A stretch of 64,000 nt of DNA, from positions 70,361 to 134,360 of the forward strand of contig JAKLFA010000004.1 of assembly GCA_022711395.1 (NCBI GenBank), written 5' to 3'. This document shows, one piece after another, positions 1-64,000 of the stretch. The first letter of the stretch is position 1, and every line of letters begins with the position of its first letter. The position numbers and the translations under genes are program-made. The notes below the pieces were generated by a model. The model made no database searches, was not told the origin of the DNA, and worked only from the letters and a program-made list of their open reading frames with translations. The stretch is from Candidatus Omnitrophota bacterium. GTDB taxonomy: Bacteria; Omnitrophota; Gorgyraeia; Zapsychrales; JANLHA01.

Positions 1-458
1 TCGAATATACCAACGCAGCTCCGTAGAACATCAGGATCAGGGAGGAATACAACGGATGCCGGACCCAGCCGTAAACATCGCCGGTCACCAGCTCATGGTC
101 TTCATAGATTTTAATGTGATTTGACCAATTCTTTCGAAGGATCAAACGCCCGCGGATATTGATCAAGCATCCCGCAACGACCATCAACACGCCGATCCAG
201 ATCATAGCGAGACGCGCAACAACGCTTTCGATCAGGATAACGCCGACCTGGAAGCGGACCATCAAATAAAAGCCGACAAAGAACAATGTCATGGTCCCGG
301 TCGCCACAATGCTCTTCCTGGCGTATTTCGTATCGGCGCGTTTGTCGCATTCAAAAAAATTCATAAAGATCGCGGCAAACAAGGCGACCACACACAGGCC
401 GATCGTATTACTTGCAATAGCTCTTGCCCAAACAACGCCCTCCCCCATACTAGCCGCC
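1..458 (-). CDS. Isoprenylcysteine carboxyl methyltransferase (ICMT)/phospholipid methyltransferase family protein. The gene is partial: its 3' end runs off the window start.
   Basis: I translated the minus strand myself in a frame the ORF track does not list (there is no stop inside the window). It reads MGEGVVWARAIASNTIGLCVVALFAAIFMNFFECDKRADTKYARKSIVATGTMTLFFVGFYLMVRFQ...NWSNHIKIYEDHELVTGDVYGWVRHPLYSSLILMFYGAALVYS. The HELVTxGxYxxVRHPxY block is the ICMT/PEMT family signature. ATG lies at 456-458, 3 bp after the stop of the upstream radical SAM gene. Confidence 0.6.
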
Positions 459-1877
459 CTTCCCTGTTCGATAAAACATATTATACGATGAAAATGGGAC
501 TCGCTTTAGGTCCGGCGTGATCATATGCACGCACTCTTTTTTCAAAGCGTTCAGATCACAGTTATAGAGGTCCACAAAAGACGTAACGCTCATCCGGAAC
601 GTGTTCTCATCCACGTACCGGATCCGCTCTTCGCGACTTTTGGACATAAGGTCGGGAGGAACGATCGGCATGAAATCCTTCAAAAATGCCATGCACTGAC
701 AAAGCTGCCCGTTTGAAAAAGCCGCCTCAGCTTCAGCCAGAATATCCTCCAGATTAAAGGCGAATGTGTTTTTGATCATCGGCAAGTAATCTCTGACCCT
801 GGCATTGCGCGTCACGGGAACAAATTTTCCGTCCTGTTTATAAAAATAAATCACCGCTACCCGCTCGACATTGCACGGAAGCGGAATAAAATCGCTCATG
901 CGGGTCTCACCCCGAGTTTGTTTTTCAATGCGCTTTAAAATCCCCGTCAAACTCATGGCATTCCCGCTCAAATTCCGATCATACAGTCCAAAACGCGCAA
1001 CAGGCTGAAAATTGATCCCGCGCACATAAGGCGCCTGCATCCCGAATTCAATGATCCGGCCCAGATCTTCATCGTTAATTCCTTTCTGGATCGTTGGAAC
1101 CAATGTGATGGGGATCTGATATTTCGCAAGCTGTTCGACTGCCTTGAGCTTGATGCTTTTGAATTCAGGGCTTCGCAATGATGAATAGATCGCATCCGAA
1201 AAACCATCAAACTGCAGATAGACCTCAAACCTTCCTCTAAACTGCGACAACCCTTTCACAAATTCCTCATCCTCAGCGATCCTCCGGCCATTGGTATTAA
1301 GCATCACATATTTTGCTTTTTGCCGGGCCATCTGGATGATTTTCAGAATATCCGGATGAAGTGTGGGCTCGCCTCCGCTGATCTGAACAACTTCCACTTG
1401 CCCGCCTTCGGCCTCCTGATAAAAATCCAGCATGCGGCCAATGGTCTGGATGTCCAAGTCCCCCTTTTCGCGGTCTGCATGCGCGTAACACATCGGGCAA
1501 TGGGTATTGCACCGCTGCGTGACCTCGATCACGCCGATACAGGTGTGCTGCCTATGCGAGGGGCATAGCCCGCAATCGAACGGACACCCCTTGGCCTGAA
1601 CGGTTTGACGGTTTGAATCAGTCCCGGGCTTATCAAATGAGTATCGCTCACGGTAATAACCCGCGTCCTCTTCCAGAAAATCATAGAATTCTCCATGCTC
1701 AGAGCAGGCTCTCTTCAAAAAAACCTGTCCATTGTCTTCAAAAACTTCCGCCTCGATTTGAGTTTTACACACAGGACAGACCGAATGAGTTTGATTTAAA
1801 ATATTAAGCTTCCTGTAAAGAAACCTGCTCGGGGATAACATCATGGATTGCTTCATCGCAAGGGCACCCTGTCTCAA
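450..1877 (-). CDS. Radical SAM protein with an N-terminal zinc ribbon and an extra Cys cluster; specific function unknown (possibly lipid-modifying).
   Basis: The canonical CxxxCxxC radical SAM motif is CNTHCPMCY. An upstream CPFDCGLCPSHRQHTC cluster and an N-terminal CPVCKTQ...ACSEHGEF Cys4/His-like ribbon are also present. The protein is 475 aa. Confidence 0.75.
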   Translation of the reverse strand: MRQGALAMKQSMMLSPSRFLYRKLNILNQTHSVCPVCKTQIEAEVFEDNGQVFLKRACSEHGEFYDFLEEDAGYYRERYSFDKPGTDSNRQTVQAKGCPFDCGLCPSHRQHTCIGVIEVTQRCNTHCPMCYAHADREKGDLDIQTIGRMLDFYQEAEGGQVEVVQISGGEPTLHPDILKIIQMARQKAKYVMLNTNGRRIAEDEEFVKGLSQFRGRFEVYLQFDGFSDAIYSSLRSPEFKSIKLKAVEQLAKYQIPITLVPTIQKGINDEDLGRIIEFGMQAPYVRGINFQPVARFGLYDRNLSGNAMSLTGILKRIEKQTRGETRMSDFIPLPCNVERVAVIYFYKQDGKFVPVTRNARVRDYLPMIKNTFAFNLEDILAEAEAAFSNGQLCQCMAFLKDFMPIVPPDLMSKSREERIRYVDENTFRMSVTSFVDLYNCDLNALKKECVHMITPDLKRVPFSSYNMFYRTGKGG

Positions 1878-1878
1878 G

Positions 1879-2253
1879 TTAGAAGTTGATCATAAACATG
1901 CAGAATCCAAACAACAAAAACGGCGCTACAATACCAGTGATCAGACCAGCGAGAATATAGTTCTTTTTTATGCGCTTTAAATACACACCGACAAGAATGA
2001 TCCACACAACAAAACAAAGGCTCATGGCCGCGAACCAGAATCCAGATGAAGTAAAAAAATTGGAAGACACCAAAGACACAAAGCCCCCGAACCACAGAAC
2101 GTTGCAGATAAAAAGCAAAATCCCTGTAAAAAAATCAACGGCCTTCTGGCGCCTTGTTTTTTCTGTTGAAGGAGGCTCAGGTAAACGCAGACGGTCCACG
2201 ACCGCCATGCTTGTCACAAACAGGACCACAAAAAAAACTAAAAATGGAAACAT
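1879..2253 (-). CDS. Small integral membrane protein (3-4 predicted TM helices), unknown function.
   Basis: 124 aa with very hydrophobic segments (LVFFVVLFVTSMAVV, LLFICNVLWFGGFVSLV). It overlaps the weaker ORF 1874..2095. Confidence 0.35.
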   Translation of the reverse strand: MFPFLVFFVVLFVTSMAVVDRLRLPEPPSTEKTRRQKAVDFFTGILLFICNVLWFGGFVSLVSSNFFTSSGFWFAAMSLCFVVWIILVGVYLKRIKKNYILAGLITGIVAPFLLFGFCMFMINF

Positions 2254-2282
2254 ACGCCCTCCCTTGTTTCATTCATAAGCGT

Positions 2283-4577
2283 TCATTGAATGCGCCCTGA
2301 TTCATTTTTTCCGATAGACAAACGGTTATATAAGAACGAGACACCCAAAAACACGCATCCTAAAACAATAAATGTCACGATCTTAAAAATAATATTGAGC
2401 TGCGCCATATCAACGACGATCAGCCTCAAGATCACCAACCCAAAAAAACAGATCCCCGCAATGCGGCAATACGCGTCTTTTAAAAGAATGCCAAGCACTG
2501 CAAGCACCATTCCGCAAATACCCCATCCCAAGGTGGCCCACTGATCCGGGATCGCCTGGTATGTTTTAAGCCCAATAAGGACCGCGCCCAAAGAAAACAA
2601 CAGGATCTTTTCAAAGTCGGCATCATCCCGGTCAGCATCGGACCATTTCAATATGGAATACAGTGCGAAAACCACCAGAATAAAACCCACAGTCAAAACA
2701 CCCTCCTTGACACGAACAGGCGAAAAAAGCTCATGACGAAAAAGAAGGTCCATCGCCGGAACACTCATGGCCAAATAACCGTGAAAGCGAAACCGTTTGA
2801 GCTTAAAAACAAAAGACAAAAACCACCAGCCAGCTGAAAACAGGACAAAGGCCAATGAAATATCCAGCCCCTGAAGCGCCGTCGCCAGCACAAGTCCGAA
2901 TAAAACAGCCGATGCCAGCGAAAACCCATGACCCATCATGTCCACCACGCCATAAGGATCCTCCTCCGGCCGCCTCAAAAGATGATAAACACAAAAGCAC
3001 AAAAACATCGAAACCGCAGAAACCAGGCACAGCGTTGTCATCGCGGACCACGAACCCGCGGCCGATGTCCAGTCCGACCAATCTTCGATCATCCGCAGAA
3101 ACAACCATAGCAGAGAAACCGCGGCAACGGCATCCCCGAGCAAACGATAAACCTTTTCCTGGCTGAGTTTGCCGAAAAACAGCAAAAGCGGCGCTTCGAC
3201 AAACCAGACCAAAAGCGTCTCTTGAGAAGAGAAGCGCAGCGGGATCGCCAGCGTGATCGCTGAAATTCCGATGACCAAGTCGCTCAATGCCATTCTCGAG
3301 GATTTCAAAGTGCGCATCACAAATGAAATAAAAACATAAACGATCCCCAGGCAAGCGATCCCTTCAAACCTGTGGACTTCAAAAATATCCATAAAAACCG
3401 GAAACCCCATCATCAAATACAAAGCCGCTGAAGCGCCATTGATCCCGAGAGCAATTCTTTCGGTTTGCGGGTCCTTCGACCGCAGAGCAACCATGTGCGA
3501 CCCGAGCATAAACACGATCCAATAACCTGTCAAAAACAAAAGGCTCAGCACATCCCCTTCCCTTCCCAATGGAAGGTGCGGATCGACCCAGGCATAATGA
3601 ACGCCGAATGTCAATATTCCACCCAGGATCAACAGCCTGTACCAATTAAACCAATACACAAAGATCAAAAGAACTCCAGCAAGAACAATGGTGCTCAAAA
3701 ACGTAAACTGATTGACATGGATGATCGTCGTGGTCAAATACGCAAAAAAGATGGCCCCGGCCATCACAGATTCTTCTTTATAAAAAAATGCGTGGCGAAC
3801 CATAAAACCGGCGATCAGGCACAAAAGTCCGATCTCAATCGTGCTGTTATGGATAAGTTTGACCGCCGGAAAATGATAAATGGCAAACGTTATGAAATAC
3901 ACCAATGCCCATCCGCCGATTAAAAGGACCCTGCCATGCTGTTTCCAGGACTCGTTCTTTTCCAGCCGTGCTCCGAAGAAAAACATCAATCCGCTCAGGC
4001 CGTAACCGAACAGGACTTTGGCAACCGCCCCCATGTACTGAAAAGAATATGTGATCAAAAAACCGATCCCCAAAAGGAGAATGCCCATCCCGATCTTGTT
4101 CAGCCAAAACCTTATAAAATCCACATCGCCTTCTGACGACGCAGGCGCATGAACAGCCACCGCCGGTTGAATAATCCTTACGCTCCTCTGTCGCGGCGCT
4201 TGTTCAAGCCTGGGCGTTATCTTTGGTAAAGACTCTAAAAATGAATCTGTTGAAACCGGCGCGGGCTTCTGGCTGCTTGCTTCGGCGCTGTTAATCGCCG
4301 CTTCCAGTCTTTGAATGCGCCCTTCCAAAACGGTTGATGAATATCGGATCGACTGCAGTTCTCTTTTGATATCATCTATCGAGCGTATCCCAGCGCCGGC
4401 GTTGGTCGGTTCAATAAGATTTCCATGCTTGTCTTCCGCGACCCAAACTGCCAGAAGCGAGAACGGGCCGACGATCACTCCCAGCAGAAAATACCTCCAT
4501 CCCTGCAGGCCCTTGGAATCCGCCCATAAAAATGAAATCAATGCCGGCAACAGCCACCATAAAAAATATGTCATCAC
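2283..4577 (-). CDS. Large polytopic membrane protein with an N-terminal coiled-coil region (DUF2339-like architecture).
   Basis: 764 aa. An N-terminal TM segment is followed by a coiled coil (IDDIKRELQSIRYSSTVLEGRIQRLEAAINSAE) and then about 18-20 hydrophobic helices. The DUF2339 assignment is from memory of that family's architecture. Confidence 0.5.
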   Translation of the reverse strand: MMTYFLWWLLPALISFLWADSKGLQGWRYFLLGVIVGPFSLLAVWVAEDKHGNLIEPTNAGAGIRSIDDIKRELQSIRYSSTVLEGRIQRLEAAINSAEASSQKPAPVSTDSFLESLPKITPRLEQAPRQRSVRIIQPAVAVHAPASSEGDVDFIRFWLNKIGMGILLLGIGFLITYSFQYMGAVAKVLFGYGLSGLMFFFGARLEKNESWKQHGRVLLIGGWALVYFITFAIYHFPAVKLIHNSTIEIGLLCLIAGFMVRHAFFYKEESVMAGAIFFAYLTTTIIHVNQFTFLSTIVLAGVLLIFVYWFNWYRLLILGGILTFGVHYAWVDPHLPLGREGDVLSLLFLTGYWIVFMLGSHMVALRSKDPQTERIALGINGASAALYLMMGFPVFMDIFEVHRFEGIACLGIVYVFISFVMRTLKSSRMALSDLVIGISAITLAIPLRFSSQETLLVWFVEAPLLLFFGKLSQEKVYRLLGDAVAAVSLLWLFLRMIEDWSDWTSAAGSWSAMTTLCLVSAVSMFLCFCVYHLLRRPEEDPYGVVDMMGHGFSLASAVLFGLVLATALQGLDISLAFVLFSAGWWFLSFVFKLKRFRFHGYLAMSVPAMDLLFRHELFSPVRVKEGVLTVGFILVVFALYSILKWSDADRDDADFEKILLFSLGAVLIGLKTYQAIPDQWATLGWGICGMVLAVLGILLKDAYCRIAGICFFGLVILRLIVVDMAQLNIIFKIVTFIVLGCVFLGVSFLYNRLSIGKNESGRIQ

Positions 4578-5323
4578 TCAACCTCCTGTTGATGTGTTTC
4601 TTTACGTTCTCTCATCTTTTCCCGCATGGATTCAGCAGGAATACCGAACCACACATCACGCGGTTCAACTTTAGTATCCTTCAATAAAACCGCACTGGCC
4701 CCGATCATCGCTTTATCTCCGATCTCGCAACCCGGCATGATCGTGCAGTGTGAACCTAAAGTCACATTCTTGCCAATTTTAACTTTCTTTAATTTCAACC
4801 GGCCATGTTCGACCATATGGCAGTCAATGATCGCTCCCCCGCCAACCACGGTATTATCCCCAATCTCCAGCAGGCTGGCATCAAAGACATATTTGGAATT
4901 AAATTGCACATTCTTTCCCAACTTGGCCCCCAAAAGACGGAATAGCAAATTTGAAAACGGCGTGACCAGAATAAAATCAATGAACGTGTATTGGATCATG
5001 TTATACAGCGAACTCAAAAAAGCCCACTTGATCGACTCCCAGGAAAACAGCGCATACGTCCCTTCCTTAAGCCGCAACCGAAATATCAGACGGAACAACC
5101 CGACAAGCAAGACAAGCGTCAAACCAAACAAAAAATATCCTAGTGCCAGCGTTGTTCCCAACAAAAATAATCTTAGAAAAAACTGGGTTGTGGTGGTCAC
5201 CTGCCAAACACTGAACAGAAGCGAAAGCCCCGGCACCATGGCCGCGCCAAAAAAGACCGCGCCCATCGCATACATGAACAATGCAAATAAAATCTGCGCT
5301 ATCGTGATCCATAACCACTTCAT
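4574..5323 (-). CDS. Membrane-anchored hexapeptide-repeat (left-handed beta-helix) acyl/acetyltransferase.
   Basis: The N-terminal ~140 aa contain 4 TM helices. The C-terminal part carries hexapeptide repeats (GDNTVVGGGAIIDCHMV...IGKNVTLGSHCTIMPGCEIGDKAMIGASAVL). There is a 4-nt overlap (ATGA) with the upstream hydrolase gene. Confidence 0.6.
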   Translation of the reverse strand: MKWLWITIAQILFALFMYAMGAVFFGAAMVPGLSLLFSVWQVTTTTQFFLRLFLLGTTLALGYFLFGLTLVLLVGLFRLIFRLRLKEGTYALFSWESIKWAFLSSLYNMIQYTFIDFILVTPFSNLLFRLLGAKLGKNVQFNSKYVFDASLLEIGDNTVVGGGAIIDCHMVEHGRLKLKKVKIGKNVTLGSHCTIMPGCEIGDKAMIGASAVLLKDTKVEPRDVWFGIPAESMREKMRERKETHQQEVE

Positions 5324-6075
5324 GCCCCGCCCTCCTGCTCAAATGTTTGCTCAAGCCAGACCTTGATCTCTCCCACAAATTGCTGTTTATGCTTGCGCAT
5401 CAAGTATTCCGCATGCGGCCCGCCTTCAAGGATCCGTAAATGCTTTCGTGTGGGTGTCTTTTCATACAAGGCTTCGGCATGCCACGGCTTGATCGTCCAA
5501 TCACGATCTCCATGGATATAGCAAATCGGGATGCGCACGTTTTTCACAATATCGATCGGCTGCAGTTTTGGATACCAGAAAGGGCCGGGCCGGACACCTT
5601 TCCCCTTGCCACCAGGGCCAAAGTTAAAAAGAATATCATTATCAACATCCAGCTCCCACCAGCGAAAATCGATCCTTTTGAATTCTGACGGTCCGCTCAC
5701 AAAGATCAAATTATCAATCAAGCCTGTCGTTCCAGCCACGATCATGCCGATCCCAGCCCCGAACGAAAAACCGATCACCGCAATTTTTTGATAACCCGGC
5801 CGCAGACACCCCAGAACCGCTTCCAGATCCATGGGCTCTTTCGACGCCCAATGAAAAAGCCCTCCGCTTTTTCCGTGTCCACGAAAATCCATAATGGCAA
5901 CATCATAACGATCCAAAAGGTCCCTCCCCAAATCTTGAAGCAAGATCGACTCCTTACTATTATAAAACCCATGCGCGATCACAACGATACGTTCATGGTT
6001 AGCTTTATAGTGGTCAAATTCGATCCTGAGTCCGTCTTCCGCTTGCACCGTCTTGGTGTCCTTCACCCAATTCAT
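5320..6075 (-). CDS. Alpha/beta-fold hydrolase (possible lysophospholipase/esterase).
   Basis: The GxSxG nucleophile elbow is GFSFGAG, and the HGF..N motif (VIAHGFYNS) follows. It overlaps the LplT-Aas gene by 4 nt, so the two are probably co-transcribed. Confidence 0.65.
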   Translation of the reverse strand: MNWVKDTKTVQAEDGLRIEFDHYKANHERIVVIAHGFYNSKESILLQDLGRDLLDRYDVAIMDFRGHGKSGGLFHWASKEPMDLEAVLGCLRPGYQKIAVIGFSFGAGIGMIVAGTTGLIDNLIFVSGPSEFKRIDFRWWELDVDNDILFNFGPGGKGKGVRPGPFWYPKLQPIDIVKNVRIPICYIHGDRDWTIKPWHAEALYEKTPTRKHLRILEGGPHAEYLMRKHKQQFVGEIKVWLEQTFEQEGGA

Positions 6076-6077
6076 GA

Positions 6078-9000
6078 TCAGCTTCTTTCCTGTGACTGGC
6101 CGGCAAGTTCCTGTGCCAGCTGTTTAACACGCTTCAGATCCGTTTTACCGGAACCCAACAGCGGAATTGCTTCAATTTTAAAAAAACTTTCCTTCTTGGG
6201 AATCCAGAGATTCGGCAATCCCCGCTCGGCGAGTTTTGCTATTAACCCCTCCACATCCCTGTCACCCACATATAAAACAACCAAGCGCTCGCCCTTTTTT
6301 TCATCAGGAACCGACGTCACCGAACAAACCGGATCCGAAGTCCCAAGCGCAGATAAGATCTCTTCTTCGATCTTCACATGAGGAACCATTTCTCCGCCGA
6401 TCTTACTGAATCGGCTCAGGCGGTCGGTGATCTTGATAAACCCATCCTTGTCGATCGAGGCGATATCGCCAGTCACATACCAGCCGTCCTTAAGGACCTC
6501 CGCGGTCTTTTCAGGATTCTTCAAATAGCCCTTCATCACATTGGCCCCCTTGATCAAAAGCAAACCTTCCTCATCATAACCGAGCAACTGCCCGGAATCC
6601 GCATGAATCACCTTGGCCGCGACCCCGGGGATCGGATGCCCGACTTTGCCGAACTCGTGCCCCTTCTGACGAATGTGTCCTTCTTCGCTGATATAATCCG
6701 GCACCCCCATGGAAACGATCGGCGACAACTCCGTCGCCCCATACCCTTCAAACAGCGTGATCCCGAATTTCTCAATGAATTCGCGGGCCATTGTTTCTTT
6801 CACCTTTTCGGCGCCGGCAGCGGCGTATCGAAGGCTTTTGAACTGTTCCGGCGTGCATTTACGCATATACGCCGAAAAAAACGTCGGCGTCCCGATCAGG
6901 ATCGTTGCCTTATAACGTTCAACCAGTTTTCCGACGGTAGCCGCGTCCAATGGATTATGATGATAGACCACTGAAAGCCCCACCCCCACAGGAAAACACA
7001 AACACGCCGTGAAACCGAACGAATGAAAAAACGGCAGGACCCCCATCACCACATCATCGCGCCGGATCTGACCGACCTGATAAAATCCTTCGATATTCGA
7101 AAAAATATTGGAATGCGTCAACATCACGCCCTTGGGCTCACCGGTACTTCCGCTGGAAAAGATCACAGTCGCCAGCTCATGAACGCCTGTTTGATGGCCT
7201 TGAACATACAATTTCTCAAGAACCCATCCCGGCAACAGCAACGCTTTTAAAAAACATCTCACCTTTTCGCCCTTCTCGATCTTTCCGTCTAAATCCTCTA
7301 AAAAGATCATGCGTTCATCATACGGCATATTCAGCTTTTCCAAAAACTTTCGCGATGTGACGATCCGTTTCATCTCACATTGACGGATCGCTGACTGCAA
7401 ACTTTCCTGCGACGCCGTAAAATTCAGATTCACCGGAATTTTATCAGCCATAAAGCAGGCGCCATTCACCAAAGAGGCCATGCAGCTTGAAGGCAACAAC
7501 ACCCCGACCATTTCTCTTTCAGATGTTTTCTTTTCAGAAAACAATTTTTGCGACAACAAAAGCGCCATGGCCAGCGCCTGGGCATAGTTGAGTTTTAGCC
7601 CGGTCGAATCCGCCATGCAGAATTTGAACGGCCGTTTTTTCGCTTCATGGAGAAAAGCCAAATGCAGAGGCCTCTGTTCATTCCCTCGGTGTTGAAAGGC
7701 CTCAGCCGAAAGTTCCTGAACAGCAAGGCGCACCTCATGCGAAGCGGATGTGGCTGACATGGGCTTTCCGAAACTCACCGTGACCGGATGAAGAAAATCC
7801 TTCGGCCATTTCCAGAAATATGTTCCTTCATCAAACGTGAAAATGCTCCCCCAGATGGAATCGATATTCACAGGAATGATCGGTGCTTCAACCCCCTTCA
7901 TAATAAATTCAAACCCCCGGCTAAACGGAAGCATATTTCCCGTGCGCGTCAACCCGCCTTCCGCAAAAATGCAGACCACATGACCCTCCTCAACCGCCCG
8001 TCGGGCCTCCTGCAGGGATGCGGCAATTTTTTTAGGAGAGTCTTCCATAGCCACCGGAATCGCCTGCATCACGCGGCACAACGGCCCGTAGATAGGATGC
8101 TCATAAAAACGGCGATGCATCAAAAACCGTACATGGCGTTTCGTCGCTGCCATGATGAGCGCCCAATCCACGAAAGAGACATGATTGCAGACCAAAAGCG
8201 CCCCTCCGGTCTCCGGAATATTCTCGGCGCCAACAGTCCTGATCTTATAAAGGGTATGAGAAAACACCCAATTGAAAAACCTTAAAAAAGCATCCGGCAG
8301 AGTTCTCAAAATATAGATCGTACCAAACAATGAAACGACGCCCATAATAAAAAAGATCTGCCGCGCATTAAATTCCATCGCATCCCCCAGGAGCCACATC
8401 ACGCCAGCTCCCATTAGGACAGCAAATGCGTTCGAAGCATTCAAAACAGCAAGATATTTACCACGCTCTTCCTGCGGGCTGTTTTTCTGAAAGAATGAGT
8501 TTAAAGGGACCGTGTAAAAACCGGCGGAAATCCCCAGCACAAAAATCCTAAACAACGCATCCGAAAACCCAAGGGCCGGAGCCCCTAAAAAAAGCGAAAA
8601 TACAGTTAATCCGATCGCCCCTACCGGAACAAGGCCGAACTCAATTTTCCCCTCGGACAATTTCCCCGCTAGAAGGCTGCCGATACCGATACCGAAAGAA
8701 ACCGCCACCAAAAGCAGGCTTGTTTGGATATCCGTTAAGGCAAGAATATTTTTCCCATAAAGAAGGACATTGGTCTGAAAGACCGCGCCCAGAAACCAAA
8801 AATAATTAACAGCAAGCAATGTTAAGAACATCACCTTCTGTGCCTTGACCCGTTTAAAGTATTCCCAAAAATCCGCGGCGAAATTCGCCTGAAAACGTCT
8901 TCGCGACGGAACAACCTCTGTTTTTTGGATGAACAAGCTGGACATCGTGCCCAGCATCGAGATCATCACGAAGGCCCAGGCGATCCGCTTGATATCGCCA

Positions 9001-9503
9001 TCGACCCATTGCATCAGGACCCCCCCAAAAGCCGTACCCAGGATGATCGCTAAAAATGTCCACATGCCCACATAACCGTTGCCCTGGGAGAGTTCTTTCT
9101 CCTCCAGCATTTCCGGAAGGATCCCGTATTTAGCCGGACCGAAAAATGCGCTCTGCACGGTCATCAAAAAAAGGACTGCGATCATCCAAAACAGCTTCCC
9201 CGACATAAATGCCCAAAGGCCCAACAGCATCACAACGATCTCAAACGCCTTCAATACAACAATAATATTCCGTTTTGAAAAACGGTCAGCGATCTGCCCG
9301 GCATAAGGCGAACACACCAAAAAAGGGATAATAAATAATGCTGAGATCAAGCTCATATAACGGGCATGCATCTGCGGATCTACAAAGATACGGAGCGCAA
9401 ATAATGAAATGACGATCTTAAAAGCATTATCATTAAACGCTCCGAGGAACTGCGTTGCCAGGTAGGACTTAAAAGAACGGCTTTTGCAGCCATGAGACGT
9501 CAT
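6078..9503 (-). CDS. aas: Triple-domain fusion of an MFS lysophospholipid transporter (LplT-like), a PlsC-type acyltransferase and an AMP-binding acyl-ACP synthetase (Aas-like).
   Basis: The N-terminal ~400 aa form a 12-TM MFS region. The middle holds a PlsC HxxxxD acyltransferase motif (CNHVSFVDWALI) and an FAEGGLTRTG block. The C-terminal ~520 aa form an adenylate-forming domain (SSGSTGEPKGVMLTHSNI, GYGATELSP, GWYVTGDIASIDKDGFIKITDR). E. coli Aas has only the last two domains, with LplT as a separate gene. Confidence 0.8.
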   Translation of the reverse strand: MTSHGCKSRSFKSYLATQFLGAFNDNAFKIVISLFALRIFVDPQMHARYMSLISALFIIPFLVCSPYAGQIADRFSKRNIIVVLKAFEIVVMLLGLWAFMSGKLFWMIAVLFLMTVQSAFFGPAKYGILPEMLEEKELSQGNGYVGMWTFLAIILGTAFGGVLMQWVDGDIKRIAWAFVMISMLGTMSSLFIQKTEVVPSRRRFQANFAADFWEYFKRVKAQKVMFLTLLAVNYFWFLGAVFQTNVLLYGKNILALTDIQTSLLLVAVSFGIGIGSLLAGKLSEGKIEFGLVPVGAIGLTVFSLFLGAPALGFSDALFRIFVLGISAGFYTVPLNSFFQKNSPQEERGKYLAVLNASNAFAVLMGAGVMWLLGDAMEFNARQIFFIMGVVSLFGTIYILRTLPDAFLRFFNWVFSHTLYKIRTVGAENIPETGGALLVCNHVSFVDWALIMAATKRHVRFLMHRRFYEHPIYGPLCRVMQAIPVAMEDSPKKIAASLQEARRAVEEGHVVCIFAEGGLTRTGNMLPFSRGFEFIMKGVEAPIIPVNIDSIWGSIFTFDEGTYFWKWPKDFLHPVTVSFGKPMSATSASHEVRLAVQELSAEAFQHRGNEQRPLHLAFLHEAKKRPFKFCMADSTGLKLNYAQALAMALLLSQKLFSEKKTSEREMVGVLLPSSCMASLVNGACFMADKIPVNLNFTASQESLQSAIRQCEMKRIVTSRKFLEKLNMPYDERMIFLEDLDGKIEKGEKVRCFLKALLLPGWVLEKLYVQGHQTGVHELATVIFSSGSTGEPKGVMLTHSNIFSNIEGFYQVGQIRRDDVVMGVLPFFHSFGFTACLCFPVGVGLSVVYHHNPLDAATVGKLVERYKATILIGTPTFFSAYMRKCTPEQFKSLRYAAAGAEKVKETMAREFIEKFGITLFEGYGATELSPIVSMGVPDYISEEGHIRQKGHEFGKVGHPIPGVAAKVIHADSGQLLGYDEEGLLLIKGANVMKGYLKNPEKTAEVLKDGWYVTGDIASIDKDGFIKITDRLSRFSKIGGEMVPHVKIEEEILSALGTSDPVCSVTSVPDEKKGERLVVLYVGDRDVEGLIAKLAERGLPNLWIPKKESFFKIEAIPLLGSGKTDLKRVKQLAQELAGQSQERS

Positions 9504-9552
9504 ATTCTCTCCTGAAGTATAAGTAGTTATATTATAAAGTTGCCCTTCGACT

Positions 9553-10290
9553 TTAAAAATAGATTTTCATCTTTTCTACGAATTGGGCGGCCAGTTTCTC
9601 CACCGCGATCCTTTTTTGATCCAACAGGAAAACATCCTGACCGCTTCCATAATATTCCGGAGATTGAATCGCCGCTACACGGCTGCGCGCTTGCTGGTTC
9701 GCGTTCACTAAAATGATCGGCCGTCTATCTTTGACATCAACCAAAACCCCGACGGAACTGATATCAAGCTGGATCTTGCGGCTCGGGACCAGGTAAGCCC
9801 CCACGATCGTAATGTCCAATATAGACCATGCCGTAGGCTGACTGGCCAGTTCCGCGGTTCCGCCATAAAGAAGGACATAATCCAAACCCATATCCTCCGC
9901 CATATTACATAACTGGATGATACGTCCTGAAACATCGATTTCATTCTGGTTCTGCGCATAATACACATTTCCATTGCCTTGTAACCCTCCCAGCGGCAGA
10001 CCTAAAACCTGGGAAAACATCCCCGTTTCTTTTTTAAGCGCCTCCAGCATGGCCAAGTGCGGAACATCTTCTCCAACCTGAGCAACTCCCAGCTTCATCG
10101 GCTCCTGCGGATCAAAGACACGGGCCGCTGGTTTTTCAATTTTTTCCTTTTCGCTGTAAAGACCATAAACAATATTAGAATAGTTATAAATCCCAAGCTC
10201 TTTTGAAGAAAGGCCTGTGGTGTAGCAACCAGATACAGAGAAAACCAACATAAAAATCATCATGAATTTAAGACCCGTTGTTTTTTTCAT
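9553..10290 (-). CDS. Lipoprotein of unknown function.
   Basis: A signal peptide with lipobox (MKKTTGLKFMMIFMLVFSVSGC) is present. I could not assign a family (CsgG or LpoB resemblance is uncertain). A perfect TTAAC-N2-GTTAA inverted repeat lies upstream. Confidence 0.5.
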   Translation of the reverse strand: MKKTTGLKFMMIFMLVFSVSGCYTTGLSSKELGIYNYSNIVYGLYSEKEKIEKPAARVFDPQEPMKLGVAQVGEDVPHLAMLEALKKETGMFSQVLGLPLGGLQGNGNVYYAQNQNEIDVSGRIIQLCNMAEDMGLDYVLLYGGTAELASQPTAWSILDITIVGAYLVPSRKIQLDISSVGVLVDVKDRRPIILVNANQQARSRVAAIQSPEYYGSGQDVFLLDQKRIAVEKLAAQFVEKMKIYF

Positions 10291-10323
10291 CGTCCTCTCC
10301 TTGCTTTAATTTAATTAATATAT

Positions 10324-10335
10324 CAAATATTAACT
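10324..10335. promoter_or_regulatory. Perfect inverted repeat TTAAC-tt-GTTAA upstream of the lipoprotein gene; candidate MarR operator.
   Basis: The same core as the half-site overlapping the marR -35 box. It lies 34-45 bp upstream of the lipoprotein ATG. Confidence 0.35.
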
Positions 10336-10359
10336 TGTTAAATATATTGGTAAAAATTT

Positions 10360-10830
10360 TTAAGGGATGATAATCCCCAACCACTTAACCAGAATGCCGG
10401 CCACAATCTTTTGGTCCTCAACTGGCAATCCCTGCAAACAATAAATCAATTCTTGATTATATCTAGGCCAGATCTCATCCAGCAATTGCGACCCTTTTTC
10501 GGTAACATGGACCTTTTTGATCCTGCGGTCATCTGGCTCCGCCCGGCGGACCGCCAGCCCCTCGTCTTCAAGTTTATCAATAAGGCGTGTAAGATTCGAC
10601 GCTGTAGCGATCAGCTTCTTCCCTATATCCACTTGGCTGATCCCGGCTCCTTTCCCCTGATGCTGTATCACTAACAACACATTTAATTGCGCCGGCGTTA
10701 AATGATAATGTTTTAAATACGATGACATCCGATTATTCCAGTGATTATAGAGAAGCGCCACGGAATAGATAATTTCTTCGTGGTATTTGCCCTGCCCTGT
10801 TTCAACTCCAAAATTCTCAAGCACACTCAT
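10360..10830 (-). CDS. MarR-family transcriptional regulator.
   Basis: 156 aa with winged-helix core LTPAQLNVLLVIQHQGKGAGISQVDIGKKLIATASNLTRLIDKLEDEGLAVRR. A GAGGAG RBS lies 7 nt before the ATG. Confidence 0.8.
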   Translation of the reverse strand: MSVLENFGVETGQGKYHEEIIYSVALLYNHWNNRMSSYLKHYHLTPAQLNVLLVIQHQGKGAGISQVDIGKKLIATASNLTRLIDKLEDEGLAVRRAEPDDRRIKKVHVTEKGSQLLDEIWPRYNQELIYCLQGLPVEDQKIVAGILVKWLGIIIP

Positions 10831-10851
10831 TGTTTTATCTCCTCAGTTATA

Positions 10852-10880
10852 AGTGTACATTGCAATTATTAACTTGTCAA
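10852..10880 (-). promoter_or_regulatory. Sigma70-type promoter of the MarR gene (-35 TTGACA, 17-bp spacer, -10 TACACT), overlapping a TTAAC-tt-GTcAA half-palindrome.
   Basis: The minus-strand read is TTGACAAGTTAATAATTGCAATGTACACTTATAACTGAGGAGATAAAACAATG, with a GAGGAG RBS. Confidence 0.4.
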
Positions 10881-10929
10881 CTAATTTTTTAAAATTTTTG
10901 GGGAGCCGGACATCTCTCCCCAAAAACTG

Positions 10930-11715
10930 TTATCTTCTTCGCATCTTTGCCAAAAGGCGTAAAATTTCCAAATACAGCCAAATCAAAGTCACCATAAGCC
11001 CAAAAGCTCCATACCACTCCATATGTTTTTTGGCACCCATGCGCGACCCCTGCTCGATCATATAAAAATCCGCTAATAAATTGAACGCGGCAATGCCAAC
11101 CACAATGACGCTGAACCCTATCCCCATGGGAGTGCTGCTATAGATAAAGGGAAGCGAACGGCCGAAAAAGCTGAAAATCCAGCTGCAAAGGTAGACCAAA
11201 AAGATGGCACCTGTTGCCATAGTCAACCCCATCATGAACTTCTGATTGATTGGAATAATACCTGTTTTATAAATCAATAGCATAATTAACAAAACAGCAA
11301 CCGTCAACATGACCGCCTGGGCCACAATGCCCTCATACATGACCTGATACATCGCTGAAACTCCCCCCAAGACCATCCCCTCTAAAAGCGCATAAATCGG
11401 AGCGGTGACCGGAGACCATTCACGTTTAAAAATTGTCACCAACGCGGCGATAAACCCAGCAATCGCGCCGAACATCACATAACCACCTGCGGCAGCGTTG
11501 ATCTGAGAAGCTGAAATCTCCCGAGCATAGCCCGCGATAACCGGACCGGTTGACAGCGCCTGATTCCAGACCCAGACGGCCGATAAGATCACCAATAATA
11601 AGAGAAAAAAACATTTGTTGACCGTTCCCTGGATCGTCATGGCATCCGCCTGGGTATACGCGCGGGATTGCTCAAAAGTCGCAGGATTTAAAGTTGGATT
11701 ACTCGTGCGAAACAT
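10930..11715 (-). CDS. Bax-inhibitor-1/YccA-like 7-TM membrane protein (tentative).
   Basis: 261 aa. The N-terminus (MFRTSNPTL...FEQSRAY...TIQGTVNKCFFLLLLVILSAVWVW) is followed by about 7 hydrophobic helices, which is typical of the BI-1/YccA family. The assignment rests on pattern recall only. Confidence 0.45.
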   Translation of the reverse strand: MFRTSNPTLNPATFEQSRAYTQADAMTIQGTVNKCFFLLLLVILSAVWVWNQALSTGPVIAGYAREISASQINAAAGGYVMFGAIAGFIAALVTIFKREWSPVTAPIYALLEGMVLGGVSAMYQVMYEGIVAQAVMLTVAVLLIMLLIYKTGIIPINQKFMMGLTMATGAIFLVYLCSWIFSFFGRSLPFIYSSTPMGIGFSVIVVGIAAFNLLADFYMIEQGSRMGAKKHMEWYGAFGLMVTLIWLYLEILRLLAKMRRR

Positions 11716-11748
11716 GTATCATCCCTCCTTTTTTAAAAATCAAAAGCT

Positions 11749-12204
11749 CTACACAATGCCTACTATCCGTACAGCAATATGCATTATAACACCGGTATAG
11801 ATTCCTGCAATAATGTCATCCATCATAATTCCCAGCCCGCCGCCCAGCTGCTCGAATTTACAAACCGGATAGATCTTGAACATATCAAAAGCCCGAAACA
11901 GGAAATATGCGGTCCAGATCACAGCGGGAGTCATAGGCAAAAGAAAAAACGCGATCATGATCCCGGAAACCTCATCGATCACTACACAGCCCGGGTCTTT
12001 TTTTTCGGTGATCTTTTCCATCGCGCCCCCCACCTTAAAGCCAATGGCTGTGATCGCAACAAAAACCAGCACATACAAAACGGTCGACTGATGCAACAGC
12101 ACTGCCAAAACAGCCCCGGCTAGGCTCGCCATGCTCCCTGGAGCGAACGGTGAATATCCAATATAAAAGAATGTTGACCAAATTTTGACCCAGCGCTCTG
12201 ACAT
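11749..12204 (-). CDS. pgpA: Phosphatidylglycerophosphatase A.
   Basis: The PgpA signature GYSPFAPGSMASLAG is present; the protein is 151 aa and hydrophobic. Confidence 0.75.
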   Translation of the reverse strand: MSERWVKIWSTFFYIGYSPFAPGSMASLAGAVLAVLLHQSTVLYVLVFVAITAIGFKVGGAMEKITEKKDPGCVVIDEVSGIMIAFFLLPMTPAVIWTAYFLFRAFDMFKIYPVCKFEQLGGGLGIMMDDIIAGIYTGVIMHIAVRIVGIV

Positions 12205-12214
12205 GAAGCCTCCT

Positions 12215-12787
12215 TCATCTCAATTTAAAAACAGTTCGATTATTCCAAAGGGCCGATATTCCGGAAACCAACGTGACAAGGACGGTCAGATATAATAAAA
12301 ACGGCATCATGTCTATACACGCTTCCACAACCGGCCAAGCGACCCGAAAGGGGCCGAACAGGATATCCATGCAAAACAAAATAACAAGGGCTGTTGTCAT
12401 TTGAAGGACTGTCTTCAATTTCCCTGCCCGTTCAGCGGCCAGCACCTTGCCCTTCGCCACTGCCACAAGCCGAAATGCCGTCAAACCGATTTCGCGCGCC
12501 GAGATCACCCAGAACATCCACCAGGGCATGATCCCTTCCCAAGAAAACAGGCCAAAGGCAGAGAGCATCAAGAATTTGTCCGCGATCGGGTCCATGATCT
12601 TCCCAAAAGAACTGACCACATTGTATTTTCTCGCAAGATACCCGTCCAGCCAATCACTGAGCGCAGCCAGAAGAAAACACACGGTCGCAAAAACAAAACC
12701 GATCCCGTCGCCCTCCAGAAAAAAACATATAAAAAATCCGGTCAAAATAAACCGCAGGATCGTTAGAATATTGGGTATCTGCTTCAT
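12215..12787 (-). CDS. pgsA: CDP-diacylglycerol--glycerol-3-phosphate 3-phosphatidyltransferase.
   Basis: CDP-alcohol phosphatidyltransferase motif (NILTILRFIL...DWLDGYLARK...FGKIMDPIADK) is present. The ORF is collinear with E. coli PgsA. Confidence 0.85.
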   Translation of the reverse strand: MKQIPNILTILRFILTGFFICFFLEGDGIGFVFATVCFLLAALSDWLDGYLARKYNVVSSFGKIMDPIADKFLMLSAFGLFSWEGIMPWWMFWVISAREIGLTAFRLVAVAKGKVLAAERAGKLKTVLQMTTALVILFCMDILFGPFRVAWPVVEACIDMMPFLLYLTVLVTLVSGISALWNNRTVFKLR

Positions 12788-14043
12788 AAGATCACCTCGC
12801 TGACCAAGTCATATTCATAACTATCAACAACCTTGGCCTGAACGAACTGGCCGATCTGCAATTTGCGTGCTGAACGCACATACACGACCCCATCCACATC
12901 CGGGGCATCGTATTGCGTCCGCCCCGCGTAAAGGCCCCTTTCCTGGCAAGCTTCGATCAAAACCTCAGATGTACGCCCGATCCATTCCTTCTGCAGCTCG
13001 GAAGAGACCTTTTGCTGAATCTTCATCAATGTATTCCGCCGGGCCCTTTTTACCTTGTGCGGGACCTGGCCCGGCATATCAAATGCCGGGGTCCCCTCTT
13101 CCGCTGAGTATTCAAAGACCCCTACTTTATCAAAACGCATTTCTTTCACAAAGTCACATAATTCCTTAAACTCTGCCCCCGTCTCTCCGGGCAGTCCCGT
13201 TATGAAGGCGGTCCGGATACGGACCTCCGGGACGATCTTGCGGATCTTTTTGATCAAAGCCCGAGTCCCCGCCGCTGTTATGTTACGTTTCATCGATTTC
13301 AGGATCCGGTCACTAATATGCTGAAGCGGAATATCCACATATTTGCATATCCGTTTTTCCTCGGCCATCACATGAAGCAATTCGTCGGTCATATGCGCTG
13401 GATACATATAAAGAAGGCGTATCCAATGCACATTATTCAAACTGGAACACAAATCCTTAACTAAATCGGCCAGCCTGGCTTTGCGGTAAAGGTCCATTCC
13501 ATAAGCGGTAATATCCTGGCCTACGATGTTCAATTCCTTCACACCCTGGCGGTCAAGCCGCTCCGCCTCCTTTAAGACAGAAATCATTTCGCGGGAAGAA
13601 AACCGGCCCTTGATCTTTGGAATAACACAAAACGCACAATGATTAAAACAGCTTTCACAGATCTTTAAATAGGCTAAATGCTCCGGTGTCAAACGCACTT
13701 GTTTTTGAACCTTATCTTTCAAGAGCTGTCTCACTCCCCGGAACTCATCGACTTCCGGAAATTCTTTTTTCAACTCTTGGGCATAACGTTCTGAAAGACA
13801 GCCCGCCACAACGATCCGTTTGATCTTGCCCTGAGCCTTAAGAGCGATCACATCCAAAATCGTGTCGATCGATTCCTTTTTGGCTGCTTCAATGAAGCCA
13901 CAGGTGTTAATAATGACCGTATCCGCCTGATCTAGGCGGCTGACGACATCAAAACCCTGCCCCTTAGCCTCTCCCAGCAGTGCTTGCGAATCAACGGTGT
14001 TGCGCACACACCCCAGACTGATAATTGAAATTTTCTTAGCCAT
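12784..14043 (-). CDS. rimO: Ribosomal protein S12 methylthiotransferase RimO (MiaB-like radical SAM with TRAM domain).
   Basis: The N-terminal MTTase domain (ISLGCVRNTVDSQ...VIINTCGFI) aligns well with E. coli RimO. The radical SAM motif CESCFNHCAFC and a C-terminal TRAM domain (GQFVQAKVVDSYEYDLVSEV) are present. Confidence 0.85.
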   Translation of the reverse strand: MAKKISIISLGCVRNTVDSQALLGEAKGQGFDVVSRLDQADTVIINTCGFIEAAKKESIDTILDVIALKAQGKIKRIVVAGCLSERYAQELKKEFPEVDEFRGVRQLLKDKVQKQVRLTPEHLAYLKICESCFNHCAFCVIPKIKGRFSSREMISVLKEAERLDRQGVKELNIVGQDITAYGMDLYRKARLADLVKDLCSSLNNVHWIRLLYMYPAHMTDELLHVMAEEKRICKYVDIPLQHISDRILKSMKRNITAAGTRALIKKIRKIVPEVRIRTAFITGLPGETGAEFKELCDFVKEMRFDKVGVFEYSAEEGTPAFDMPGQVPHKVKRARRNTLMKIQQKVSSELQKEWIGRTSEVLIEACQERGLYAGRTQYDAPDVDGVVYVRSARKLQIGQFVQAKVVDSYEYDLVSEVIL

Positions 14044-14143
14044 AAAGAAAAACGCATCTTGTCATCCGTATGATCACGCCCCAAAATCCTGTCATGGTCA
14101 TACAAAGAAGAAAGATGCGACGACTTTCATCTCCTGAACCCAT

Positions 14144-15058
14144 TTACTCTTTAACCGATAATCCATCCTTGGTGATGATAACACGCCGAGCCGTCCTATC
14201 CGCGCGGCCTAAAGCCCCCAAAACTTTCCCATTAAGCTCAAACTCCAACTCATGGATAATGCGGCCCGAGACCTCGATCTGTTTTTCCGCCGTCCAACTT
14301 TCCACCGCGCCTTCCCGGATCGTGGATTGCAAAACAAGCATACCGTCGACTTTGACCTGAAGCCATCCTTTTTTACGGGCCCGTATCGTCACCCGCACCT
14401 TGTTTTCCGGCGGTTCCGGATCGATCACTTGGGGGGCCGCTTCCGGCTCCTTCACTTTCTGAGCAGCGACAGGCGTGACAGCTGTTGTTTTTGCTTCTGA
14501 AACCGCCGCCATGTTCTGGGATGCAGGAATGGACGTAGCTTTCTGCGCTTTGGGCTTAGGAACCGGAACAACGTCTGCGGACGGCGGGATATCAACAACC
14601 GCTGAAGTTCCACCCGAAGGCCTTGCCGCCTTGGCCTTTGCCAAGATACAACCTCCCACGCGCAGACACAGAACAAACAACAGAACAGCACCGGTGATCA
14701 GAACGATCCACCGCTGACGCTCTTTATTCAAAAAAGAATCGAACTGATCATCGGCCTTCACTGCCACTTGAACCGGCGGCCTACGTTCAACCCGCGCCTC
14801 TTTCACCTCTTCCGCTTTTGGCTCAATCATCTCCGGCTTCATCTCAACATCAAGATACTGAGCATACATCTTAATGAAGCCTTTTAAATAGAACGAAGAT
14901 AAGCTGTGCACGGTATAGCCTTCCTCGATCGCCTTTAAAACATCCATCGGGATCTTCGTGACTTCATGGATCGTGCTTAAAGAAATACCCTTGGCTTCAC
15001 GAGTTTCTTTCAAAAGCCCTCCCATGGACTTCTTTTGAGATCCGCTCGAATGTGCCAT
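14144..15058 (-). CDS. rodZ: Cytoskeleton protein RodZ (N-terminal HTH, TM segment, Pro/Ala-rich linker, C-terminal DUF4115-like domain).
   Basis: An N-terminal XRE-like HTH (LLKETREAKGISLSTIHEVTKIPMDVLKAIEEG) is followed by a single TM (WIVLITGAVLLFVLCL) and a low-complexity P/A/V linker. The C-terminal beta domain reads VRVTIRARKKGWLQVKVDG. Confidence 0.7.
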   Translation of the reverse strand: MAHSSGSQKKSMGGLLKETREAKGISLSTIHEVTKIPMDVLKAIEEGYTVHSLSSFYLKGFIKMYAQYLDVEMKPEMIEPKAEEVKEARVERRPPVQVAVKADDQFDSFLNKERQRWIVLITGAVLLFVLCLRVGGCILAKAKAARPSGGTSAVVDIPPSADVVPVPKPKAQKATSIPASQNMAAVSEAKTTAVTPVAAQKVKEPEAAPQVIDPEPPENKVRVTIRARKKGWLQVKVDGMLVLQSTIREGAVESWTAEKQIEVSGRIIHELEFELNGKVLGALGRADRTARRVIITKDGLSVKE

Positions 15059-15088
15059 CCTGTCCCCCTTATTGAAATCCTCTACCTC

Positions 15089-17365
15089 TTAAGTTTCTTC
15101 AGCCGGAGAATTGTTCATGTTCTTAACAAGCCATTCTTCCCTGTCCACTAAAAGCTCCCGCGCCTTACTGCCACAATAAGGCCCAACGATTCCGTTCTGT
15201 TCCATCATGTCGATCAACCGGGCTGCCCGCGTGTATCCCAAACGCATCCTTCGCTGTAAAATAGACACCGAAGCCTGATTGGTTTCGATCACCACTCGCA
15301 CCGCTTCGTCATAAAGCTCATCCTGCTGTTCAGATCCCCCTCCAGCGCCGGAGGTTTGCTGATTGAGGATCGTGTCATCGTACTCGGGCGTTTGCTGATT
15401 CTTGATAAAATCAATGACGCGAAAAACTTCTTTGTCAGAAACAAAACTGCATTGCCCGCGCGTCGGCTTGGCGTCTCCCGGCTGAATAAACAAAAGGTCA
15501 CCCTTACCCAAAAGAGTTTCAGCGCCGTTCATATCCAGGACCGTCCTTGAATCCACCTTGGATGCGACTTTAAAAGAAACCCGGGCTGGAAAATTCGCTT
15601 TAATAACACCTGTAATAACATCCACTGACGGACGTTGTGTGGCAAGGATCAAATGGATCCCTACCGCGCGGGACAACTGCGCCAAACGGGTGATGGAGCT
15701 TTCGATCGTCTTGGCAGACACCTGCATCAGATCGGCAAGCTCATCAATGATAACGACAATATAGGGCATCGGAAGACCCCTTTCACGATACCCTTTAATG
15801 TTGCGCACACGCTCCTTGGACAAAAGTTTATAACGGTGTTCCATTTCAGCAACGATCCAATTCAAAGCAGCCGACACCTTTTTAGCATCGGTCACCGCCG
15901 GAGAAAGCATGTGCGGAAGGTCATTATAACACGCCAATTCCACCATCTTAGGATCGACCATCAAAAATTTCAGGTCTTCCGGCGAAGAATTGTAAAGCAT
16001 GGACATAATGATCGTGTTCACACAGACCGTCTTACCAGCGCCTGTCGTCCCTGCGATCAAAAGGTGTGGCATGTCCGCCAAATCCGCGATCAGCGGCCGG
16101 CCGGAGATGTCTTTTCCCAACGCTAAAGTCAGCTTGGATTTTGCGTTCTGGAACTGTGATGTCGCAAGGACATCTTTTAAATAAACCGCCGCCTTGGAAC
16201 TGTTGGGGACCTCAATCCCCACCCGGTTTTTACCTGGAATAGGCGCCACGATACGGACCGCAGCCGCGCGCATAGCCAGCGCGATATCGTCTGAAAGGGT
16301 TGTGATCTGCTGGACCTTCACACCCGGAGCGGGCTCAAGTTCATAGCGGGTGATCACCGGTCCACGTTCAATATCGGCGACCCTTACCTTCACATTAAAA
16401 TCCTTTAATGTCGTTTCAAGGATCTGTGCACCGTTCTCCAAATCCGACTGTAAAGCGCTCTCGGAGATCTCAGGCGGATCCTCCAAAAGGTCCAAACCCG
16501 GCAAATGATATTCCCCTACGATCTTAGGCTTCATTTCCTTTGCTTTATCCGTAACCGGGTTTGCGATACGGATCGTGGGCTTTACAGATAATGGTTCTTC
16601 TTCACCCTCACCTTCTTCTACATCAGCATCGGCATCTTCTTCATAACTGTCCTCTTCCTCGTCGTCTTCCTCTTCCTCCTCATCGTCAATTTCAGACTCA
16701 TAGTCGTCTTCATCTTCTTCAGGGTCCGAATGGCGAAGACGAGCCTTCGGAGGCTGTTTCTTAACGGCAGTCTTTGCGGGAACCATCGTCTGCTTGATAT
16801 TCTTGATCGGATTTTTAAACGAAGCAAGCACGTCCCGGCAGACTTCTAAGAGTTTCATCAAAAAGGGCGAAACTAAAAATTCACCGGTAATGATCAAAGT
16901 CAGGGTGCCCAAAGTGAACAGCACAATATAGGCCCCCGTCCAACCGAGATATTTGACAAGAAAATCCGCTGACAAAAATCCTACCAATCCCCCCCTGGCG
17001 AAACGGAACGCTTCAATCTGGGACCCGGTCATTCCGAACAACGTGCTTACGGAACAAAAAAGGATCAGGGCAGAAACGAGCTTTGAGAATGTAAATTCAA
17101 GTTGACGACCGGCGAATTTATTCCAGCTCCAGAACAATAGAAACCCGGCAAGACAATATGCGCTGTGGCCGAACACGAACAAAACACTGCCGGCCAAATA
17201 CGCGCCGACAATACGGACCAGATTTTTCGCGGGAACGTTAGGATTGGATGTATACCAGGACAGATCGTCCGGGACAAAAGAAATCAAACTGGCCAGCAGG
17301 ATCAATCCTGCGGCAAAAATAAGGACACCTTTTATTTCATCAATGTGTTCTTGTTTCATGATCAC
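15089..17365 (-). CDS. ftsK: DNA translocase FtsK.
   Basis: N-terminal TM helices are followed by an acidic D/E linker. The motor domain carries Walker A (GTTGAGKTVCVNTII) and DELADLM. The C-terminal gamma winged helix reads LYDEAVRVV...ASVSILQRRMRLGYTRAARLIDMMEQNGIVG. Confidence 0.9.
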   Translation of the reverse strand: MIMKQEHIDEIKGVLIFAAGLILLASLISFVPDDLSWYTSNPNVPAKNLVRIVGAYLAGSVLFVFGHSAYCLAGFLLFWSWNKFAGRQLEFTFSKLVSALILFCSVSTLFGMTGSQIEAFRFARGGLVGFLSADFLVKYLGWTGAYIVLFTLGTLTLIITGEFLVSPFLMKLLEVCRDVLASFKNPIKNIKQTMVPAKTAVKKQPPKARLRHSDPEEDEDDYESEIDDEEEEEDDEEEDSYEEDADADVEEGEGEEEPLSVKPTIRIANPVTDKAKEMKPKIVGEYHLPGLDLLEDPPEISESALQSDLENGAQILETTLKDFNVKVRVADIERGPVITRYELEPAPGVKVQQITTLSDDIALAMRAAAVRIVAPIPGKNRVGIEVPNSSKAAVYLKDVLATSQFQNAKSKLTLALGKDISGRPLIADLADMPHLLIAGTTGAGKTVCVNTIIMSMLYNSSPEDLKFLMVDPKMVELACYNDLPHMLSPAVTDAKKVSAALNWIVAEMEHRYKLLSKERVRNIKGYRERGLPMPYIVVIIDELADLMQVSAKTIESSITRLAQLSRAVGIHLILATQRPSVDVITGVIKANFPARVSFKVASKVDSRTVLDMNGAETLLGKGDLLFIQPGDAKPTRGQCSFVSDKEVFRVIDFIKNQQTPEYDDTILNQQTSGAGGGSEQQDELYDEAVRVVIETNQASVSILQRRMRLGYTRAARLIDMMEQNGIVGPYCGSKARELLVDREEWLVKNMNNSPAEET

Positions 17366-17415
17366 AACGAGTATAAGGTGGTTAGATCTTTATTAAGAAC
17401 CCGACTATAAATAAA

Positions 17416-17486
17416 AAGCGTTCGCATTTCTTGATTGTTAATATTAATACTAATTTTTATATTAACATTAAAGAAGCGCGAACGCC
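17416..17486. terminator. Long AT-rich stem-loop between pnp (3' end) and ftsK (5' end); probable pnp terminator/processing hairpin.
   Basis: The outer arms GCGTTCGC (17418..17425) and GCGAACGC (17478..17485) are exact complements. Inner arms TGTTAATAT and ATATTAACA sit within the 52-nt spacer. Confidence 0.35.
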
Positions 17487-17489
17487 ACA

Positions 17490-19595
17490 TTATTCAGCTT
17501 GTTTTTTACTTAAGTTGCAACGTTTGAGTTTGTCGATCTCGATCAGCTTGACCTTGATCTTATCACCGACCTTCACAACTTCATTGCAATCTTTCACATA
17601 TCCTTCAGATAATTCAGAAATATGGACCATTCCTTCGCGGCCCGGCAAAAATTCGCAAAAAGCCCCAAAATTCATGATGCGCTTGACTTCCGCGTCATAG
17701 ACCTTTCCGACTTCAGGCTCTTCCGCGAACCCTTGCAGATACTTAACGGCTCCGCGGGCGTTTTCCATATTGATCGCCGCGACGACGACCTTACCGTCAT
17801 CATCGATATCGATCGATTCGCATTGAAAATCCTCAATGATCTTTTTAATATTTTTCCCGCTCGGGCCGATCACAGCACCGATCTTATCGACCGGAATCTG
17901 ACACTGCAAGATCTTTGGAGCATACTCGGAAACTTCCTTGCGCGGCTGGGCCAAGACCTTATCCATAACAGATAAAATGTGCAGCCTTGCCTGTTTAGCC
18001 TGCTCCAAAGCCTTTTCCAAAAGCCGGAGATCCACATTCTGGATCTTGAGGTCCATCTGAATGGCGTTAACGCCATGACGCGTCCCCGCCACTTTAAAGT
18101 CCATATCACCGAAATGATCTTCCAAACCCATGATATCCGTCAACAAAACCGGAGCCTTACCTTCCTTGGTCACAAGGCCGATCGAAATACCGGCTACGGC
18201 AGCTTTAACCGGAACACCGGCATCCATCAAAGCCAAAGACCCTGAACAGACAGAAGCCATACTTGATGAACCGTTAGATTCCAAAATTTCAGAAACGATA
18301 CGGATCGTATACGGAAAATCTTCTTTATTTGGTAAAACAGCTTTCAATGCTTTGGCAGCCAACGCCCCATGACCGATATCCCGACGGGATGGCCCACGCA
18401 AAGGTTTGACCTCTCCGACACTGAAAGGAGGAAAATTATAATGCAGCATAAAATTCTCATAAAATGTACCTTCCAGCGCTTCAATCAGCTGTTCATCCTT
18501 CTTGGTCCCCAGGGTCACGACACCCAGACTCTGTGTTTGTCCGCGAGTAAATAAACTGGAGCCGTGGGTGCGCGGAAGAACGCCGGTTTCACATGCCAAA
18601 GGACGAACCTCAGCCAAAGAACGACCATCTGCGCGACGCCCCTCTTCAAAAATCAACCGGCGAACCTCATCATATTCGATCTGATCAAAAAATTTCAATA
18701 CAGATGAGGCCGTGATCTCTTCATCTTCGCAGCGCTTGCAAGCATCGTAAACGCTTAAATCTTCCGTCAATTCTTTCAGAAGACCGTCACGGGCCTTATC
18801 GCGCTCAATTTTATCCGCAATTTTATAGATCGCCGTCAACTTCTGCGCTGAACGCTTTTTAATTTCATCACACAAGGCCTGATTCACCTCAACGATCTCG
18901 ATATCTGCTTTAGGCTTTCCAAGCGAAGCTTTGATGCGTGCCTGGGCTTCCAATATCGGACGCATCTTTTCATTAGCAAAAGCCAGCGCTTCAACAATCT
19001 TGTTCTCAGGCGCTTCCTTTGCTTCACCTTCGATCATGACCAAACCATCGCCCTTGGCAACGACCGTAAAATCAAGCTGCGCCTGTTCACGCTGTGCATA
19101 GCTTGGGTTCAGCACTAATTGATCATCGACCAGAGCCACACGAGCTCCAGCGATCGGACCCTGAAATGGAATATCAGAAATTTCCAGGGCCACAGAAGCT
19201 CCATTGATCGCCAAAACATCCGGGTCATAAGCGCCATCGCTGCTTAAAACCGTGGCGACAACCTGTACTTCATTAAAAAATCCCTCCGGAAACAGCGGAC
19301 GGATAGGCCGGTCGATCACGCGAGATGTTAAGATCTCTTTCTGAGTCGGCCGTCCTTCCCGCTTAAAAAAACCGCCGGGAATCATCCCAGCGGAATATGT
19401 TTTCTCTTGATATTCGACCAAAAGCGGAAAAAAGTCGATCCCCTCGCGCGGCGTCTTGGACATACATACCGTCACCAAAACAGTTGTCCCCCCGTAGGTT
19501 ACGGTTACTGCCGCATTGGCCTGCTTGGCCAACTTACCCGTTTCAAAAATAATGCTCTGATCACCGAATGGAATCTCAATGCGTTCTTGCGTCAT
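17490..19595 (-). CDS. pnp: Polyribonucleotide nucleotidyltransferase (PNPase).
   Basis: 701 aa with two RNase PH domains, a KH domain and an S1 domain. The C-terminal S1 domain reads VGKVYDAEVKRIMNFGAFCEFLPGREGMVHISEL. It sits immediately downstream of rpsO, as in most bacteria. Confidence 0.95.
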   Translation of the reverse strand: MTQERIEIPFGDQSIIFETGKLAKQANAAVTVTYGGTTVLVTVCMSKTPREGIDFFPLLVEYQEKTYSAGMIPGGFFKREGRPTQKEILTSRVIDRPIRPLFPEGFFNEVQVVATVLSSDGAYDPDVLAINGASVALEISDIPFQGPIAGARVALVDDQLVLNPSYAQREQAQLDFTVVAKGDGLVMIEGEAKEAPENKIVEALAFANEKMRPILEAQARIKASLGKPKADIEIVEVNQALCDEIKKRSAQKLTAIYKIADKIERDKARDGLLKELTEDLSVYDACKRCEDEEITASSVLKFFDQIEYDEVRRLIFEEGRRADGRSLAEVRPLACETGVLPRTHGSSLFTRGQTQSLGVVTLGTKKDEQLIEALEGTFYENFMLHYNFPPFSVGEVKPLRGPSRRDIGHGALAAKALKAVLPNKEDFPYTIRIVSEILESNGSSSMASVCSGSLALMDAGVPVKAAVAGISIGLVTKEGKAPVLLTDIMGLEDHFGDMDFKVAGTRHGVNAIQMDLKIQNVDLRLLEKALEQAKQARLHILSVMDKVLAQPRKEVSEYAPKILQCQIPVDKIGAVIGPSGKNIKKIIEDFQCESIDIDDDGKVVVAAINMENARGAVKYLQGFAEEPEVGKVYDAEVKRIMNFGAFCEFLPGREGMVHISELSEGYVKDCNEVVKVGDKIKVKLIEIDKLKRCNLSKKQAE

Positions 19596-19614
19596 AACAC
19601 TCCCAACATGGTTT

Positions 19615-19890
19615 TTATTTACGTAAATTCAATTTTTGAAGGGTTTCTTCGTATTTTTCGGATTTATGCTTTTTCAGATAATCCAAAAGACGGCGGCGCT
19701 TGCCAATCATCATCAGCAGGCCTCGGCGGGAATGAAAATCCTTCTTGTGGGTTTTTAAATGCTCTGCAAGCTCATCGATCTTTCCTGAAAGAATCGCGAT
19801 TTGCACCTCAGGTGAACCTGTATCCTTTGCATGCACTTTGAAATTATCAATAATTTCTAATTTTTTCTCTTTAACTAATACCAATTTCAA
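19615..19890 (-). CDS. rpsO: 30S ribosomal protein S15.
   Basis: 91 aa, with [52 protein letters not shown] matching the S15 consensus. Confidence 0.95.
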
Positions 19891-20078
19891 CCTCCATGTA
19901 TATTAAACGTGTATTCTAGTTCTCTGAAAAGTTTGGTTATTATACTATCCAACAATCATTTAGTCAAGCGAAAAGGCCTGAGCGCCGCTTAAGTTTTATT
20001 TTAAAGATATATATTTATAAATATTTGTTTTTTCAATATTTTACAATTTTTATGATCAAAATTTACGCAATCCAGCCA

Positions 20079-20432
20079 TTAACCCTTGCGGCAAGATCTC
20101 GCTGGTTCACACTTATCAGAAACCTTTTTTATCTGAGATTTAATCATCCGCTCGGTTTTTTCCAGCTGTGACAGCTCCTGCAACAGCCTTTTCATCTGTT
20201 CCGTTTGTTTGCCGGTTTTCAAATCCTTCACATAGGTCTTTCCAATACGGGCGAACACTCGATCTTTTTTCAAGCTTAACGCTGTCGAATCAAGATGCAA
20301 TTTCCCTTGTTTGGAAAAAACAACCAGCTGCTGCTCCCCCTTTTTAGCCAAAGCTAAGGCCTCTTTGCTCATCAGCATTAGCTTTTCCTTGATCTTGGGC
20401 CAGTCCTTCTTAAGGTCATATTGGTCAGGCAT
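20079..20432 (-). CDS. Hypothetical Lys-rich coiled-coil protein (weak phasin-like flavour).
   Basis: 117 aa, highly charged (K/E-rich) and helical. I recognised no catalytic motif. Confidence 0.35.
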   Translation of the reverse strand: MPDQYDLKKDWPKIKEKLMLMSKEALALAKKGEQQLVVFSKQGKLHLDSTALSLKKDRVFARIGKTYVKDLKTGKQTEQMKRLLQELSQLEKTERMIKSQIKKVSDKCEPARSCRKG

Positions 20433-20542
20433 GCTCGCTCCTCCTCATTTAAGGAATTCATTATACTGAATTTTTTGCCTGATCGCCAGATGAAAATTTA
20501 ACCATATATTGCAAAAGAACAAAAATATTGTAAACTAAAACT

Positions 20543-20800
20543 ATGAAACAGTTAGCCATCCTATGCATAATCCTGGCCGTTCTAACCGTCGGCTTCTACA
20601 CTTTTATAGACATCATCGGCAAAACCATGAATGAGCCTCAGCCCGAGAGCGAAATTCCGGAAATCGAACAACTGCTAACCGATCAGCGGTCCCAGATGGA
20701 ACAGACCCAGCGGGATCAGCAACGAATGCTGGAGGAAAACCGTCGCAGAATGGATGAACAACGCCGCCAAATGCAGGATCTGCGTCGGCGCGGGTACTGA
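20543..20800 (+). CDS. Small membrane-anchored/secreted Gln/Arg-rich coiled-coil protein.
   Basis: 85 aa. An N-terminal hydrophobic segment (LAILCIILAVLTVGFYTFI) is followed by QRDQQRMLEENRRRMDEQRRQMQDLRRR. A strong rho-independent terminator follows the gene. Confidence 0.4.
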   Translation: MKQLAILCIILAVLTVGFYTFIDIIGKTMNEPQPESEIPEIEQLLTDQRSQMEQTQRDQQRMLEENRRRMDEQRRQMQDLRRRGY

Positions 20801-20821
20801 TTTTTCTAAAAACTAAAAGCC

Positions 20822-20855
20822 AAAAGCCCTCTTCAGAACGAAGAGGGCTTTTTGA
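20822..20855. terminator. Bidirectional rho-independent terminator between convergent genes.
   Basis: AAAAGCCCTCTTC-agaac-GAAGAGGGCTTTTT: a 9-bp GC-rich stem with a 5-nt loop, flanked by an A-run on one side and a T-run on the other. It serves both the plus-strand small gene and the minus-strand giant gene ending at 20888. Confidence 0.6.
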
Positions 20856-20887
20856 TTTCCCCGACATCACCATGCACCAACAAAAAC

Positions 20888-23800
20888 TTATAACATCAAT
20901 GCTTCCTGCTCCTCACGGATCATTTGGCTCAATTCACGACCCGGGGCTTCCCCAGAACCCTCATCCGACCCAAGCAAAAACGGCAACGTCTGCACCGGAG
21001 TCGTATTGATAAGGATCGGGACAAATCCTTCAATGCGCATCTCTTTGATGGGCTGTTCCGGCAAAGGCAGCGGGATCCCGCGGTCATCACGGCGGATCTG
21101 CAGGTCCAGAAATTTAGGGTTCAAATCGATACCACCGACCGGAACCCTATCACTTTCACCGGAAGCCCTTCCCAAAACAGCAGAATTGACCATTTCCTGC
21201 TCGCGCATTTCCCGTCGGTCTGCCAAAGACTGCCAGGCCGAGGCCAGTTCCTGGCGCACGGCGCGTTCATAATCGGCACTGACACTCTTTCCGCTGGCAC
21301 GATCAGCATCGATCTGGCGCAATTCTGTTTCTTTAGCAAACACCCTCCTTAAATCCGCCTGATCGGACATCAACCGTTCCCGATTCAATAAAGACAATTT
21401 TTCAGAGAATCTCCCCGGCCCTTCCTGTTTTAAAAACTCCCTGACCTCACTAAAAGTCGCCCCGCCATTAAGATCATACGCCGCCATCACCCAGGCAATA
21501 CTTACAGCATCTTCAGCGGCTTCCCGTGACATTTTAGAAGCTTCCTGCGCCGCAGAAACAACGTCAAACGCGTTTCCAGTCCCCTCAAACAAGCGCTTGA
21601 CCTTTTCTTTATCAGAGGCCTGTATCCCCAGCTCCGTGGCGAACGCTTCAACAGCATGGTCAATGATCGTCGGATTACCATTGGCGGCGACCTGACGGGA
21701 TTCAAAACCTGAAGCCCCGGTCCCATTCAAAACAGCTTCAAAAAGCCGGCCATATTCACGGACCATCGTATGAATATTGACCCTTTCATGGGCGGAGCGA
21801 AACGACCTCTCCATTCCCTTTAAAAGCTCGTCAGAGCCCCGTTCTACGTAATCATAGTATTGCTGCGCCGCCTCGGTCATGTAATCGCCGAGCTGCCGCT
21901 GCGCTTCCCGATGAAAGGTCTCGAGCACTCTCGGATCTTTATTTTCAAATCCTCGAATGACATCATCCAAAGACCACTCCTTAAAAACATCGATCAGCCA
22001 GCCATTCTGACCATGGACCACCCAATCCAACGGCCCACCCGTCGCCGTGGCAATGACCTTACGCCCATTGAACCCAGCGCGCTGATCGCTCGTACCCGAA
22101 GCCTCTCGGGTGTGGCGCGGTAAAACCAGCCAAAAGTCGCTGGCCGAGACTGCCAGCCGCATGATCTCCACACCGGTATCCGGAACAAAAACGATCTTTC
22201 CTTTCAGTTCAGGACGGTTCTGCAGTTCACGAAAACGCCTGGCCCAATCCTTTCCGACATCATCACGCCCAGGCCCGCCGATAAAAAGATTAGACCCTAA
22301 GCCCTTACGCCTCCCCCAAGGCGTGTCATATTCCTGTTCCCGATCTCCCGTGATCCAACGGACCAATTCAAGCAAAAGCCCCTGTTCCTTATATTCCACC
22401 AAGCGGCGTAACGCACCGAATATCGGACGGTTCAGATCAGTGAACTGATTATAACCTTTGCTTCCCAGCCACTGATTGAGGTCTTCCTTGGCCTGCTGCC
22501 CAGACTCAAAAAGGTCCTGTCCGGTGATCTGTTCCATACCCTTTTGATGAATGCGGGACGCCAACTGCGGTGAATACCACTGCTTTGGATCAGAGCCGTT
22601 CTGAACACCGGTCGTCTTCCAGCGTTGATTGGGAAGAACCAGCCTCTTTGTAACTTCAGCGTGTTCTAACGAAACCCCATTAACGACAGATGACATGTGT
22701 GCCAAAGCTTCCGCCGCGTTAACGACCCGATGGTCGCCATCCTGAATGACGATCGAATCAGGGACCAGGTCATTGCCCAGGGCACCTCGAAGCCAGTTCA
22801 CATCATAAAAGACCGGCAGCGCCGCCCGTTCCGGAGTATGCGTTGTCATGACCACACGGGAAGCATCAAAGACGCTCTTTGATCCATTATTCATACTTTT
22901 GAAAAAATCCCGGTCATTCTGCATGGCCACTGCCACAAACAGCATCTGCGGCTCGCTCAAACGGACGATATCCGGGGAGATCCCGACTCTTTTCACCAAT
23001 TCAACAAAAGCCCTTCCGATAAAACCGTATTGCACGATCTGTTTTGTCCCATCGGGATAAATATTCTCAAAGATCTTCGGCTGACGAAGCAAGAACACAG
23101 GCGTGCCGTTGCGGTTAACCCAATACACGTCGACCGGATAATCTTTAGTGTGATTGAACTCCACATTAAACGATAAAGGAACAAGCTCTCCGCGCTCATT
23201 GCGGACCATGACCCTCTTGATCCCCTGTTCGTTATCCCAGTCGATCCTTTGACGATCCTGTCCCTCCTGATAATATTCATACAACGGCATCACGCCGATC
23301 GAAGAAAACTTCCGAAGGTCCCGGTAAGCCCCCCAGGTCTCACCGGTCAAAAACCCAAGGCCGCCTTTCCCCTGAGCGTTTTGCGCTAATCCCTGGAGTT
23401 CAGGCAAAAACGCTTCCAGCGACACATCCGCCACGACTTTTTTTCCGCCGGAGCGCTGAAAAAAATCATCCAACGGTGTTTCCTGAAAGCGCAAAACAGC
23501 CGCATTGGTCGGACGCGAAACATCTTCAACAGCTTCAGGAGTGGCATTTTCCACCAAACCCACATCCCGCCAGGCGCGCGTGGATCCGGGCACGCCCTGC
23601 AAACCCTTGCGCACAAGCCGCGCACTGTTGCGTCCAAGATCTTCCAAACGGCCTCTCAAGCGCCCCGCCTCAACTTCTTTTGTCAAACCTTCAGGGTCAA
23701 ACCCGCCGGAAAAATACCGGCGAGGGATGACCTGCTGAACAGACGGATCGTACTCTTCCTTAATATAGTCGTAGACCCCTTTGCGGAACGCATCCAAATA

Positions 23801-24769
23801 CTGTTCATAGATCTTGTTCTTTATCTCCCGGTCATCGATATCGATCCCCTTGATCTTGTTCTGATCAACATAGACCGTCGACAAAAGACTTTCCTTTAAC
23901 GCGACCTTATACCACGTCGCCAGGACCATCGCATTGTAGATCTGACGCAAGCGGGCGAAATTCTGCCCTTCATTCACTTCTTTTTCGATCTCAGGGATCA
24001 AGACCTCCCGGATGACCTGCGAAGACACATCATTGGCGATCTTCGCATTCTCCTCCTTAAGGTCCTGAAGACCAAACGCTTGATCATTCAACCCTTCTTT
24101 TAAAGCTAAATAATCCTCTTCCAGCATGACCTTAAGGCTGCTTTGGACCACGTAGGCCGCCCCGTCATACTCATAAACAACAGCTTCTTTGGGGACGATC
24201 CATATCTTGTTAAAGGTCGCCATCGGGATCTCGGTCGTCCCAAAGGCCTCTTTAGCTTTTTTATGCACACGCTGCCAAAAATCTTTTCCCAGGCCCTCTT
24301 CGGGATACATCAGGCTTGCTGTCAATTGTTTCAAAAGGTAATCCTGCGCCAAAAGGTCCGTACCCATTTCAGTCACTCCAAAGGACGGCGGAATGATGCG
24401 GTCCCCTTCATATGGAGAAAGGTTAACCCACATCTCCTCTTCAGGAACGGTCAAGGCCGCCAAAAAATAGCGGACCATCTTCAGCGTTTCCTGATCAAGC
24501 GCTTCATCCTTAAGATCGGAATTGCCGGTATCAATAAGAAATGAGAACTGAAGCGGATTGACCGGGTCAGGACGAATACCGGTAATAACAGCAGGAACAT
24601 ACCCGGGGCTGGTGGAAACCATGGTTCCCGGAAGAGGTAAAGATGGTAAAATTTGTGCGGAGGAATTCAGCGGAGGAATTACAAGGGTGAAACAAAAGAT
24701 GAAAACAGTAACTAAACTAATGACGCGTTTAAAATAATGGGCTTGTTCTTTTTTACAAATGCAATTCAT
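20888..24769 (-). CDS. Giant exported multidomain protein: signal peptide, a conserved N-terminal module shared with the next gene, a GT35 alpha-glucan phosphorylase-like core (PLP Lys apparently replaced by Arg), a helical region, and a shared C-terminal PLPLP module.
   Basis: 1293 aa. A Sec-type signal peptide (MNCICKKEQAHYFKRVISLVTVFIFCFTLVIPPLNSSAQ) is present. Residues ~40-360 are about 70% identical to the N-terminal module of the 1570-aa neighbour. GT35 motifs are GGLGFLTGETWG, MTTHTPERAALP, VNGVSLEHAEV and EASGTSDQRAGFNG (consensus EASGT[SG]NMK). The C-terminal GGIDLNPKFLDLQIRRDDRGIPLPLPEQP...GFVPILINTTPV segment matches the neighbour's C-terminus. Confidence 0.8.
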   Translation of the reverse strand: MNCICKKEQAHYFKRVISLVTVFIFCFTLVIPPLNSSAQILPSLPLPGTMVSTSPGYVPAVITGIRPDPVNPLQFSFLIDTGNSDLKDEALDQETLKMVRYFLAALTVPEEEMWVNLSPYEGDRIIPPSFGVTEMGTDLLAQDYLLKQLTASLMYPEEGLGKDFWQRVHKKAKEAFGTTEIPMATFNKIWIVPKEAVVYEYDGAAYVVQSSLKVMLEEDYLALKEGLNDQAFGLQDLKEENAKIANDVSSQVIREVLIPEIEKEVNEGQNFARLRQIYNAMVLATWYKVALKESLLSTVYVDQNKIKGIDIDDREIKNKIYEQYLDAFRKGVYDYIKEEYDPSVQQVIPRRYFSGGFDPEGLTKEVEAGRLRGRLEDLGRNSARLVRKGLQGVPGSTRAWRDVGLVENATPEAVEDVSRPTNAAVLRFQETPLDDFFQRSGGKKVVADVSLEAFLPELQGLAQNAQGKGGLGFLTGETWGAYRDLRKFSSIGVMPLYEYYQEGQDRQRIDWDNEQGIKRVMVRNERGELVPLSFNVEFNHTKDYPVDVYWVNRNGTPVFLLRQPKIFENIYPDGTKQIVQYGFIGRAFVELVKRVGISPDIVRLSEPQMLFVAVAMQNDRDFFKSMNNGSKSVFDASRVVMTTHTPERAALPVFYDVNWLRGALGNDLVPDSIVIQDGDHRVVNAAEALAHMSSVVNGVSLEHAEVTKRLVLPNQRWKTTGVQNGSDPKQWYSPQLASRIHQKGMEQITGQDLFESGQQAKEDLNQWLGSKGYNQFTDLNRPIFGALRRLVEYKEQGLLLELVRWITGDREQEYDTPWGRRKGLGSNLFIGGPGRDDVGKDWARRFRELQNRPELKGKIVFVPDTGVEIMRLAVSASDFWLVLPRHTREASGTSDQRAGFNGRKVIATATGGPLDWVVHGQNGWLIDVFKEWSLDDVIRGFENKDPRVLETFHREAQRQLGDYMTEAAQQYYDYVERGSDELLKGMERSFRSAHERVNIHTMVREYGRLFEAVLNGTGASGFESRQVAANGNPTIIDHAVEAFATELGIQASDKEKVKRLFEGTGNAFDVVSAAQEASKMSREAAEDAVSIAWVMAAYDLNGGATFSEVREFLKQEGPGRFSEKLSLLNRERLMSDQADLRRVFAKETELRQIDADRASGKSVSADYERAVRQELASAWQSLADRREMREQEMVNSAVLGRASGESDRVPVGGIDLNPKFLDLQIRRDDRGIPLPLPEQPIKEMRIEGFVPILINTTPVQTLPFLLGSDEGSGEAPGRELSQMIREEQEALML

Positions 24770-24890
24770 TACACATTCTCCCCTTTAAATCGTTGTGATG
24801 AGATTTAGATGTGTACTATCATTGCCGCCATGGCACCCGCGTCAACCAGATGCCATGACGGTCAATAAACTTTGCAAAGAACAGATTTTT

Positions 24891-27800
24891 TTAATTCAGC
24901 AAAAAGGAAAGATCTCCCTGAGGGCCCGAAGCCCTTTTTTCCCTTTGCTGTGGAGAATCCGCCACCCCCAAAATAAGCGGGAGATTGCGCACCGGTGTCA
25001 TCTCAATGATCACCGGATAGAACCCGTCGATCTTCAATGTCTCAAGCGGCTGCTGCGGCAACGGCAGCGGAACCCCATTCGCATCACGCTCGATGGTCAA
25101 ATTCAAAAATGCCGGATTGAAGTCGATACCACCTTTTTTCCATCTGGCCTGTTCGGCCATCTGAGCAGGGTTCAAAACAGCGGCATTGGTCTCTTGCATA
25201 AACCCTTCCCATTTAGCAATAAAATCCAAACCTTCAGGGATGTCTTTTAAGCTCTTCAGGTCATGGATCAATTCCTGCGGACTATGCCTAAACGCAGCAA
25301 CTTTTCCCGCTGCCGCTAATTGAGTCACATCGCCGGTAACCATTTCGGTGTAAAGGCTGTCACCTTTCACGCGCAGATACCGCGGCAGATTGACCTCCGC
25401 AACGACTTCTTTTAATCCTTTAATGGAATACCAATTACGGAACGCGTTATAGGGCCATTTTTCTTTTCCGGAGCGATCCAAAACCTGCTGAAGATCCGAT
25501 GTTTTTAGCGCTAATGTTTCTGCCAAAAACGTCTTTCCCGTCGGCTTATGGTGCAAATAACTTCCGCCTTTCTGTCCCTTGGGGTTCCCAACAAGCTCGA
25601 TCCCGATAGCGACACCTTTATCCATCTGGTCCATAAAGTAGGCCAAACGGTGAACGCTCCCGACGTCTTCTGTCCACATGGTGAGGTCATTAACACGCTG
25701 CGTGCGGATGACATCAACTCCGCGGGACTCCAAGACATCTAAAAGATTCTGTTCAACTTTGACAAACACCCCCTGTGCATCCATCGTATAAACCTGGCCC
25801 TGCACTTTGAATTGTTCAAGCGCATAGCCATGGCCCGGAGGCAGCTGTTGGCTATTGCCATTAAAGTGCATTTCACCCTGTTCATCGGGAGAAAACCCTT
25901 TAAAAACCCGGTCGGTCAAAATATAAACATTCTCGCGGTTAAAACCATAAAAATCATTGGCAAACAGATCTTTGGCCGCCTCCTCAAAGATCATGTCATT
26001 AAAATGCACAACGATCTTTGTTTTGGCAATGACATCGTTGATGTCCTTTCCTTGCTCCTGGGCCAGTTTTTCAAGGAATTGACGATACGCGATGATCTGG
26101 CGGGGGCCCATTCCCTGATCAGACTCTGCCAATTTGAGTTCTTGATCATATTTTTGGGCTAGATCCTCTAAATACTTCTTCATTCCAGCCTCATCAAAGA
26201 CCTTGGTCTTCTCATTGGTAAATGTCTCCACCAATTTCTTTTGAAGGCTCGCGCGCTGCTTCTCTGTCAGTTTATTGGGACGGCCTAAAAGCGCCGCTAC
26301 AACATCTTTAATTTCGATGCTGTACATGGACCCTAATCCTAACCGGGTCGCAGCCCCGCCGAAATTGAAATGCGGGGTGATCTTGCCTTCTAGATAGGCG
26401 TTACGGGCCTCGGGCAATCGTGCCTCAACAGCCTTGTATTCAGAAACAACGTCCACCTGGCCAGCCTCGAGGTCTTCAGATTTCACAACCTCACCGTTGA
26501 TCCGAAGCGCGTTGACTTCATTCACCACGCGCTCAAGTTCTTCATCCTGCTTCTCTCGAAGGGCCTTGAAAAAGTCCATTTTTCCTTCAGCGCTCATTCG
26601 GGCGAGCAGATCTACGACGTCCTGCCCCATCTTAGCCTGTTCTTCATCGCCTGACAGAACCGCCGCGTTGGTCGGATCTGCCTCCTTGGGAACAAACTCA
26701 TTGTATTGTGCAATATGCTGCATGGCCCGTCCGAGATCCTGCGGGGCCTTCATATCCCGGATCACTTCCGGTTTTTCCTGATCGCTTTTCATATCCTTTT
26801 GATCATTCAACTGAAAAGCGATTACATCATTCGGAGTAAGGGCGAGCTGCGTGATATCTCCCGTCACCATTTCCGTATAAAAATAAAATTTTCCATCTTT
26901 TTCAACGACCCTCAAATACTTTCTCAATCGGGCGTTTGTCAGCATTTGCTTTAAGCCTGTAACTGTATAAAGATTCCGGAATGCATTGTAGGGCCATTCT
27001 TCTTCTCCGCTGTTATTATACAGTCCCGCGTATTCAGGTGATCTCATGGCAAGCGTTTCAACCAGAAAACTCATTCCTGCCCCACCACCTATATTCTCAG
27101 TGACCCATGTCCCACCTTTTTGTTTTCCCGGATTGGCCACAAGTTCAATTCCAACCTTGGCGCCGTCATTTGCAACTTTATCCAGGAAAAACGCAACTCG
27201 TTTAACACTACCGACATCTTCTGTCCATAAAGAAACATCATTCACGCGTTGAGTACGAATCACTTCAGCCGGTGTTTCCCGACCACTTAACAACTGAAGC
27301 AGGGTTTTATCGATCACCAAAGAAAGAACTCCTTTGGAATCCAGCTTCCAAACCTGCTGAACACGGTTGAACTGCTCCAACGCAAACCCGTGCCCAGGAG
27401 GAAGTTTTCCGCTTTTATCTTCAAATTTTGTACCACCATTATCTGTCAGCGAAAATCCCTGAAACACATCATCAACCAAAACATAAACATTTTCGGCATT
27501 AAACCCATAAAATGAATGCGCCTTCAGATCCTCAATGACATCACTGAAAATCTCTCCGTTCAAATGAACAATGATCGGTGCCTGGTTGACAACTTTCTTA
27601 GCCTTCTCGGGATTTGTCCCATCAGGATCGGCTAGTTTCTCAAGAAAGACCCTGTAAGCGATGATCTGACGTGGGCCCATGGGAATATCTTCACGGCCAC
27701 TCTTATTAAATAAATCGAGCTCTTTTGTTAAAGTCGCTTTAAAACTGTCTAAAGCCTGTTGCCGTTGCTCCGCCGTCCACTCTTTCGCATTTTCTTTTTT

Positions 27801-29603
27801 ATATTTATCCGCCAAATCATCCAAGTATTTCTCAACATTGTTTCTCAATCTTTTCTTTTGTTCATCTGTCAAGCCATTCTCTTGCCCAAGGATATCCTTC
27901 ACCGCATCCGTGATCTTGACTCCATACATCGACCCCACAAAACGTGTTGCCCCGCCGCCAAAGTTGAAATGCGGGACCACTTTTCCTTCTAAATAGCCCT
28001 CTTCGGCTTCGGCCAATCTTTCCGCAGATAACGGATAGCGAGCCAAACTATCAACGCCTTTTCCTCTCCCCAAAGACGTTGGATCAATAACTTTTCCTCG
28101 AATACTCACTTTATTAATACGATCAACTATCGTTTCAATCCTTTTCTTCCAAGATTTTACCTCTTCTTCACTATCTCCTGCCGGTCCCTTCTTTATCTCC
28201 TCAGTCAACGCTTCCCAAGCAACAACAGTTTTCCCATTAATCTGCACTCTTTGCTGGACCAACCCCTCAATATCCCGCCCCATATCATCCTGCAACCGAT
28301 GGCGTTCATCATCTAATATGGAAGAATTAACTTCAGCCGCAGTCGCATTCTCAACCAGGGCTGTGGTCAGATCCACATCCATGGACCCTTCCGGTCCCTG
28401 CAAACCTTCGGCGACTAACGCAAGCTGTTCTTGAGAAAGAACTGCTCCATTGGTCCCATCACCGTTGATGCGGCTTGCGCGGATATTGTCCTGCAGCGTC
28501 CGGCCTTGCGCGTCACGCTGCGCGTCAAACCCGCCGGAAAAATACCGTCGGGGCATGAATTGGCCGGTCAAAGGATCTTCTTCCTCACGGATATATTCAT
28601 AAACACCTTTGCGGAAGGCCTCAACATACTGATCATAAATCGCGGTCCGGGTGGCTTCTGAATCTTCCAGATCCACGCCTTTGACCTTGTTCTGATCCGC
28701 GTAAGCCTGACCCAGCAGCGTTTCTTTCAAACTCATCTTGTACCACGTTGCCAAAACCATGGACTGATAGATCTGGCGGAGCTTGGCGAAATTTTCGCCC
28801 TCGTTCACTTCCTTTTCAATTTCAGGGATCAGGACCTCACGGATCACCTCAGAAGAAACACCACTGATCTCCTCAGCGGCATCATTGGTCTTTACGTTCA
28901 TCCCATACTGCGCATTGCCGATATTTTCACGCAAAGCCACATAATCCTCTTCGAGCATCACCTTCATGGAACTTTTCACAAGATAGGCTGCCCCATCTTT
29001 TTCGTAAACGACCGCTTCATTGGGAACGATCCAGATCTTCGTAAAGGTGCTGAGCGGAATATGCGTCGTGCCGAATTCTTTCTGCGCCCGGGCATACACC
29101 CTGTCCCAAAAGGCCTTGCCCAGATCTTTTTCCGGATACATCAAACTGGCCGAAAGCTGCTTTAACAGATAATCCTGGGCCAAGAGGTCCATGGCCATTT
29201 CGGTCTGGCCGAACGATGCCGGGACCACACGATTGCCTTCATAGGGAGACAAGTTGACCCACAGATCCTCTTCCGGAACGGTCAGCGACGCCAAAAAATA
29301 TTTGATCAATCGGACAGATTCTTCCCGAAGGGCCAAAGGATCAGCCTCCTCGTTTCCGGTATTAACAATAAAATGGAACTGCAACGGATTTTCCGGATCA
29401 GGACGGATGCCTTTGATCAAGACCGGAACATAGGTCGGACTGGTTGTGACCATTGTTCCAACGGCCGGCAATGTGGGCAAAATTTGCGCCTGAAGCGCAG
29501 ATGGCGGAATAATAAATGAGTTTAAGAACGTCAGGACAAGCAGGATCCTAAAGGCTTTAGTAAAAACGGTCTTTTCGGCAGAGTGATTCCGGTGCAGAAA
29601 CAT
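24891..29603 (-). CDS. Giant exported multidomain protein: signal peptide, shared N-terminal module, two tandem UDP-glucose-pyrophosphorylase-family (UDPGP-like) nucleotidyltransferase domains, and shared C-terminal PLPLP module.
   Basis: 1570 aa with signal peptide MFLHRNHSAEKTVFTKAFRILLVLTFLNSFIIPPSALQAQ. The two internal repeats (aa ~520-930 and ~1055-1450) each carry PHFNFGG(G/A)ATR, PPGHG, RTQRVND and KGG(T/S) motifs. These resemble the eukaryotic-type UGPase/UAP motifs LNGGLGT, PPGHGD and VKGGTL. The N- and C-terminal modules are paralogous to the 1293-aa protein. The UDPGP family assignment is from motif recall only, hence moderate confidence. Confidence 0.75.
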   Translation of the reverse strand: MFLHRNHSAEKTVFTKAFRILLVLTFLNSFIIPPSALQAQILPTLPAVGTMVTTSPTYVPVLIKGIRPDPENPLQFHFIVNTGNEEADPLALREESVRLIKYFLASLTVPEEDLWVNLSPYEGNRVVPASFGQTEMAMDLLAQDYLLKQLSASLMYPEKDLGKAFWDRVYARAQKEFGTTHIPLSTFTKIWIVPNEAVVYEKDGAAYLVKSSMKVMLEEDYVALRENIGNAQYGMNVKTNDAAEEISGVSSEVIREVLIPEIEKEVNEGENFAKLRQIYQSMVLATWYKMSLKETLLGQAYADQNKVKGVDLEDSEATRTAIYDQYVEAFRKGVYEYIREEEDPLTGQFMPRRYFSGGFDAQRDAQGRTLQDNIRASRINGDGTNGAVLSQEQLALVAEGLQGPEGSMDVDLTTALVENATAAEVNSSILDDERHRLQDDMGRDIEGLVQQRVQINGKTVVAWEALTEEIKKGPAGDSEEEVKSWKKRIETIVDRINKVSIRGKVIDPTSLGRGKGVDSLARYPLSAERLAEAEEGYLEGKVVPHFNFGGGATRFVGSMYGVKITDAVKDILGQENGLTDEQKKRLRNNVEKYLDDLADKYKKENAKEWTAEQRQQALDSFKATLTKELDLFNKSGREDIPMGPRQIIAYRVFLEKLADPDGTNPEKAKKVVNQAPIIVHLNGEIFSDVIEDLKAHSFYGFNAENVYVLVDDVFQGFSLTDNGGTKFEDKSGKLPPGHGFALEQFNRVQQVWKLDSKGVLSLVIDKTLLQLLSGRETPAEVIRTQRVNDVSLWTEDVGSVKRVAFFLDKVANDGAKVGIELVANPGKQKGGTWVTENIGGGAGMSFLVETLAMRSPEYAGLYNNSGEEEWPYNAFRNLYTVTGLKQMLTNARLRKYLRVVEKDGKFYFYTEMVTGDITQLALTPNDVIAFQLNDQKDMKSDQEKPEVIRDMKAPQDLGRAMQHIAQYNEFVPKEADPTNAAVLSGDEEQAKMGQDVVDLLARMSAEGKMDFFKALREKQDEELERVVNEVNALRINGEVVKSEDLEAGQVDVVSEYKAVEARLPEARNAYLEGKITPHFNFGGAATRLGLGSMYSIEIKDVVAALLGRPNKLTEKQRASLQKKLVETFTNEKTKVFDEAGMKKYLEDLAQKYDQELKLAESDQGMGPRQIIAYRQFLEKLAQEQGKDINDVIAKTKIVVHFNDMIFEEAAKDLFANDFYGFNRENVYILTDRVFKGFSPDEQGEMHFNGNSQQLPPGHGYALEQFKVQGQVYTMDAQGVFVKVEQNLLDVLESRGVDVIRTQRVNDLTMWTEDVGSVHRLAYFMDQMDKGVAIGIELVGNPKGQKGGSYLHHKPTGKTFLAETLALKTSDLQQVLDRSGKEKWPYNAFRNWYSIKGLKEVVAEVNLPRYLRVKGDSLYTEMVTGDVTQLAAAGKVAAFRHSPQELIHDLKSLKDIPEGLDFIAKWEGFMQETNAAVLNPAQMAEQARWKKGGIDFNPAFLNLTIERDANGVPLPLPQQPLETLKIDGFYPVIIEMTPVRNLPLILGVADSPQQREKRASGPQGDLSFLLN

Positions 29604-29643
29604 ATTCCCTCCTCAGATTGTGAAAGATAGATGGACTGCTAGA

Positions 29644-29664
29644 TAGAATATTTACTATATTCTA
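29644..29664. promoter_or_regulatory. Perfect inverted repeat TAGAATAT-ttact-ATATTCTA, 41-61 bp upstream of the giant-gene operon start; candidate operator.
   Basis: Exact 8-bp arms, read directly from the sequence. It lies in the 208-bp promoter region of the 1570-aa gene. Confidence 0.3.
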
Positions 29665-29811
29665 AAAGGGGCGTATTAAAAGTATATATTATAGAAAAAC
29701 GGATGGCAACCTTATTTAAAAAAAATAACATGTTGCGGATAAAGAACTTAAGGCGTTTTCGGGCCCGAATAATTAAATATTGCCGCAAGCGCTTCCCTGA
29801 AAATACTCCAA

Positions 29812-31248
29812 TTATTCACAAAAACTTTGCCCGCGACGACACAATTCCTTGGCATATTCGGTCCAAAGTCCTGACCCCCAATAGCGGAAACAGCTGGTTT
29901 GTGACAACAGCAGATACAAAAACGCATTCTGATACGCGCTGGATTGAACTTCTTTTTGGGTTGTGCCCTTAAATTTTCGATGGAATGCCGCACTCAGCTG
30001 ATTAATAGGGTCCATGACGTCCCCATAGCCGGCGACCCAATCCCGGTCATTGGTCCAGGAAGCCCTGTCCAGATTAAAACCCCGGTCTTTCTGTTTGATG
30101 CGGTCAATGGCTTGATCAGCCGCACCGGGGCCGTAGTTGCCGTTCATTTCAGACCAGATCCTGTGTTGATTGATCGGTTGGACAGGCAAAAAGTCCTTCT
30201 CCAAAACCCCTTCTTTTTTCAAAAGATCCAAGTATTCCGAACCGTTCAAACCCACGACACCGGTTGTGCCGACCCCATCAAACCCGATATTATAATCTCT
30301 CGGAAATTCATTCATCATGACCCCGCCGTTTTCCCCATCGCCGATCTGTAAAACATACAAAGGAATATTCTTGCCGGCATAATCTTCACGCCCGCGGCCA
30401 CGGGCCTCGGCCAACGGCTGCATTTGCGCGACAAGCTTAGTGTCCGATCCCTGGGTCTTGACCAGCACCGTGATCTCCAGTGTTTCGCCCAGCGAATTTT
30501 TAGCGATCAAACGATGCGGAAGATGCGGGCGGCGGATGCCTGAACCGTCGGGATTCTGGATCGTATGCTCCTGGACCATCAGCCATTCATATCCGCATTC
30601 TTTGAGCGCCTTGACATATTCATAACATTGATCCGGATGGATCGGAAGATGCATCTCCGGCGGAGAAAAGCCCTTGACCCGGCGGACAGCCTCTTCACCA
30701 AAAACAGCCGCGAAATGTTTGCGCCATGCCATGATATGCAGTTTCAGATCAGGAATAGGTGTCGAGGTCGCCACCGCATGAGACCACGTGGTTCCCAGCC
30801 ACTCGGCGTGCGTGAAATATTTCGGGTCACAAACGATCCCGCGTAATGTTTCGATCGTGTCCGAGGCCCCCATTTGAGGGATCCCCCACAAAAGATTGCC
30901 TGAATAATCGAGCATGATCCGCGGATTTTTTCCCCGGCCGACCAGATCCGGAATGAACTGCCCCATGCGCGTGTAGCACTGCAGAAAGACCGGCGCATTG
31001 TGATTATCGCCGACGCCCTGATTATCCATCATGTGTTTCAGATTCGAGATCAATGAGGCATTGCGCAAGTCACCGGCCCCCGCGGGGATCGTCGGCTGAT
31101 GCATATGCAGCGCGATACCGAAGGATGCCTGCAGATCCTTTAGGCGGACATTCGAAACTTTCGCGTAATCAAAATTCGGCCTTAACGCCTCAACATCTTT
31201 GGGAGTAAAAAAAATATCAGGAAGCCCATTGGAAAGGATACCGTTCAT
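29812..31248 (-). CDS. Glycoside hydrolase family 57 protein (alpha-glucan-active; exact specificity unknown).
   Basis: 478 aa with the GH57 HxHQP signature (ALHMHQPTIP). It sits in a block with the GH57 branching enzyme and the glucan synthase. Confidence 0.6.
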   Translation of the reverse strand: MNGILSNGLPDIFFTPKDVEALRPNFDYAKVSNVRLKDLQASFGIALHMHQPTIPAGAGDLRNASLISNLKHMMDNQGVGDNHNAPVFLQCYTRMGQFIPDLVGRGKNPRIMLDYSGNLLWGIPQMGASDTIETLRGIVCDPKYFTHAEWLGTTWSHAVATSTPIPDLKLHIMAWRKHFAAVFGEEAVRRVKGFSPPEMHLPIHPDQCYEYVKALKECGYEWLMVQEHTIQNPDGSGIRRPHLPHRLIAKNSLGETLEITVLVKTQGSDTKLVAQMQPLAEARGRGREDYAGKNIPLYVLQIGDGENGGVMMNEFPRDYNIGFDGVGTTGVVGLNGSEYLDLLKKEGVLEKDFLPVQPINQHRIWSEMNGNYGPGAADQAIDRIKQKDRGFNLDRASWTNDRDWVAGYGDVMDPINQLSAAFHRKFKGTTQKEVQSSAYQNAFLYLLLSQTSCFRYWGSGLWTEYAKELCRRGQSFCE

Positions 31249-31269
31249 AATAGCCCTCGCGGTAGAATG

Positions 31270-32877
31270 TTACTGAATATAATGTTTGGCGCAATCCATG
31301 TCCGAAAATATATTATCACGCCATTCGACTTCCGCCAACCAATCTTCATCGATCTGGTCTTGCAGAATGTCCTCGTAAAGTTTGGTGAAACGGGCAATGT
31401 GCAACCGCACCCGGCGGTTGGCATACGGGACCATGGTCCCTGATTTCATGATGAACGGCCAATCGCTGGCCTCGGCTAGAAGGAGCTCGCGGGCCGCTTG
31501 GTTCAAAGCACGGCGGACCAAGGTCGGCTGGGGGGTCTTGCGGGCAAATTTGGATTTATATTTAGTAGCGATCTCCACCATGCGTTCCCCGGCCTTATGG
31601 ATATGCCGATAGATCCAGTCATTGCCGCCTTCAAGCCAATATTCACTGTAACCTTTATATCCCCAGCTAGATGTCGAAGGAACAGCCATCTGGTTCGTGG
31701 AATATTCCGCCAGATACTCCGACGGAGTAATGGGCTTCACCGTATCCTGGTCAAAATGCATTTTCCGGAAAAGAAAATCCAGGAACATCGGACCTTCATA
31801 CCACCAATGGCCGTAAAGCTCAGCGTCATACGGCGCAACGATCATGGGTTTGCGGTCCATGTAGCGGGTCAGATGCTCGACCTGCTTCTCACGGTTAAAA
31901 AGAAAGTTTCCCGCGTGCTGCGCGGCCTTCTCCCTGGCCCAATCGGGGCGGTAAGCCTCCTTATATTCGCTCTTGCCTGTGATGCGCCAATATTTAATGC
32001 CGGTATTGACCCGGATCCCCGACGGATGAATGTAGGGCTTGATATAATCGTATTCCAGCTCATGGCCGATATCCCGGTAATATTCACGGTAATCCACGTC
32101 CCCCGGATAGCCTTCCTGAGCGCTCCAGACCTGTTTAGAAGATTCCCAATCACGTCCAAAAGCCGCCACACCTGCCGGCGTATAGATCGGCGCGTAAACA
32201 CTGTAACGTGGCCTCGGGTCAGCATTGATGATCCCGTGCGAATCCACGAAAAAATATCTTAAGCCCGCCTCCTTTAAGATCTCCTCCACGCCCGGCACAA
32301 ACCCGCATTCCGGAAGCCATATCCCTCGGGGTTTACGGTCAAAGACTTTTGTGTAATGCTCGACCGCGACCTGGACCTGCGCCTTGGCGACCTGCGGGTT
32401 CACGCCCAAGATCGGCAAAAACCCATGCGTGGCGCAGCAGGTGATGATCTCAAGGGCCCCGATATCCTGAAAATACTTGAACGCGCTGACAATGTCGCGG
32501 TTCAAATCCTCGGCGAAGAGCTTGCGGAATTCACGGAACCGGTGATTATACATGAGCGCCAGCCCATGATAATGCGGCTCGTAACCCGTGCGATGGATCT
32601 CCTGCTCGGAGAGTTGAATAAGCTTGTCCAGATGGCGAATGTACCGTTCCTGCAGAAGCGGGTCCTGAAGCATATTGATCAACGGCGGCGTCAAAGACAT
32701 CGTGATGCGGAACTTGACCTTGTCCCTCACAAGCCCGTCAAACACCTTTAAAAGGGGAATGTAGGTCTCTGTAATGGCTTCATACAACCAGTTTTCTTCG
32801 AGAAAATATTCTTCTTCAGGGTGGCGGACAAAAGGCAGATGCGCATGTAAAACTAGAGCGAGATATCCTTTGGGCAT
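31270..32877 (-). CDS. GH57-type 1,4-alpha-glucan branching enzyme.
   Basis: The N-terminus LALVLHAHLPFVRHPEEEYFLEENWLYEAITETYIPLL is near-identical in pattern to the Thermus/Thermococcus GH57 branching enzymes. The downstream blocks HGFLPILG, YDAELYGHWWYEGPMFLDFL and LLLAEASDWPFIM also match. Confidence 0.85.
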   Translation of the reverse strand: MPKGYLALVLHAHLPFVRHPEEEYFLEENWLYEAITETYIPLLKVFDGLVRDKVKFRITMSLTPPLINMLQDPLLQERYIRHLDKLIQLSEQEIHRTGYEPHYHGLALMYNHRFREFRKLFAEDLNRDIVSAFKYFQDIGALEIITCCATHGFLPILGVNPQVAKAQVQVAVEHYTKVFDRKPRGIWLPECGFVPGVEEILKEAGLRYFFVDSHGIINADPRPRYSVYAPIYTPAGVAAFGRDWESSKQVWSAQEGYPGDVDYREYYRDIGHELEYDYIKPYIHPSGIRVNTGIKYWRITGKSEYKEAYRPDWAREKAAQHAGNFLFNREKQVEHLTRYMDRKPMIVAPYDAELYGHWWYEGPMFLDFLFRKMHFDQDTVKPITPSEYLAEYSTNQMAVPSTSSWGYKGYSEYWLEGGNDWIYRHIHKAGERMVEIATKYKSKFARKTPQPTLVRRALNQAARELLLAEASDWPFIMKSGTMVPYANRRVRLHIARFTKLYEDILQDQIDEDWLAEVEWRDNIFSDMDCAKHYIQ

Positions 32878-32943
32878 GCTTTATGAATTCCTATAGAACA
32901 ACGGCCGCACCCAGAAACGCCAACAATACGTCCCTTCGGCGTC

Positions 32944-34398
32944 TCACGCGGCGGCGTCTTCACATTCAACATTTGAAATTTCGCCGTACTCGGTCTTATC
33001 CCGACCGGCAGCCGTGATGATCGAACGTTCGTGTTTCTTATTAAAAGACACAGCCTTAAAATCCAACGGAATATGGGTATCCGTCGGAAGGGCCATCCGT
33101 AATGTAAACGTCCCGTCTTCGCGCAACGGAATGACCTTATCTCCCCAAGTAACTGTCGCGTTAGGTTCCGTCCGGCCGTAAACGATCAATTCCGTTCCAA
33201 GCTCAAAGAAGAATCCCTCTTGGGGTTTCTGACGCTCCGAAGCGCCCCATGAAGAAACCAGCTCGCTGGCTCCTCCTAAGATCTCAACCGTGGGCCGGAT
33301 CTTTCGCCCGCGCATCCATGTTTCTTCTGATGCGCCTAAAAGCATCTTTTTGAAATAATCATATCCGGGAAGGTCCATATCTTCCAGATATTCCAGCATG
33401 ACATCACCTTCCATATCCGTTGCGATCGGTTGCTGGCCACGGCTTTTGCGGCGCTTCAAGATCTTTCTCAAAAGCGGGAACAAGCGGGAATAATACGCCC
33501 TGATGTCCGCTTCGGTCAAAAAGACCTTGAAACGGCGACCATGCGCCGGAACGGATGCCGGAAGCAAACCTTCTTCTTTCTCTCCGGGTTCAAACGCATA
33601 AACATACGGTTGAACCCCGGGAGCCCCTTCCGCTCCTCCTTCAGCTGCCGCATGTTGAACATCCATCCAGACCAGTTCTGAACGCGGAGAAATATATTCC
33701 CTGGGAGTTGTGACACAATTAGACCGCGCCAACGTGAAGAATCTCCCGTCCGGAGCGCGCAGACCGATATCCGCGCAATATGTCACATTATCGCTCCAAA
33801 GGTTGACGTACCAATTATTGGCATCCCTTCCAACAACCACATCAAACCAATGATTGGCGTTAGTGCCGTTGAAATCCACGAACGTCACATCATAAAGCCG
33901 CAGAACATGCACGCAGCGGCCCACTTCATCGCCGATCATAGCCCGCACGTCATCAACCGAAGAAGAGGCGATCTCCCAATACGCATGCACCCAATGCGGA
34001 TCACGCGCCAGAAGAGTGATGCTCGTAGACCCATAATTCTCCGGCATGATCTCGCTGTCCACAAAAACAGCTTTTTTAACACGGCTGACATGATCTAAAT
34101 TGTTCTGGATCATCCCCTGGATCTTAGGATGGTTCATACTCCTGGCAAGGGCGGATTCGACCCTGGCAGACGGCTCCTTGGGCAATGATGCTTTTTTGGT
34201 TGAGCGGGATTTTGCAACCGTAGACTTGACCCTCGGCTTCTTAATCGTTTCCTTTTTAACCGCTGCGGTCTTTGATGATGCCTTTTTCACAGCAGGCTTC
34301 TTGGCAGTTGCTTTTTTTAAAACTTTTTTTATGACTTTTTTGACTGTATCATCCGCCACCATTGACTCCTTAGGTTCCGTAAATTGACAAGACCTCAT
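32944..34398 (-). CDS. Protein with a Lys-rich histone-H1-like N-terminal tail, a DUF4912-like domain and a C-terminal beta-sandwich.
   Basis: The N-terminal tail is KKVIKKVLKKATAKKPAVKKASSKTAAVKKETIKKPRVKSTVAKSRSTKK. DPHWVHAYWEIASSSVDD resembles DUF4912, which I recall as frequently adjacent to GH57 genes. The C-terminal region reads FFFELGTELIVYGRTEPNATVTWGDKVIPLREDGTFTLRMALP. Confidence 0.45.
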   Translation of the reverse strand: MRSCQFTEPKESMVADDTVKKVIKKVLKKATAKKPAVKKASSKTAAVKKETIKKPRVKSTVAKSRSTKKASLPKEPSARVESALARSMNHPKIQGMIQNNLDHVSRVKKAVFVDSEIMPENYGSTSITLLARDPHWVHAYWEIASSSVDDVRAMIGDEVGRCVHVLRLYDVTFVDFNGTNANHWFDVVVGRDANNWYVNLWSDNVTYCADIGLRAPDGRFFTLARSNCVTTPREYISPRSELVWMDVQHAAAEGGAEGAPGVQPYVYAFEPGEKEEGLLPASVPAHGRRFKVFLTEADIRAYYSRLFPLLRKILKRRKSRGQQPIATDMEGDVMLEYLEDMDLPGYDYFKKMLLGASEETWMRGRKIRPTVEILGGASELVSSWGASERQKPQEGFFFELGTELIVYGRTEPNATVTWGDKVIPLREDGTFTLRMALPTDTHIPLDFKAVSFNKKHERSIITAAGRDKTEYGEISNVECEDAAA

Positions 34399-35530
34399 CC
34401 GCTATAATGTCCCATGAAAACACGGACTCAGCTGCGATGCGGCCATTACGGCCCATCCAACGGGCATCATCAAAATCTTCGAACAGCGTCCCGATCCCCC
34501 AGGCGATCGATTCCGGATTATCAGAAATCTTCAGTCCATTGACCTCATGCCAGACGATCTCTGAAGGACCGCCTTTGTCGCTTGCCACAACAGGCTTACC
34601 AGCGCTCCAGGCCTCCAGGATCACGATCCCGAACGGCTCGTTGCGGCTGGGAACGCAAACACAATCCGTCGCCTTAAAGAGATCCTTCAGCTTCCATCCA
34701 TTGACATGGCCCAAGAACCGGCAGGCATGCTTAACGCCCATGTGAAGGGCCTGCTCCTCAACCTGCCGCCTCATTTCGCCATCCCCGGCAAAAACAAATT
34801 TTGTGTTGGGATAATAATTCAAAACATACGGGATCGCGCTTACCAAAAGGTCCACACCCTTTTGATAGACCATGCGCCCCACGAACAAAACCATCGGGTC
34901 CATCGGCCCAATATCATACATCCTCTTAACGCCGGCCGGCTCGATCCAGCCGTCAAACTGGCGATAATCAATCCCGTTATAGACCACATCCACCTTCTCA
35001 TTCGGCGTGCTGTAGATCCATTGCACTTCATTTTTTAAGGCATGCGAAACAGCGATCACATGGTCTGCTTCATAACAAGCTTCCCATTCAATATGGCGAA
35101 TTCGCTCAGAATTGCCTCCAAAGAAATTGTTTCCGCAACGCCCATACTCTGTTGAATGGATCGTAAAAACCGTATGATGCGCCCTTCCCTTTTTAATCCA
35201 ATACATTGCAGGGGCCGCAAGCCAGTCATGCGCATGGATCACGTCAAAACGCCCGACATGGTCTTCTGTTTCAAAAAATGAATTGCAAAAAGACCGGCAC
35301 ATATTATGGATCTCTTCAATAAAATTTTGATTGGAATCAAAAGGGCAGCGGTGATAATGAACACCGTGTATGCATTCATGACGCGCGTGATTAGGGCGTC
35401 CCATCCGGGTAAAAACATGAACTTCATGTCCCTTACGCTGAAGGGCGCAAGCGAGTTCTGTCACATGAAAGGCCACCCCTCCAATATAGATCGAATGAAC
35501 AGCCTCCCAAGACAAAAGTGCAATACGCAT
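34370..35530 (-). CDS. GT4-family retaining glycosyltransferase, probable alpha-glucan (glycogen) synthase.
   Basis: The N-terminus MRIALLSWEAVHSIYIGGVAFHVTELACALQRKGHEVHVFT is typical of the GT-B glycogen/glucan synthases found next to GH57 branching enzymes. The C-terminal GT-B half carries E..G motifs (LEAWSAGKPVVASDKGG). Confidence 0.6.
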   Translation of the reverse strand: MRIALLSWEAVHSIYIGGVAFHVTELACALQRKGHEVHVFTRMGRPNHARHECIHGVHYHRCPFDSNQNFIEEIHNMCRSFCNSFFETEDHVGRFDVIHAHDWLAAPAMYWIKKGRAHHTVFTIHSTEYGRCGNNFFGGNSERIRHIEWEACYEADHVIAVSHALKNEVQWIYSTPNEKVDVVYNGIDYRQFDGWIEPAGVKRMYDIGPMDPMVLFVGRMVYQKGVDLLVSAIPYVLNYYPNTKFVFAGDGEMRRQVEEQALHMGVKHACRFLGHVNGWKLKDLFKATDCVCVPSRNEPFGIVILEAWSAGKPVVASDKGGPSEIVWHEVNGLKISDNPESIAWGIGTLFEDFDDARWMGRNGRIAAESVFSWDIIADEVLSIYGT

Positions 35531-35532
35531 CT

Positions 35533-35995
35533 CTAAACAAGCTCCTTTACCGAATTTAAGGTGCCATGCGGGTTGAATACCGTGGCCTTGTTATGAGGAT
35601 CAATCTGCCATTCTCCATCCACAAAAAATTTATACTCATAACGTCCAGGCCCGGGCAGGGTAACCTTTCGGCGCCAGACACCATCTTTAAACCGTTTGAG
35701 CGGGATCTTGCGGTTCCATCCCGTAAAATCACCAATAACCGCAACTTCAGAAGCGTTCGGGCATGGCCAGATAAAATCAATGGCCTTCTCTTCTTTGGAA
35801 GAATCCCCTTTCATCAGTTCATCAGCCTTAACACCAAGAACTTTCGCAATATCTTTAAGCACAGACGCTTTCAGCTCTCGTTTGTTTGATTCCCACAAGC
35901 AAATCGCCTGACGTGATACGCCAAGCTCTTCAGCTAATTTTTTTTGAGTGAATTTTCGCTTTTGTCTGACTCGTTTGAGATTTTCACCGAACATA
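35533..35995 (-). CDS. XRE-family HTH transcriptional regulator fused to a CBM48/AMPK-beta-type glycogen-binding domain.
   Basis: The HTH is LKRVRQKRKFTQKKLAEELGVSRQAICLWESNKRELKASVLKDIAKVLGVKADELM. The C-terminal domain (WPCPNASEVAVIGDFTGWNRKIPLKRFKDGVWRRKVTLPGPGRYEYKFFVDGEWQIDPHN) matches the early-set glycogen-binding fold (CBM48 / isoamylase N-terminal domain) of AMPK beta and GlgB N-termini. The track ORF starts at 36030. I prefer Met13 (ATG at 35995), which has a GAGGA RBS 6 nt upstream. Confidence 0.7.
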
Positions 35996-36021
35996 GATGT
36001 CCTCACATGATGAACAGAAAA

Positions 36022-36042
36022 TGTTAACAAGGCGTTAACATC
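36022..36042. promoter_or_regulatory. Perfect inverted repeat ATGTTAAC-aaggc-GTTAACAT in the 5' leader of the XRE-CBM48 regulator gene; candidate autoregulatory operator.
   Basis: Exact 8-bp arms, located 27-47 bp upstream of the preferred start codon and downstream of the putative promoter. Confidence 0.4.
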
Positions 36043-36089
36043 GTGAAAATTTTCAAGAAATAAAAATTAAAAACAAACCGCACTATCAA

Positions 36090-36117
36090 ATTGTATACAT
36101 TTTGTTGACTTTGTCAA
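36090..36117 (-). promoter_or_regulatory. Putative sigma70-type promoter for the XRE-CBM48 gene (-35 TTGACA, 16-bp spacer, -10 TACAAT). The -35 lies within a TTGAC-ttt-GTCAA palindrome that also gives a TTGACT hexamer facing the divergent GT-C gene.
   Basis: Read on the minus strand: TTGACAAAGTCAACAAAATGTATACAAT. The palindrome spans 36105..36117 on the plus strand. Confidence 0.3.
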
Positions 36118-36231
36118 TAAATTTAAAATGACCTGTCTGCTATAACCTTCAAAATTTAAAATGTTTAAGAGAAATGTTGATTTTCTTTTTAATACATGTT
36201 ATCTTCATGAAAGTTTAAAAAATCCCGACCA

Positions 36232-37668
36232 ATGAAAAAAGATCTCTTTCAAAAAATTCTGACAATTCTGATCTTATCCCTCTTATGCGTATCCGCTTTT
36301 TGGATCCGGTTTGAAAATTTTCAACGCTCCCCGAATGTGACCATTGATGAAATGGTTTATGCGCGAATGGGCGCTCAAATGGCTGAAAACCCGTTCGATT
36401 ATAATACATTAGATTATGGACAAGATCTCGCTCAAGGAGGCCGGGACCTTCCTGATTACTTTTTTGAACCGCTTTTCAAGCACCCGCCTCTTTTTTCTGC
36501 ACTGATCGCCATTTCCTTCAAAATCAAAGGAAGCGAATTCAAAAACTCCATTTATCCAGCTCTTTGGGCAGGAGTTTTATCCATCCTCGTCATTTATTTT
36601 CTTGGCAGCATCCTCTATTCAAGGGCCACAGGACTATTGGCCGCCCTCCTGCTGTGGCTGGACCCTATCAGCGTGGTTTGTTCACAAAAGGTCTGGATGG
36701 ATCCTCTAATCGCTTTTTTTGTCCTTTTAGCCGTCACCTGCCTGGCCTACGCCGTTAAAAACGAAAAACCATGGTTTTTTGTTTGGGCCGGCCTTGCCGC
36801 AGGAAGCGCAATGAACACAAAATATACAGGGATTTTGGTCATCTTCATTGGGCTGGCTTACGCCTTGCTCTATGAACGCTCCCTTTTTAAAATACGGCGT
36901 TTCCGCATCGGAATGATCCTGCCCGTGCTAATGCTAACCCCTTGGTTTTTGTGGAACGGGGCCGTGTATGGAACGGACCACCTTTTCGACATTCTCCGAA
37001 ACCATTTAGAACTTCAAACGATCGTTCAAATCATCCTGCAAAATATGTTCTTGTTCACATTCCTACTATCCCTGCTGCTGGCAGCTCAGATCTTGTTAAA
37101 AAATTTTTACAGGCCATCCCGGCCCCAGGCCCCGCAACAATCATTATTAAAAAACACCGGCTCCTGGCTAGAATCTTTTAGCTGCGTTTTGATCATCATA
37201 ATCCTGGCGGGCTGGTTCAAGGAATATATCCTCCGCAGCCTGAATTTTTTTGATATTCCCATGGGCACATGGTACCAGGGTGTTTTTTCTCAGGAACCAC
37301 CCAAATTTTATATCGGAAGGCTCATAGAATTCTGCGCGCTTTATACATTCGGCATCGTCTCCTTACTGACCTTTCATCAAAAAACGCCCAAAGAAGAAGC
37401 GCTTGTCCGGTTATCAGCAGGGATCATTCTGGTATTTTTTATCTTGTGGGGAAACTTCCAATCCCGCTACATCCTCTCAGCGGTCCCGTTCGTAGTCCTT
37501 TTAACATCGGATTTCCTGATCAAAGCGCTCCGCTGGATGGAAACACAGCCGTTCATCCTAAGGGTCTTTGAAAAGCCGCTGTTCATCGTTTTCATTCTTT
37601 ACGCGATCTCTAAAACCGCCATGATCAATATACATTTCGCTTTTCCAAATGACATGTGCTATTTTTAA
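36232..37668 (+). CDS. GT-C superfamily membrane glycosyltransferase (ArnT/PMT/GT39/GT83-like; polyprenyl-phosphate-sugar dependent).
   Basis: 478 aa with about 11-13 TM helices. An N-terminal periplasmic-loop D-E motif (TIDEMVYARMG) is present, and the size and architecture fit the dolichyl/undecaprenyl-phosphate-sugar transferases. Confidence 0.65.
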   Translation: MKKDLFQKILTILILSLLCVSAFWIRFENFQRSPNVTIDEMVYARMGAQMAENPFDYNTLDYGQDLAQGGRDLPDYFFEPLFKHPPLFSALIAISFKIKGSEFKNSIYPALWAGVLSILVIYFLGSILYSRATGLLAALLLWLDPISVVCSQKVWMDPLIAFFVLLAVTCLAYAVKNEKPWFFVWAGLAAGSAMNTKYTGILVIFIGLAYALLYERSLFKIRRFRIGMILPVLMLTPWFLWNGAVYGTDHLFDILRNHLELQTIVQIILQNMFLFTFLLSLLLAAQILLKNFYRPSRPQAPQQSLLKNTGSWLESFSCVLIIIILAGWFKEYILRSLNFFDIPMGTWYQGVFSQEPPKFYIGRLIEFCALYTFGIVSLLTFHQKTPKEEALVRLSAGIILVFFILWGNFQSRYILSAVPFVVLLTSDFLIKALRWMETQPFILRVFEKPLFIVFILYAISKTAMINIHFAFPNDMCYF

Positions 37669-37671
37669 TCT

Positions 37672-38628
37672 ATGAAGCGCCATAAACACCTCCGTTTTTT
37701 ATTGATCATTCTTGTTTTTCTCCTGGCATTCATTTGGATCAATGAACTTTATGCTCTCTATGCAAAGACCATTATTTACAGCCGCACTCTAAACTATCCT
37801 TCCAAGGGAACACAAGAATTCTCCGTCATCGTCCTTCCGGACACACAAAATTATGTGAAAAACCCGGAAAATGAGCATGTTTTTGAACGGCAGGCCAAGT
37901 GGATCATCCAAAACAAGGAACCGCTGAATATAAAATTTGTTATTCATGTAGGAGATATCGTCAGCACATGGGACTCGGAGACCCAATGGCAGGCCGCAGA
38001 CAGGGTCCTATCCCTTCTCGATGCCCATCAGATCCCTTATAGCGTCGCAGCCGGAAATCATGAACATCAAACGACCGACACTCACAGCGAAACAACAGGG
38101 TTTGACCGATATTTCGGCGTGGAACGTTTTAAAGAGAAACCCTGGTGGGGCGGCAATTACAATCGGAGCACCAACAGCTATTTTTTATTGACCATCAATG
38201 AGGAAGGCTACATCTTTTTGAATCTGGATTGGTGCCCATCAGCAGATGAGATCCAGTGGGCCAGGGATGTGTTGATCAATCAATACCCTGACCGCAAAGC
38301 GATCCTGACCACACACGGCTATCTCAATGACCTCGCCGCGAGCAGACAAGGAATCTCGCGCTGCGGGTCCACAGAGTACATTTTTGATAACTTGATCCGC
38401 CATGTCCCGAACCTGCAGATCGTCTTAAGCGGGCATGAGCACTCCGAGGATGGAGAAGCTTTCCGGATCGATAAAACCATCTCAGGCGATCCGGTATACC
38501 AGATCATGATCGATTATCAAAGTGAACCCAACGGAGGCAACGGCTGGCTGAAGATCCTGAGATTTGTGCCCCGTAAAGACAAGATCTATCTTAAAACCTA
38601 TTCGCCGTTTTTAAACAAAGCCCGCTGA
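37672..38628 (+). CDS. Calcineurin-like metallophosphoesterase with N-terminal membrane anchor/signal.
   Basis: Metallophosphoesterase motifs are present: GDIV (VIHVGDIVSTWD), GNHE (AAGNHEHQ) and GHEH (VLSGHEHSEDGEAFR). A 3-nt gap separates it from the GT-C gene. Confidence 0.7.
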   Translation: MKRHKHLRFLLIILVFLLAFIWINELYALYAKTIIYSRTLNYPSKGTQEFSVIVLPDTQNYVKNPENEHVFERQAKWIIQNKEPLNIKFVIHVGDIVSTWDSETQWQAADRVLSLLDAHQIPYSVAAGNHEHQTTDTHSETTGFDRYFGVERFKEKPWWGGNYNRSTNSYFLLTINEEGYIFLNLDWCPSADEIQWARDVLINQYPDRKAILTTHGYLNDLAASRQGISRCGSTEYIFDNLIRHVPNLQIVLSGHEHSEDGEAFRIDKTISGDPVYQIMIDYQSEPNGGNGWLKILRFVPRKDKIYLKTYSPFLNKAR

Positions 38629-38744
38629 GAAGCGTGCTGAAATAAAAAATCCGGAAACCCACTTACTTCTTCCGATACAGCCCCATACGCGCTATTGCGA
38701 ACACCAAAAAACAAAGGCCATGAACTCTCCGTCCGTCCCAAGTT

Positions 38745-39503
38745 CTAAAAACCCTTCTTTTTTTCAAACATGATCAAAGTCGCGCCGCCGCCACCGGGGC
38801 TCCAAACGGACGTTGAAACTTCCTCAACGCGAATGCATTCTTTTTCAATTCCCAAATCACCCAACAACCTCACGTAATCACGCTTCCAATTCCCGGGAGG
38901 GCAAAAGATCCCCGTCCCCCGCGGATCGTTCTTCAGATCCTCCCCCTGCATTTCCATTAAGATCACATGCTTTTTCGCGACACGGACGATCTCCTTTAAA
39001 ACCGGAACGATCTTTTTAGGAGAAATATAGATGAGTGTGGCCCTGGAAAAAATCACATCAAAAGAGTCTGACGGGAAATCTTCCAACGATTCAATCCGCT
39101 TCTGGACAAACTCCACGTTCTCTATCCCTGAACTTTTGAAAAAATCATTCCCGATCTTAATTGCCCTTGAACTAACATCGATCCCCGTAATTTTTATCTG
39201 AGGATATAGTTTGGCGATATTAAACAACCGGTTACCGCAGCCGCAGCCCAATTCAAGAAAGTTTTCGAATTGGATCGCCTCCAGGACCCCGGCGATATAA
39301 CGGTCCGCATCATCACCGATGGTCCCAAAGTATTCCTCAATTTGCTTCCCGCTTTTCATGGACCAGCAATGCTCCAAAAAACCAAAATGCCTGTCAGCCC
39401 AAGCCATCATGGGATACAAAAGACTTTTGATTTTTGCTTTCCCTCCATCAACCATATCGCCATTCCTCCTGAATGCGATACACCACGACCCGCTGCTATG
39501 CAC
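38745..39503 (-). CDS. Class I SAM-dependent methyltransferase.
   Basis: Motif I is LELGCGCGNRL, with an acidic post-I residue (ITGIDVS) and motif II (DVIFSRATLIYI). The true start may be an internal Met. Confidence 0.65.
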   Translation of the reverse strand: MHSSGSWCIAFRRNGDMVDGGKAKIKSLLYPMMAWADRHFGFLEHCWSMKSGKQIEEYFGTIGDDADRYIAGVLEAIQFENFLELGCGCGNRLFNIAKLYPQIKITGIDVSSRAIKIGNDFFKSSGIENVEFVQKRIESLEDFPSDSFDVIFSRATLIYISPKKIVPVLKEIVRVAKKHVILMEMQGEDLKNDPRGTGIFCPPGNWKRDYVRLLGDLGIEKECIRVEEVSTSVWSPGGGGATLIMFEKKKGF

Positions 39504-40983
39504 AAGGTCTTTTTTGAATCTTAAACCGTTCTCTCAATAAATTTTTATACTGCTCGGGCACCGCCCCCTTTATGTACCAAGCAAAAACACTATAACATAC
39601 CAGCCCAAGAAATGACCTTGCCACCAAAGACACAAACTCATTGCGAAATGTCAGCCATCGGCAAACAGTAAAAATTACCGATGCGCCCATGATTAGAACA
39701 CAAACAGCTTTAAAATCGTAGTTGATCCTATGACGTCTCTGGACCACCCAATAAAGAAGAGCCGTCAAAAACACGTTCGAAAGCGCCGTCGCGAATGCGG
39801 CCCCGCGCACGCCAAATTTGAAGATCAAAAAATAATTCAAAACAACGTTTATAAACGCCGCGTAAACGGAACAGATCGCCATGATCCCTGTTTTTTTTAA
39901 CATCAAAATCACATAAAGAACCGGCAAGGTTAAATAATAAAAAAAATTGGAAAGGGTCAAATAGAAGATCGAATGAACTGATTCGATGTATTCCGGCTGG
40001 CTGCCGAAATAGCGGATCAATATGCGAAGAATGTCTTCCGAGGCCAGCGATATAATGATCAAAAAGGCGCATCCCGCCACAACGAGAAGGCTCAGTAAAT
40101 TCTTAAACATCTCGTCGGTTTGCTCGCGGGTTTTTTGGGCAATGTAAGCGAAGATCACGGGTGGCAAAAGCAAGTTCACGGGACGAAAAACGAACATATT
40201 GAATATCTTTGAGAACATTTCCGCCGTTGAATAAATGCCGACATAAAACCGGCCCAACATAAAATTAATCATCAATTTATCTGTGGATTGCAACGACCAA
40301 ACCGTAAAACTTGTAATGATGAACGGCGCTCCAAGTTTTAGCAGCATCGCCATCTGAGAAATTTTCAGTTCAAAAGACATATAGCGCAGGGTCATCATGT
40401 ATAAGACCGCGTTGACCACGATCATTGCAATAACGGACGATTCGAAATATCCCACGATCCCCCGCCTTAGAACAACTATAAATAAATATTTTAACGCGAA
40501 ATCCACGGCCAGCCTGACAATTGACAAAAGGACGTATGCGTTGGCCCTCTTTTCCATGCGAAGAATGTTAAAAGGAATATCAACGATCAAAAGAAGCGGA
40601 ATGAGGAGCCCAACCATCTGGACTTCACGGACATAAACATCTGAGGAAAAAAATGTCGCAGAGATCTCGCCCGCGTAAAACAAAACCGGGGCCGCACAAA
40701 CAACAGAGCTGATGCAGTACCAAAAAAAGACATTGCCAGACAGCGCCCCCCTGTCTCGTCCCTCCGCCTCATTAAAATACTGGCTTTGGATCGAATTGAT
40801 CAACCCGCAGCTGATGAAGGTAGAGACCAGCGTCACGCCGACCAGAAGGACATTGATGACCCCGTAATCCGCCGGAGAAAACTGGTTTAAGAATAACGGA
40901 AGAAAAAGAAAGTTAATGGCCGATTGGACAACATTCCCAAAGCCGTATACCAAAAAACGCCTGAATTCTTTTATGATCAGCAT
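39496..40983 (-). CDS. Polysaccharide biosynthesis protein / oligosaccharide flippase (Wzx-like, MOP superfamily).
   Basis: 495 aa with about 12-14 TM helices and the typical flippase N-terminus (MLIIKEFRRFLVYGFGNVVQSAINFLFLPLF). It sits inside the glycan gene cluster. Confidence 0.7.
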   Translation of the reverse strand: MLIIKEFRRFLVYGFGNVVQSAINFLFLPLFLNQFSPADYGVINVLLVGVTLVSTFISCGLINSIQSQYFNEAEGRDRGALSGNVFFWYCISSVVCAAPVLFYAGEISATFFSSDVYVREVQMVGLLIPLLLIVDIPFNILRMEKRANAYVLLSIVRLAVDFALKYLFIVVLRRGIVGYFESSVIAMIVVNAVLYMMTLRYMSFELKISQMAMLLKLGAPFIITSFTVWSLQSTDKLMINFMLGRFYVGIYSTAEMFSKIFNMFVFRPVNLLLPPVIFAYIAQKTREQTDEMFKNLLSLLVVAGCAFLIIISLASEDILRILIRYFGSQPEYIESVHSIFYLTLSNFFYYLTLPVLYVILMLKKTGIMAICSVYAAFINVVLNYFLIFKFGVRGAAFATALSNVFLTALLYWVVQRRHRINYDFKAVCVLIMGASVIFTVCRWLTFRNEFVSLVARSFLGLVCYSVFAWYIKGAVPEQYKNLLRERFKIQKRPCA

Positions 40984-41066
40984 AACTGTTTTGGCCGCCC
41001 CACCGAAAATCCGGCCTATGGCCCTTTAATACAACCGTTGAAAAATTATCCCGCTCTTTCAACACG

Positions 41067-42077
41067 CTATAACTTGAAATTGACGATCTGCTCATAACGA
41101 GCGTTGCCTCTCTTTAAAAGAAGCAAATTGATGTGATACATTTTTTTCTCTCGATACTTCGCCAAAATTTCATCCGCGCTGTTTATTTTCTTGAGAAAAT
41201 TTTCTGTGCTTTTCTCAGAATCATAGTCATCCGAGATTTCAAACATTTCAAACCCAAACTCCGCAGTGAGCTGAACTAAAAGCCGCTCAGGAGAATTCCC
41301 CATTTTTTCAATCAAAAGAGGAAAGAACTCCATGATGATCTTGGTATTCCGGCATCCTTTTAAAGTTTCTTTCATGCCGTTGATCGCCAAAAATTCCGCC
41401 CCCTCCACGTCAATCTTTATTAAATCAACCTCCGAAATGTTCTGCTCCCTTAAAAACGCATCAATTGATATTGTCGGGACGTCAACTGCAGTGATCCGCT
41501 CTTTGTCAAATTTTGCATTGGTCTCATAGGAAGTGATCCCTTCGGACTGCCTAATCGTGTGATGGCCGGTATCATAAGGACAAATATACAAGGTCGTTTT
41601 TCCATCCTTGTCCGAAGCTGCTTTCTGAAAAGGGTTCATCTGCGTGTATCCATTAAGCTCTTTATTCTTTACAAGACAGGAAAAGTTTCTCGGTTCCGGC
41701 TCAAAAGAAAAGACTTTACCGCTCGGCCCGACGATCTTGGCGGCGAGCAAGCTGAAATAGCCGATGTTCGCCCCCAGATCAAGATAAGTCTGGCCCCGCT
41801 GAAGAAGCTCTCGTTCGATCATCCATGTCGTATGCTGTTCATGGATCCGGTTGGCCGCGTAAATCCGAAAAGTTTTTCTCAGGTCACGGTCTGGTTCGTT
41901 CACGTTCAGATACATCTTGCTGCCATTGATCTCCAGAACTTTCGGCTTAAAATAAAAGATCCAGGGAAAAACGTATTTAAAATAATGATAACTCTCCACA
42001 AGATACGGCACTTTTTCCAAAAACATTCTTAATTTTGATTTGGTCTCCATTATCCCTCCTTCAACAAAAAAGTTCAT
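41067..42077 (-). CDS. FkbM-family methyltransferase.
   Basis: The FkbM-type SAM motif is YLDLGANIGYFSLLAAKIVGPSGKVFSFEPEP. The protein is 336 aa. Confidence 0.65.
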   Translation of the reverse strand: MNFFVEGGIMETKSKLRMFLEKVPYLVESYHYFKYVFPWIFYFKPKVLEINGSKMYLNVNEPDRDLRKTFRIYAANRIHEQHTTWMIERELLQRGQTYLDLGANIGYFSLLAAKIVGPSGKVFSFEPEPRNFSCLVKNKELNGYTQMNPFQKAASDKDGKTTLYICPYDTGHHTIRQSEGITSYETNAKFDKERITAVDVPTISIDAFLREQNISEVDLIKIDVEGAEFLAINGMKETLKGCRNTKIIMEFFPLLIEKMGNSPERLLVQLTAEFGFEMFEISDDYDSEKSTENFLKKINSADEILAKYREKKMYHINLLLLKRGNARYEQIVNFKL

Positions 42078-42092
42078 TCCGGCATTCTGGTA

Positions 42093-43208
42093 TCATCCCT
42101 GTATGATTTTTTCATAAAGGGCCTCTGTTTTTTCCATCTCTTTGTAATAATTGTTACGCTCTTCGATGACCCTCCTTCCGGCTCTGGCAATGTCCTTTGC
42201 ATAAGCCGGGTCCTTAAGCAAATCAACCACTTTTTGGGCCAATTCACGATGATCGCTCAAAGGAAACAAAAATCCACTGACCCCATTCTCAACCCACTTC
42301 CCATTCTCTCCAAAATCTGTTACAACGACAGGAACCTCACAGGCCATTGCCTCAGCCGTGCTGGCGGCCAAACCCCCATCCGAGAGGGACGTTGATACGT
42401 ATACATCCGCAGAAGCCACGACCTTTTGCATTGCTTCATCGGAAAGGCCTTCCAAGAACCTTACCTTTTCTGTTATTCCGAGCTCTTGCACGAGTTGAAC
42501 AAGTTTTGGCTTTTCTTCGCCTCTCCCTACGGCAACAAAACGCGCACTTCCATATTCACGTAAAATTTCAGGAATGGATAAAATAAACGTTCGAACATCA
42601 TAGATGGGCTTCAGTGCCCGCAAACTCAACACAATGGAAACACCCTCTTCAAATCCCAGTTCTTTCCAGATGGAACGGTCTTTCCGGTCCGGGTGAAATT
42701 TACGCACATCCGTTCCAAAATAAATAAGCTGAACTTTCGCCTGATCCGCCCCCAGCTCAATAAGCTTATCCTTCAAATGACGGGCGTCACAAATAAACAA
42801 GGATCCTTGCGGCAAAAATTTACGAATAAAGCATGAAATGAAAAACTTCTTCGTATTAATGAGAATATCCGAACCCCAGGGCGTAATGACAAGCGGAAAA
42901 GAAAGCCCCCAAAAAAGAAAATAATGCGCAAAACTAACCCAATGAACATGGATAAAATCGGGATTGGTTTTACGAATAAAGCTCCGGGCCCTGCTGATGA
43001 TCGGAACAAAAAACAGACATTTCTTCCAAAACCCCCCAGGCAGTCGTATTGTCATCACATTAACATTCGTAAGCTCAACAGTCTGCTCCTCAAAATTGAG
43101 CACATAAACTTCGTTCGTTCCCTTATCCGCAAAGTATTGGATCCACCGCCTCGAATGAACGCTGTTTAATGGGGCAACAAATAAAATCTTCATCCTCTGA
43201 CCACACAC
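42093..43208 (-). CDS. Glycosyltransferase family 4 (GT-B, retaining).
   Basis: The N-terminal block is MKILFVAPLNSVHSRRWIQY. The C-terminal GT4 E..E region reads STSLSDGGLAASTAEAMACEVPVVVTDFGEN. Confidence 0.75.
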   Translation of the reverse strand: MCGQRMKILFVAPLNSVHSRRWIQYFADKGTNEVYVLNFEEQTVELTNVNVMTIRLPGGFWKKCLFFVPIISRARSFIRKTNPDFIHVHWVSFAHYFLFWGLSFPLVITPWGSDILINTKKFFISCFIRKFLPQGSLFICDARHLKDKLIELGADQAKVQLIYFGTDVRKFHPDRKDRSIWKELGFEEGVSIVLSLRALKPIYDVRTFILSIPEILREYGSARFVAVGRGEEKPKLVQLVQELGITEKVRFLEGLSDEAMQKVVASADVYVSTSLSDGGLAASTAEAMACEVPVVVTDFGENGKWVENGVSGFLFPLSDHRELAQKVVDLLKDPAYAKDIARAGRRVIEERNNYYKEMEKTEALYEKIIQG

Positions 43209-43222
43209 TTTCTAATTCACCG

Positions 43223-43942
43223 TTATGATTTCAAAAACTCGTTCCTTCTCTTCTCAAACTCCTGGTTCGCACTTTCAAAATCAGCATGCTGGCCAATATC
43301 AATCCAAAAATACGGATCTTCTGACCTGTAGGCAAAGATATCTTCACCGTCCTGGATCATCTTTTCCACTAGAATGTTAAAATCCAAACGCTCATTTTGC
43401 GGAATATACTGAAGCGCCCTTCGGTTGTATATATAAACACCCATATTATCCTGAAATGTATAGGTCGGCTTCTCAATGAATTCCTTCACGCGATCTTGCC
43501 CGTCAATTTCGAGGATCCCCAGGCTCATCTTGATTTTTTTCTGACCGGCGGCAATGCTCAAAGAAGATTTTTTCTGCTTGTGGAACAAAAAGAAATCCTG
43601 AAAATTCAGCGTCGTAAGAATGTCTCCGTTAATAACAAGAAAATCATCTTCCAATCCATCAATCAATGAGAGCGCCCCGGCGGTGCCGAGCGGCTTGCTT
43701 TCGAGCACATAACGGATGTTCACATCTTTTGGGACCCTCGAATCATTCTTCAGATACACTTCGATCAAATTCCCTAAATACCCAAGGCAAATGACCACGT
43801 CTTTAAAATTGTAATACGCCAACTGCTGAATGATCGTTTCAATGATCGGCTGCCCTCCGACAGGCAACATCGGCTTGGGGAACACCAGCGTGTACGGCGC
43901 CAATCGCGTTCCCTGGCCTCCGGCTAATATAACGGCTTGCAT
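43223..43942 (-). CDS. Sugar-phosphate nucleotidyltransferase (NDP-sugar pyrophosphorylase).
   Basis: The N-terminal MQAVILAGGQGTRLAPYT (GxGxRL) signature is present. The protein is 239 aa with no hexapeptide tail. Confidence 0.75.
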   Translation of the reverse strand: MQAVILAGGQGTRLAPYTLVFPKPMLPVGGQPIIETIIQQLAYYNFKDVVICLGYLGNLIEVYLKNDSRVPKDVNIRYVLESKPLGTAGALSLIDGLEDDFLVINGDILTTLNFQDFFLFHKQKKSSLSIAAGQKKIKMSLGILEIDGQDRVKEFIEKPTYTFQDNMGVYIYNRRALQYIPQNERLDFNILVEKMIQDGEDIFAYRSEDPYFWIDIGQHADFESANQEFEKRRNEFLKS

Positions 43943-43956
43943 CGTCTACCTCACTT

Positions 43957-45060
43957 TCAATGAAAAAATTTCGTTAATGCATCAATCACGTACCCCACCT
44001 CATCTTCTGACAAGGCAGGATGCATTGGGAGCGAAAGCACTTCGCGGGAAATCGCCTCAGTGTTCGGCAAACTGAAATGTGTCAACCCCAAAGCCCGATG
44101 GTGATGTGTCGGTTTTGGCCATGAGATCAGGGTTCCGATCTGTTTATCATTAAGATATTTGACCAATTCATCCCGCCGTTGAGTTCGTATGACATAATTC
44201 TGGTAGACGTCATAATGCCCCTCCTCCACCGGCGGCGGAGGCAGCACCAAGCCGGGCAGGGAAGAAAGCCCATGATGATACGTAGCGGCAATCTTTCTTC
44301 GGTTCGCAACGATCTCCGGCAGATGCTTCATCATGACGGTTAAAACAGCTGCCTGAAGATTATCCAGACGGCTGTTCCATCCCCAAAAAAGGATCTCTCC
44401 TTTCGCCCTATCCTGGCCATTATCTCGCATGCACTTTAATCGGTAATTCAATTCTGGATCGCTTGTCGTTATGGCCCCACCATCTCCAAAACACCCGATA
44501 ACCTTAAACGGATAAAAACTGTTCGTTGAAAGTGCGCCCATTGATCCTGATTTCTTCCCGTTAAACATCGCGCCGATCGCTTGAGCAGAGTCTTCAATAA
44601 TGAACAATCGATGCTTTGCAGCCAACTCCTGCACCCGATCCATCCGGCATACACGGCCGTTAAGATGCACGACAATGATCGCCTTGGTTTTTCGGCTAAT
44701 CGCACGCTCCAAACAATCAACATCCATATTGTAATCATCCGCAACATCCACAAGGACCGGCGTCGCGCCAGCATGAACGATCGAGGCGACCGTCGCAACA
44801 AACGTATGGGAAACCGTAATGACTTCATCCCCGGGACCGATCCCAAGGACCTTTAAAGCCATATTAAGCGCGTCACTCCCATTGGCTACACCGATCGCGT
44901 GTGGAACCCCCGTAAATTCAGCGAACGCATTCTCAAAATCGATCAAATCCTGACGCATAATAAAATCAGCCCGCTGGAAAATGACGCCCTCCAGGACCCC
45001 TCTGATCTCTTGTTCATAACCACTGATCTGCCTTGGCAGATCGACAAAAGGAACCTTCAT
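43957..45060 (-). CDS. DegT/DnrJ/EryC1/StrS-family PLP-dependent sugar aminotransferase (copy 1).
   Basis: The family fold is clear (GVANGSDALNMALK, GDEVITVSHTFVATV, AIIVVHLNGRVC, IIEDSAQAIGA). The PLP Lys lies in FYPFKVIGCFGDGG. Confidence 0.85.
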   Translation of the reverse strand: MKVPFVDLPRQISGYEQEIRGVLEGVIFQRADFIMRQDLIDFENAFAEFTGVPHAIGVANGSDALNMALKVLGIGPGDEVITVSHTFVATVASIVHAGATPVLVDVADDYNMDVDCLERAISRKTKAIIVVHLNGRVCRMDRVQELAAKHRLFIIEDSAQAIGAMFNGKKSGSMGALSTNSFYPFKVIGCFGDGGAITTSDPELNYRLKCMRDNGQDRAKGEILFWGWNSRLDNLQAAVLTVMMKHLPEIVANRRKIAATYHHGLSSLPGLVLPPPPVEEGHYDVYQNYVIRTQRRDELVKYLNDKQIGTLISWPKPTHHHRALGLTHFSLPNTEAISREVLSLPMHPALSEDEVGYVIDALTKFFH

Positions 45061-45073
45061 AGAATCACCTTTC

Positions 45074-46054
45074 TCAATGATTGGATATCAACTGAAGAAC
45101 TTTTTCCACGATCGTCTGGCTCGTTGGATAATACGCTTTCTCCAACAAACACGAAGCCGGCGCCGGTGAATCCGGCAAAGCGATCCGCTCAATGGGCGCT
45201 TTTAAATCCTGAAATCCGAGATTCGCCACTAAAAAACCCACCTCGGCAGCAATCCCACCGGTCTCCCATCCGCCATCAACAACCAATAACCGTCCGGTCT
45301 TCCTGACCGACGCCAAGACCGTCCCATGATCGATCGGTTTAACGGCCCGCAGATCGATCAGTTCCACCTGAACCTGTCTCTCCCGTAAAGACTCAACAGC
45401 CTTTTTGGCTTCTTCCACCATATAAGAAGACGCGACGATGGTGGCATCTTTTCCCTCAGACACCACTTTCGCCCCCGTAAGCGGCACAGTATAGCCCTGC
45501 TGCGGAACATCAGACTCTTGCTCATACAACCACCTGTCCTCAATAAAAATAAGCGGGTCGTCCTGTTTCACCGCGGCCATCAGCATGCCTTTGGCATCAT
45601 AAGCGTTAGAGGGCATTACGACTTTAAACCCCGGAGCATGCATGAAAAACGCCTGCAAAGCCTGGGAATGCTGAGCGGCCTGTTCTCCGCCCCGATTAAT
45701 AATTGCCCGGATCACCAATGGAACAGGCGCATGACCCCCCAAAGAAAAATTATAAATCGCAGCATGATTAAAGATCTGATCCATGGCGTAATACATAAAA
45801 TCCATCCTCGGAAAAGTCAAAATCGGACGCAGGCCGGTCAATGCAGCCCCGATGGAAATCCCAGTGATCCCGCACTCTGACACGGGCGTATCGATCATCC
45901 TGCGTTCACCAAACCGGTCAAGCAGCCCCGTCAACGTGTTACCTACATACCAAGGCGTATTGACGCCGACCCCAATCTGAAAAACACGCTCGTCACTTTC
46001 CATGATCTGATGGAAAGCCTCATTGATCGCGCATGAATAGGATAACATTCTCAT
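45074..46054 (-). CDS. Thiamine-diphosphate-dependent 2-oxoacid dehydrogenase/transketolase-like E1 beta subunit.
   Basis: The sequence has E1-beta/Tkt C-terminal organisation (MLSYSCAINEAFHQIMESDERVFQIGVGV...GITGISIGAALTGLRPI...RAVKPIDHGTV). The track start at 46108 would overlap the alpha gene by 53 nt, so I chose the internal Met. Confidence 0.7.
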   Translation of the reverse strand: MRMLSYSCAINEAFHQIMESDERVFQIGVGVNTPWYVGNTLTGLLDRFGERRMIDTPVSECGITGISIGAALTGLRPILTFPRMDFMYYAMDQIFNHAAIYNFSLGGHAPVPLVIRAIINRGGEQAAQHSQALQAFFMHAPGFKVVMPSNAYDAKGMLMAAVKQDDPLIFIEDRWLYEQESDVPQQGYTVPLTGAKVVSEGKDATIVASSYMVEEAKKAVESLRERQVQVELIDLRAVKPIDHGTVLASVRKTGRLLVVDGGWETGGIAAEVGFLVANLGFQDLKAPIERIALPDSPAPASCLLEKAYYPTSQTIVEKVLQLISNH

Positions 46055-46055
46055 T

Positions 46056-47033
46056 TTAAAACGCCGCCTTTTCAGTTTTAGCCAAAGGGAGCGGACTCTG
46101 CTGAGCAAAGGACACCGCCCTCTCGATCTCAGCCTCCACTCCTTTTTTCATATCCTCATACTGACGTTCCGAAATCTTCCCCCGCCTGAACAAAACACGC
46201 TTAAGAAACTTTATGGGGCACTTTTTCTTCCAGAACTCCACATCCTCTTTTTTTCGATGCCCGACGTCCAGATCTTCCATATGGCCGACATGCGCCAGCC
46301 AACGGTATGTCATGCATTCCAACAGCGCAGGGCCCTCGCCCCGTTTGATTCTTTCAATAAGCCATTTTGAAGCGTTATAAATTTTTATGGGATCATTCCC
46401 GTTAATACGCCTGGTCCTTATCTTAAAATTCTTTACCCTTTCATAGACCTTCGTATTTGACTGCCGCTTAAAATCCGGAAGATGCGTAGAAAACAGATTG
46501 TTCTCGCAAACGAATAATATCGGCAATTTATACAGAGCCGCGAAGTTGACCGTTTCATAGAACACGCCCTCATCCGTGGCTCCATCGCCAAAAAAGGCCA
46601 CCGAAACAACGCTATTGTTTTTTGTAAGAAAACTTGTAAGCGCCGCACCGGCCGCGATCGGGATCGTTCCGGCAACGATTGCCGAGCTCCCCATAAAACC
46701 CGCGTTAACATCAACCACATGCATGGACCCACCGTAACCTTTAGAACAACCCGCTTCCTTCCCATGTATTTCCGCCATCAAGCTGTTAAGGTCCCCTTGT
46801 TTAGCAATGTAGTGTCCATGGCTGCGGTGTGTGCTGAAAACATAATCCTCCCTGTTTAAATTTGCGCATACGGCAGAAGCGATCGCCTCTTGGCCGACAT
46901 ACAAATGGACCGGGCAACGGACTTCTTTCCGGGCGGCCATTTCCGCCACCCTTTCCTCGAATAAACGAATGGTCAACATTGTTTTCAAAATGCCTTCCAG
47001 CACTTTATCATCGGCCCTGCCCATAATATTCAT
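46056..47033 (-). CDS. Thiamine-diphosphate-dependent E1 alpha subunit (dehydrogenase E1 component).
   Basis: The ThDP-binding region is GSSAIVAGTIPIAAGAAL....VSVAFFGDGATDEGVFYETVNFAALYKLPILFVCENN (GDG-X(n)-NN fold). A YLYVGQEA block is also present. Confidence 0.75.
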   Translation of the reverse strand: MNIMGRADDKVLEGILKTMLTIRLFEERVAEMAARKEVRCPVHLYVGQEAIASAVCANLNREDYVFSTHRSHGHYIAKQGDLNSLMAEIHGKEAGCSKGYGGSMHVVDVNAGFMGSSAIVAGTIPIAAGAALTSFLTKNNSVVSVAFFGDGATDEGVFYETVNFAALYKLPILFVCENNLFSTHLPDFKRQSNTKVYERVKNFKIRTRRINGNDPIKIYNASKWLIERIKRGEGPALLECMTYRWLAHVGHMEDLDVGHRKKEDVEFWKKKCPIKFLKRVLFRRGKISERQYEDMKKGVEAEIERAVSFAQQSPLPLAKTEKAAF

Positions 47034-47056
47034 AAAAAACCACCCTCTTAAAAATA

Positions 47057-48049
47057 TTAAATGTTAAAAATCTCTGTTTTATACCGTTCCAGGACCCCTT
47101 CCGTTCGAAACCATTTGATCGTAGCTTCCAGTCCCCGCTCCAAAGAATACTTCGGCCGCCAATCCGTCAGTTCAAAAATCTTTTTATTACAACCAAGCAA
47201 ACGTTCCACTTCACTCCTGGCCGGCCTTTTCCGTTCGGCTTCAGCTACAATTTTAACCTTAGATCCCGTCATGGCAACGATCTTCTGCACAAGTTCGCCC
47301 ATTGAAATCTCTTTTTGAGAAGCAATATTGATTTCTTCTCCTATCGTTCTCTTCGATTCCGCGATCTTGATGAAACCATCAACCACGTCCGCCACATAGT
47401 TCAGATCCCTCGTCGGGTGTAAACTTCCCAAAGAAATCGTTTTTTTGCCCGATAAGATCTGTGTCATGATCGTTGGTATGATCGCCCGGGCGGATTGCCG
47501 GGGCCCATACGTATTAAACGGCCTTACAATCGTGACCGGCATGTCAAAACTCCGCAAAAATGATTCCGCAATACGATCAGCCCCGATCTTGGAAGCTGAG
47601 TACGGTGATTGTCCTTGAAACGGATGCCGTTCATCAATGGGAACATACTGGGCCGTGCCATAGACCTCAGAGGTCGATGTAACGAGCACCCTGCGGCAAC
47701 CTTCATCCAAGGCCGCCTGCAGGATATTTAAAGTCCCTTTAATATTCGTATCAACATAACTGTCCGGCGAGTGGTAACTGAACGGGATCCCTATAAGGGC
47801 CGCCAGATGAAAGACCGTATCAACACCTTTAATTGCTTTTCGAACGCCGTTGGGGTCACGGATATCCCCCGGGACGACATCGATCTTCTTTAAAATATTC
47901 TTCGGAAACGTGTCCAGCCAGCCCCAACTGTTAAAAGAATTGTAATACGCAAACGCCCTCACATCATGGCCGGAGGCCGCAAGCATCTCGACCAAATGGC
48001 TTCCAATAAAACCATCCGCCCCGGTTACCAGTATTTTCTTAAGTTTCAT
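47057..48049 (-). CDS. NAD-dependent sugar epimerase/dehydratase (extended SDR).
   Basis: The Rossmann motif is ILVTGADGFIGSHLVE and the catalytic YxxxK is YSASK. The track start at 48130 overlaps the acetyltransferase gene, so I prefer the internal Met in MKLKKILVTG. Confidence 0.75.
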   Translation of the reverse strand: MKLKKILVTGADGFIGSHLVEMLAASGHDVRAFAYYNSFNSWGWLDTFPKNILKKIDVVPGDIRDPNGVRKAIKGVDTVFHLAALIGIPFSYHSPDSYVDTNIKGTLNILQAALDEGCRRVLVTSTSEVYGTAQYVPIDERHPFQGQSPYSASKIGADRIAESFLRSFDMPVTIVRPFNTYGPRQSARAIIPTIMTQILSGKKTISLGSLHPTRDLNYVADVVDGFIKIAESKRTIGEEINIASQKEISMGELVQKIVAMTGSKVKIVAEAERKRPARSEVERLLGCNKKIFELTDWRPKYSLERGLEATIKWFRTEGVLERYKTEIFNI

Positions 48050-48092
48050 GATTCCCCACCTGTTTGCAATTTTTTCCGACCAAAGGGTCCCC

Positions 48093-48644
48093 CTACTCCA
48101 TCCCCCGGCAACGATCACAACAGCGATCATCCGACTTGCCGCCTTTCAAAGGAACACCGCACTTGCAGGCCCAGCCGACCTGGCGCGCAGGCACGCCGAC
48201 CACCACCGCATGATCAGGGACATCAGCCTTGACGACCGCCCCGGCACCGACAAAGGCGTAGCGACCGATCGTCACACCGCATACGATCGTGGCGTTCGCT
48301 CCGATCGAGGCCCCTTTTTTGACGGTCGTCGGCAAAAATTCATCTTTCCGTTCAACAAAAGCCCTCGGCGTATAAACATTGGTAAAAACACACGACGGCC
48401 CGCAAAAAACATCATCTTCCAGCGTCACGCCCTTATAAACCGACACGTTATTCTGGATCTTGCACCCGTTACCGATCGAAACCTCAGGCCCGATGGAAAC
48501 GTTCTGGCCGATCACACAATTTTTCCCGATCCTGGAATTCTTAAGAATGTGGGAAAAATGCCAGATCTTCGTCCCCTCCCCGATCTGGCAGGGCTCATCC
48601 ACATATGATGATTCATGCACAAAATATGTCTTGTTCTGATCCAT
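48093..48644 (-). CDS. Hexapeptide-repeat sugar N-acetyltransferase (WbpD/WlbB-like) with a C-terminal Cys-rich tail.
   Basis: Left-handed beta-helix repeats are present ([31 protein letters not shown]...[28 protein letters not shown]). The sequence is collinear with the UDP-2-acetamido-3-amino-2,3-dideoxyglucuronate N-acetyltransferases. The tail [25 protein letters not shown] is unusual. Confidence 0.7.
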
Positions 48645-48657
48645 AACCTTGTCCTTT

Positions 48658-49623
48658 TTATAACATGCTCTGCTCAGCGGCTTCCAGCACCTTTAAGACC
48701 TTCAGGCCCTCTCGGCCGTCGGTCAAAGGCGCTTGCCGGCTCTCACAGCATGAACAAAAATGTTTCAGCTCCTCTTTGAGCGGTTCCGCTTTCTCGATAG
48801 GCACGACCTGGTATTCCGCTTTGCGAGCGACGGGGATCTTGCCGTCCTTCCAGTCGATCTTATGCGGATATAAAACAAGCTTCTCCTCTTTTTGGTCATC
48901 AAACACGGCCATGGCCCCAGAACCCACAATGACCAGCTTTTGCTCTTTGAACGGATGAAGCCAGCTGACAAACACGTGCGCTTTGACCCTGTTTTTGAAT
49001 TCCAGATGCGTCAAAGTGACATCCGTGATCGGCGCGTTCAAGTAACTTCCGCCAAAACACGAAACACTGACCGGTTCTTCATTAATGAGCGAAAGGATGA
49101 CCGAAATATCGTGCGGAGCGAAGCTCCATAAAATATTTTCTTCCACGCGCAGTTTCCCGATGTTCAGGCGGTTCGAATAAATATACTGGATCTTCCCCAG
49201 CTCTCCCCCTTTGATCATGTCCTTGAGCTTGCGCACAGCCGGATGGTATTGCAGGATGTGCCCGACCATGAGGATGCGCTTATGTTCTTCCGCCAAAAAG
49301 ACGATCTCCTCTCCCTGCGCGACGGTTAACGACAGCGGTTTTTCGACAAACACATCCTTACCGGCCAGGATCGCTTGCTTCGCCAGCTCATAATGGGTCA
49401 CCGCCGGAGCTGAGATCACGACCGCCGAAACCGCCGGATCCTGAATGACCTCATCAGGCGAGGTCGTAAAACCGACCTGCGGATATTCTTTTTTCCTCGT
49501 TTCGATCAGCCCTGCGTCGCGGTCACAGGCCACCAGCAGAACACCGAGTTCATTGAGATTCCGCAATACATTATTTCCCCAATACCCCAGGCCGATCATT
49601 CCGATATTCTTTGCCTGACCCAT
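48658..49623 (-). CDS. Gfo/Idh/MocA-family NAD(P)-dependent oxidoreductase (WbpB-like sugar 3-dehydrogenase candidate).
   Basis: The N-terminal Rossmann segment is [17 protein letters not shown], with the motif EKPLSLT. It is adjacent to the WbpD-like acetyltransferase and to DegT aminotransferases. Confidence 0.75.
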
Positions 49624-49657
49624 TCCAACACCGTCCTTGATAAAATTAAGACCGCGC

Positions 49658-50791
49658 TTAAAGGTCTACCCATTTCTTAACAACTTGACCTACTTCAAAC
49701 TCCCGGGCCAATTGCTTAGCCTTTAGGGCAAAGGCCGCATGGCCTTCATCACAGGCTCTTTCGATAGCGTGGACTATTCCGTCCGCTGAAACGTCCTCCG
49801 CCAGAATCCCGCAGCCATGTTTCTCGATCAAACTTTTCAGATCGCCGACAGGCGTAGAAATCACCGGGACACCGCTTTGAAGGGCGTCCGAAAAAACAAC
49901 CGGTATACTTTCAATGCGTGACGGAATGATCAAGTATCCTACCTTACGAAACACATCGGCCAAATTTTGCGCATCAATAGCGCCGTTGAATTCAACAATA
50001 TCCCGGAGGCCATGTTCGTCGATAAACGACTCCAGCGATTCTTTCAATGGCCCTAATCCATACATATGAACCAGCAGCCTTTTTCGATAAGGTTCCCGCA
50101 ACTTCAATAAGGCCTCCAGCAACAGATCCGGCCCCTTATTGACATGATACCGGCCAACGAACACCATGTGCAAACGCCCTGCGCCATAACGTCCGTCCTC
50201 AATCTCTCTCGGTTTAGGAAGGACCCGCGAAGACGGAAGAAAACCGCACGGGCGTCCTGTGATCTCTTCCACCGAGCGGCAGAGCTCAAGCCCGTCCGCG
50301 AAAACACGATCAGCATGACCGATGATCTTTTTTAAGAACCACTTCCCAAAGAACGGGATCTTTTTTATCCTCCAGATATCCGACCCCAAAGCCCACACAT
50401 CATACGGCTTATTCAATTCCTTCTTCATCCAACAGCCGAGCAGCCCCGAAGGCACCGCCCACATGCACAGCGTTCGATCGATCTGATATTTCTGGTGATC
50501 CTCAATAACTTTTTTTCTGGCCAGCCTGAAAAAATTAAAAATGATCCGCAGATTCCGGATCGAAAAAAACTTTAAGGACGCCAGCTCCTGGTCCCCGCCA
50601 TCCCACGGCAAGGGATCAATGACCAGCCCTTCATCCGGTTCATACGACGGCTTTCTGCCCACCGGCTGCACAATGACCTTATGACCCTGGTCCCGCAGTT
50701 CCAAGGCGAATGACCTCACAAACAGGCCCGCTGTTCCTGACGGGTCCTCCGGATAAGCTGGATACGAACTTGTAATGATCTGAACGTTCAT
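49658..50791 (-). CDS. Glycosyltransferase family 4.
   Basis: The GT-B fold has a C-terminal motif ESIPVVFSDALQSGVPVISTPVGD. The protein is 377 aa. Confidence 0.75.
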   Translation of the reverse strand: MNVQIITSSYPAYPEDPSGTAGLFVRSFALELRDQGHKVIVQPVGRKPSYEPDEGLVIDPLPWDGGDQELASLKFFSIRNLRIIFNFFRLARKKVIEDHQKYQIDRTLCMWAVPSGLLGCWMKKELNKPYDVWALGSDIWRIKKIPFFGKWFLKKIIGHADRVFADGLELCRSVEEITGRPCGFLPSSRVLPKPREIEDGRYGAGRLHMVFVGRYHVNKGPDLLLEALLKLREPYRKRLLVHMYGLGPLKESLESFIDEHGLRDIVEFNGAIDAQNLADVFRKVGYLIIPSRIESIPVVFSDALQSGVPVISTPVGDLKSLIEKHGCGILAEDVSADGIVHAIERACDEGHAAFALKAKQLAREFEVGQVVKKWVDL

Positions 50792-51939
50792 GAACTTAAA
50801 ATATCAGAAACAGCTTCCACCACATCTTCCAGGTCCCGGTCTGTGAGCTTGGGAGAAATGGGGATACTGACTGTCTGCGATCCATAACGGGCGGCGTGAA
50901 CAAAATCCTCAGACCTCCACCCGAACCTTTTTTGATAATACGGATGCTCGGGGATCGCGCAATAATGCACACCGACCCCGATCTTCCGCTTTGTCATTTC
51001 TTCCAGGAACCGGTCCCGGCTCACCCCCGCCTTGGAAGGATCGATCTCGATCGTGAACAAATGATAAGCATGCTTGCTCCCCGGATCCACCGGTGCCGGC
51101 AGACCGACAGGCAAACTCTTCAAACGGTCCATATAGAACTGCCAGATCTGGGAACGCCTTTGCCAGAAGAGGTCGATCTTCTTGATCTGATGGATCCCCA
51201 TCGCCGCCTGCAGGTCCATCATGTTATATTTGAACCCAAGCTCGGTCATAAAATAATGTTTATATCCCTTATCAGAAAACCTTTGCCACGCGTCCGCGCT
51301 GAGCCCGTGAAGCGCCATGATCTTGATCGCCTGGATCCATTCGCTCTTATGGGTTATCGCCATGCCGCCTTCCCCTGTGCTGATATTCTTGGTCGCGTAA
51401 AAACTGAAACATCCAATATCCCCCAGTGTGCCGGCTTTCTGCCCATGGTACTCCGTTTCCAGCGCGTGGGCGCAATCTTCAATAACATAAAGATGATGCC
51501 GCGATGCGACCGCCAGGATCTCATCCATCTTGCAAGGGCGTCCGGCAAAATGCACGATCAGGACCGCCCTGGTCCTGGGCGTGACCTTTCGTTCAATATC
51601 CTCAGGATCAATGTTCAATGTTACCGGGTCAATATCCGCCAGGACCGGCGTTGCCCCAGCATGAATGATCGCGTTGACCGTGGCACAGAACGTCATTGCC
51701 GTCGTGATGACCTCATCCCCCGGTTTCAAGCCCAACGCCAGGCAGGACAAATGCAAAGCCGCCGTGCAGGAATGGACCGCGGCTGAATAAGGAATGTTTT
51801 TATATTGGGCAAACGCCGTTTCAAAAAGTTTGACCTTAGGGCCGGTCCCGATCCAGGACCTGCGCATCGAATCCAGCACTTCCTCCTCTTCCTCCGGCCC
51901 AAAATACGGGCTTCCAAAAACAAGAAACTCCGTTCTCAT
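50788..51939 (-). CDS. DegT/DnrJ/EryC1/StrS-family sugar aminotransferase (copy 2).
   Basis: Blocks matching the family include GDEVITTAMTFCATVNAI, LIVHFAGRPC and VIEDCAHALE. The PLP Lys lies in FSFYATKNISTGEGG. Confidence 0.85.
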   Translation of the reverse strand: MRTEFLVFGSPYFGPEEEEEVLDSMRRSWIGTGPKVKLFETAFAQYKNIPYSAAVHSCTAALHLSCLALGLKPGDEVITTAMTFCATVNAIIHAGATPVLADIDPVTLNIDPEDIERKVTPRTRAVLIVHFAGRPCKMDEILAVASRHHLYVIEDCAHALETEYHGQKAGTLGDIGCFSFYATKNISTGEGGMAITHKSEWIQAIKIMALHGLSADAWQRFSDKGYKHYFMTELGFKYNMMDLQAAMGIHQIKKIDLFWQRRSQIWQFYMDRLKSLPVGLPAPVDPGSKHAYHLFTIEIDPSKAGVSRDRFLEEMTKRKIGVGVHYCAIPEHPYYQKRFGWRSEDFVHAARYGSQTVSIPISPKLTDRDLEDVVEAVSDILSS

Positions 51940-51949
51940 CAGATTCCTT

Positions 51950-52831
51950 TCATAACGAATTCAAGGTCCTGTCCTGAACAATGCGGAGAAGATATTCACC
52001 ATACGATGTTTTAATCTGATGTGCCATTTTTGTCAGCTGTTCAGCGCTAATATACTTCATACGATAAGCGATCTCCTCCACGCATCCGATCTTCAATCCC
52101 TGGCGGTCCTCGATGGTCTTAATAAAAAGAGACGCATTGATCAGCGATTCATACGTGCCTGTATCAAGCCAGGCATACCCCCGTCCCAGCAGTTCCACAT
52201 GCAACGCGCCTTTCTCCAGATACAATTTGTTCAAGTCTGTAATTTCAAGTTCTCCCCGCTGAGATGGCTTGACCTGCTTGGCGTATTCCACGACATTCTG
52301 ATCATAAAAATATAGGCCTGTGACAGCCCAGTTGGACTGAGGCTGGGCCGGTTTTTCTTCAAGCGAGATCACCTTGTTGGAAGAATCAAACTGAACCACT
52401 CCGTAACGTTCAGGGTCCTTCACATAATATCCAAAAATCGTAGCCCCCTTATTATTGGCCGCCGCTGTTTGAAGGATGGCCCTTAAACGGTCTCCATAAA
52501 AGATATTGTCCCCTAAAATAAGCGCGACCGGACTTCCTTTAATGAAATCTTCTGCGATCAAAAACGCCTCGGCAATCCCCTTAGGCTCATCCTGCACAGC
52601 ATAGGACAGCGTCAGCCCAAGATCCCGGCCATCGCCAAAGATCGCGCGGAAATTCTCAACATATTCCGCCGATGCAATAATAAGAATGTCTCTGACCTTG
52701 GCAAGCATCAGCGCCGACAACGGATAATAGATCATCGGCTTATCATAGATAGGCAGAAGTTGTTTGCATATCCCTTTTGTGATCGGATGAAGGCGGGTTG
52801 CCTTTCCTCCGGCGAGAATGATCCCTTTCAT
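51950..52831 (-). CDS. rfbA: Glucose-1-phosphate thymidylyltransferase.
   Basis: MKGIILAGGKATRLHPITKGICKQLLPIYDKPMIYYPLS is the canonical RmlA N-terminus. The protein is 293 aa. Confidence 0.9.
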   Translation of the reverse strand: MKGIILAGGKATRLHPITKGICKQLLPIYDKPMIYYPLSALMLAKVRDILIIASAEYVENFRAIFGDGRDLGLTLSYAVQDEPKGIAEAFLIAEDFIKGSPVALILGDNIFYGDRLRAILQTAAANNKGATIFGYYVKDPERYGVVQFDSSNKVISLEEKPAQPQSNWAVTGLYFYDQNVVEYAKQVKPSQRGELEITDLNKLYLEKGALHVELLGRGYAWLDTGTYESLINASLFIKTIEDRQGLKIGCVEEIAYRMKYISAEQLTKMAHQIKTSYGEYLLRIVQDRTLNSL

Positions 52832-53859
52832 ACGCGTTCCTTTGTCTTCTGAACTTTATACACCTTGCTCCAATGGTCTTTCAATGAGCGGGCCTTCCTG
52901 AGCAGCCAACCCTGATGGTCCAGGCACCAGTCCACCGTCAGCTCCAGCCCCTCTTCAAAAGGCACTTGCGGCTGCCAGCCCAACTTTTTGATCCGGGCGA
53001 TATCCACAGAATAACGGAAATCGTGGCCGGGCCGGTCCTTGACATATTGGATCAACCGCTCAGGCTTGTTCAAACATGCCAGGATCATCTTAACGGTCTT
53101 TATATTCGGCTGTTCAAAACCGCTGCCGATATTATAAATTTCGCCCACACAGCCTTTGCTCATAACGCACTCGATGGCGCGGGCGCAGTCCTCCACATAC
53201 AGCCATTCCCGGACCTGCTCCCCCTTGCCGTAGACCGGGACTCTCTCATCAGAAAGGGCCTTGAGGATCACCACCGGGATCAACTTCTCAGGATATTGCC
53301 ATGGCCCGTAATTGTTCGATGGACGGATGATAATCGCCGGAAATGAGAATGTCCGTATCGCGGCCCGGACCAGCAATTCCGCTCCGGCCTTGGTCGCCGC
53401 ATAAGGATTGTTGGGCTGAAGCGGCGATTCAAATTCTTTAAAATGACCCTGCCGATGGTCTCCATAGACCTCATCGGTCGAAATATGCAGGAATCGCTTG
53501 ACGCCAGAATCCATGCTCAGCTGGACCATCAGCTGTGTCCCGACGACATTGGTCTGTATGAACGGGCGGGCATCCAAGATGCTTCTGTCAACATGAGTTT
53601 CAGCGGCGAAATGAACAACAATATCAGGCCGTTCCTTTTTGAATATCGTCCTCATCCTTTCGGCCTGACAAATATCCGCCCGGTGAAATCCGGCCTGCGG
53701 CAAGACCTCCTTAAGCCGGCCTCGGTCCCCGGCATAGGTCAGACGGTCCACAATGCAGACACGGTAACCTTTTTGCACCAAGAGCCGGCAATAAGCACTG
53801 CCGATAAATCCGGCCCCACCGGTAACAAGAATCTTTTCTTTTCTTTTCAAAGGGGGCAT
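52828..53859 (-). CDS. rfbB: dTDP-glucose 4,6-dehydratase.
   Basis: ILVTGGAGFIGSAY, the YxxxK motif (YAATKAGAEL) and size and collinearity with RmlB all match. A 4-nt overlap with rfbA shows translational coupling. Confidence 0.9.
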   Translation of the reverse strand: MPPLKRKEKILVTGGAGFIGSAYCRLLVQKGYRVCIVDRLTYAGDRGRLKEVLPQAGFHRADICQAERMRTIFKKERPDIVVHFAAETHVDRSILDARPFIQTNVVGTQLMVQLSMDSGVKRFLHISTDEVYGDHRQGHFKEFESPLQPNNPYAATKAGAELLVRAAIRTFSFPAIIIRPSNNYGPWQYPEKLIPVVILKALSDERVPVYGKGEQVREWLYVEDCARAIECVMSKGCVGEIYNIGSGFEQPNIKTVKMILACLNKPERLIQYVKDRPGHDFRYSVDIARIKKLGWQPQVPFEEGLELTVDWCLDHQGWLLRKARSLKDHWSKVYKVQKTKERV

Positions 53860-53866
53860 ATTCTTT

Positions 53867-54970
53867 CTAAACTGTCTTTCGTGTAAATTCTTGGACCGCC
53901 GCGATCACCAGATCTTGTTCTTCTGTGGTCAAAAACGGATGCATCGGCAAGGCCAGGACATGTTCGCACAGCTTTTCCGTGACCGGAAAATCACCTTGTT
54001 TGTACCCGTACTTTCTAAGCGCGGTCTGAAGATGCAGCGGCTTGGGATAATAAACGGCGGTCGGGACCTGCTTTTGCTTCAAATATTCCTGAAGTTCATC
54101 ACGGCGTTGCGCCTGGATCACATACTGGGCGAACACGGAGCGGTTAGACGCATCAATATGTGGCGTCACACAGCATGAAGACAGCCGCTGAGTGTAATAA
54201 TCCGCTTTTTTCTGGCGATCTTCCACCTCCTGCGGAAAATACTTGAGCTTCACCAGAAGGACCGCTGCCTGGATCGTGTCCAGACGGCTGTTAACTCCGA
54301 CACAAGCATGGTCATACTTATGTAAACCCTTTCCATGCAGCCTGATCGATCTCATCACCTGCGCAAAACCATCATCATCGGTAAAAACAGCTCCTCCGTC
54401 GCCAAAACACCCCAAAGGTTTCGCCGGAAAAAACGATGTGCAACTGATATGGCCCAGTGAACATGCCTTGCGCCCTTTATACTCCGCCCCGAATGACTGG
54501 GCCCCGTCTTCGATCACGAACAGATTATAATGCCTTGCGATCGAATGAAGCGCATCATAATCCGCGCACTGCCCAAAAATATCAACAGCAATGATCCCTC
54601 TGGTCTTTCCGGTAATGACCTCCTGTATCCTGGAAGGATCAAGATTATACGTTTTGGGATCGATATCCACAAAGACCGGAACAGCTTTCAAGAACGCAAT
54701 CGTCTCCGCCGCCGCGATAAAGGAAAATGGGGTCGTAATGATCTCGTCCCCTTCCTTTACGCCATAGGCCAGGAGCGCCAGAAGCAAGGCGTCTGTCCCG
54801 GAAGCACAGGTTATGGAATGTTTCACGCCGACAAAATGGGACAGTTCGCTTTCAAGCGTTGCGACCTCCTGCCCCATGATAAAGTTCGCTTTTTGGACGA
54901 CACCAAAAATAGCGGAATCGATCTCCTGCTTATAAATTTCGTATTGCCGCTCCAGATCTATTAACTGCAT
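53867..54970 (-). CDS. DegT/DnrJ/EryC1/StrS-family sugar aminotransferase (copy 3; candidate dTDP-4-keto-6-deoxyglucose transaminase).
   Basis: The family fold is present (GDEIITTPFSFIAAAETI, IIAVDIFGQC, VIEDGAQSFGA). The PLP Lys lies in FFPAKPLGCFGDGG. It is immediately downstream of rfbB. Confidence 0.85.
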   Translation of the reverse strand: MQLIDLERQYEIYKQEIDSAIFGVVQKANFIMGQEVATLESELSHFVGVKHSITCASGTDALLLALLAYGVKEGDEIITTPFSFIAAAETIAFLKAVPVFVDIDPKTYNLDPSRIQEVITGKTRGIIAVDIFGQCADYDALHSIARHYNLFVIEDGAQSFGAEYKGRKACSLGHISCTSFFPAKPLGCFGDGGAVFTDDDGFAQVMRSIRLHGKGLHKYDHACVGVNSRLDTIQAAVLLVKLKYFPQEVEDRQKKADYYTQRLSSCCVTPHIDASNRSVFAQYVIQAQRRDELQEYLKQKQVPTAVYYPKPLHLQTALRKYGYKQGDFPVTEKLCEHVLALPMHPFLTTEEQDLVIAAVQEFTRKTV

Positions 54971-55026
54971 TCTCCCTGCCTCTCATGCCGCGATTGATAA
55001 AAAACACAGCGGGGCCACCCGCTTGC

Positions 55027-55968
55027 TTATTTTTCCATTTCGATCCGCTTGATCCTCAAAAGAACATCTTCCAACAATCTGCGGTTGACGGAGATCAGAT
55101 CCGCCACCAGGCCGATTACCAGAAGCTGGATCCCGGCGATGACGCACACTGAGGCAAACAGCAATGACTGAATGTGTCCTCCTCCCTCTCCAGCCCAATA
55201 GAACAATAAAAACCGCCATCCAATCAAGCCTCCTACGCAAAGCGCGATCACGCCCAAATTCATGAACATCCTCATCGGATTGAACATCGCCCAAACACGG
55301 ACCATGGTCACGATGGAACGGCTGATATATTGCGGAATATTCTTGAAAAGTCTCGACGGACGGTGAACGGGATTGGTCTGAATGGTGATATTTTCAATGG
55401 CAAGGTTCTTATACGCCGCCTGAATAATGGACTCGATCGTGTATGTATAATTGGAAACAATGTTCAGCCGCAGGGCCGCCTCACGGTTATACGCCCTAAA
55501 GCCGGTCGTGGCATCCGGAACATCCGCCCCCGAAAGCTGACGGACCACCGCGCTCCCGATCCGCTGCAGCCTTTTTTTGATCCAGGAGAATTGTTTGACG
55601 TTCTCAATATCACGATTACCGATCACAACATCCGCCCGGCCTTCCACGATCGGCCGCACCAGCCGCGGAATATCCTCTCCCTTATACTGGCCATCCGCGT
55701 CCGTGTTAACAATAATATCCGCGCCTTTTTTTAAACAAGCATCCAGCCCAACCTGAAAGACCGTTGCCAGCCCTTTGGTCTTGGTCAGACGAACAATGTG
55801 GTGAACACCATGCTGCGCGGCCACCTCAGAAGTCCCGTCCGTACTGCCGTCATCGATCACAAGGACTTCGATCATATCAATTCCTGGAATTTGCTTGGGT
55901 AGGGCGGCCAGGGTATGCGGAAGGCTTTCCGCCTCGTTAAGGCATGGGATCTGAATGATCAGCTTCAT
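55027..55968 (-). CDS. GT2-family polyprenyl-phosphate glycosyltransferase (ArnC/GtrB/DPM1-like) with two C-terminal TM helices.
   Basis: The N-terminal GT-A region is MKLIIQIPCLNEAESLPHTL...VLVIDDGSTDGT...IVNTDADGQY (DxD). The C-terminal TM pair is typical of undecaprenyl-phosphate sugar synthases. Confidence 0.8.
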   Translation of the reverse strand: MKLIIQIPCLNEAESLPHTLAALPKQIPGIDMIEVLVIDDGSTDGTSEVAAQHGVHHIVRLTKTKGLATVFQVGLDACLKKGADIIVNTDADGQYKGEDIPRLVRPIVEGRADVVIGNRDIENVKQFSWIKKRLQRIGSAVVRQLSGADVPDATTGFRAYNREAALRLNIVSNYTYTIESIIQAAYKNLAIENITIQTNPVHRPSRLFKNIPQYISRSIVTMVRVWAMFNPMRMFMNLGVIALCVGGLIGWRFLLFYWAGEGGGHIQSLLFASVCVIAGIQLLVIGLVADLISVNRRLLEDVLLRIKRIEMEK

Positions 55969-56050
55969 AAATTCCCCTTTGAATTATATATATAAGTATA
56001 TTTATTTTAAGGATGTTTTGCAAATGCGACAAGACAAAAAAGAGATTTCC

Positions 56051-58066
56051 TTAAACGACAGGAAAGAGGGACGCCCAAAGGTTGGCAGCCTGGAAAACAA
56101 GGACACTCATGATCCAGGCTAATGCGAACATGTAAAAAGCCGCCAAATACGCCCATTTTGTTCCGATTTCCTTGCGAATGGTCGCAAGGGTTGGCAAACA
56201 AGGGATATATAAAGCCACCATCACCAAAAACGCGTAGGCTGAAGCCGGTGTAAAATGCTGGACCAAAACGGCCGGAAGCGCCCCCTCCTGCGCGCCATAG
56301 AGCGTTCCCAGGATCCCGACAACGGTTTCTTTGGCCATGACACCAAAAAACAGCGCAACCCCTGCTTGCCAGAAGCCGTAGCCGGCCGGCGTAAAAACCG
56401 GGGCCACGATCTTTCCGATACGCCCGATGATGCTCGCCTCTGAAGCGTATTCCACGCCCCAGGGCAGCGAAGCCAGGAACCAGGTCAGGACCACAAAGAT
56501 AAAAATGATCGTCCCTGCTTTTTTCACAAACATTAAGGCTTGGACCCACATGTGCATGAGAACATCTTTCAAAAGCGGCAACCGATACGGGGGCAATTCC
56601 ATGATCAAAGGCGCGGTCTCCCCTTTGAACAAAACCTGTCTGAGCAGCTTAGCCATAACGATCGCCATGACAATGCCTAAAAGATACAAAGAAAAAACGA
56701 CCAGGCCCTGATTCTCTTTGAAAAACGCGCCGGCAAACAGCGTGTAAACAGGAAGCCTCGCCGCGCAGCTCATCAAGGGCAAAACCATGATCGTCAAGAC
56801 CCTGTCTTTGCGGGATCCCAGGGTCCGTGCCGCCATGATACCCGGGATGCTGCAGCCGAAACCCAAAAGCATAGGAATAAATGATTTCCCATGAAGGCCC
56901 AGGGCATGCATAAAACGGTCCATGATAAAAGCAGCCCGCGCCAGATATCCCGTGTCCTGCAAAAATGAAATTCCCAGATAAAGGAGCATGATATATGGCA
57001 AGAACGCCACAACGCTGCCCACGCCGGAAAATATGCCGTCTGAGACCAGCGAGGCCAGCCACGCAGGCAGACCAAAAGACACGATCCCCGCCGCGACTTT
57101 TGAACCGAAAAAGGTAAAAACATTTTCAATGATCGAAACGAACGGTTCTCCCACCGTGAAAACGATCCAGAACAGCGCATACATCGCGGACAAAAAGATC
57201 GGCAGGCCGAAAATCCGGTGCGTCAGCACTTTATCGATACGGTCAGAAAACGTGATCAGATCTTCCAGCGTCAATGTCTTGGTGACGCACTCAGCGACCA
57301 ATCCCTTAATAAAGGCGTAGCGTTTTTCCAGGACCTGGGCTTTGATGTTCACCGTGACCGATCCTTTGATCCAGGCAACATCCTGAAGGACCTCCTCCCC
57401 GCGCGGAGCCTTGCGCACGAACTCCGTCGAAGTCGGTCCCTCTTCAAGAAGCTTAACGGCCAGCGCCCGGTCCAGAAAATTGGCTTGAATCTGGGCCTCT
57501 TGCAGCTTTCGCTCCAACTGGGATATGAACGGTTCAAGTTCACCATAATCAATGCGCAACGCCTTTGAAGACTGTTTCTGCGCCTCGAATAAAATGCTCT
57601 GCAGTTCGACGATGCCCTTGTTCTGAGAAGCGACCGCCTCAACTACCGGCACACCGAGAATTTTGCTTAAATCCGCAGAACAGATCTCAAACCCTCGTCG
57701 CTTAGCAAGATCCATTTTATTCAGGCAGATCACGACACGCTGCCCCATTTCCAAAAGCTGACAGGTCAAATACAGATTGCGTTCAAGGTTAGAGGAGTCC
57801 ACGACGCAGAGGACCGCATCCGGCCGCTCCTGCAGCAAAAATTCACTGGCCACCCGCTCATCCATGGAATAGGCGGTCAAGCTATAAATCCCGGGAAGGT
57901 CCACGATCCGAAAGTCCTCCCCGCCGATCCTGCAGGAGGATTCTTTCACTTCAACGGTCGTCCCCGGCCAGTTGCCGATCGTTTCACGGCTGTGGGCCAA
58001 CGCATTAAAAATTGTTGTCTTGCCGCTGTTCGGATTTCCAGCAAGGCATATGGTAGGTTTCATCAT
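56051..58066 (-). CDS. feoB: Ferrous iron transporter FeoB.
   Basis: The N-terminal G-domain is MMKPTICLAGNPNSGKTTIFNALA with a DLPGIYSL block. The polytopic C-terminal permease contains gate motifs. The protein is 671 aa. Confidence 0.9.
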   Translation of the reverse strand: MMKPTICLAGNPNSGKTTIFNALAHSRETIGNWPGTTVEVKESSCRIGGEDFRIVDLPGIYSLTAYSMDERVASEFLLQERPDAVLCVVDSSNLERNLYLTCQLLEMGQRVVICLNKMDLAKRRGFEICSADLSKILGVPVVEAVASQNKGIVELQSILFEAQKQSSKALRIDYGELEPFISQLERKLQEAQIQANFLDRALAVKLLEEGPTSTEFVRKAPRGEEVLQDVAWIKGSVTVNIKAQVLEKRYAFIKGLVAECVTKTLTLEDLITFSDRIDKVLTHRIFGLPIFLSAMYALFWIVFTVGEPFVSIIENVFTFFGSKVAAGIVSFGLPAWLASLVSDGIFSGVGSVVAFLPYIMLLYLGISFLQDTGYLARAAFIMDRFMHALGLHGKSFIPMLLGFGCSIPGIMAARTLGSRKDRVLTIMVLPLMSCAARLPVYTLFAGAFFKENQGLVVFSLYLLGIVMAIVMAKLLRQVLFKGETAPLIMELPPYRLPLLKDVLMHMWVQALMFVKKAGTIIFIFVVLTWFLASLPWGVEYASEASIIGRIGKIVAPVFTPAGYGFWQAGVALFFGVMAKETVVGILGTLYGAQEGALPAVLVQHFTPASAYAFLVMVALYIPCLPTLATIRKEIGTKWAYLAAFYMFALAWIMSVLVFQAANLWASLFPVV

Positions 58067-58075
58067 AAGGATTAT

Positions 58076-58351
58076 TTAAACGCGTTCACGCGCAGGTTTG
58101 GCAACTTTCACATCGTCACGTTTCACACCACTGAGAACTTCCACCCAGATCTTCTGGCTCATTCCCCGTCCCAGGGCCAGGCGCATCGCTTCCTTGGCAA
58201 CAATGATCGGCCCCTTCGTATTCTGTATCACTTTTAAGACCTCTCCCTCCCGGATCCCCATGTGCTGCAATTGGCCTTCCAGCGTCTTTCCGGCGTCGAT
58301 CTTGAGAATTCGGACCGTTTCACCAACCTGGATTTTATGGAGAAGAACCAT
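58076..58351 (-). CDS. feoA: Ferrous iron transport protein FeoA.
   Basis: A 91-aa SH3-like protein (GETVRILKIDAGKTLEGQLQHMGIREGEVLKVIQN) immediately upstream of feoB. Confidence 0.8.
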   Translation of the reverse strand: MVLLHKIQVGETVRILKIDAGKTLEGQLQHMGIREGEVLKVIQNTKGPIIVAKEAMRLALGRGMSQKIWVEVLSGVKRDDVKVAKPARERV

Positions 58352-58355
58352 GATG

Positions 58356-58781
58356 TTATCCCTTAAGACCGTTTAAAAAATCAGGGTCATGCTTTTTATA
58401 GTCCTCAAGGAGCTTGACCAGCTTATGCAGCTTGCGGACCGTTGCCCGCCCCAAAAGATGCTCCGTCCGGCAGGCATCCTCTTCAGCCTGCTTTTCCTCC
58501 ACCCCCAGGACTTCATGAAAAAATTTGGTCAGCATACAATGGCGGTCATAGACTTCCCTGGCTATCTTAAGCCCCTCTTCGGTCAAATGGACGCCCTGAT
58601 ACTTTTCCTGAGAGACCAGGCCCCGTGTTTTCAAATGTGTTAACGCTTCCGTGACCGAAGGGGCCTTCACTCCCAGATCCTCTGCCAGGTCCTTCACGCG
58701 CACCCCCTCGCCCTCTTTTTGGAGCATATAAATACGCTCCAAATAATCCTCAAGAGCCGCCGAAACCTCATCGAATACCAT
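58356..58781 (-). CDS. DtxR/MntR-family metal-dependent transcriptional repressor.
   Basis: The N-terminal HTH is EDYLERIYMLQKEGEGVRVKDLAEDLGVKAPSVTEALTHLKTRGLV. The metal-site and dimerisation region is LTEEGLKIAREVYDRHCMLTKFFHEVLGV. It heads the feoA-feoB operon. Confidence 0.85.
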   Translation of the reverse strand: MVFDEVSAALEDYLERIYMLQKEGEGVRVKDLAEDLGVKAPSVTEALTHLKTRGLVSQEKYQGVHLTEEGLKIAREVYDRHCMLTKFFHEVLGVEEKQAEEDACRTEHLLGRATVRKLHKLVKLLEDYKKHDPDFLNGLKG

Positions 58782-58812
58782 TTTGCCCCCCTTGGTGGTC
58801 CAATTATATTAT

Positions 58813-58826
58813 TAGGGCTACCTAAT
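58813..58826. promoter_or_regulatory. Imperfect palindrome TTAGGgctaCCTAA resembling a DtxR/IdeR iron box; candidate operator for the dtxR-feoAB operon.
   Basis: The TTAGG/CCTAA arms, read from the sequence, match the ends of the 19-bp DtxR consensus TTAGGTTAGCCTAACCTAA (from memory). The site lies 32-45 bp upstream of the dtxR start. Confidence 0.35.
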
Positions 58827-58850
58827 CTTGTCAACTAAAACTCTTAAACA

Positions 58851-58882
58851 AAAAAACGGCAGTTTCCTGCCGTTTTTAAAAA
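58851..58882 (-). terminator. Rho-independent terminator downstream of the PhoU-fragment ORF and upstream of the dtxR promoter.
   Basis: AAAAAAACGGCAG-tttc-CTGCCGTTTTTAAAA: a 7-bp stem and 4-nt loop, with a U-run on the minus-strand transcript. Confidence 0.55.
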
Positions 58883-58903
58883 CCATCCCCTCATGAACAT
58901 TTT

Positions 58904-59095
58904 TCAATTATTGTTTTCCAAACGCTCCCGATGATGCCGAACCACTTTAGCCTCGACCATATAGATCACATCCTCAGCGATCGCTGACGCATTATCACAG
59001 ATCCTCTCCAGATCCCGCGCGGCCAAGATCAAAGGAACCGCCCGCGGGGCCACAGAACCGTCTTTCACTATTTGTGAATCTTCTACGCGCGGCAA
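58904..59095 (-). pseudogene. PhoU-domain remnant: a single C-terminal PhoU repeat, 63 aa. Either a truncated phoU relic or a mini PhoU-like protein.
   Basis: AARDLERICDNASAIAEDVIYMVEAKVVRH matches the conserved PhoU repeat motif (R.LERIGDHATNIAEDVIY). Full PhoU proteins are about 210-230 aa with two such repeats. The ORF is followed by a terminator. Confidence 0.4.
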
Positions 59096-59110
59096 CCACC
59101 GCGCCTGGCA

Positions 59111-59668
59111 TTAAAAGAAACCCTTGATCTTAAGTTCGCTCTTAAAATCATAAAATTTCTGCAGATACGCACTATGATATTCCGGCTTTGCCAAATACTG
59201 CAGCTTCGTCAAACGGTTGAATTCATCGATAATATAGATCGTTAGGATCACATAGGTCGGATCCTTGGTCTCAAAAAGCGTATATTTTCCGTTAACGCCT
59301 TCCGCGATACCTATGTCACCGCTGTCGATCAGCTTGCCCGGCGTATTGGCGAGCTCATCAAGGACCTCCGGGAAGAAATCCTCTTCAAAAAGCGCCCCTT
59401 TTGATTTATACCCATAGATCGAAAAGATCGCTTGAGGAGCGCCGGTATATTCCTCTTTCTCAGGGCTGAGGAACATGACCTCCTCCCCCTTTTCCTTCTT
59501 TTCCCACCCTTCAGGCACCTTAATCTTATAATACGGTCCGCTATAGACGCTCGGGTTATAAAAATGAGCGAACAGAACGCGCGCGAAAAACAGGATCACA
59601 ATAATGATCAGAAGTTTTGTCGCCAAACCCATATCAAGAAAACCGGCTCTTTTGAATCGTCGCATCAT
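59111..59668 (-). CDS. Hypothetical membrane-anchored protein.
   Basis: 185 aa with an N-terminal TM segment (LLIIIVILFFARVLFAHF). I recognised no motifs. Confidence 0.4.
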   Translation of the reverse strand: MMRRFKRAGFLDMGLATKLLIIIVILFFARVLFAHFYNPSVYSGPYYKIKVPEGWEKKEKGEEVMFLSPEKEEYTGAPQAIFSIYGYKSKGALFEEDFFPEVLDELANTPGKLIDSGDIGIAEGVNGKYTLFETKDPTYVILTIYIIDEFNRLTKLQYLAKPEYHSAYLQKFYDFKSELKIKGFF

Positions 59669-59670
59669 CT

Positions 59671-60087
59671 TTACTCCACAGGTAAAAGTTTAACCCCTGT
59701 TTCCGGATCATATTCTAGGTCCGCACTGTAACGCTTTCCTGTCGCCGGAGAATATTTCACGCGGACCTGGTCCTTCTTAAAAGAGGTTGAAATAGCTTCG
59801 ATCGCGGACTTGGCTTCCGTATCATTCTGAAGGCGCTTGGCCGCCTCCCGCATTTCAGCCTCTGTCATCTCGCCACCGGTCCAGGCCCCAGCCACAGAGC
59901 CAAGCGCTGTCGCGGCATCATAAAGGTCCTCGTCCTTGCTCGTGTTAAGAAGATTCCCTCCTTCGACCGCCAAGGATGAAGGCCTGCGGGCCGAAGCGCA
60001 TCCAGCCCCTAAAAAAACAACCGCTATGATCAAAAACGTCCGGCAATTCATATCATGCTCAGTATAAAAGACATCCTTAAGAAACAA
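59671..60087 (-). CDS. Putative lipoprotein, unknown function.
   Basis: The lipobox is FLGAGCAS; the likely start is the internal Met (MNCRTFLIIAVVFLGAGC). The protein is small and acidic. Confidence 0.4.
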   Translation of the reverse strand: MFLKDVFYTEHDMNCRTFLIIAVVFLGAGCASARRPSSLAVEGGNLLNTSKDEDLYDAATALGSVAGAWTGGEMTEAEMREAAKRLQNDTEAKSAIEAISTSFKKDQVRVKYSPATGKRYSADLEYDPETGVKLLPVE

Positions 60088-60113
60088 AAGCTTTTTCCCG
60101 AAATATTCCCTGT

Positions 60114-61034
60114 TCAGCGGTTGGGACGATAAAGAACCGGATTTCCAGCGAACGAATATCCGCTTTCCGCCATCCGTCGCTCCGCGCGCTTCAGCTCATC
60201 AACAAATTTTTGTTTGCCGGTTTCCGCGCCAGGGACATCCAGATCTTTGGGTTTTAATCCACAAACCTTTCGATAGTGTTTATAATGTTTTTGCAAATTC
60301 CCCTGGATGCGTTTTAACGTTGTCGGTTGACGCAAGAACCGTAATGTCTTACTCCGCCATTCTTCAATATGCGTCTGATCGATCGACTTGGGAAGATCGG
60401 CGATATCCGTTCCCAATTGCCGGGCTGACGGCATATCGACCTCCTGACACAAAAATTTCAGCATGTGCCAAACATCATAAAGGTCTTTTTTTGTTTTGAT
60501 CTCTTTATGCTTCAACCAGACAAAGGCGTGCAGCCGCCGGCTCCAATCCCACCACTTCCACGGGCTTTGCATGTCCAAAGCGGGCACCAAAAAGAGATCC
60601 TCTTTTAACAGCAAAGAGCCGAACACCCCCGGCGGCTTGCCCAGTCTTCTCTCTTTTAGGGTCGTCCGGTAAACGCCGCACGTCGGGCTTCCTTCCATAA
60701 AAATGAACGCGTCCAGCTTGGAACGCTCCATGATGGACAGGGCCTCTTGGCAGGCCTCCTTCAGTTGAAAAGACACATCCATCCCTTTACGGTTCTTGAC
60801 TTTTGCCTTCCCCTGCCAAAAATCCTCGCCGTTGCCGCTGACCAGCCGCACCGGATCCCTTGGAACGCCTAAGCCAGCCATCACTTCGGGGCAGACCGGG
60901 ACCCATGTGTAATCATGTCCTTGCCGGCCCAGGTCAGAAACATAATCCCAACCCCGATAATTCCAGCGGGTCTTCGCGCCAAACGTGCAGGCGCTGATGC
61001 CGATCCGTATTTTTTCCTTAAGAATGAATTCCAT
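60114..61034 (-). CDS. DUF523 (TudS-like Fe-S) / DUF1722 fusion protein.
   Basis: The N-terminus is IGISACTFGAKTRWNYRG...VPVCPEVMAGLGVPRDP...GSPTCG (the DUF523 Cys ligands). A YbgA-like helical DUF1722 tail follows. Confidence 0.65.
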   Translation of the reverse strand: MEFILKEKIRIGISACTFGAKTRWNYRGWDYVSDLGRQGHDYTWVPVCPEVMAGLGVPRDPVRLVSGNGEDFWQGKAKVKNRKGMDVSFQLKEACQEALSIMERSKLDAFIFMEGSPTCGVYRTTLKERRLGKPPGVFGSLLLKEDLFLVPALDMQSPWKWWDWSRRLHAFVWLKHKEIKTKKDLYDVWHMLKFLCQEVDMPSARQLGTDIADLPKSIDQTHIEEWRSKTLRFLRQPTTLKRIQGNLQKHYKHYRKVCGLKPKDLDVPGAETGKQKFVDELKRAERRMAESGYSFAGNPVLYRPNR

Positions 61035-61070
61035 GCTCGCCTTTTCCGGATTTGTATTTTAAAACGACCG

Positions 61071-61298
61071 TTAAAGTTCCAATTTTTTAGACGGCTTGTC
61101 CTTGTCAATGCCTTTCAGGCGCCAGACGACCGGATTAGGATTGCTGATCATGCGTATGACCGGGGCATCCGGCGGGGTCTGCCCGCTTTCGATCCGCGCG
61201 CGCTGACAGACCTCTCCCCACGTCTTCAACTTCTCCGAGACCCGGTGTTCAACCTCCACCGTTCTTCCGTTGTGCTCGCAAAGATACTGATAGAACAT
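61071..61298 (-). CDS. Small FmdB-like zinc-ribbon-family protein (degenerate).
   Basis: 75 aa. The N-terminus MFYQYLCEHNGRTVEVEH resembles the FmdB YEYxCxxCGxxFE start, but only one Cys pair is evident. Confidence 0.3.
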   Translation of the reverse strand: MFYQYLCEHNGRTVEVEHRVSEKLKTWGEVCQRARIESGQTPPDAPVIRMISNPNPVVWRLKGIDKDKPSKKLEL

Positions 61299-61313
61299 AT
61301 CCGGTGTTTCCTG

Positions 61314-62183
61314 TCACACTTCTAAATTCAACCACTGCTTAGCGGCCAATCCGACAAAAAAGTTCAGCGTGGCCACCCCCAGGCTGATGACGAGCATTTC
61401 CATAAAATGCTTGCGAAAATTCAGGTCCTTGGCAACAGAGATGTAGTAATTAAAAACCGCGATGACGCTGATCGCGGCGACCAAGGCCCATGCCAGGCAA
61501 ATGAACGGATTACTCAGAACAAAATACGGTGAGATCAAAAGGACCACCACCCCCACATACGCGATCCCTGTATAAATGCAGGCCTTTAAAGGATGCCGGC
61601 CTTCCGCTTCTTCTTTGGTCGACAAATATTCAGAGGCCGCCATCGAAAGCGATGCGGCCACCCCAATGATCAATCCCGAGGCCGCGATCAACTTTGTGTT
61701 CTGAAGCGCAAGCGTGAAACCCGCCAAAGCGCCGGTCAATTCCACAAGCGCGTCGTTCAACCCCAGGACAACAGAGCCCATATACTGCATGCGTTCCTCA
61801 TCGATCATGTTCAAAAGCTCCTGCTCATGCTTTTCCTCATCCTCGATGATGGTCTGCACATGTGGGTCGATCGCTTTCAAGGCCTGATATTGTTCCTGGG
61901 CCAGGTCCTCATCCTTCTCAAGCAGCTTGAGCGCAAAGCTCAAGCCGAACAAACGGCTCATCAAAACAAAAATAAAGACCTTAACATAGTTCGGGCTTAT
62001 GTCCTGGCCCGAAAGCTTCTGGTAAAAATGATAATGCGCCAATTCATCCTCGGCGATCTGTTTTAAAATACCGCCGTTCTTTTCGTCCGGAACTGTCTGC
62101 GCCAGCTTCCGGTAGATCACATGTTCGGTGATCTCCGCTTTTTGCGCCTCGACAACCGCCTGTTTTAATTTCGGATCGAGCAT
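61314..62183 (-). CDS. VIT1/CCC1-family iron/manganese transporter with an N-terminal ferritin-like domain.
   Basis: The N-terminal four-helix region has E..H motifs (EHVIYRKLAQ...DELAHYHFY). The C-terminal half has 5 TM helices (VVLGLNDALVELTGALAGF...). The protein is 289 aa. Confidence 0.65.
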   Translation of the reverse strand: MLDPKLKQAVVEAQKAEITEHVIYRKLAQTVPDEKNGGILKQIAEDELAHYHFYQKLSGQDISPNYVKVFIFVLMSRLFGLSFALKLLEKDEDLAQEQYQALKAIDPHVQTIIEDEEKHEQELLNMIDEERMQYMGSVVLGLNDALVELTGALAGFTLALQNTKLIAASGLIIGVAASLSMAASEYLSTKEEAEGRHPLKACIYTGIAYVGVVVLLISPYFVLSNPFICLAWALVAAISVIAVFNYYISVAKDLNFRKHFMEMLVISLGVATLNFFVGLAAKQWLNLEV

Positions 62184-62202
62184 AAGCCCTCTTTCTTTGT
62201 GT

Positions 62203-63348
62203 TCAATTCTGATGGTCTAACGCCTGTCCAAGGTCAGCGATCAGGTCTTCCGCATCCTCCAACCCCACCGAGACCCGGATGGTTTCCGGCGTGATCCCCG
62301 AGGATTTCAAACCTTCCTCTCCCATGGAGGCGTGGCTCATGCTCCAGGGATGCTCGATCAAAGACTCCACGCCGCCCAGTGATTCAGCAAGCAGAAAATA
62401 TTGAAGTTTCGAAAAAAACCGGTCCAGATCGACCTTGGAACGGTCCAGTTCGAAGGCAAGCATGCCGCCGGACCCTTTCATCTGTTTTTGGATGACATCC
62501 TGGCACGGATGCGTTTTCAGCCCCGGATAATACACCTTCTTCACCGAGGGATGCTGATCCAAAAATTCCGCGATCCTGCGGGCATTGGCCTCGTGGGCTT
62601 CCATGCGCTGGCCCAGCGTCTTGATCCCGCGCAGCACGAGCCAGGAGTCGAACGGCGACTGGCTTAAACCCAAAGCGTTCACGATCGCCTTTCCTTTTTC
62701 CGCCAATTCCTTTCGCCCGTAAACAACGGCCCCTCCCACCACATCGCTATGCCCGTTCAGATATTTGGTGGTCGAGTGGACGACCATGTCCACGCCGAGT
62801 TCCAGCGGATTCTGCAAATAAGGCGACAGAAACGTGTTATCCGCGACCGTTAAAATGTTTTTTCCCTTCGCCAGTTCCGTGATCCGGGCGATATCCGTGA
62901 TATTCAAAAGAGGATTGGAAGGCGTTTCGATCCAGATCATGCGTGTTTGCGTCCGTATCGCTTTCTGAACAGCGGAGACGTCCCTCATCGGAACAAAGGA
63001 AAAATCCATCCCCATCGCGCGCAGGGCCTGATTGAACAGTCTATAAGTTCCGCCGTAAATATCATCACCCGTGATGACATGGTCCCCGGGCCTTAAAAAG
63101 AACATGACCGCCGTAATGGCCGCCATCCCCGTGGCGGTGGCGGATGCCGCGACCCCGCCTTCCAACGCGGCAAGGTTCTCTTCCAGCGCGCTGCGGGTCG
63201 GATTGCCGCTGCGGGTATAATCGTAGCCGCGGGTCTTCCCCAGGGCGTCAAAATAAAAATTCGAGGTCGGATAGATCGGCGTCGTGACCGAATTATAACT
63301 GGTGTCTTTATAGACCCCGGTATGGATGGAGCGTGTTTTTTTCTTCAT
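62203..63348 (-). CDS. Cys/Met-metabolism PLP-dependent enzyme (cystathionine beta-lyase / gamma-synthase family).
   Basis: The N-terminal block is TTPIYPTSNFYFD. The PLP Lys lies in VHSTTKYLNGHSDVVGG. The protein is 381 aa. Confidence 0.85.
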   Translation of the reverse strand: MKKKTRSIHTGVYKDTSYNSVTTPIYPTSNFYFDALGKTRGYDYTRSGNPTRSALEENLAALEGGVAASATATGMAAITAVMFFLRPGDHVITGDDIYGGTYRLFNQALRAMGMDFSFVPMRDVSAVQKAIRTQTRMIWIETPSNPLLNITDIARITELAKGKNILTVADNTFLSPYLQNPLELGVDMVVHSTTKYLNGHSDVVGGAVVYGRKELAEKGKAIVNALGLSQSPFDSWLVLRGIKTLGQRMEAHEANARRIAEFLDQHPSVKKVYYPGLKTHPCQDVIQKQMKGSGGMLAFELDRSKVDLDRFFSKLQYFLLAESLGGVESLIEHPWSMSHASMGEEGLKSSGITPETIRVSVGLEDAEDLIADLGQALDHQN

Positions 63349-63359
63349 GAGAATTTCCT

Positions 63360-64000
63360 TTAAGTTTTAAAAAAATCCACCACACGTTTCACGAACGCGC
63401 CAATGGCAGATCCTCGTTCCAAAAGGACCTGGATCTTCACCGGCCGACCCTGAGCGGCACGTTCAAGCACCGCACGCGGGACCGTAACAAAAGATGAGGA
63501 CATGTGGACCTCGGGGGCAACTTCACCATTGACCAAAACACCCTTGATCACATAAGATCCAAAATCATTCTTACCGCGGTTCTGATAGATGAGCTCAACC
63601 TTGCGACCCGCGAACCAGCATGCCGCCTGCGCTAGGCATTCACCAGAAAACTGCTCGGCGACGAGCTTCGGTTCCAATTTCAGATCCCCATTTTCTCCTC
63701 TGATTCCGAAACTCTGTGTCAAAAGCGTCAGGACATACCAACTGGCTGAACCTGTAAGATACGGATACATCCCCCTGCCTTGCGAGTCGAAATACTCCGG
63801 GATATTCGGATAGATCCGGCTCACATCGCTGCACATGGACATTCGGTAGAGAGACTGCAAAGCTTCATACCCCTCCTGGACACACCCGCGATGATAAAGC
63901 GCGTAGGCATACATCACGGCCATATGGCTGAAGACCGCCCCATTTTCCTTCCTGCCGTAAGCAAAACTGAACGCCCGTCCGAAATCAAGTTCATTACGGG
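63360..64000 (-). CDS. C-terminal part of a glycoside hydrolase/phosphorylase-like (alpha/alpha)6-barrel protein. The gene is partial; its 5' end is beyond the window.
   Basis: The reading frame stays open to the window edge. My translation upstream of the annotated Met is ...RNELDFGRAFSFAYGRKENGAVFSHMAVMYAYALYHRG, which resembles the catalytic-region blocks of GH94/GH65-type enzymes. The C-terminal beta-sandwich reads KVELIYQNRGKNDFGSYVIKGVLVNGE. The family assignment is weak. Confidence 0.35.
   Translation of the reverse strand, partial: RNELDFGRAFSFAYGRKENGAVFSHMAVMYAYALYHRGCVQEGYEALQSLYRMSMCSDVSRIYPNIPEYFDSQGRGMYPYLTGSASWYVLTLLTQSFGIRGENGDLKLEPKLVAEQFSGECLAQAACWFAGRKVELIYQNRGKNDFGSYVIKGVLVNGEVAPEVHMSSSFVTVPRAVLERAAQGRPVKIQVLLERGSAIGAFVKRVVDFFKT

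Follow-up and report, generated by a model that had tools for sequence, protein, structure and literature searches.

The 64-kb window (the whole stretch of 64,000 nucleotides that was analyzed) contains two adjacent minus-strand open reading frames encoding large proteins of 1570 aa (p2, 24891..29603) and 1293 aa (p1, 20888..24769), with the lengths and arrangement given in a preliminary description of this DNA. NCBI lists both as hypothetical proteins: HSA30250.1, from a Candidatus Omnitrophota MAG, for p2, and HSA30251.1 / HRZ39723.1 for p1. From N- to C-terminus, p2 has a signal peptide, an N-module, two domains with a UDP-sugar-pyrophosphorylase fold and a C-module, while p1 has a signal peptide, the N-module, a GT35-like core, a helical region and the C-module. 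Upstream of p2, a gap of 208 bp holds a promoter-like site (TTGCCA-17-TATACT, 29681..29709, minus strand), recognized by consensus match alone (10 of 12 positions), and a strong terminator-like hairpin with a 14-bp stem followed by a T-run (20822..20852, minus strand) comes shortly after the stop codon of p1. Between the two genes no terminator-like site of this kind was found, which suggests that p2 and p1 form one operon.

All features within the two genes are likewise on the minus strand. The N-module spans residues 41-365 of p2 (28509..29483) and 40-360 of p1 (23690..24652), and the C-module residues 1487-1546 of p2 (24966..25145; GGIDFNPAFLNLTIERD..GVPLPLPQQP..IDGFYPVII..TPV..LP.ILG) and 1211-1268 of p1 (20966..21139). 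BLASTP of p1 against p2 aligned the N-termini at 54-57% identity over 414-456 aa (E 3e-150) and the C-termini at 52% identity over 75 aa (E 1e-20); the two proteins are true paralogs, and theirs are the only two copies of either module in the window. Sharing of both modules had been proposed by eye and stands, although the N-module identity, 64.6% over 322 aa, is slightly below the estimated ~70%, and the conserved part of the C-module is ~60-75 aa long, not 90. The short motif TN[AG]AVL occurs four times, as had been counted: in p2 shortly after the N-module (TNGAVL, aa 384-389, 28437..28454), between the two core repeats (TNAAVL, aa 978-983, 26655..26672) and shortly before the C-module (TNAAVL, aa 1472-1477, 25173..25190), and in p1 directly before the GT35-like core (TNAAVL, aa 421-426, 23492..23509). 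With the variant VNSAVL shortly before the p1 C-module (aa 1194-1199, 21173..21190), every occurrence marks a domain junction; another variant, VNSSIL at p2 residue 425, is inside the linker following the N-module and not at a junction. Short motifs of the form (D/N)-x-A-(M/V)-L are a feature of many domain junctions across the larger family described below.

Neither module matched any Pfam or NCBIfam domain model or any PDB sequence, in agreement with the preliminary description, which had taken the shared flanking modules to be undescribed and non-enzymatic. For the modules, the fold search covered the N-module model. That model (pLDDT 71.5, below 55 in the last third) had no match among known structures, and as modeled the ~320-aa fold appears not to have been seen in the PDB; since model confidence is moderate, the missing match is no proof of a new fold. 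In the AlphaFold model of p2, the C-module was predicted at a pLDDT of 45-63 with no regular secondary structure, despite ~55 aligned sequences and a beta-like alternating sequence pattern.

The enzymatic cores have more recognizable relatives. The tandem repeats of p2 (repeat 1, aa 481-975, 26679..28163; repeat 2, aa 1010-1465, 25209..26576) are 42% identical to each other over 494 aa. Neither matched Pfam, and PF01704, the UDPGP family model, was absent even at an E-value of 10. For repeat 2, however, Foldseek matched the AlphaFold model (pLDDT ~90) to UAP1/AGX/UGPase structures in the PDB over ~460 columns (E 1e-15, probability 1.0), and all eight PDB sequences matched by a p2-type profile were UDP-GlcNAc (UDP-N-acetylhexosamine) pyrophosphorylases. 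The p2 cores thus share a whole-domain fold with the UDPGP family (UAP1/AGX1, UGPase), and their GG(A/G)ATR, PPGHG and KGG motifs correspond to its GGxxTR(L/F)G-like loop, PxGHG and KGG. G73, R77, P245, H248-G249 and K335-G337 are invariant in 9/9 aligned p2-type repeats. Unlike known UDPGP enzymes, the p2 domains are only ~14% identical to solved structures, are doubled in tandem and are set within a predicted exported cassette. The p2-type clade is rare, with nine proteins found; elsewhere, P0124 joins a p2-type core to a GT2 glucan-synthase-like protein. With its two pyrophosphorylase domains and their motifs, p2 probably converts a sugar-1-phosphate into an NDP-sugar.

The core of p1 (aa 426-1045, 21635..23494) resembles the TIGR02094 subfamily of GT35 alpha-glucan phosphorylases. 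Searched against the PDB, a profile of six p1-type cores had alpha-glucan phosphorylases as all of its top 47 matches (best E 2e-20), while p1 scored 90.9 bits against TIGR02094 itself, under the cut-off of 191.7 bits. It aligns with GT35 enzymes (PDB 9l6i) across both Rossmann halves and conserves the GGLGxLxGE, RR..YK (phosphate site) and EASGTS motifs. In the EASGTSDQR motif of p1 (aa 889-897, 22079..22105), however, Arg897 occupies the position of the lysine that forms the PLP Schiff base in GT35 enzymes, a replacement found in 6/6 p1-type cores and followed by a GT4/GT5-like ATGGPL motif. As a mechanistic proposal, p1 would be a GT35-derived glucan enzyme; because it keeps the phosphate-site residues but has arginine for the PLP lysine, its activity may not depend on covalently bound PLP and could be directed, for instance, at an NDP-sugar, or p1 may do no more than bind glucan. 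Both core assignments in the preliminary description were therefore right in type, but its statement that both enzymes use glucose-1-phosphate is not supported, given the arginine in p1-type cores and a sugar specificity of p2 that is not fixed by sequence.

Both proteins look exported. Signal peptides were judged by rules (n-h-c layout), not by SignalP or DeepTMHMM. By these rules, p2 residues 1-39 (29487..29603) and p1 residues 1-38 (24656..24769) form Sec-type signal peptides, with a positively charged n-region, a ~18-aa hydrophobic stretch and predicted cleavage (arrow) at ...LQA↓Q and ...SSA↓Q, respectively, followed by ILP(S/T)LP, as had been described. In each protein this is the sole TM-like segment. 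The n-h-c layout, with a net-positive n-region and a hydrophobic h-region, was found by the same rules in 92/94 family N-termini; the h-regions are 15-20 aa long, and inspection of the listed sequences by eye gave A-x-A↓Q, followed by LPxPG, as the typical end of the c-region. All three cysteines of p1 lie within its signal peptide, and the mature p1 and p2 together have no cysteine in 2785 aa, compared with 1.37% in 40 other genes of the window (P ~2e-17). The same depletion holds across the family (50 cysteines in 95,520 aa, 0.05%, vs. 1.04% in 287 neighboring ORFs) and among 65 further family representatives (32 in 116,555 aa). This near-absence fits export: cysteine exclusion is reportedly a mark of exported proteins, and it is also typical of autotransporter passengers and S-layer proteins.

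Both p1 and p2 belong to a very large family of paralogs that is nearly confined to genomes labeled Omnitrophota. An N-module search retained 839 proteins at E<=1e-3 from 2739 word-matched candidates that were scored, and among the best 120 of the 839 the named proteins were almost all from Omnitrophota. In species-representative genomes, >595 N-module sites were confirmed by tblastn, nearly all in genomes labeled Omnitrophota, several per genome and in tandem arrays. The C-module profile matched 4592 cluster representatives, 1534 of them at E<=1e-10; in 150/150 of the best matches it sits at the extreme C-terminal end, almost always as one stretch, and these proteins reach 5312 aa in length. 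The N-module is at the N-terminus of 65/92 C-module representatives of at least 450 aa, and the C-module ends 63 of the ~71 complete N-module ORFs at 79 loci. The two modules are not strictly interdependent, since ~8 proteins with a complete N-module have no C-module; many short N-module proteins (400-550 aa) end in other tails. P0081 (500 aa) is a minimal member, consisting of N-module, linker and C-module.

The preliminary description had asked whether the modules occur fused to other enzymes, and they do, bracketing unrelated passengers in what amounts to thousands of virtually cysteine-free signal-peptide proteins in this phylum. Passengers include PGK (E 1e-107), enolase, acyl-CoA dehydrogenase, RmlD, UDPGP, PGM and PPDK_N, as well as PP2C, response regulators, HATPase_c and HEAT repeats; members scanned individually carried PGK, GT2 and NUDIX, and many others had no Pfam match. 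Of the earlier interpretation, the shared undescribed modules, the exported look and the core types are retained, but not the idea of a device for one glucose-1-phosphate route, as PGK, enolase, GT2, NUDIX, response regulators and HEAT repeats are bracketed too.

The modules are more strongly conserved than the passengers, at 70-88% vs. 44-55% identity between syntenic orthologs. Compared with its ortholog P0123 in the syntenic genome L080, p2 is 87% identical in the N-module and 88% in the C-module but 44-47% in the cores (44% in repeat 1); the corresponding values for p1 are 70%, 81% and 55%. Neighboring genes at L080 are mostly 85-90% identical, with DUF4912 at 71.5% and a small ORF at 64%. 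Against the closer L081, dN/dS was 0.023 for the N-module and 0 for the C-module, while the cores had values of 0.057 and 0.136. Such low values in all parts indicate purifying selection and hence functional genes. In p2, dS reached 1.8 in core repeat 1, compared with 0.43 in the N-module.

A glycogen-type cluster (29812..36030, minus strand) adjoins p2, as had been described. It comprises genes for a GH57-like protein (29812-31248), a GH57 branching enzyme (31270-32877), a DUF4912 protein (32944-34398), a GT4 glycogen-synthase-like protein (34370-35530) and an HTH-CBM48 protein of uncertain N-terminus (35533-36030), all on the minus strand. The first four, which were checked, have no signal peptide and contain 4-10 cysteines each, pointing to a compartment other than that of p1 and p2. 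The gene order of the cluster is also found at L080. In 8-kb flanks of the 79 family loci, we found no secretion or sorting machinery tied to family genes and no conserved partner gene except a CheY-like receiver in 10 loci.

We favor, at somewhat better than an even chance, the explanation that signal peptide, N-module and C-module form a generic, phylum-wide cassette for export and for sorting or anchoring. The signal peptide would guide the unfolded chain through Sec and then be cleaved at the A-x-A↓Q consensus that precedes LPxPG. The two modules would be generic handling modules and not catalytic partners: the N-module most likely an envelope-anchoring or assembly handle, the C-module most likely a signal for sorting or docking that stays unfolded until it binds a partner. 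Passengers would end outside the cytoplasm, with the periplasm, the cell surface or coat, and a position at or within an attached host cell as candidate destinations. In this window the cassette would serve the p2-p1 operon, whose theme is sugar nucleotides and alpha-glucans. Many passengers are enzymes or signaling domains of normally cytoplasmic kinds, and the family apparently takes such enzymes out of the cytoplasm. It speaks against this reading that PGK, enolase, acyl-CoA dehydrogenase, UDP-sugar pyrophosphorylases, response regulators and the like depend on ATP, UTP, CoA or partner proteins, which a periplasm or a surface would not be expected to offer.

That p1 and p2 alone carry dedicated scaffolds for a route from alpha-glucan via G1P to UDP-glucose in the glycogen locus seems to us very unlikely. 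Such a route would account for two adjacent, probably co-transcribed genes next to GH57 and GT4 genes, for their GT35-like and UDPGP-like cores, for the GT2 fusion in P0124, and for a p2-p1 order kept in L080 and L081. That pairing, however, was found only in close relatives; the synteny with L080 also takes in PNPase, FtsK and S15 and so shows general genome relatedness, and the p1-type genes at L013, L049 and L066 have no p2-type neighbor within 8 kb. Thousands of proteins with unrelated passengers bear the modules, p1 has no PLP lysine, and, with glycogen enzymes that lack signal peptides and would be cytoplasmic, a shared pathway would have to cross a membrane. Cytoplasmic neighbors and cofactor-dependent passengers would be reconciled if the proteins were not exported at all, their N-termini serving as uncleaved membrane anchors or as targeting signals for an internal compartment like the anammoxosome of other PVC bacteria. 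We give little credence to that idea, or to its corollary that the enzymes act at the cytoplasmic membrane face or inside an organelle. The fairly long h-regions would suit it, and one preprint makes the case for inner-membrane anchoring, with cytoplasmic domains, of many giant proteins of Omnitrophota (10.64898/2026.06.07.730766); internal compartments, though, are not reported for Omnitrophota in the cited papers. With positive charge ahead of the hydrophobic segment, the predicted topology is N-in, C-out; most of the listed N-termini retain the A-x-A↓Q site, and a 20-fold cysteine depletion is not expected of cytoplasmic enzymes.

Two further readings, each unlikely in our estimate, would accept export and assign the modules a more specific role. 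In one, the C-module docks in trans into the N-module by strand complementation and the proteins self-assemble into an enzyme-decorated coat or filament; head-to-tail chains or a surface layer, with N-module-only members as chain ends, are no more probable. Such chains would be permitted by the presence in each protein of a single N-module and a single C-module, without exception at opposite ends, and a C-module that does not fold alone, a similarly poorly modeled last third of the N-module, the greater conservation of the modules and the existence of short N-only proteins are all compatible with them. A cysteine-free composition is also typical of self-assembling extracellular proteins. Surface display nevertheless leaves unexplained those passengers that need cofactors. 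Such passengers would make sense only in a cytoplasm-like setting, which is the strength of the other reading: effectors moved into an attached host or prey cell to rewire or drain its metabolism, the N-module translocating or binding a receptor and the C-module acting as secretion signal. Delivery to a host or prey cell was the alternative offered in the preliminary description, and we retain it at this low probability, together with the metabolic purpose. The export signatures fit, as do constant ends around mosaic middles (with the raised dS of p2 core 1) and the lifestyle of the phylum, whose members are host-dependent ultra-small cells (PMC10066038) and include a cultured epibiotic predator, Ca. 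Velamenicoccus archaeovorus, with intron RNA detected in prey cells (PMC13153191). On the other hand, no injection machinery is linked to family genes, no immunity-like or chaperone genes adjoin them, dN/dS well under 1 everywhere gives no sign of an arms race, and several membranes would lie in the path of proteins as long as 5312 aa.

The generic export cassette has partial counterparts in known systems. Bacteroidota Type IX cargo likewise combines a Sec signal peptide with one ~70-90 aa domain at the extreme C-terminus (CTD, TIGR04183 / PF18962), a design shared by many otherwise unrelated proteins of one phylum, and such cargo often has glutamine at +1 of the signal peptide (the 'Q-rule'). 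The Omnitrophota family differs in having no CTD model match, a C-module that is not a predicted Ig-like sandwich, an additional 320-aa N-module, passengers of cytoplasmic type instead of hydrolases or adhesins, and no T9SS genes in the 8-kb flanks of the 79 loci. SLH modules and cohesin-dockerin cellulosomes also reuse one non-catalytic module on many enzymes for envelope placement or assembly, but without homology to the modules here, which stand at both ends of passengers that are not polysaccharide-degrading exoenzymes. Polymorphic toxins (Rhs, CdiA, MafB, LXG) share a conserved trafficking end, swappable payload domains, multi-copy or tandem genes and a payload history that is mosaic relative to the constant parts; in the family, by contrast, payloads are metabolic or signaling, both ends are conserved, immunity genes are not adjacent and selection is purifying.

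The giant proteins of Omnitrophota come from the same phylum and carry signal peptides or TM helices together with the same kinds of sugar-metabolism and signaling domains (West-Roberts et al., 2023; Nielsen and Lui, 2026), the shared Pfam content comprising starch-synthase/GT1, PGM, UDP-sugar enzymes, response regulators, HATPase_c, HEAT, NUDIX and PPDK_N (10.1101/2023.11.21.568195; 10.64898/2026.06.07.730766). Those papers concern proteins of at least 10 kaa and describe no N- or C-terminal module common to them (10.1101/2023.11.21.568195; 10.64898/2026.06.07.730766), whereas the family described here ranges from 0.5 to 5.3 kaa, lacks internal TM helices and has defined bookends.

The two neighbouring exported-looking paralogs lie on the minus strand at 24891-29603 (p2, 1570 aa) and 20888-24769 (p1, 1293 aa), where the preliminary description had placed them, and BLASTP confirmed that they resemble each other at both ends. 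The N-termini are 54-57% identical along 414-456 residues (E 3e-150) and the C-termini 52% identical across 75 residues (E 1e-20), with no significant BLASTP match in the regions between. Across the shared N-terminal part proper, the N-module (p1 aa 40-360, p2 aa 41-365), identity is 64.6%. No further copy of this module or of the shared C-terminal C-module was found elsewhere in the 64-kb window. A 208-bp gap with a promoter-like site precedes p2, a strong hairpin followed by a T-run lies downstream of p1, and nothing comparable lies between the genes, so p2-p1 looks like an operon. In NCBI the exact p1 and p2 sequences appear under Candidatus Omnitrophota MAGs, annotated as hypothetical proteins.

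Both modules are indeed undescribed: Pfam and NCBIfam searches with each returned no match, and their profiles retrieved only low-complexity noise from PDB sequences. Two Pfam matches were dismissed as spurious, OMP_b-brl_4 in the N-module protein P0068 (29.9 bits against a cut-off of 30, overlapping the N-module itself) and DUF896 in seven members (E 0.03 or worse). Giant multi-enzyme proteins of Omnitrophota have been reported to carry signal peptides or TM helices and to have similar Pfam content (10.1101/2023.11.21.568195; 10.64898/2026.06.07.730766). The modules go unmentioned in these two preprints, in a survey of the phylum (Seymour et al., 2023) and in the Velamenicoccus papers.

An N-module search gave 839 matches at E<=1e-3; the best 120 of these are 52-65% identical, and the named ones among them are almost all from Candidatus Omnitrophota. 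Scanning one genome per species gave more than 595 confirmed N-module sites, and a single MAG yields up to six of the 80 loci kept. The 79 loci examined contain 105 N-module ORFs, frequently in tandem, with four consecutive copies in L021 and L074, and 63 of the ~71 complete ones end in a C-module at the extreme C-terminus. Starting from the other end, an exhaustive C-module profile search returned 4592 cluster representatives, 1534 of them at E<=1e-10. In the best 150 C-module matches, whose carriers reach 5312 aa, the module always lies within ~100 residues of the C-terminus, nearly always as a single stretch. The N-module stands at the N-terminus of 65 of the 92 C-module representatives of at least 450 aa; many of the others look truncated at the N-terminus, several having no initial Met. 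The minimal architecture is seen in P0081 (500 aa), which consists of signal peptide, N-module, linker and C-module, and nothing else. Some complete proteins instead join the N-module to other short tails and have no C-module, and the many such proteins with unrelated tails weaken the idea that the two modules are halves of one split domain, which may still apply to the C-module. The pair in the window belongs to a phylum-wide family of cysteine-free modular proteins that have signal peptides and whose diverse passengers lie between two new, conserved end modules.

Other taxonomic labels also occur among the family loci. L074 (DYOU01000027.1, labelled Candidatus Elulimicrobium sp.), a contig with four tandem family genes, is placed by NCBI in Candidatus Elulimicrobiota of the Patescibacteria group, not in Omnitrophota. 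The label 'uncultured Planctomycetales' is attached to many other loci, and two partial matches labelled Heimdallarchaeota and Pacearchaeota are probably mis-binned.

The preliminary description had taken the modules for a device serving a glucose-1-phosphate route, and asked whether they are fused to other enzymes in related genomes. They are, to many types. When 52 passenger regions were scanned, the recognisable ones were mostly of cytoplasmic type: phosphoglycerate kinase (PGK, E 1e-107), enolase, acyl-CoA dehydrogenase, RmlD, alanine dehydrogenase, UDPGP, phosphoglucomutase, PPDK_N, PP2C, CofD, methyltransferase, response-regulator receiver, HATPase_c and HEAT repeats. Scans of single members found PGK in L071, GT2 in L058 and NUDIX in L027, and seven of the ten members scanned individually had no Pfam match. 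Since passengers elsewhere in the family include PGK, enolase, acyl-CoA dehydrogenase and HEAT repeats, which are unrelated to one another, the modules are not bound to glucose-1-phosphate and are very probably generic bookends of the family.

A third shared element marks the joints. The linker motif TNAAVL/TNGAVL, said to recur four times, was found at p1 aa 421 and p2 aa 384, 978 and 1472, with variants at p1 aa 1194 and p2 aa 425; all of these sites except the p2 aa 425 variant fall at domain boundaries. Generalised to [ND][AGSNT]A[VLIM][VLIM], it occurs 52 times in 63 complete proteins, compared with 15.7 +/- 3.9 in shuffled sequences. It is typically DSAML, the TNAAVL form being that of the window, and about half of the members have it, at positions behind the N-module, between passengers and just before the C-module. 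It may serve in processing or as a strand for docking.

The core of p1 had been read as a GT35 alpha-glucan phosphorylase-like domain. Scores of p1 against TIGR02094 (E 8e-26) and PF00343 are weak and under the cut-offs. For a profile of six p1-type cores (A5), the top 47 PDB matches are all GT35 alpha-glucan phosphorylases (9l6i, E 2e-20), and the match spans both halves of the GT-B catalytic domain. The classical phosphorylase phosphate site (KR..EYKRQ) is recognisable, with LRRLVEYKEQG of p1 aligned to IKRIHEYKRQ of 9uoe_A, and its residues R363, R364, Y368 and K369 are invariant in the A5 alignment. The lysine that forms the Schiff base with PLP, in EASGT(S/G)xxK, is missing from p1. The p1 segment TREASGTSDQR aligns to TEASGTSNMK, placing Arg897 opposite the K of TEASGTSNMK and EASGTSGEK, and Arg occupies this position in six of six p1-type cores. 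Judged by its GT35-only PDB matches and by this Arg, the p1 core is derived from GT35 but departs from that family in one defining feature.

The p2 core consists of two repeats, 42% identical along 494 aa, for which Pfam and NCBIfam gave no match. Relatives are rare, with only nine among 5.8 billion proteins searched, and none of nine core repeats matches PF01704 at E up to 10. Pfam matches to DUF4197, FliJ and HrpB2 were at chance level, and phmmer of the core against the PDB gave nothing useful; the core was resolved only by a profile of the nine repeats and a structure model. All eight matches of that profile to PDB sequences are UDP-GlcNAc (UDP-N-acetylhexosamine) pyrophosphorylases, at E values of just 0.02-0.1, with HFNFGG(A/G)ATR(L/F) aligned to LAGG(S/Q)GTRLG and LPPGHG to P(G/D)GNG. 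The p2-type cores thereby have the UDPGP nucleotide-loop patterns (L/A)GGxGTR(L/M)G and P(D/x)G(N/H)G, and G73, R77, P245, H248 and G249 are invariant in the alignment of nine repeats (A1); the Lys of the PKG motif after the nucleotide-binding loop is unconserved. An AlphaFold model of repeat 2 (pLDDT ~90) retrieved UAP1, AGX1 and UGPase from the PDB with Foldseek (~460 aligned columns, E 9e-16, probability 1.0), so that the original UDP-glucose-pyrophosphorylase-like call proved right at the level of the fold. When the 79 family loci were searched with an HMM, p2-type cores turned up only in L006, and the two passengers with true PF01704 matches have no detectable relation to the p2 clade. 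P0124 (1682 aa, partial, from a Candidatus Omnitrophota MAG) is a fusion in which a multi-pass GT2 glucan-synthase-like protein (PF13632, PF02364) is followed by one p2-type core; its sequence is truncated at the N-terminus and shows no N-module. The fusion fits a sugar-nucleotide-making role for p2-type cores and suggests that the sugar nucleotide may be channelled to a processive synthase. Both this rare tandem UDP-sugar-pyrophosphorylase-fold clade and the GT35-like clade with Arg in the PLP-lysine place merit enzymological study.

The modules are better conserved than the cores. The syntenic locus L080 (GCA_038222225.1) has the same gene order as the window (PMT, HTH-CBM48, GT4, DUF4912, GH57 branching enzyme, GH57-like, p2 ortholog, p1 ortholog, S15, PNPase, FtsK), and the neighbours are mostly 85-90% identical, with DUF4912 at 71.5% and a small ORF at 64%. 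For p2, the N-module is 87% and the C-module 88% identical, compared with 44% and 47% for the two cores; in p1 the N-module reaches 70%, the C-module 81% and the core 55%. In the comparison with L081, a closer relative, the parts of p2 have dN/dS values of 0.023 (N-module), 0 (C-module), 0.057 (core 2) and 0.136 (core 1), as against 0.046 in the GH57-like neighbour. Because dN/dS is low in all of its parts, the whole p2 gene is under purifying selection, and values of 0.06-0.14 rule out positive selection on the fast-diverging cores. For core repeat 1 (26679-28163, minus strand), dS relative to L081 is 1.8, four-fold higher than in the N-module (0.43) or the neighbouring gene (0.53), which points to a mosaic in which this passenger would have been replaced by recombination between constant ends.

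Where these proteins go is addressed by their N-termini and composition. A Sec signal peptide of the SPase I type starts with a positively charged n-region, continues with 7-20 aa of hydrophobic h-region and has small residues at -3 and -1 from the cleavage site. Read by these rules, p1 begins KKEQAHYFKR / VISLVTVFIFCFTLVIPP / SSA|Q and p2 ...KTVFTK / AFRILLVLTFLNSFIIPP / LQA|Q, the Leu at -3 of p2 being suboptimal. Among 94 family N-termini, 92 pass the rules on n-region charge and h-region hydrophobicity, and by eye the listed c-regions typically end A-x-A|Q followed by LPxPG. Beyond the signal peptide, no TM-like segments were found in p1 or p2. Composition provides an independent signal: cysteine is absent from all 2785 residues of mature p1 and p2, compared with 1.37% in 40 other window genes (P ~2e-17). 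The trend is family-wide: 0.05% in 63 complete family proteins, 35 of them with no cysteine at all, vs. 1.04% in 287 neighbouring ORFs, and 32 Cys per 116,555 residues in a further 65 representatives. Bacterial proteins that are exported, or that self-assemble outside the cell, are recognised to exclude cysteine. By contrast, signal peptides are missing from the GT4, DUF4912 and GH57 proteins of the neighbourhood, which have 4-10 cysteines each. Judged from these sequence features, the family proteins are probably extracytoplasmic.

The family was compared with known sorting, secretion and toxin systems. The C-module resembles the sorting domain (CTD) of T9SS cargo in standing at the extreme C-terminus of Sec-signal proteins. 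The C-terminal 100 aa gave no Pfam or NCBIfam match, CTD profiles (TIGR04183/PF18962) included, at E up to 1. The T9SS CTD is a folded Ig-like β-sandwich of ~70-90 aa; our C-module model is of low confidence (pLDDT 45-63) and has no regular secondary structure, despite ~55 aligned sequences. A type V autotransporter needs a C-terminal or N-terminal β-barrel translocator of at least 250 aa; the C-module has just ~60-75 aa, the N-module model is mixed α/β with long helices, and autotransporter Pfam models gave no match. PEP-CTERM, LPXTG and GlyGly-CTERM signals combine a motif with a TM helix and a basic tail, but p1 and p2 have polar or acidic tails and no C-terminal hydrophobic helix (best 19-aa Kyte-Doolittle window 1.25-1.26), and NCBIfam models of these signals gave no match. 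By reading, the GG of GGIDLNP does not suit a double-glycine (C39 peptidase) site, as the leader-type hydrophobic pattern upstream is missing. Polymorphic toxin systems place a cognate immunity gene beside each toxin, while the payloads here are metabolic or signalling proteins and no small downstream gene recurs across the 79 loci. Clustering of ORFs of at least 100 aa from these loci likewise showed no conserved partner gene and no secretion or sortase-like neighbour; apart from the family and antisense shadow ORFs, only a CheY-like receiver recurred.

Taken together, the explanation we favour, at somewhat better than even odds, is a bookend cassette that would export its passengers and then sort, anchor or assemble them outside the cytoplasm; in the window, it would carry a sugar-nucleotide and alpha-glucan enzyme pair. 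Candidate destinations are the periplasm, an enzyme-decorated coat built through docking of N- to C-modules, and a host cell into which the proteins would be delivered. What speaks most against an extracytoplasmic location of any kind is the need of many passengers for nucleotides or cofactors. A cytoplasmic location would supply these, but its chief difficulties are the layout of the signal peptides and the exclusion of cysteine. More tentatively, and in our estimate rather doubtfully, the export cassette may be specific to the phylum, composed of a signal peptide, an N-module of new fold and a docking module at the C-terminus, and may move whole cytoplasm-type metabolic blocks (glycolytic PGK and enolase, sugar-nucleotide and alpha-glucan enzymes, acyl-CoA enzymes, two-component domains) out of the cell's own cytoplasm, be it to a metabolic space beyond the cytoplasm, to a coat studded with enzymes or into an attached host cell.

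If that were true, the cassette would be a previously unrecognised system for secretion or assembly, and would explain in concrete terms why these ultra-small bacteria depend on hosts. Omnitrophota are widespread, almost wholly uncultured, ultra-small and host-dependent. The two undescribed modules mark thousands of 'hypothetical protein' entries, many per genome, and bracket enzymes expected in the cytoplasm, yet the proteins have Sec signals and almost no cysteine. The N- and C-module profiles, WVNLSPYE, GGIDLNP and the junction motif can serve as markers for cataloguing a putative secretome or effector set, and the modules for phylogenetic profiling of cognate machinery in new complete genomes. 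They can be tested directly in the sole cultured system, for which proteomes already exist (PRIDE PXD025008). KO-based calls of 'glycolysis present' in Omnitrophota genomes may include exported, module-flanked copies.

Several observations concern genes near the family. A stand-alone CheY-like response regulator (~146 aa), the sole recurrent non-family neighbour, flanks family genes in 10 of the 79 loci; in L025 it lies at ~1658, about 6 kb upstream of the family gene. In the window, the glycogen cluster upstream of p2 is headed by a small protein in which a glycogen-binding CBM48/AMPK1_CBM domain is fused with a DNA-binding HTH domain of XRE type (35533-36030, minus strand; 1736-2197 in L080, 85% identity) and may be a glucan-sensing transcription factor. 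The DUF4912 protein (32944-34398, minus strand) has an N-terminal Lys/Ala-rich, histone-H1-like tail of ~70 aa (KKVIKKVLKKATAKKPAVKK...) and has diverged more than any other gene in the cluster, with 71.5% identity against ~90% in its neighbours. Directly upstream of p2 is the GH57-like gene (29812-31248, minus strand; 478 aa, marginal GH57 match at E 1e-4, no signal peptide), which adjoins the p2 ortholog in L080 and L081 too (87-95% identity). Downstream of p1, a lysine-rich 117-aa ORF with no Pfam match (20079-20432, minus strand) keeps its position in L080 (17923-18282, 64% identity). Farther away, a three-domain protein of 1141 aa (6078-9503, minus strand), made up of MFS transporter, acyltransferase and AMP-binding enzyme parts, looks like a lysophospholipid transporter and an Aas-type acyltransferase/acyl-ACP synthetase in one chain. 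The stretch 36232-55968 is ordinary chromosome, where genes for a PMT_2 glycosyltransferase, a metallophosphoesterase, a polysaccharide exporter of Wzx type and an FkbM methyltransferase hint at a cluster for surface polysaccharide; FeoB is encoded at 56051-58066.

What the first reader, a model, noticed from the sequence alone, without database searches (positions are those of the whole stretch)
21725..23437. The GT35 phosphorylase core appears to lack the PLP Schiff-base lysine (EASGTSDQR instead of EASGT[SG]NMK)
Seen in sequence: the motif reads EASGTSDQRAGFNGRKV. Established knowledge: in E. coli GlgP and MalP and in muscle phosphorylase the motif is EASGT(S/G)NMKF(A/M)LNGAL, and its Lys carries pyridoxal phosphate. 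Here the aligned residue is Arg, and the NMK triplet is DQR. Other GT35 blocks are conserved (GGLG, TTHTPE, NGVS.EHAEV). Inference: this may be a catalytically inactive pseudo-phosphorylase repurposed as an alpha-glucan-binding or sensing module. Alternatively it is a divergent enzyme using another lysine.
Basis: partly seen in the sequence, partly recalled or inferred. Interest (0 to 1): 0.7.

Follow-up and report, generated by a model that had tools for sequence, protein, structure and literature searches.

The report
Glucan phosphorylase relative without cofactor lysine
The glycogen-phosphorylase-like domain really does carry arginine where every studied phosphorylase has the lysine that holds vitamin B6. 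This is the hallmark of a large unstudied sister family, which probably works without that cofactor, and not a one-off defect.

Summary
In the 1293-aa protein at 20888-24769 (-), the motif reads EASGTSDQR. Arg897 (codon CGC, 22079-22081) aligns without gaps to the PLP lysine, Lys609 of the Segatella copri phosphorylase.

It is not a local defect. Arg occupies this column in 42 of 43 relatives from species-representative genomes, and in about 110 of the 150 best cluster representatives. These form a clade sister to the Lys-bearing 'alpha-glucan family phosphorylases'.

All sugar- and phosphate-binding residues are invariant (GGLG, THT, NG, RR..YK, EA.GTS). No clade-specific replacement lysine exists. 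A dead pseudo-enzyme is therefore unlikely.

The predicted fold lies between GT35 phosphorylases and GT5 glycogen synthases. The gene closes an alpha-glucan cluster: a GT4 synthase-like gene, a GH57 branching enzyme, and a tandem UDP-sugar-pyrophosphorylase-like neighbour. In other Omnitrophota the domain sits inside giant proteins.

The best reading is an active, PLP-independent alpha-glucan glucosyltransferase. I lean to a cofactor-free phosphorylase (0.4) over an NDP-glucose-using transferase (0.3). No biochemistry exists for any member, and databases call them both 'synthase' and 'phosphorylase'.

The parts
20888..24769 (-). Whole gene, 1293 aa: signal-peptide-like N-terminus, N-module, GT35-like GT-B domain, helical linker, C-module.
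   Evidence: ORF list. Module boundaries from BLASTP against the neighbour and tblastn.
24656..24769 (-). aa 1-38: basic n-region, hydrophobic core and S-S-A|Q. This looks like a Sec signal peptide with a signal peptidase I site. That is an inference by eye; no predictor was run.
   Evidence: Sequence. The same pattern (xQA|QI(L/I)P(S/T)LP) occurs in the neighbour and in L039. A crude heuristic was applied.
23525..24655 (-). N-module (aa 39-415). It belongs to an Omnitrophota-specific family with no Pfam match and is shared with the neighbouring gene at 54-57% identity.
   Evidence: (at least 987 clusters).
21710..23452 (-). GT-B glucosyltransferase domain (aa 440-1020), GT35-like.
22079..22105 (-). 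E889-A-S-G-T-S-D-Q-R897, the active-site loop. R897 (codon CGC, 22079-22081) sits at the PLP Schiff-base Lys column. R888 (22106-22108) precedes it and is specific to the subclade.
23354..23365 (-). G469-G-L-G472, the glycine loop. It is equivalent to the GT35 GGLG loop that contacts phosphate, and is invariant.
22835..22846 (-). T642-T-H644-T. His644 is equivalent to ScGP H316 (the glucose O6 ligand) and is invariant.
22388..22408 (-). R788-R789-L-V-E-Y793-K794, equivalent to ScGP R507, R508 and K513, which bind the phosphates. R788, R789, Y793 and K794 are invariant.
22172..22180 (-). D864-T865-G866, in place of the D-Y-D of Lys-type enzymes. The aromatic residue next to the cofactor ring is lost in this subclade.
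   Evidence: Some standalone Arg-type proteins keep the Tyr.
22031..22054 (-). I906-A-T-A-T-G-G-P913. This GT4/GT5-like 'GGPxE/D' turn replaces the 'LDGWW' of Lys-type phosphorylases.
   Evidence: The window's own GT4 reads ASDKGGPSEIV at the aligned place.
22289..22330 (-). aa 814-827, a clade-specific insertion carrying the conserved (K/R)GLGxN motif. It has no counterpart in Lys-type phosphorylases.
   Evidence: The motif served as a search pattern.
21185..21709 (-). aa 1021-1195, a linker region with no detectable homology.
20960..21184 (-). C-module (aa 1196-1270): GGIDLNP..LDLQI..RD..GIPLPLP.QP..I.GF.P.I....P...LP.LLG. It is 52% identical to the neighbour's C-terminus.
24891..29603 (-). 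Upstream neighbour, 1570 aa. It has the same N- and C-modules around two tandem domains (26604-28316 and 25134-26603, 42% identical to each other) with the UDP-sugar pyrophosphorylase fold.
   Evidence: Foldseek top hits are UDP-GlcNAc and UDP-sugar pyrophosphorylases, E 7e-15.
29812..36030 (-). Co-directional alpha-glucan gene set upstream:
- GH57-like (29812-31248)
- GH57 branching enzyme (31270-32877)
- DUF4912 (32944-34398)
- GT4 glycogen-synthase-like (34370-35530)
- HTH+CBM48 regulator (35533-36030)
   Evidence: The same order precedes the homologue in L039.

Best explanation
The domain is a catalytically active member of an uncharacterised 'Arg-type' sister family of the GT35 alpha-glucan phosphorylases, and it works without covalently bound PLP.

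Shown:
- It keeps the complete phosphorylase-type -1 glucose site and the phosphate-binding Arg-Arg...Lys triad.
- It has replaced the Schiff-base Lys by an invariant Arg.
- In this subclade it has added a second Arg next to the catalytic-loop Glu and has lost the Tyr that packs on the cofactor ring.

Inferred mechanism: retaining, front-side (SNi-like) transfer of an alpha-1,4-linked glucosyl unit between the glucan end and orthophosphate (glucan + Pi <-> glucan(n-1) + Glc-1-P). The extra guanidinium groups (R897, R888, R788) would position the phosphate, or hold a second non-covalent anion in the old cofactor-phosphate site. They would take over the job of the PLP 5'-phosphate, as in the cofactor-free GT4 trehalose phosphorylases.

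In the cell it would fill the 'GlgP slot' of the alpha-glucan cluster it terminates. The other slots are a GT4 synthase-like gene, a GH57 branching enzyme and a UDP-sugar-pyrophosphorylase-like neighbour.

It is displayed on a lineage-specific N-module/C-module scaffold that looks Sec-exported. That would itself favour a cofactor-independent enzyme. The topology and the donor are both inferred, not shown.
For: - Nearest relatives by sequence are phosphorylases: TIGR02094 8.4e-26 and ScGP 1.9e-27, against 6.5e-6 for the best GT5 hit. Foldseek's top hit is ScGP, 6.5e-28.
- The equivalents of ScGP H316, R507, R508 and K513, plus GGLG and E-A-x-G-T-S, are 100% conserved in 44 clade sequences, and R897 is 98% conserved.
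- The clade is large and old: 43 species-level genomes, about 110 of the top 150 cluster representatives, and a sister position to the Lys-type clade in a rough NJ tree.
- Gene-neighbourhood logic: the window cluster has a synthase-like GT4, a GH57 branching enzyme and an NDP-sugar-pyrophosphorylase-like gene, but no other phosphorylase candidate. The synteny is repeated in L039.
- A bona fide GT5 synthase lies within 10 kb, or in the same giant polypeptide, in 8 of 43 loci. GH13 branching-type domains do so in 5 of 43. A GH57-GT5 fusion lies 5 kb from the Sedimentisphaerales homologue.
- GT-B retaining phosphorylases that are not GT35 exist (GT4 trehalose phosphorylases). Both families are thought to use a front-side mechanism in which phosphate is its own proton donor (PMC8950772). 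That the GT4 enzymes need no cofactor rests on my own knowledge.
Against: - Every characterised GT35 enzyme needs PLP, and its 5'-phosphate is regarded as essential. No PLP-free alpha-glucan phosphorylase is known (PMC8950772).
- The residues that hold the PLP phosphate (R788, T893, S894, G470) stay invariant although the ring ligands changed. This fits a diphosphate-bearing donor (NDP-glucose) at least as well.
- The rare UDP-sugar-pyrophosphorylase-like domain co-occurs with this domain three times: in the window, L015 and L045. In L013 the domain shares a polypeptide with NTP_transferase and PGM and no other GT-B.
- The 'operon logic' is weakened if the two scaffolded proteins are exported while the GT4 and GH57 enzymes, which have no signal peptide, stay cytoplasmic.
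- About 9% of clade members have a residue other than Arg.
Confidence: 0.4

Rival explanations
1. Leloir-type 'GT35'. The enzyme uses an NDP-glucose donor, probably UDP-glucose made by the neighbouring pyrophosphorylase-like protein, to elongate an alpha-glucan. The nucleoside monophosphate would occupy the slot that PLP fills in phosphorylases: alpha-phosphate in the PLP-phosphate site, ribose where the pyridoxal ring sits. The clade would then resemble the hypothetical pre-PLP ancestor of GT35.
For: - The PLP-phosphate ligands are retained while the ring ligands (Lys, and Tyr in this subclade) are replaced, and Trp becomes Gly in the following turn, which opens the pocket.
- The window's GT4 and the L022 GT5 domain, used as outgroups, carry Glu at the aligned column. 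From my own knowledge this is the ribose-binding second Glu of the EX7E motif, so this position faces the nucleotide or cofactor slot.
- The adjacent gene has two UDP-sugar-pyrophosphorylase-fold domains on the same scaffold. That very rare domain (3 homologues) recurs upstream of this domain in the giants of L015 and L045.
- The L013 giant carries NTP_transferase, PGM and this domain.
- The review PMC11046441 proposes that PLP replaced an NMP in a proto-GT35 NDP-sugar enzyme.
- NCBI names relatives 'glycogen/starch synthase'.
Against: - A dedicated GT4 or GT5 synthase is already present in the same cluster or polypeptide in many contexts, so a second synthase would be redundant.
- Arg rather than Glu occupies the ribose-facing position.
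- The GS-type Lys of KxGGL is not conserved: the residue before GGLG is K, A, S, V, T or R.
- Sequence profiles favour GT35 by about 20 orders of magnitude.
- If the protein is exported, NDP-sugars would not be available unless it acts inside another cell.
Confidence: 0.3
2. Pseudo-enzyme. The domain has lost catalysis with the loss of PLP. It survives as an alpha-glucan or Glc-1-P-binding, targeting or sensing module on the scaffold and in giant proteins.
For: - The residue essential for cofactor attachment is missing in all members.
- The domain is embedded in very long multi-domain proteins whose function is unknown.
- About 9% of clade members tolerate Ala, Gly, Asp, Met and other residues at the Arg position.
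- The cluster also encodes a CBM48-containing regulator, so glucan sensing is a theme.
Against: - Every catalytic or ligand-binding residue apart from the cofactor anchor is invariant across 35-50% identical sequences and across phyla.
- 83 columns are at least 90% conserved.
- Standalone 500-630-aa cytoplasmic versions exist in small CPR genomes and in Planctomycetota. A mere binding module would be an odd thing to keep there.
- Binding alone does not explain the invariant GGLG, RR..YK and E..GTS.
Confidence: 0.12
3. A still PLP-dependent phosphorylase. PLP would be held non-covalently, or by a different lysine.
For: - The PLP-phosphate ligands (R788, T893, S894, the G470 loop) are conserved.
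- From general knowledge, the imine itself is not needed for catalysis in muscle phosphorylase, because the reduced Schiff base is still active.
Against: - No clade-specific conserved Lys exists. K761 and K794 are shared with Lys-type enzymes.
- The ring-packing Tyr is lost in this subclade.
- Arg897 would occupy part of the ring pocket.
- The protein looks Sec-exported, so it would have to acquire PLP outside the cytoplasm.
Confidence: 0.05

Closest known systems
Alpha-glucan family phosphorylases (NCBIfam TIGR02094; 'clade 2' glycogen phosphorylases such as Segatella copri ScGP, PDB 9l6i/20yr; archaeal maltodextrin phosphorylases)
   Same: It is the best sequence and Foldseek match. It has the same GT-B fold. 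It shares GGLGxLxG, T(T/N)HT, NxVSxxH, xNG, RRxxxYK and EAxGTS, which cover the residues ScGP uses for glucose and phosphate: H316, R507, R508 and K513.
   Different: - Lys609 becomes Arg, the adjacent Leu/Pro becomes Arg, D-Y-D becomes D-T-G, LDGWW becomes ATGGP, YKR becomes YKE and NGVH becomes NGSD.
- The clade has an extra (K/R)GLGxN insertion.
- It lacks the DUF3417 N-terminal and C-terminal beta domains.
- Its score is less than half the family cutoff (90.9 against 191.7 bits).
- It forms a separate sister clade.
GT5 glycogen/starch synthases (E. coli GlgA 2qzs, Arabidopsis SS4 6gne, Pyrococcus GlgA 2bis)
   Different: - Sequence profiles barely detect GT5: PF08323 at 21.8 bits is below its cutoff, and TIGR02095 gives 3e-7.
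- There is no conserved KxGGL lysine and no HDWH.
- The active-site loop is EASGTS, not EPCGL.
GT4 retaining trehalose phosphorylases of fungi
   Same: They are GT-B retaining enzymes that use Glc-1-P/Pi. They are the only non-GT35 GT-B phosphorylases known, and they serve here as a mechanistic precedent for a PLP-free front-side mechanism (PMC8950772; their cofactor independence is from my own knowledge).
   Different: There is no detectable specific sequence relationship. They make a disaccharide (alpha,alpha-1,1) rather than an alpha-1,4-glucan. No structure is available. This is an analogy only.
'GT5 / starch-synthase' domains reported in Omnitrophota giant proteins (West-Roberts et al. 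2023, bioRxiv 10.1101/2023.11.21.568195; 2026 preprint 10.64898/2026.06.07.730766)
   Same: The phylum is the same, as is the embedding in proteins above 7000 aa next to PGM, GT1, HAD and GNAT domains. This domain gives weak PF08323 and PF00534 hits, so it may be counted among those 'GT5' and 'GT1' domains; I did not check this.
   Different: In the passages returned by my term searches, these papers treat the domains as glycogen-synthase-like. In those passages the 2023 paper never uses 'phosphorylase', and the 2026 preprint uses it only for methylthioadenosine phosphorylase. PLP and lysine were not among my search terms, and I did not read either paper in full.
Thr-type ~550-aa 'alpha-glucan family phosphorylases' (e.g. 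P0034 Pseudomonas saliphila, P0051 Ferruginibacter, P0108 Hymenobacter)
   Same: This is a second GT35-related lineage with no Lys at the Schiff-base column (SGTSGMT), and it also has Arg before the loop Glu (PREASGTS).
   Different: It branches inside, or next to, the Lys-type clade rather than with the Arg-type clade. It keeps the Tyr (GYE) and the DGW turn. It occurs in cultured Bacteroidota and Pseudomonas, as standalone proteins.

Membership tests
CAZy GT35 / Pfam PF00343 / NCBIfam TIGR02094 (alpha-glucan phosphorylases) | Score above the curated family thresholds. | tested here: not met
   PF00343 scores 19.3 bits against a gathering score of 27, and only aa 858-911 match. TIGR02094 scores 90.9 against 191.7, and TIGR02093 23.1 against 552.9.
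CAZy GT35 / Pfam PF00343 / NCBIfam TIGR02094 (alpha-glucan phosphorylases) | A Lys in E-A-S-G-T-x-x-x-K forms the Schiff base with PLP. | tested here: not met
   Arg897 is at that column in three kinds of alignment. Lys609 of ScGP is the reference.
CAZy GT35 / Pfam PF00343 / NCBIfam TIGR02094 (alpha-glucan phosphorylases) | An aromatic residue packs on the cofactor ring (the Tyr of N/D-Y-x, Tyr648 in muscle GP; the numbering is from memory). | tested here: not met
   The window protein and the Omnitrophota/Elusimicrobia subclade have D-T-G here. Some standalone Arg-type proteins keep the Tyr.
CAZy GT35 / Pfam PF00343 / NCBIfam TIGR02094 (alpha-glucan phosphorylases) | Phosphate-binding Arg-Arg/Lys...Lys (ScGP R507, R508, K513), the glucose-binding His (H316), and the GGLG and E-x-x-G-T loops. 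| tested here: met
   R788, R789, K794, H644, G469-G472 and E889-T893 are 100% conserved in 44 sequences.
CAZy GT35 / Pfam PF00343 / NCBIfam TIGR02094 (alpha-glucan phosphorylases) | GT-B two-Rossmann fold similar to solved phosphorylases. | tested here: met
CAZy GT35 / Pfam PF00343 / NCBIfam TIGR02094 (alpha-glucan phosphorylases) | PLP content and Pi-dependent phosphorolysis of alpha-1,4-glucans. | not testable with these tools
   This needs recombinant protein.
CAZy GT5 (ADP/UDP-glucose glycogen/starch synthases; PF08323, TIGR02095) | Score above the curated thresholds. | tested here: not met
   PF08323 scores 21.8 against 22.7 bits. TIGR02095 scores 29.5 against 328 bits.
CAZy GT5 (ADP/UDP-glucose glycogen/starch synthases; PF08323, TIGR02095) | N-terminal K-x-G-G-L with a conserved Lys, and an E-P-C-G-L type loop (both features recalled from memory). 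| tested here: not met
   GGLG is present, but the preceding residue varies (K, A, S, V, T, R). The loop is EA(S/C/A)GTS.
CAZy GT5 (ADP/UDP-glucose glycogen/starch synthases; PF08323, TIGR02095) | Fold similarity to solved synthases. | tested here: met
CAZy GT5 (ADP/UDP-glucose glycogen/starch synthases; PF08323, TIGR02095) | Use of an NDP-glucose donor. | not testable with these tools
   There is only circumstantial context: the UDP-sugar-pyrophosphorylase-like neighbour, and NTP_transferase plus PGM in the same giant.
Arg-type GT35-like clade (proposed here, unnamed) | E-A-[SCA]-G-T-S-x-x-R, and a position in the clade sister to Lys-type TIGR02094. | tested here: met
   The window protein (P0241) lies in the 108-member clade, of which 98 carry Arg. 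The tree is neighbour-joining on BLOSUM distances and is only indicative.

The most novel reading that the evidence does not exclude
The Arg-type clade is a surviving 'pre-PLP' form of the phosphorylase lineage. It would be an enzyme with a phosphorylase-type glucose and phosphate site that still uses an NDP-glucose donor, or otherwise works with no organic cofactor. If so, it directly shows how pyridoxal phosphate came to replace the nucleoside monophosphate when glycogen phosphorylase evolved from glycogen-synthase-like ancestors. In Omnitrophota it has been recruited, together with a matching UDP-sugar-pyrophosphorylase-like enzyme, onto exported scaffolds and giant proteins that may act on or inside prey cells.
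Probability: 0.3. Interest if true: 0.85.

Novelty: new variant of a known kind. Interest (0 to 1): 0.68.

Why it matters
Every characterised GT35 enzyme is a PLP-dependent alpha-1,4-glucan phosphorylase. How the cofactor entered a fold otherwise devoted to nucleotide-sugars is an old open question.

A large, conserved sister family that keeps the whole active site except the cofactor anchor makes that question testable at the bench. Several small, soluble-looking standalone members are available, for example a 507-aa Paceibacterota protein and a 621-aa Sedimentisphaerales protein.

Whichever donor it uses, the result would be a first: either the first cofactor-free alpha-glucan phosphorylase or the first nucleotide-sugar-dependent GT35-like enzyme.

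There are two practical consequences:
- Public annotation of these proteins is contradictory. NCBI says 'glycogen/starch synthase' and JGI says 'glucan phosphorylase' for the same clusters. Metabolic reconstructions of Omnitrophota, CPR and Elusimicrobia that count them as either are unsupported.
- This domain is a candidate source of some of the 'GT5' counts reported for Omnitrophota giant proteins. I did not check this.

Tried and rejected
- **Alignment slip by an indel:** rejected. The pairwise, profile and multiple alignments are all ungapped through PRHTREASGTSDQRAGFNG.
- **Sequencing or assembly error:** rejected. The codon is CGC, and Arg recurs in more than 100 independent homologues.
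- **Decaying gene:** rejected. The ORF is intact, 83 columns are at least 90% conserved, and the model pLDDT is 94.
- **A compensating lysine elsewhere:** none found.
- **Identity of the neighbour by sequence:** Pfam, NCBIfam and PDB sequence searches gave nothing, and only 3 homologues turned up. It was resolved only by structure prediction plus Foldseek.
- **Context of standalone homologues:** the Peribacteria (L036), Paceibacterota (L049), L050 and L051 loci hold housekeeping neighbours and say nothing about the donor.
- **Context of P0003 and P0009:** no glucan genes. P0003 sits next to PorV, a C11 peptidase and an 8393-aa protein.
- **The 'TNAAVL' motif as a general junction or processing signal of the scaffold family:** rejected. 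It occurs in 1 of 120 relatives.
- **Literature on GT35 proteins lacking the PLP lysine:** nothing found.
- **Residue-level inspection of the predicted pocket:** not possible. Model coordinates are not exposed to the scripting tool, so pocket arguments rest on alignments and on remembered GP/GS structural correspondences.
Full report
**What is there**

The finding lies in one long ORF, window 20888-24769 on the minus strand, 1293 aa. Its parts are:
- a signal-peptide-like N-terminus;
- a ~380-aa N-module;
- a ~175-aa linker without homologues;
- a ~75-aa C-module.

The gene just upstream (24891-29603, minus strand, 1570 aa) has the same N-module (54-57% identity) and C-module (52%) around a different cargo.

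**Check of the observation**

The central domain reads ...LPRHTREASGTSDQRAGFNGRKVIATATGGPLDWV... and also contains GGLGFLTGE, MTTHTPERAA and VNGVSLEHAEV.

Pairwise phmmer against all PDB chains aligns the stretch without gaps to bona fide phosphorylases. EASGTSDQRAGFNG pairs with EASGTSGEKAEMNG of Segatella copri GP, and with EASGTSNMKFALNG of an 'alpha-1,4 glucan phosphorylase' chain, 9uoe. A profile built from the protein and its 12 closest relatives hits the S. copri enzyme at E 1.9e-27. It places the profile's Arg on chain residue 609. Lys609 is the residue shown by cryo-EM to carry PLP in that enzyme (PMC12912991).

The codon is CGC (22079-22081), at least two changes away from AAA or AAG. 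It is not an alignment slip or a base-calling error.

One correction to the wording is needed. The domain is GT35-like rather than a scoring member of GT35:
- PF00343 scores 19.3 bits against a gathering score of 27.
- TIGR02094 scores 90.9 against 191.7.
- There are equally weak hits to the GT5 N-terminal domain (21.8 against 22.7) and to GT1/GT4.

**It is a family trait**

A word-indexed search of 5.8 billion proteins found only about 15 close relatives (39-50% identity), then a jump to 23-26% identical Lys-type 'alpha-glucan family phosphorylases'.

A scan of one genome per GTDB species found 43 loci. Most are Omnitrophota, some of them mislabelled Planctomycetales by their depositors. Two are Elusimicrobia and four are 'Peribacteria'. 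At the Lys column, 42 of the 43 have Arg and one has Ala.

An exhaustive HMM search of 1.84 billion cluster representatives gave 228 hits below 1e-30. Of the best 150, about 110 read E-A-[SCA]-G-T-S-x-x-R, and Lys reappears only among the weakest hits.

In a rough neighbour-joining tree of 232 domains, rooted with two GT4/GT5 sequences, the Arg-bearing proteins form one clade. It has 108 members, of which 98 carry Arg. Its sister is a clade holding 67 Lys-type phosphorylases plus a ~550-aa group of 51 that carries Thr, Ser or Ala at the column. The GT4/GT5 outgroups have Glu there. From my own knowledge this is the second Glu of the EX7E motif, which faces the nucleotide ribose.

Source names for members of the same clusters contradict each other. 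NCBI calls them 'glycogen/starch synthase' and JGI 'glucan/starch phosphorylase'. Taxa include Sedimentisphaerales, Paceibacterota and Elusimicrobiota. I found no paper discussing GT35 relatives without the PLP lysine.

**What is conserved and what is not**

Across 44 clade sequences that share 35-50% identity, 83 columns are at least 90% conserved.

Invariant residues:
- G469-G-L-G472;
- H644 (ScGP H316);
- N724 and W731;
- R788-R789...Y793-K794 (ScGP R507, R508, K513);
- E889-A-x-G892-T893.

S894 and R897 are each 98% conserved. These residues cover the glucose and substrate-phosphate ligands. By the usual muscle-GP correspondences, which I take from memory, they also cover the ligands of the PLP phosphate: the K568 equivalent R788, the T676 equivalent T893, and the GGLG amide.

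The changes sit in the surroundings of the cofactor ring:
- Lys becomes Arg897.
- In the Omnitrophota/Elusimicrobia subclade, D-Y-D becomes D-T-G.
- Leu/Pro before the Glu becomes Arg888.
- The turn LDGWW becomes ATGGP.

That last turn looks like the GGPxE turn of GT4/GT5 enzymes; the window's own GT4 reads ASDKGGPSEIV at the aligned place.

The only Lys columns conserved in the clade (K761, K794) are also basic in Lys-type enzymes. There is therefore no candidate replacement lysine.

**Fold**

An AlphaFold2 model built on a 19-sequence alignment is confident (pLDDT 94.2, pTM 0.91).
- Foldseek reverses the order: S. copri GP at 6.5e-28 with TMq 0.72, and SS4 at 3.6e-24 with TMq 0.68 and TMt 0.79.

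The domain is thus a compact GT-B protein. It has the size of a synthase and the active-site sequence of a phosphorylase.

**Surroundings**

Every ORF of 300 aa or more in the window lies on the minus strand, except the two at 36232-38628. Upstream of the two scaffolded genes, and co-directional with them, lie:
- a GH57-like protein (29812-31248);
- a GH57 branching enzyme with its BE_C domain (31270-32877; NF041133 at 1e-101);
- a DUF4912 protein (32944-34398);
- a GT4 glycosyltransferase whose best match is the 'glgA_Coryne' glycogen-synthase subfamily (34370-35530; 1e-49, below cutoff);
- a small HTH+CBM48 protein (35533-36030).

The same order of genes precedes the homologue in L039.

The cargo of the adjacent scaffolded gene is two tandem ~480-aa domains, 42% identical to each other. 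Pfam, NCBIfam and PDB sequence searches do not recognise them, and they have only three homologues in the big database. A moderately confident model (pLDDT 77.6) matches eukaryote-type UDP-GlcNAc, UDP-sugar and UDP-glucose pyrophosphorylases (Foldseek E 7e-15, probability 1.00, TM 0.5-0.57). The motif GGAATRLG sits where, from memory, that family has GGxGTRLG.

The cluster therefore has one candidate for each classical glycogen function: synthase, branching enzyme, NDP-sugar pyrophosphorylase and, in the Arg-type domain, phosphorylase.

**The domain elsewhere**

- In 16 of 43 loci the domain follows the same N-module, and in 11 the C-module is also found.
- In at least 15 loci it lies inside an ORF that stays open across the whole 21.7-kb fetched locus, that is, more than 7250 aa.
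- The L013 protein (5794 aa) also carries NTP_transferase, an AUDH cupin, HAD, PGM and GNAT domains.
- The L022 protein carries GH13/branching-type domains, a bona fide GT5+GT1 glycogen synthase and RelA/SpoT upstream of the domain.
- A GT5 synthase lies within 10 kb in 8 of 43 loci, and a GH13 domain in 5 of 43.
- The rare pyrophosphorylase-like domain lies upstream of the domain in the giants of L015 and L045.
- A Sedimentisphaerales standalone homologue sits 5 kb from a GH57-GT5 fusion.
- Standalone 500-630-aa forms have no signal peptide, whereas many multi-domain forms do, by a crude heuristic.

Two preprints on Omnitrophota giant proteins list 'GT5/starch synthase', GT1 and PGM among their commonest domains. 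This domain gives weak PF08323 and PF00534 hits, so it may be part of those counts; I did not check this. The topology of such proteins is unsettled in that literature.

**How it most likely works**

*Shown:* the phosphorylase-type glucose and phosphate site is intact and under strong selection, the covalent cofactor anchor is absent, and the genomic theme is alpha-glucan metabolism.

*Inferred:* the enzyme is active and does not use covalently bound PLP. Two donors remain plausible.

I lean, at 0.4, to a cofactor-free alpha-glucan phosphorylase. The reasons are:
- Sequence relatives are overwhelmingly phosphorylases.
- The domain fills the only empty slot of the cluster.
- A dedicated synthase is usually present alongside it.
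- Cationic Arg897, Arg888 and Arg788 are suited to hold orthophosphate, or a second anion in the old PLP-phosphate site.
- GT-B retaining phosphorylases outside GT35 exist (GT4 trehalose phosphorylases). Both families are thought to use a front-side mechanism in which phosphate donates its own proton (PMC8950772).
- A cofactor-free enzyme also suits proteins that are exported unfolded, and lineages with poor cofactor biosynthesis. Both of these last points are inference.

The main rival, at 0.3, is an NDP-glucose-using transferase. It is supported by:
- retention of the PLP-phosphate ligands while the ring ligands changed;
- the GT5-like shape and GT4/GT5-like turn;
- the pyrophosphorylase-like partner on the same scaffold;
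- the NTP_transferase + PGM + domain fusion in L013;
- the published idea that PLP replaced a nucleoside monophosphate in a proto-GT35 (PMC11046441).

A pseudo-enzyme (0.12) fits poorly with the invariant catalytic residues and with standalone copies in tiny CPR genomes. A PLP enzyme using another anchor (0.05) is unlikely, because no alternative Lys exists.

**Limits**

- The tree is neighbour-joining on BLOSUM distances and is biased by how the sequences were collected.
- Signal peptides were judged by eye and by a crude heuristic.
- Pocket arguments rest on alignments and on remembered GP/GS correspondences, because model coordinates could not be inspected.
- Co-occurrence counts come from tblastn at E below 1e-6 within +-10 kb only.
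- No member of the clade has been studied experimentally, as far as the searchable literature shows.

**Verdict**

The object is a new variant of a known kind: a GT-B alpha-glucan glucosyltransferase between GT35 and GT5 that lacks the PLP anchor. Interest is fairly high, because a simple set of assays on small standalone members would settle a question about the origin of PLP use in phosphorylases.

Noticed in passing
window 23525-24655 and 28329-29486 (N-modules); 20960-21184 and 24966-25184 (C-modules): The two adjacent genes share a ~380-aa N-terminal module behind a signal-peptide-like leader, and a ~75-aa C-terminal module (GGI(D/N)(L/F)NP...LP.LLG). The N-module has no Pfam match but at least 987 database clusters, almost all Omnitrophota and several per MAG. 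Its cargoes vary: PGM, a response-regulator receiver, a Rossmann-type (GAGxVG) insert that by eye resembles alanine dehydrogenase (L039), the GT35-like domain and the pyrophosphorylase-like domain. It looks like a lineage-specific display or export scaffold for cytoplasm-type enzymes.
   Followed up: partly
window 25134-28316 (-): Two tandem ~480-aa domains have the UDP-sugar pyrophosphorylase fold (Foldseek E 7e-15). They are invisible to Pfam, NCBIfam and PDB sequence searches and have only three homologues in 5.8 billion proteins. tblastn nevertheless finds the domain in the Omnitrophota giant ORFs of L015 and L045, about 2500 aa upstream of the Arg-type domain.
   Followed up: partly
window aa 421-426 and 1194-1199 of gene 20888-24769; aa 978-983 and 1472-1477 of gene 24891-29603: A short motif, (T/V)N(A/S)AVL, occurs at all four module junctions of the two genes. 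It is found in only 1 of 120 other N-module proteins (P0190), so it is local to this genome. Whether it is a linker or a processing site is unknown.
   Followed up: partly
P0034, P0051, P0108, P0120 and about 44 other proteins: A second Lys-less lineage exists: ~550-aa 'alpha-glucan family phosphorylases' that read PREASGTSGMT(A)AMNG, with Thr (rarely Ser or Ala) at the PLP column. They occur in cultured Bacteroidota (Hymenobacter, Ferruginibacter) and in Pseudomonas saliphila. One cluster alone has 611 member sequences. They branch beside the Lys-type enzymes and keep the Tyr. I know of no biochemistry for them.
   Followed up: partly
L006, L008, L010, L023, L044, L045 and others (match at locus nt ~10001): In at least 15 species-representative genomes the Arg-type domain lies in an ORF open across the entire 21.7-kb fetched locus (more than 7250 aa). 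Depending on the locus, the same ORF carries NTP_transferase, PGM, HAD, GNAT, ribulose-phosphate epimerase, NAD-epimerase, PP2C, RelA/SpoT, GH13 or bona fide GT5 domains.
   Followed up: partly
window 29812-36030 (-); L039 nt 494-6900: The alpha-glucan cluster has an unusual make-up: an HTH regulator fused to a CBM48 glycogen-binding domain, a GT4 'glgA_Coryne'-like transferase, DUF4912, a GH57 branching enzyme and a second, very divergent GH57-like protein (PF03065 at 21.9 against 21.2 bits). The gene order is conserved in L039.
   Followed up: partly
L009 (match 10001-11695) and P0244: A minority of clade members replace the Arg: EASGTSDGA in L009 and P0244, and Gly, Cys, Asp, Met, Leu, Val or Ile in about 9% of representatives. 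The Arg is therefore not absolutely required for folding. Whether these proteins are active is unknown.
   Followed up: no
L001/L002 (P0003 context, Elusimicrobia): The Elusimicrobia homologue has a signal peptide but no N-module. It lies between a PorV (type IX secretion) gene that follows an 8393-aa ORF, and a C11 peptidase. This is a secretion-flavoured neighbourhood with no glucan genes.
   Followed up: no
window 1-64000: GC skew is negative in every 2-kb bin (-0.07 to -0.22). Only two of the ORFs of 300 aa or more are on the plus strand (36232-37668 and 37672-38628). This suggests the window lies wholly on one replichore with strong gene-strand bias.
   Followed up: no

Follow-up and report, generated by a model that had tools for sequence, protein, structure and literature searches.

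Two tandem, putatively active UDP-sugar pyrophosphorylase-like domains of a divergent family in an alpha-glucan gene cluster of Omnitrophota

What are two eukaryotic-type UDP-sugar pyrophosphorylase-like domains doing side by side in one bacterial protein, behind what looks like an export signal? The question is raised by a gene in a 64,000-nucleotide stretch of a Candidatus Omnitrophota genome (the window; Table 1), whose product is 100% identical to the NCBI entry P0001, 'hypothetical protein, partial [Candidatus Omnitrophota bacterium]'. A sequence-only reading had described positions 25254-28046 (aa 520-1450) as an internal tandem duplication inside a secreted giant protein. 'Giant' is overstated for 1570 aa, which is far under the classes of at least 10,000 aa of two Omnitrophota preprints (10.64898/2026.06.07.730766; 10.1101/2023.11.21.568195). 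The duplication itself is borne out, as each motif block named earlier is present exactly twice: PHFNFGG at aa 544 and 1077, MGPRQIIAYR at 642 and 1165, PPGHG at 735 and 1255, IRTQRVND at 782 and 1299, QKGG at 828 and 1344, and WPYNAFRN at 870 and 1383. Self-BLAST of the whole protein returned the diagonal only, and the repeats were compared as separate pieces; a single BLASTP alignment of aa 441-1000 with aa 1001-1570 has 41% identity and 60% positives over 514 columns (E=6e-122), and the MAFFT identity of the copies is 46%. The earlier 'about 50%' was thus slightly too high, and the units, at ~475 aa, are somewhat larger than the roughly 400 aa proposed.

Table 1. Coordinates of the two-copy gene, its parts and its neighbours in the window
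Feature	Residues	Position	Strand	Description and basis
Two-copy gene	1-1570	24891..29603	-	ORF list and translation; layout N to C: signal-like helix, N-module, linker, pyrophosphorylase-like copy 1, copy 2, C-module
N-terminus	1-40	29484..29603	-	Sec signal peptide- or signal anchor-like
N-module	41-360	28524..29483	-	WVNLSPYE, DLLAQDY.LKQL, FNKIWIVP, PRKYFSGG
Copy 1, UDPGP-fold domain	489-999 (family-HMM core 525-964)	26607..28139	-	BLASTP and hmmsearch; key residues G550, R554, D711, H738, G739, R786, N788, D789, K829, E849, N873, G915, D916, D950, K952
Copy 2, UDPGP-fold domain	1023-1495 (family-HMM core 1058-1462)	25119..26537	-	Key residues G1083, R1087, D1231, H1258, G1259, R1303, N1305, D1306, K1345, E1362, N1386, G1424, D1425, D1448, K1450
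C-module	~1491-1549	24957..25133	-	KGGIDFNP...LPLP...IDGF.PVI
Downstream gene	1293 aa	20888..24769	-	GT-B core between the same N-module and C-module
Terminator-like hairpin		20822..20852	-	14-bp stem, then T-rich stretch; consensus scan only
GH57-like		29812-31248	-	Upstream; Pfam
GH57 branching enzyme		31270-32877	-	Upstream; Pfam
DUF4912		32944-34398	-	Upstream; Pfam
GT4/GT5 glycosyltransferase		34370-35530	-	Upstream; Pfam
HTH+CBM48 regulator		35533-36030	-	Upstream; Pfam

The duplication is old and an assembly artefact is excluded. At the DNA level, matches between the copies are limited to the most conserved blocks (51-87 nt, 70-77% identity, spaced 1539-1599 nt apart), and the same two copies are present in the orthologues P0002 and P0003. 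Two copies per protein occur in 14 of the 128 family proteins, P0121 and P0122 having been duplicated independently. A phylogeny of the repeats had been suggested as a check; in a rough neighbour-joining tree, copy 1 and copy 2 are not mutual closest relatives, and orthologous copies cluster together, which argues for long separate histories.

The resemblance to eukaryotic-type UGPase/UAP enzymes stood by fold and motif and failed as membership of PF01704. Pfam hmmscan gave no PF01704 match in the whole protein at E<=1 or in 20 family domains at E<=10, and among 10 standalone members P0252 alone matched, at 16.5 bits against a gathering score of 22 bits. No NCBIfam model detected the domain, and a phmmer search of PDB sequences with the full-length protein found no match. 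When the family alignment was compared by hhalign with full-length P0032, or with eight aligned PF01704 domains that Pfam detects in Omnitrophota, the PxGHG motif lined up, but the probability was <1% in both cases, and neither comparison is usable as evidence. Strict membership of PF01704 therefore fails. The copies belong to a small and separate family, with 364 cluster representatives among 1.84 billion, ranging over Omnitrophota, Elusimicrobiota, Goldiibacteriota and Eisenbacteria; copy 1 matches the family HMM with a domain E=1.6e-125. The best seven PDB matches of the family profile are all UAP1/AGX, and the overall fold of the copies is nearer to UGP/UAP/USP than to the short GalU/RmlA/GlgC/GlmU nucleotidyltransferases; PF00483 (GalU/RmlA/GlgC-type) provides neither a sequence match nor the best structural match. 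The repeats most likely represent a small sister family that has diverged very far from the eukaryotic-type UDP-sugar pyrophosphorylases (UGP/UAP/USP). Prokaryotes had been said normally to use the unrelated GalU-type enzyme; PF01704-type enzymes are less common in bacteria but do occur, and other Omnitrophota proteins have a Pfam-detectable PF01704 domain.

Against UAP1/AGX1 (PDB 1jv1, 6g9w, 8yp3), which belong to PF01704, the copies are only 12-17% identical, yet the active-site motifs can be aligned. The family profile F-x-F-[AG]-G-A-A-T-R-L falls on LLAGGQGTRLG of UAP1/AGX, and LP[PY]GHG on APDGNGG, so that the copies have G-A-A-T-R for G-Q-G-T-R and GHG for GNG. With the eukaryotic-type UGP (PDB 3gue, 3r2w, 2i5k, 2icx) and USP (3oh0), sequence homology is not detectable by Pfam tools. 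The Gly-rich nucleotide-binding (NB) loop, singled out earlier as a check, is kept in both copies; we take that of AGX1 to be L108-x2-G111-x-G113-T114-x-L116, numbering that agrees with our alignment. Here the family conservation of G550/G1083 and R554/R1087 is 96%, Ala occurs at the G113 position, and the Arg is shared with UAP, unlike UGP, whose loop is GTSMG. The P-x-G-[HN]-G loop, PPGHGD in UGP and PDGNGG in UAP, is present in both copies and aligned to AGX1 P220-G224, its His being 97% and its Gly 91% conserved in the family. The catalytic or phosphate-binding lysines are presumably the KGG lysine of UGP and an AGX1 K407-type lysine towards the C-terminus of the core; K829/K1345 (Q-K-G-G, 94% conserved) and K952/K1450 (D-x-K, 98%) stand in the expected order, and by motif order only K1345 and K1450 would be their equivalents. 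Across 140 domain instances, 31 columns are conserved at >=80% (including the NB-loop G/R, H-G of PPGHG, RxND, K-G-G, E, N, G-D and D-x-K), and both copies retain all 31.

The base-recognition position differs. AGX1 Q196, which we take to be the uracil contact, has Gln at the corresponding column in 90 of the 140 family domains, and neither copy has it (D711, D1231). Asp occupies the column throughout the 14-member clade of the copies, except in P0003 copy 1 (Val), and this clade also differs from UAP1/AGX1 in an extra ~80-aa helical insert after the NB loop. The Asp counts against the explanation preferred below and may mean that a nucleotide other than UTP is used; the possible shift of nucleotide specificity to which this clade-specific change points is easily tested. 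Specific loss in the two-copy protein of the AGX1 K122-like basic residue that follows the NB loop was considered and rejected as uninformative, as the column is unconserved across the family.

The gene context is that of glycogen-like alpha-glucan metabolism. The downstream GT-B core resembles glucan synthases/phosphorylases, with GKGGLG and with EASGTSDQR lacking the PLP lysine, and the gene order from the GH57 branching enzyme through the GH57-like gene and the two-copy protein to the GT-B protein is kept in a second Omnitrophota MAG (L002). Homologues are fused to phosphoglucomutase (P0004, P0007, P0013, P0014, P0021), hexokinase (P0015) or NDP kinase (P0005), and standalone relatives adjoin a ROK kinase and a LacI regulator or lie within an NDP-sugar/polysaccharide cluster. 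Because the 31 residues are intact, the genes around are those of an alpha-glucan cluster and the fusions are of these kinds, the best explanation (probability roughly 0.6) is that the protein holds two putatively active NDP-hexose pyrophosphorylase units, paired and serving the cluster. Each repeat would be complete and probably active as a sugar-1-phosphate nucleotidylyltransferase (NTP + hexose-1-phosphate <-> NDP-hexose + PPi), and we infer that the two copies act as a covalently linked pair, probably as a pseudo-dimer or with divided roles. The protein would likely make, or reversibly consume, NDP-glucose for the downstream GT-B glucan synthase/phosphorylase-like enzyme, and the shared modules probably anchor both proteins at one membrane site or in one assembly. 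Two diverged paralogous nucleotidyltransferase units acting jointly are known from the small and large subunits of ADP-glucose pyrophosphorylase (AGPase), which likewise feeds alpha-glucan synthesis, and from GMPPB/GMPPA (PDB 7d72). UGP oligomers consist of separate chains, whereas the two-copy protein is a covalent tandem; doubling inside a multi-module protein also sets it apart from UAP1/AGX1. Orthologue identities weigh against the preferred reading to some extent, the enzyme cores being 48-92% identical compared with 88-98% for the N-module and 87-90% for the neighbouring GH57 genes, which indicates that the cores may be under weaker constraint.

In a division resembling that of AGPase or GMPPA/GMPPB, one copy would be the catalyst and its partner a pseudo-enzyme for regulation or substrate binding. 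Such a division is possible though fairly unlikely. It would fit the long separate histories in the rough tree and the unequal rates relative to P0002, to which copy 1 is 70% and copy 2 is 92% identical, but the asymmetry is gone relative to P0003 (51% and 48%), and a pseudo-enzyme is hard to square with the retention of every family-conserved residue in both copies.

The sole basis for calling the protein secreted is its N-terminus, which has a positively charged start, a hydrophobic stretch at aa ~13-38 and then PP...ALQA|Q. In a Kyte-Doolittle scan of the 1570 aa this is the only hydrophobic segment, and AF2 predicts a helix at aa 10-30. It consists of a basic n-region, a hydrophobic core of ~18-20 residues, the PP and an A39-Q40 pair that is nearly invariant among 20 homologues and would fit a signal-peptidase I site; the protein has no cysteine. 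Together with the positive-inside rule, such an N-terminus would put the domains on the non-cytoplasmic side, separated from NTPs, which counts against the preferred reading. Genuine export would then be conceivable, with the periplasm, the cell surface or a host/prey cell as the place where the domains act, and the two preprints report predicted signal peptides or TM helices in most long Omnitrophota proteins (10.64898/2026.06.07.730766; 10.1101/2023.11.21.568195). Sugar-nucleotide or glucan binding or cleavage, or effectors rewiring host sugar metabolism, would be example roles. True export is nevertheless unlikely. The N-termini of the five upstream cluster genes (29812..36030) have no signal peptide, 23 of 25 standalone family members lack any hydrophobic segment at the N-terminus, the standalone members appear cytoplasmic, and the same N- and C-modules elsewhere hold response-regulator receiver, sigma54-activator AAA+, DnaJ, NDK, PGK and hexokinase domains, strictly cytoplasmic in type, which need cytoplasmic partners or ATP. 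West-Roberts et al. warn that their own localisation may be wrong. A position of the enzyme domains on the cytoplasmic face, or in a cytoplasm-like compartment, is favoured.

That the repeats are no nucleotidyltransferases at all, but some other GT-A-like glycosyltransferase or a structural repeat with motif likeness by chance, would agree with the missing Pfam/NCBIfam match and the identity of only 12-17% to solved pyrophosphorylases, and is very improbable.

The tandem domain family is a divergent form of a known kind of enzyme, and the modules around it are more puzzling. Like a whole group of proteins, the two-copy protein has a signal-like helix, an N-module of ~320 aa and a C-module of ~60 aa (GGID[FL]NP) flanking a variable enzyme region. 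The N-module is common to the neighbouring gene (57% identity) and to >3000 Omnitrophota proteins, is 50-62% identical in all of the 120 matches listed, and is 98% and 88% identical in P0002 and P0003; its AF2 model has a pLDDT of 64, and Foldseek against PDB gave no match (best E=0.02, probability 0.11). The C-module is shared by the neighbouring gene (57%) and nearly all N-module proteins, the C-terminal part matching by BLASTP the C-termini of ~100 of the 120 homologues listed at 45-67% identity. The C-modules in the window have no Pfam match; a type IX secretion C-terminal domain was considered and rejected, the Por_Secre_tail match of P0039 being internal (aa 1068-1139) and outside its C-module. 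We found no description in the literature of the module pair or of the pyrophosphorylase-like family, and term searches of 10.64898/2026.06.07.730766 and 10.1101/2023.11.21.568195 found neither of these, nor PF01704.

These preprints do describe long proteins of the same phylum in which sugar-metabolism enzymes are similarly strung together, including starch synthase, GT1, phosphoglucomutase and kinases, with predicted signal peptides or TM helices and with glycolytic-type domains in predicted extracellular regions (10.64898/2026.06.07.730766; 10.1101/2023.11.21.568195). Whether many 'cytoplasmic' Omnitrophota enzymes with export-like signals are truly outside the cytoplasm is a question bearing on the phylum, for which the two-copy protein is a good test case because a tractable enzyme lies between the modules in a clear operon context. 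It is conceivable, though quite doubtful, that the module pair and the Sec-like signal form a phylum-wide targeting or assembly system relocating normally cytoplasmic enzyme sets; in that case the two-copy protein and the downstream GT-B protein would synthesise glucan as one unit outside the ordinary cytoplasm. Such sets could be sent to an internal compartment bounded by a membrane, to an enlarged periplasm, to the cell surface or into a host/prey cell, and would include NDP-sugar and glycogen synthesis, as in this cluster, besides glycolysis, NDP kinase and signalling domains.

The family also matters for annotation. Its members go unseen by Pfam and NCBIfam and are annotated only as 'hypothetical', so that the NDP-sugar step in making glycogen or polysaccharide may be wrongly counted as absent from metabolic reconstructions of Omnitrophota, Elusimicrobiota and their relatives. 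As to the extent of the operon, the terminator-like hairpin directly past the downstream gene is the probable end of the transcription unit.

The repeat in the 1570-aa two-copy protein belongs to a known kind of enzyme, of which it is a new and unclassified variant, and it stands here as two intact copies in tandem. The sequence-only reading had likened it to the UDP-sugar pyrophosphorylases of PF01704, which holds for the fold but not for strict Pfam membership. The protein matched neither PF01704 nor any other nucleotidyltransferase family in Pfam at E ≤ 1, PF01704 was matched by none of 20 family members at E ≤ 10, NCBIfam gave no match to the repeat, and a PDB sequence search with the whole protein was empty. 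However, copy 2 was modelled with AlphaFold2 from an alignment of 20 sequences (pLDDT 90.3, pTM 0.90), and the best 50 Foldseek matches of this model in the PDB were all eukaryotic-type UDP-sugar pyrophosphorylases (E from 1.3e-16), including UAP1/AGX (A. fumigatus, human, mouse, Candida, insect), UGP (yeast, plant, A. fumigatus) and USP (Leishmania). The seven best matches of the family profile among PDB sequences were UAP1/AGX chains (E = 0.0015-0.0045), with F-x-F-[AG]-G-A-A-T-R-L opposite LLAGGQGTRLG and LP[PY]GHG opposite APDGNGG; in this register Q196 and G222-N223 fall where the published numbering of AGX1 puts them. On the predicted structure, the fold-level reading as a eukaryotic-type UDP-sugar pyrophosphorylase is right.

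Only 364 proteins among 1.84 billion cluster representatives matched the family profile at E ≤ 1e-3, and the family therefore stays apart from the large PF01704 family. Its members are standalone proteins of ~430-550 aa or domains within proteins of up to 7679 aa; the standalone ones are labelled 'hypothetical protein' where their sources name them, and precomputed Pfam domains are listed for none of them. The species-representative genomes that carry the family belong to Omnitrophota, Elusimicrobiota (including Endomicrobium), Goldiibacteriota and Eisenbacteria. The domain is also part of open frames that span 2700 to >4400 codons and extend past the ends of the DNA examined, at loci in Elusimicrobiota (L004, L007), Goldiibacteriota (L008), Eisenbacteria (L017) and Omnitrophota (L016). 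Metabolic enzymes are thus strung into very long proteins beyond Omnitrophota too.

The duplication itself was borne out, every motif block listed in the earlier reading being found exactly twice, ~520 residues apart. The halves of the protein align in a single alignment (514 columns, 41% identity, E = 6e-122), and the two copies are 46% identical by MAFFT. Because their DNA still matches only in the three most conserved blocks (51-87 nt, 70-77%), this is an ancient duplication rather than an artefact of assembly. Both copies are also present in the two closest orthologues, P0002 and P0003 (82% and 55% identical over the whole protein); copy 1 and copy 2 of the target are 70% and 92% identical to those of P0002, and 51% and 48% to those of P0003. 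In a rough neighbour-joining tree both window copies fall inside the same 14-leaf clade, yet not as sisters: copy 1 clusters with the first copies of P0002 and P0003, and copy 2 with the second copy of P0002, whereas the second copy of P0003 lies outside the clade. This grouping makes the duplication older than these species. Of 128 family proteins, 14 have two copies; the pair within P0121, and likewise the pair within P0122, are sister leaves in the same tree, and the pairs within P0005 and P0126 appear identical, judging by equal domain scores and, for P0005, equal BLAST statistics too. Duplication is therefore recurrent, which suggests that a linked pair is advantageous.

Neither copy looks degenerate. 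Among 140 aligned full-length domain instances, conservation reaches 80% or more in 31 columns, and in all 31 the two window copies have the consensus residue. Two conserved lysines (K829/K1345 and K952/K1450) are, by motif order only, putative equivalents of the UGP/UAP catalytic lysines. The column opposite AGX1 Q196, the uracil-contacting Gln, holds Gln in 90 of the 140 domains and Asp in both window copies, as throughout their 14-member clade save copy 1 of P0003 (Val); members of the clade also have a helical insert of ~80 aa following the NB loop. The Asp hints at changed nucleotide specificity, and the substrate may be a nucleotide other than UTP.

Features of the two-copy protein, its gene cluster and a fusion gene elsewhere in the window
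Feature	Position (nt)	Strand	Residues and remarks
HTH+CBM48 protein	35533-36030	-	165 aa; XRE-type HTH joined to CBM48/AMPK glycogen-binding module; head of cluster
GT4/GT5 glycosyltransferase	34370-35530	-	upstream of target
DUF4912 gene	32944-34398	-	upstream of target
GH57 branching enzyme	31270-32877	-	upstream of target
GH57-like gene	29812-31248	-	directly upstream of target
Two-copy protein (target)	24891-29603	-	1570 aa; holds both repeats
Signal-like helix + N-module	28524-29603	-	module ~320 aa
Copy 1	26607-28139	-	aa 489-999
Copy 1, conserved			G550, R554; H738-G739; R786, N788, D789; K829; E849, N873, G915-D916; D950, K952
Copy 1, Asp at Q196 column	27469-27471		D711
Copy 2	25119-26537	-	aa 1023-1495
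Copy 2, conserved			NB-loop G1083, R1087; H1258-G1259; R1303, N1305, D1306; K1345-G-G; E1362, N1386, G1424-D1425; D1448, K1450
Copy 2, Asp at Q196 column	25909-25911		D1231
C-module	24957-25133	-	~60 aa; GGID[FL]NP (here GGIDFNP); protein's end
TN[AG]AVL, target	~28435-28449, 26653-26667, 25171-25185		aa 385, 979, 1473
GT-B neighbour	20888-24769	-	1293 aa; downstream of target
TN[AG]AVL, neighbour			aa 422
MFS transporter + acyltransferase + AMP-binding enzyme fusion	6078-9503	-	1141 aa

The cluster context, homologue fusions and neighbours of standalone members, taken together, support a putative role for the repeats as an NDP-hexose (probably NDP-glucose) pyrophosphorylase for alpha-glucan metabolism. 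The HTH+CBM48 protein that heads the cluster may regulate transcription by sensing glucan, and the order GH57 branching enzyme, GH57-like gene, two-copy protein and GT-B protein is kept in another Omnitrophota genome (L002). The core of the GT-B neighbour is similar to glycogen synthases and alpha-glucan phosphorylases: it matches TIGR02094 (E = 8e-26, under the cutoff set for that model) and, in the PDB, alpha-glucan phosphorylases (E = 3e-8). It carries GKGGLG (aa 467-472) and EASGTSDQR (aa 889-897), the latter being the alpha-glucan phosphorylase signature with Arg replacing the PLP-binding lysine; because of this Arg, the neighbour may be either an atypical phosphorylase or a synthase that uses NDP-sugars. 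A strong terminator-like hairpin lies directly 3' of its gene. Fusion partners of the repeat domain in homologues are phosphoglucomutase (five cases), hexokinase and NDP kinase, enzymes of glucose-1-phosphate formation and NTP regeneration, and standalone members adjoin a ROK kinase and LacI regulator or sit within an NDP-sugar/polysaccharide cluster.

The flanking N- and C-modules with their export-like signal, and not the duplication, are the most unusual feature. The Sec-like signal and both modules are common to >3000 Omnitrophota proteins with very varied middle domains, and each module is 57% identical between target and neighbour. The cargo between them is metabolic (phosphoglucomutase, PGK, NDK, hexokinase, enolase, GAPDH, aldolase, PPDK) or regulatory (response-regulator receiver, sigma54-activator AAA+ and GGDEF, among others). 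The N-module, for which Pfam, NCBIfam and the PDB gave no match and PDB comparison assigned no fold, is 98% and 88% identical to those of P0002 and P0003, versus 48-92% in the enzyme domains. Between the target genome and L002, the GH57 genes are 87-90% and the N-module 88% identical, whereas identity falls to ~48-51% in the pyrophosphorylase cores and to 49% in the GT-B core. By these identities, the enzyme regions set between the modules evolve much faster than the free neighbour genes.

That the protein is secreted, as first proposed, is unproven. Its N-terminus, with a basic stretch, a lone hydrophobic segment (aa ~13-38), PP and then ALQA|Q, the A-Q pair being nearly invariant across homologues, argues for export. 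However, much of the cargo of module-bearing proteins is strictly cytoplasmic in type, the five other cluster genes have no signal peptide, and 23 of 25 standalone family members have no N-terminal hydrophobic segment. The puzzle of extracellular NTP probably stems from the localisation question and not from the enzyme itself. Published studies of long Omnitrophota proteins meet the same tension between export and cytoplasm and leave it open (10.64898/2026.06.07.730766; 10.1101/2023.11.21.568195).

The target has no cysteines and the neighbour three. The short motif TN[AG]AVL marks every module boundary: in the target it follows the N-module, copy 1 and copy 2, and in the neighbour it follows the N-module. 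Over 120 listed homologues it was counted 17 times, mostly in close relatives, against ~3 expected from shuffling; it may serve as a linker or processing site, or mark a recombination junction. Elsewhere in the window, the MFS transporter fusion resembles the LplT-Aas arrangement (lysophospholipid transporter / acyltransferase-acyl-ACP synthetase) and is probably ordinary.
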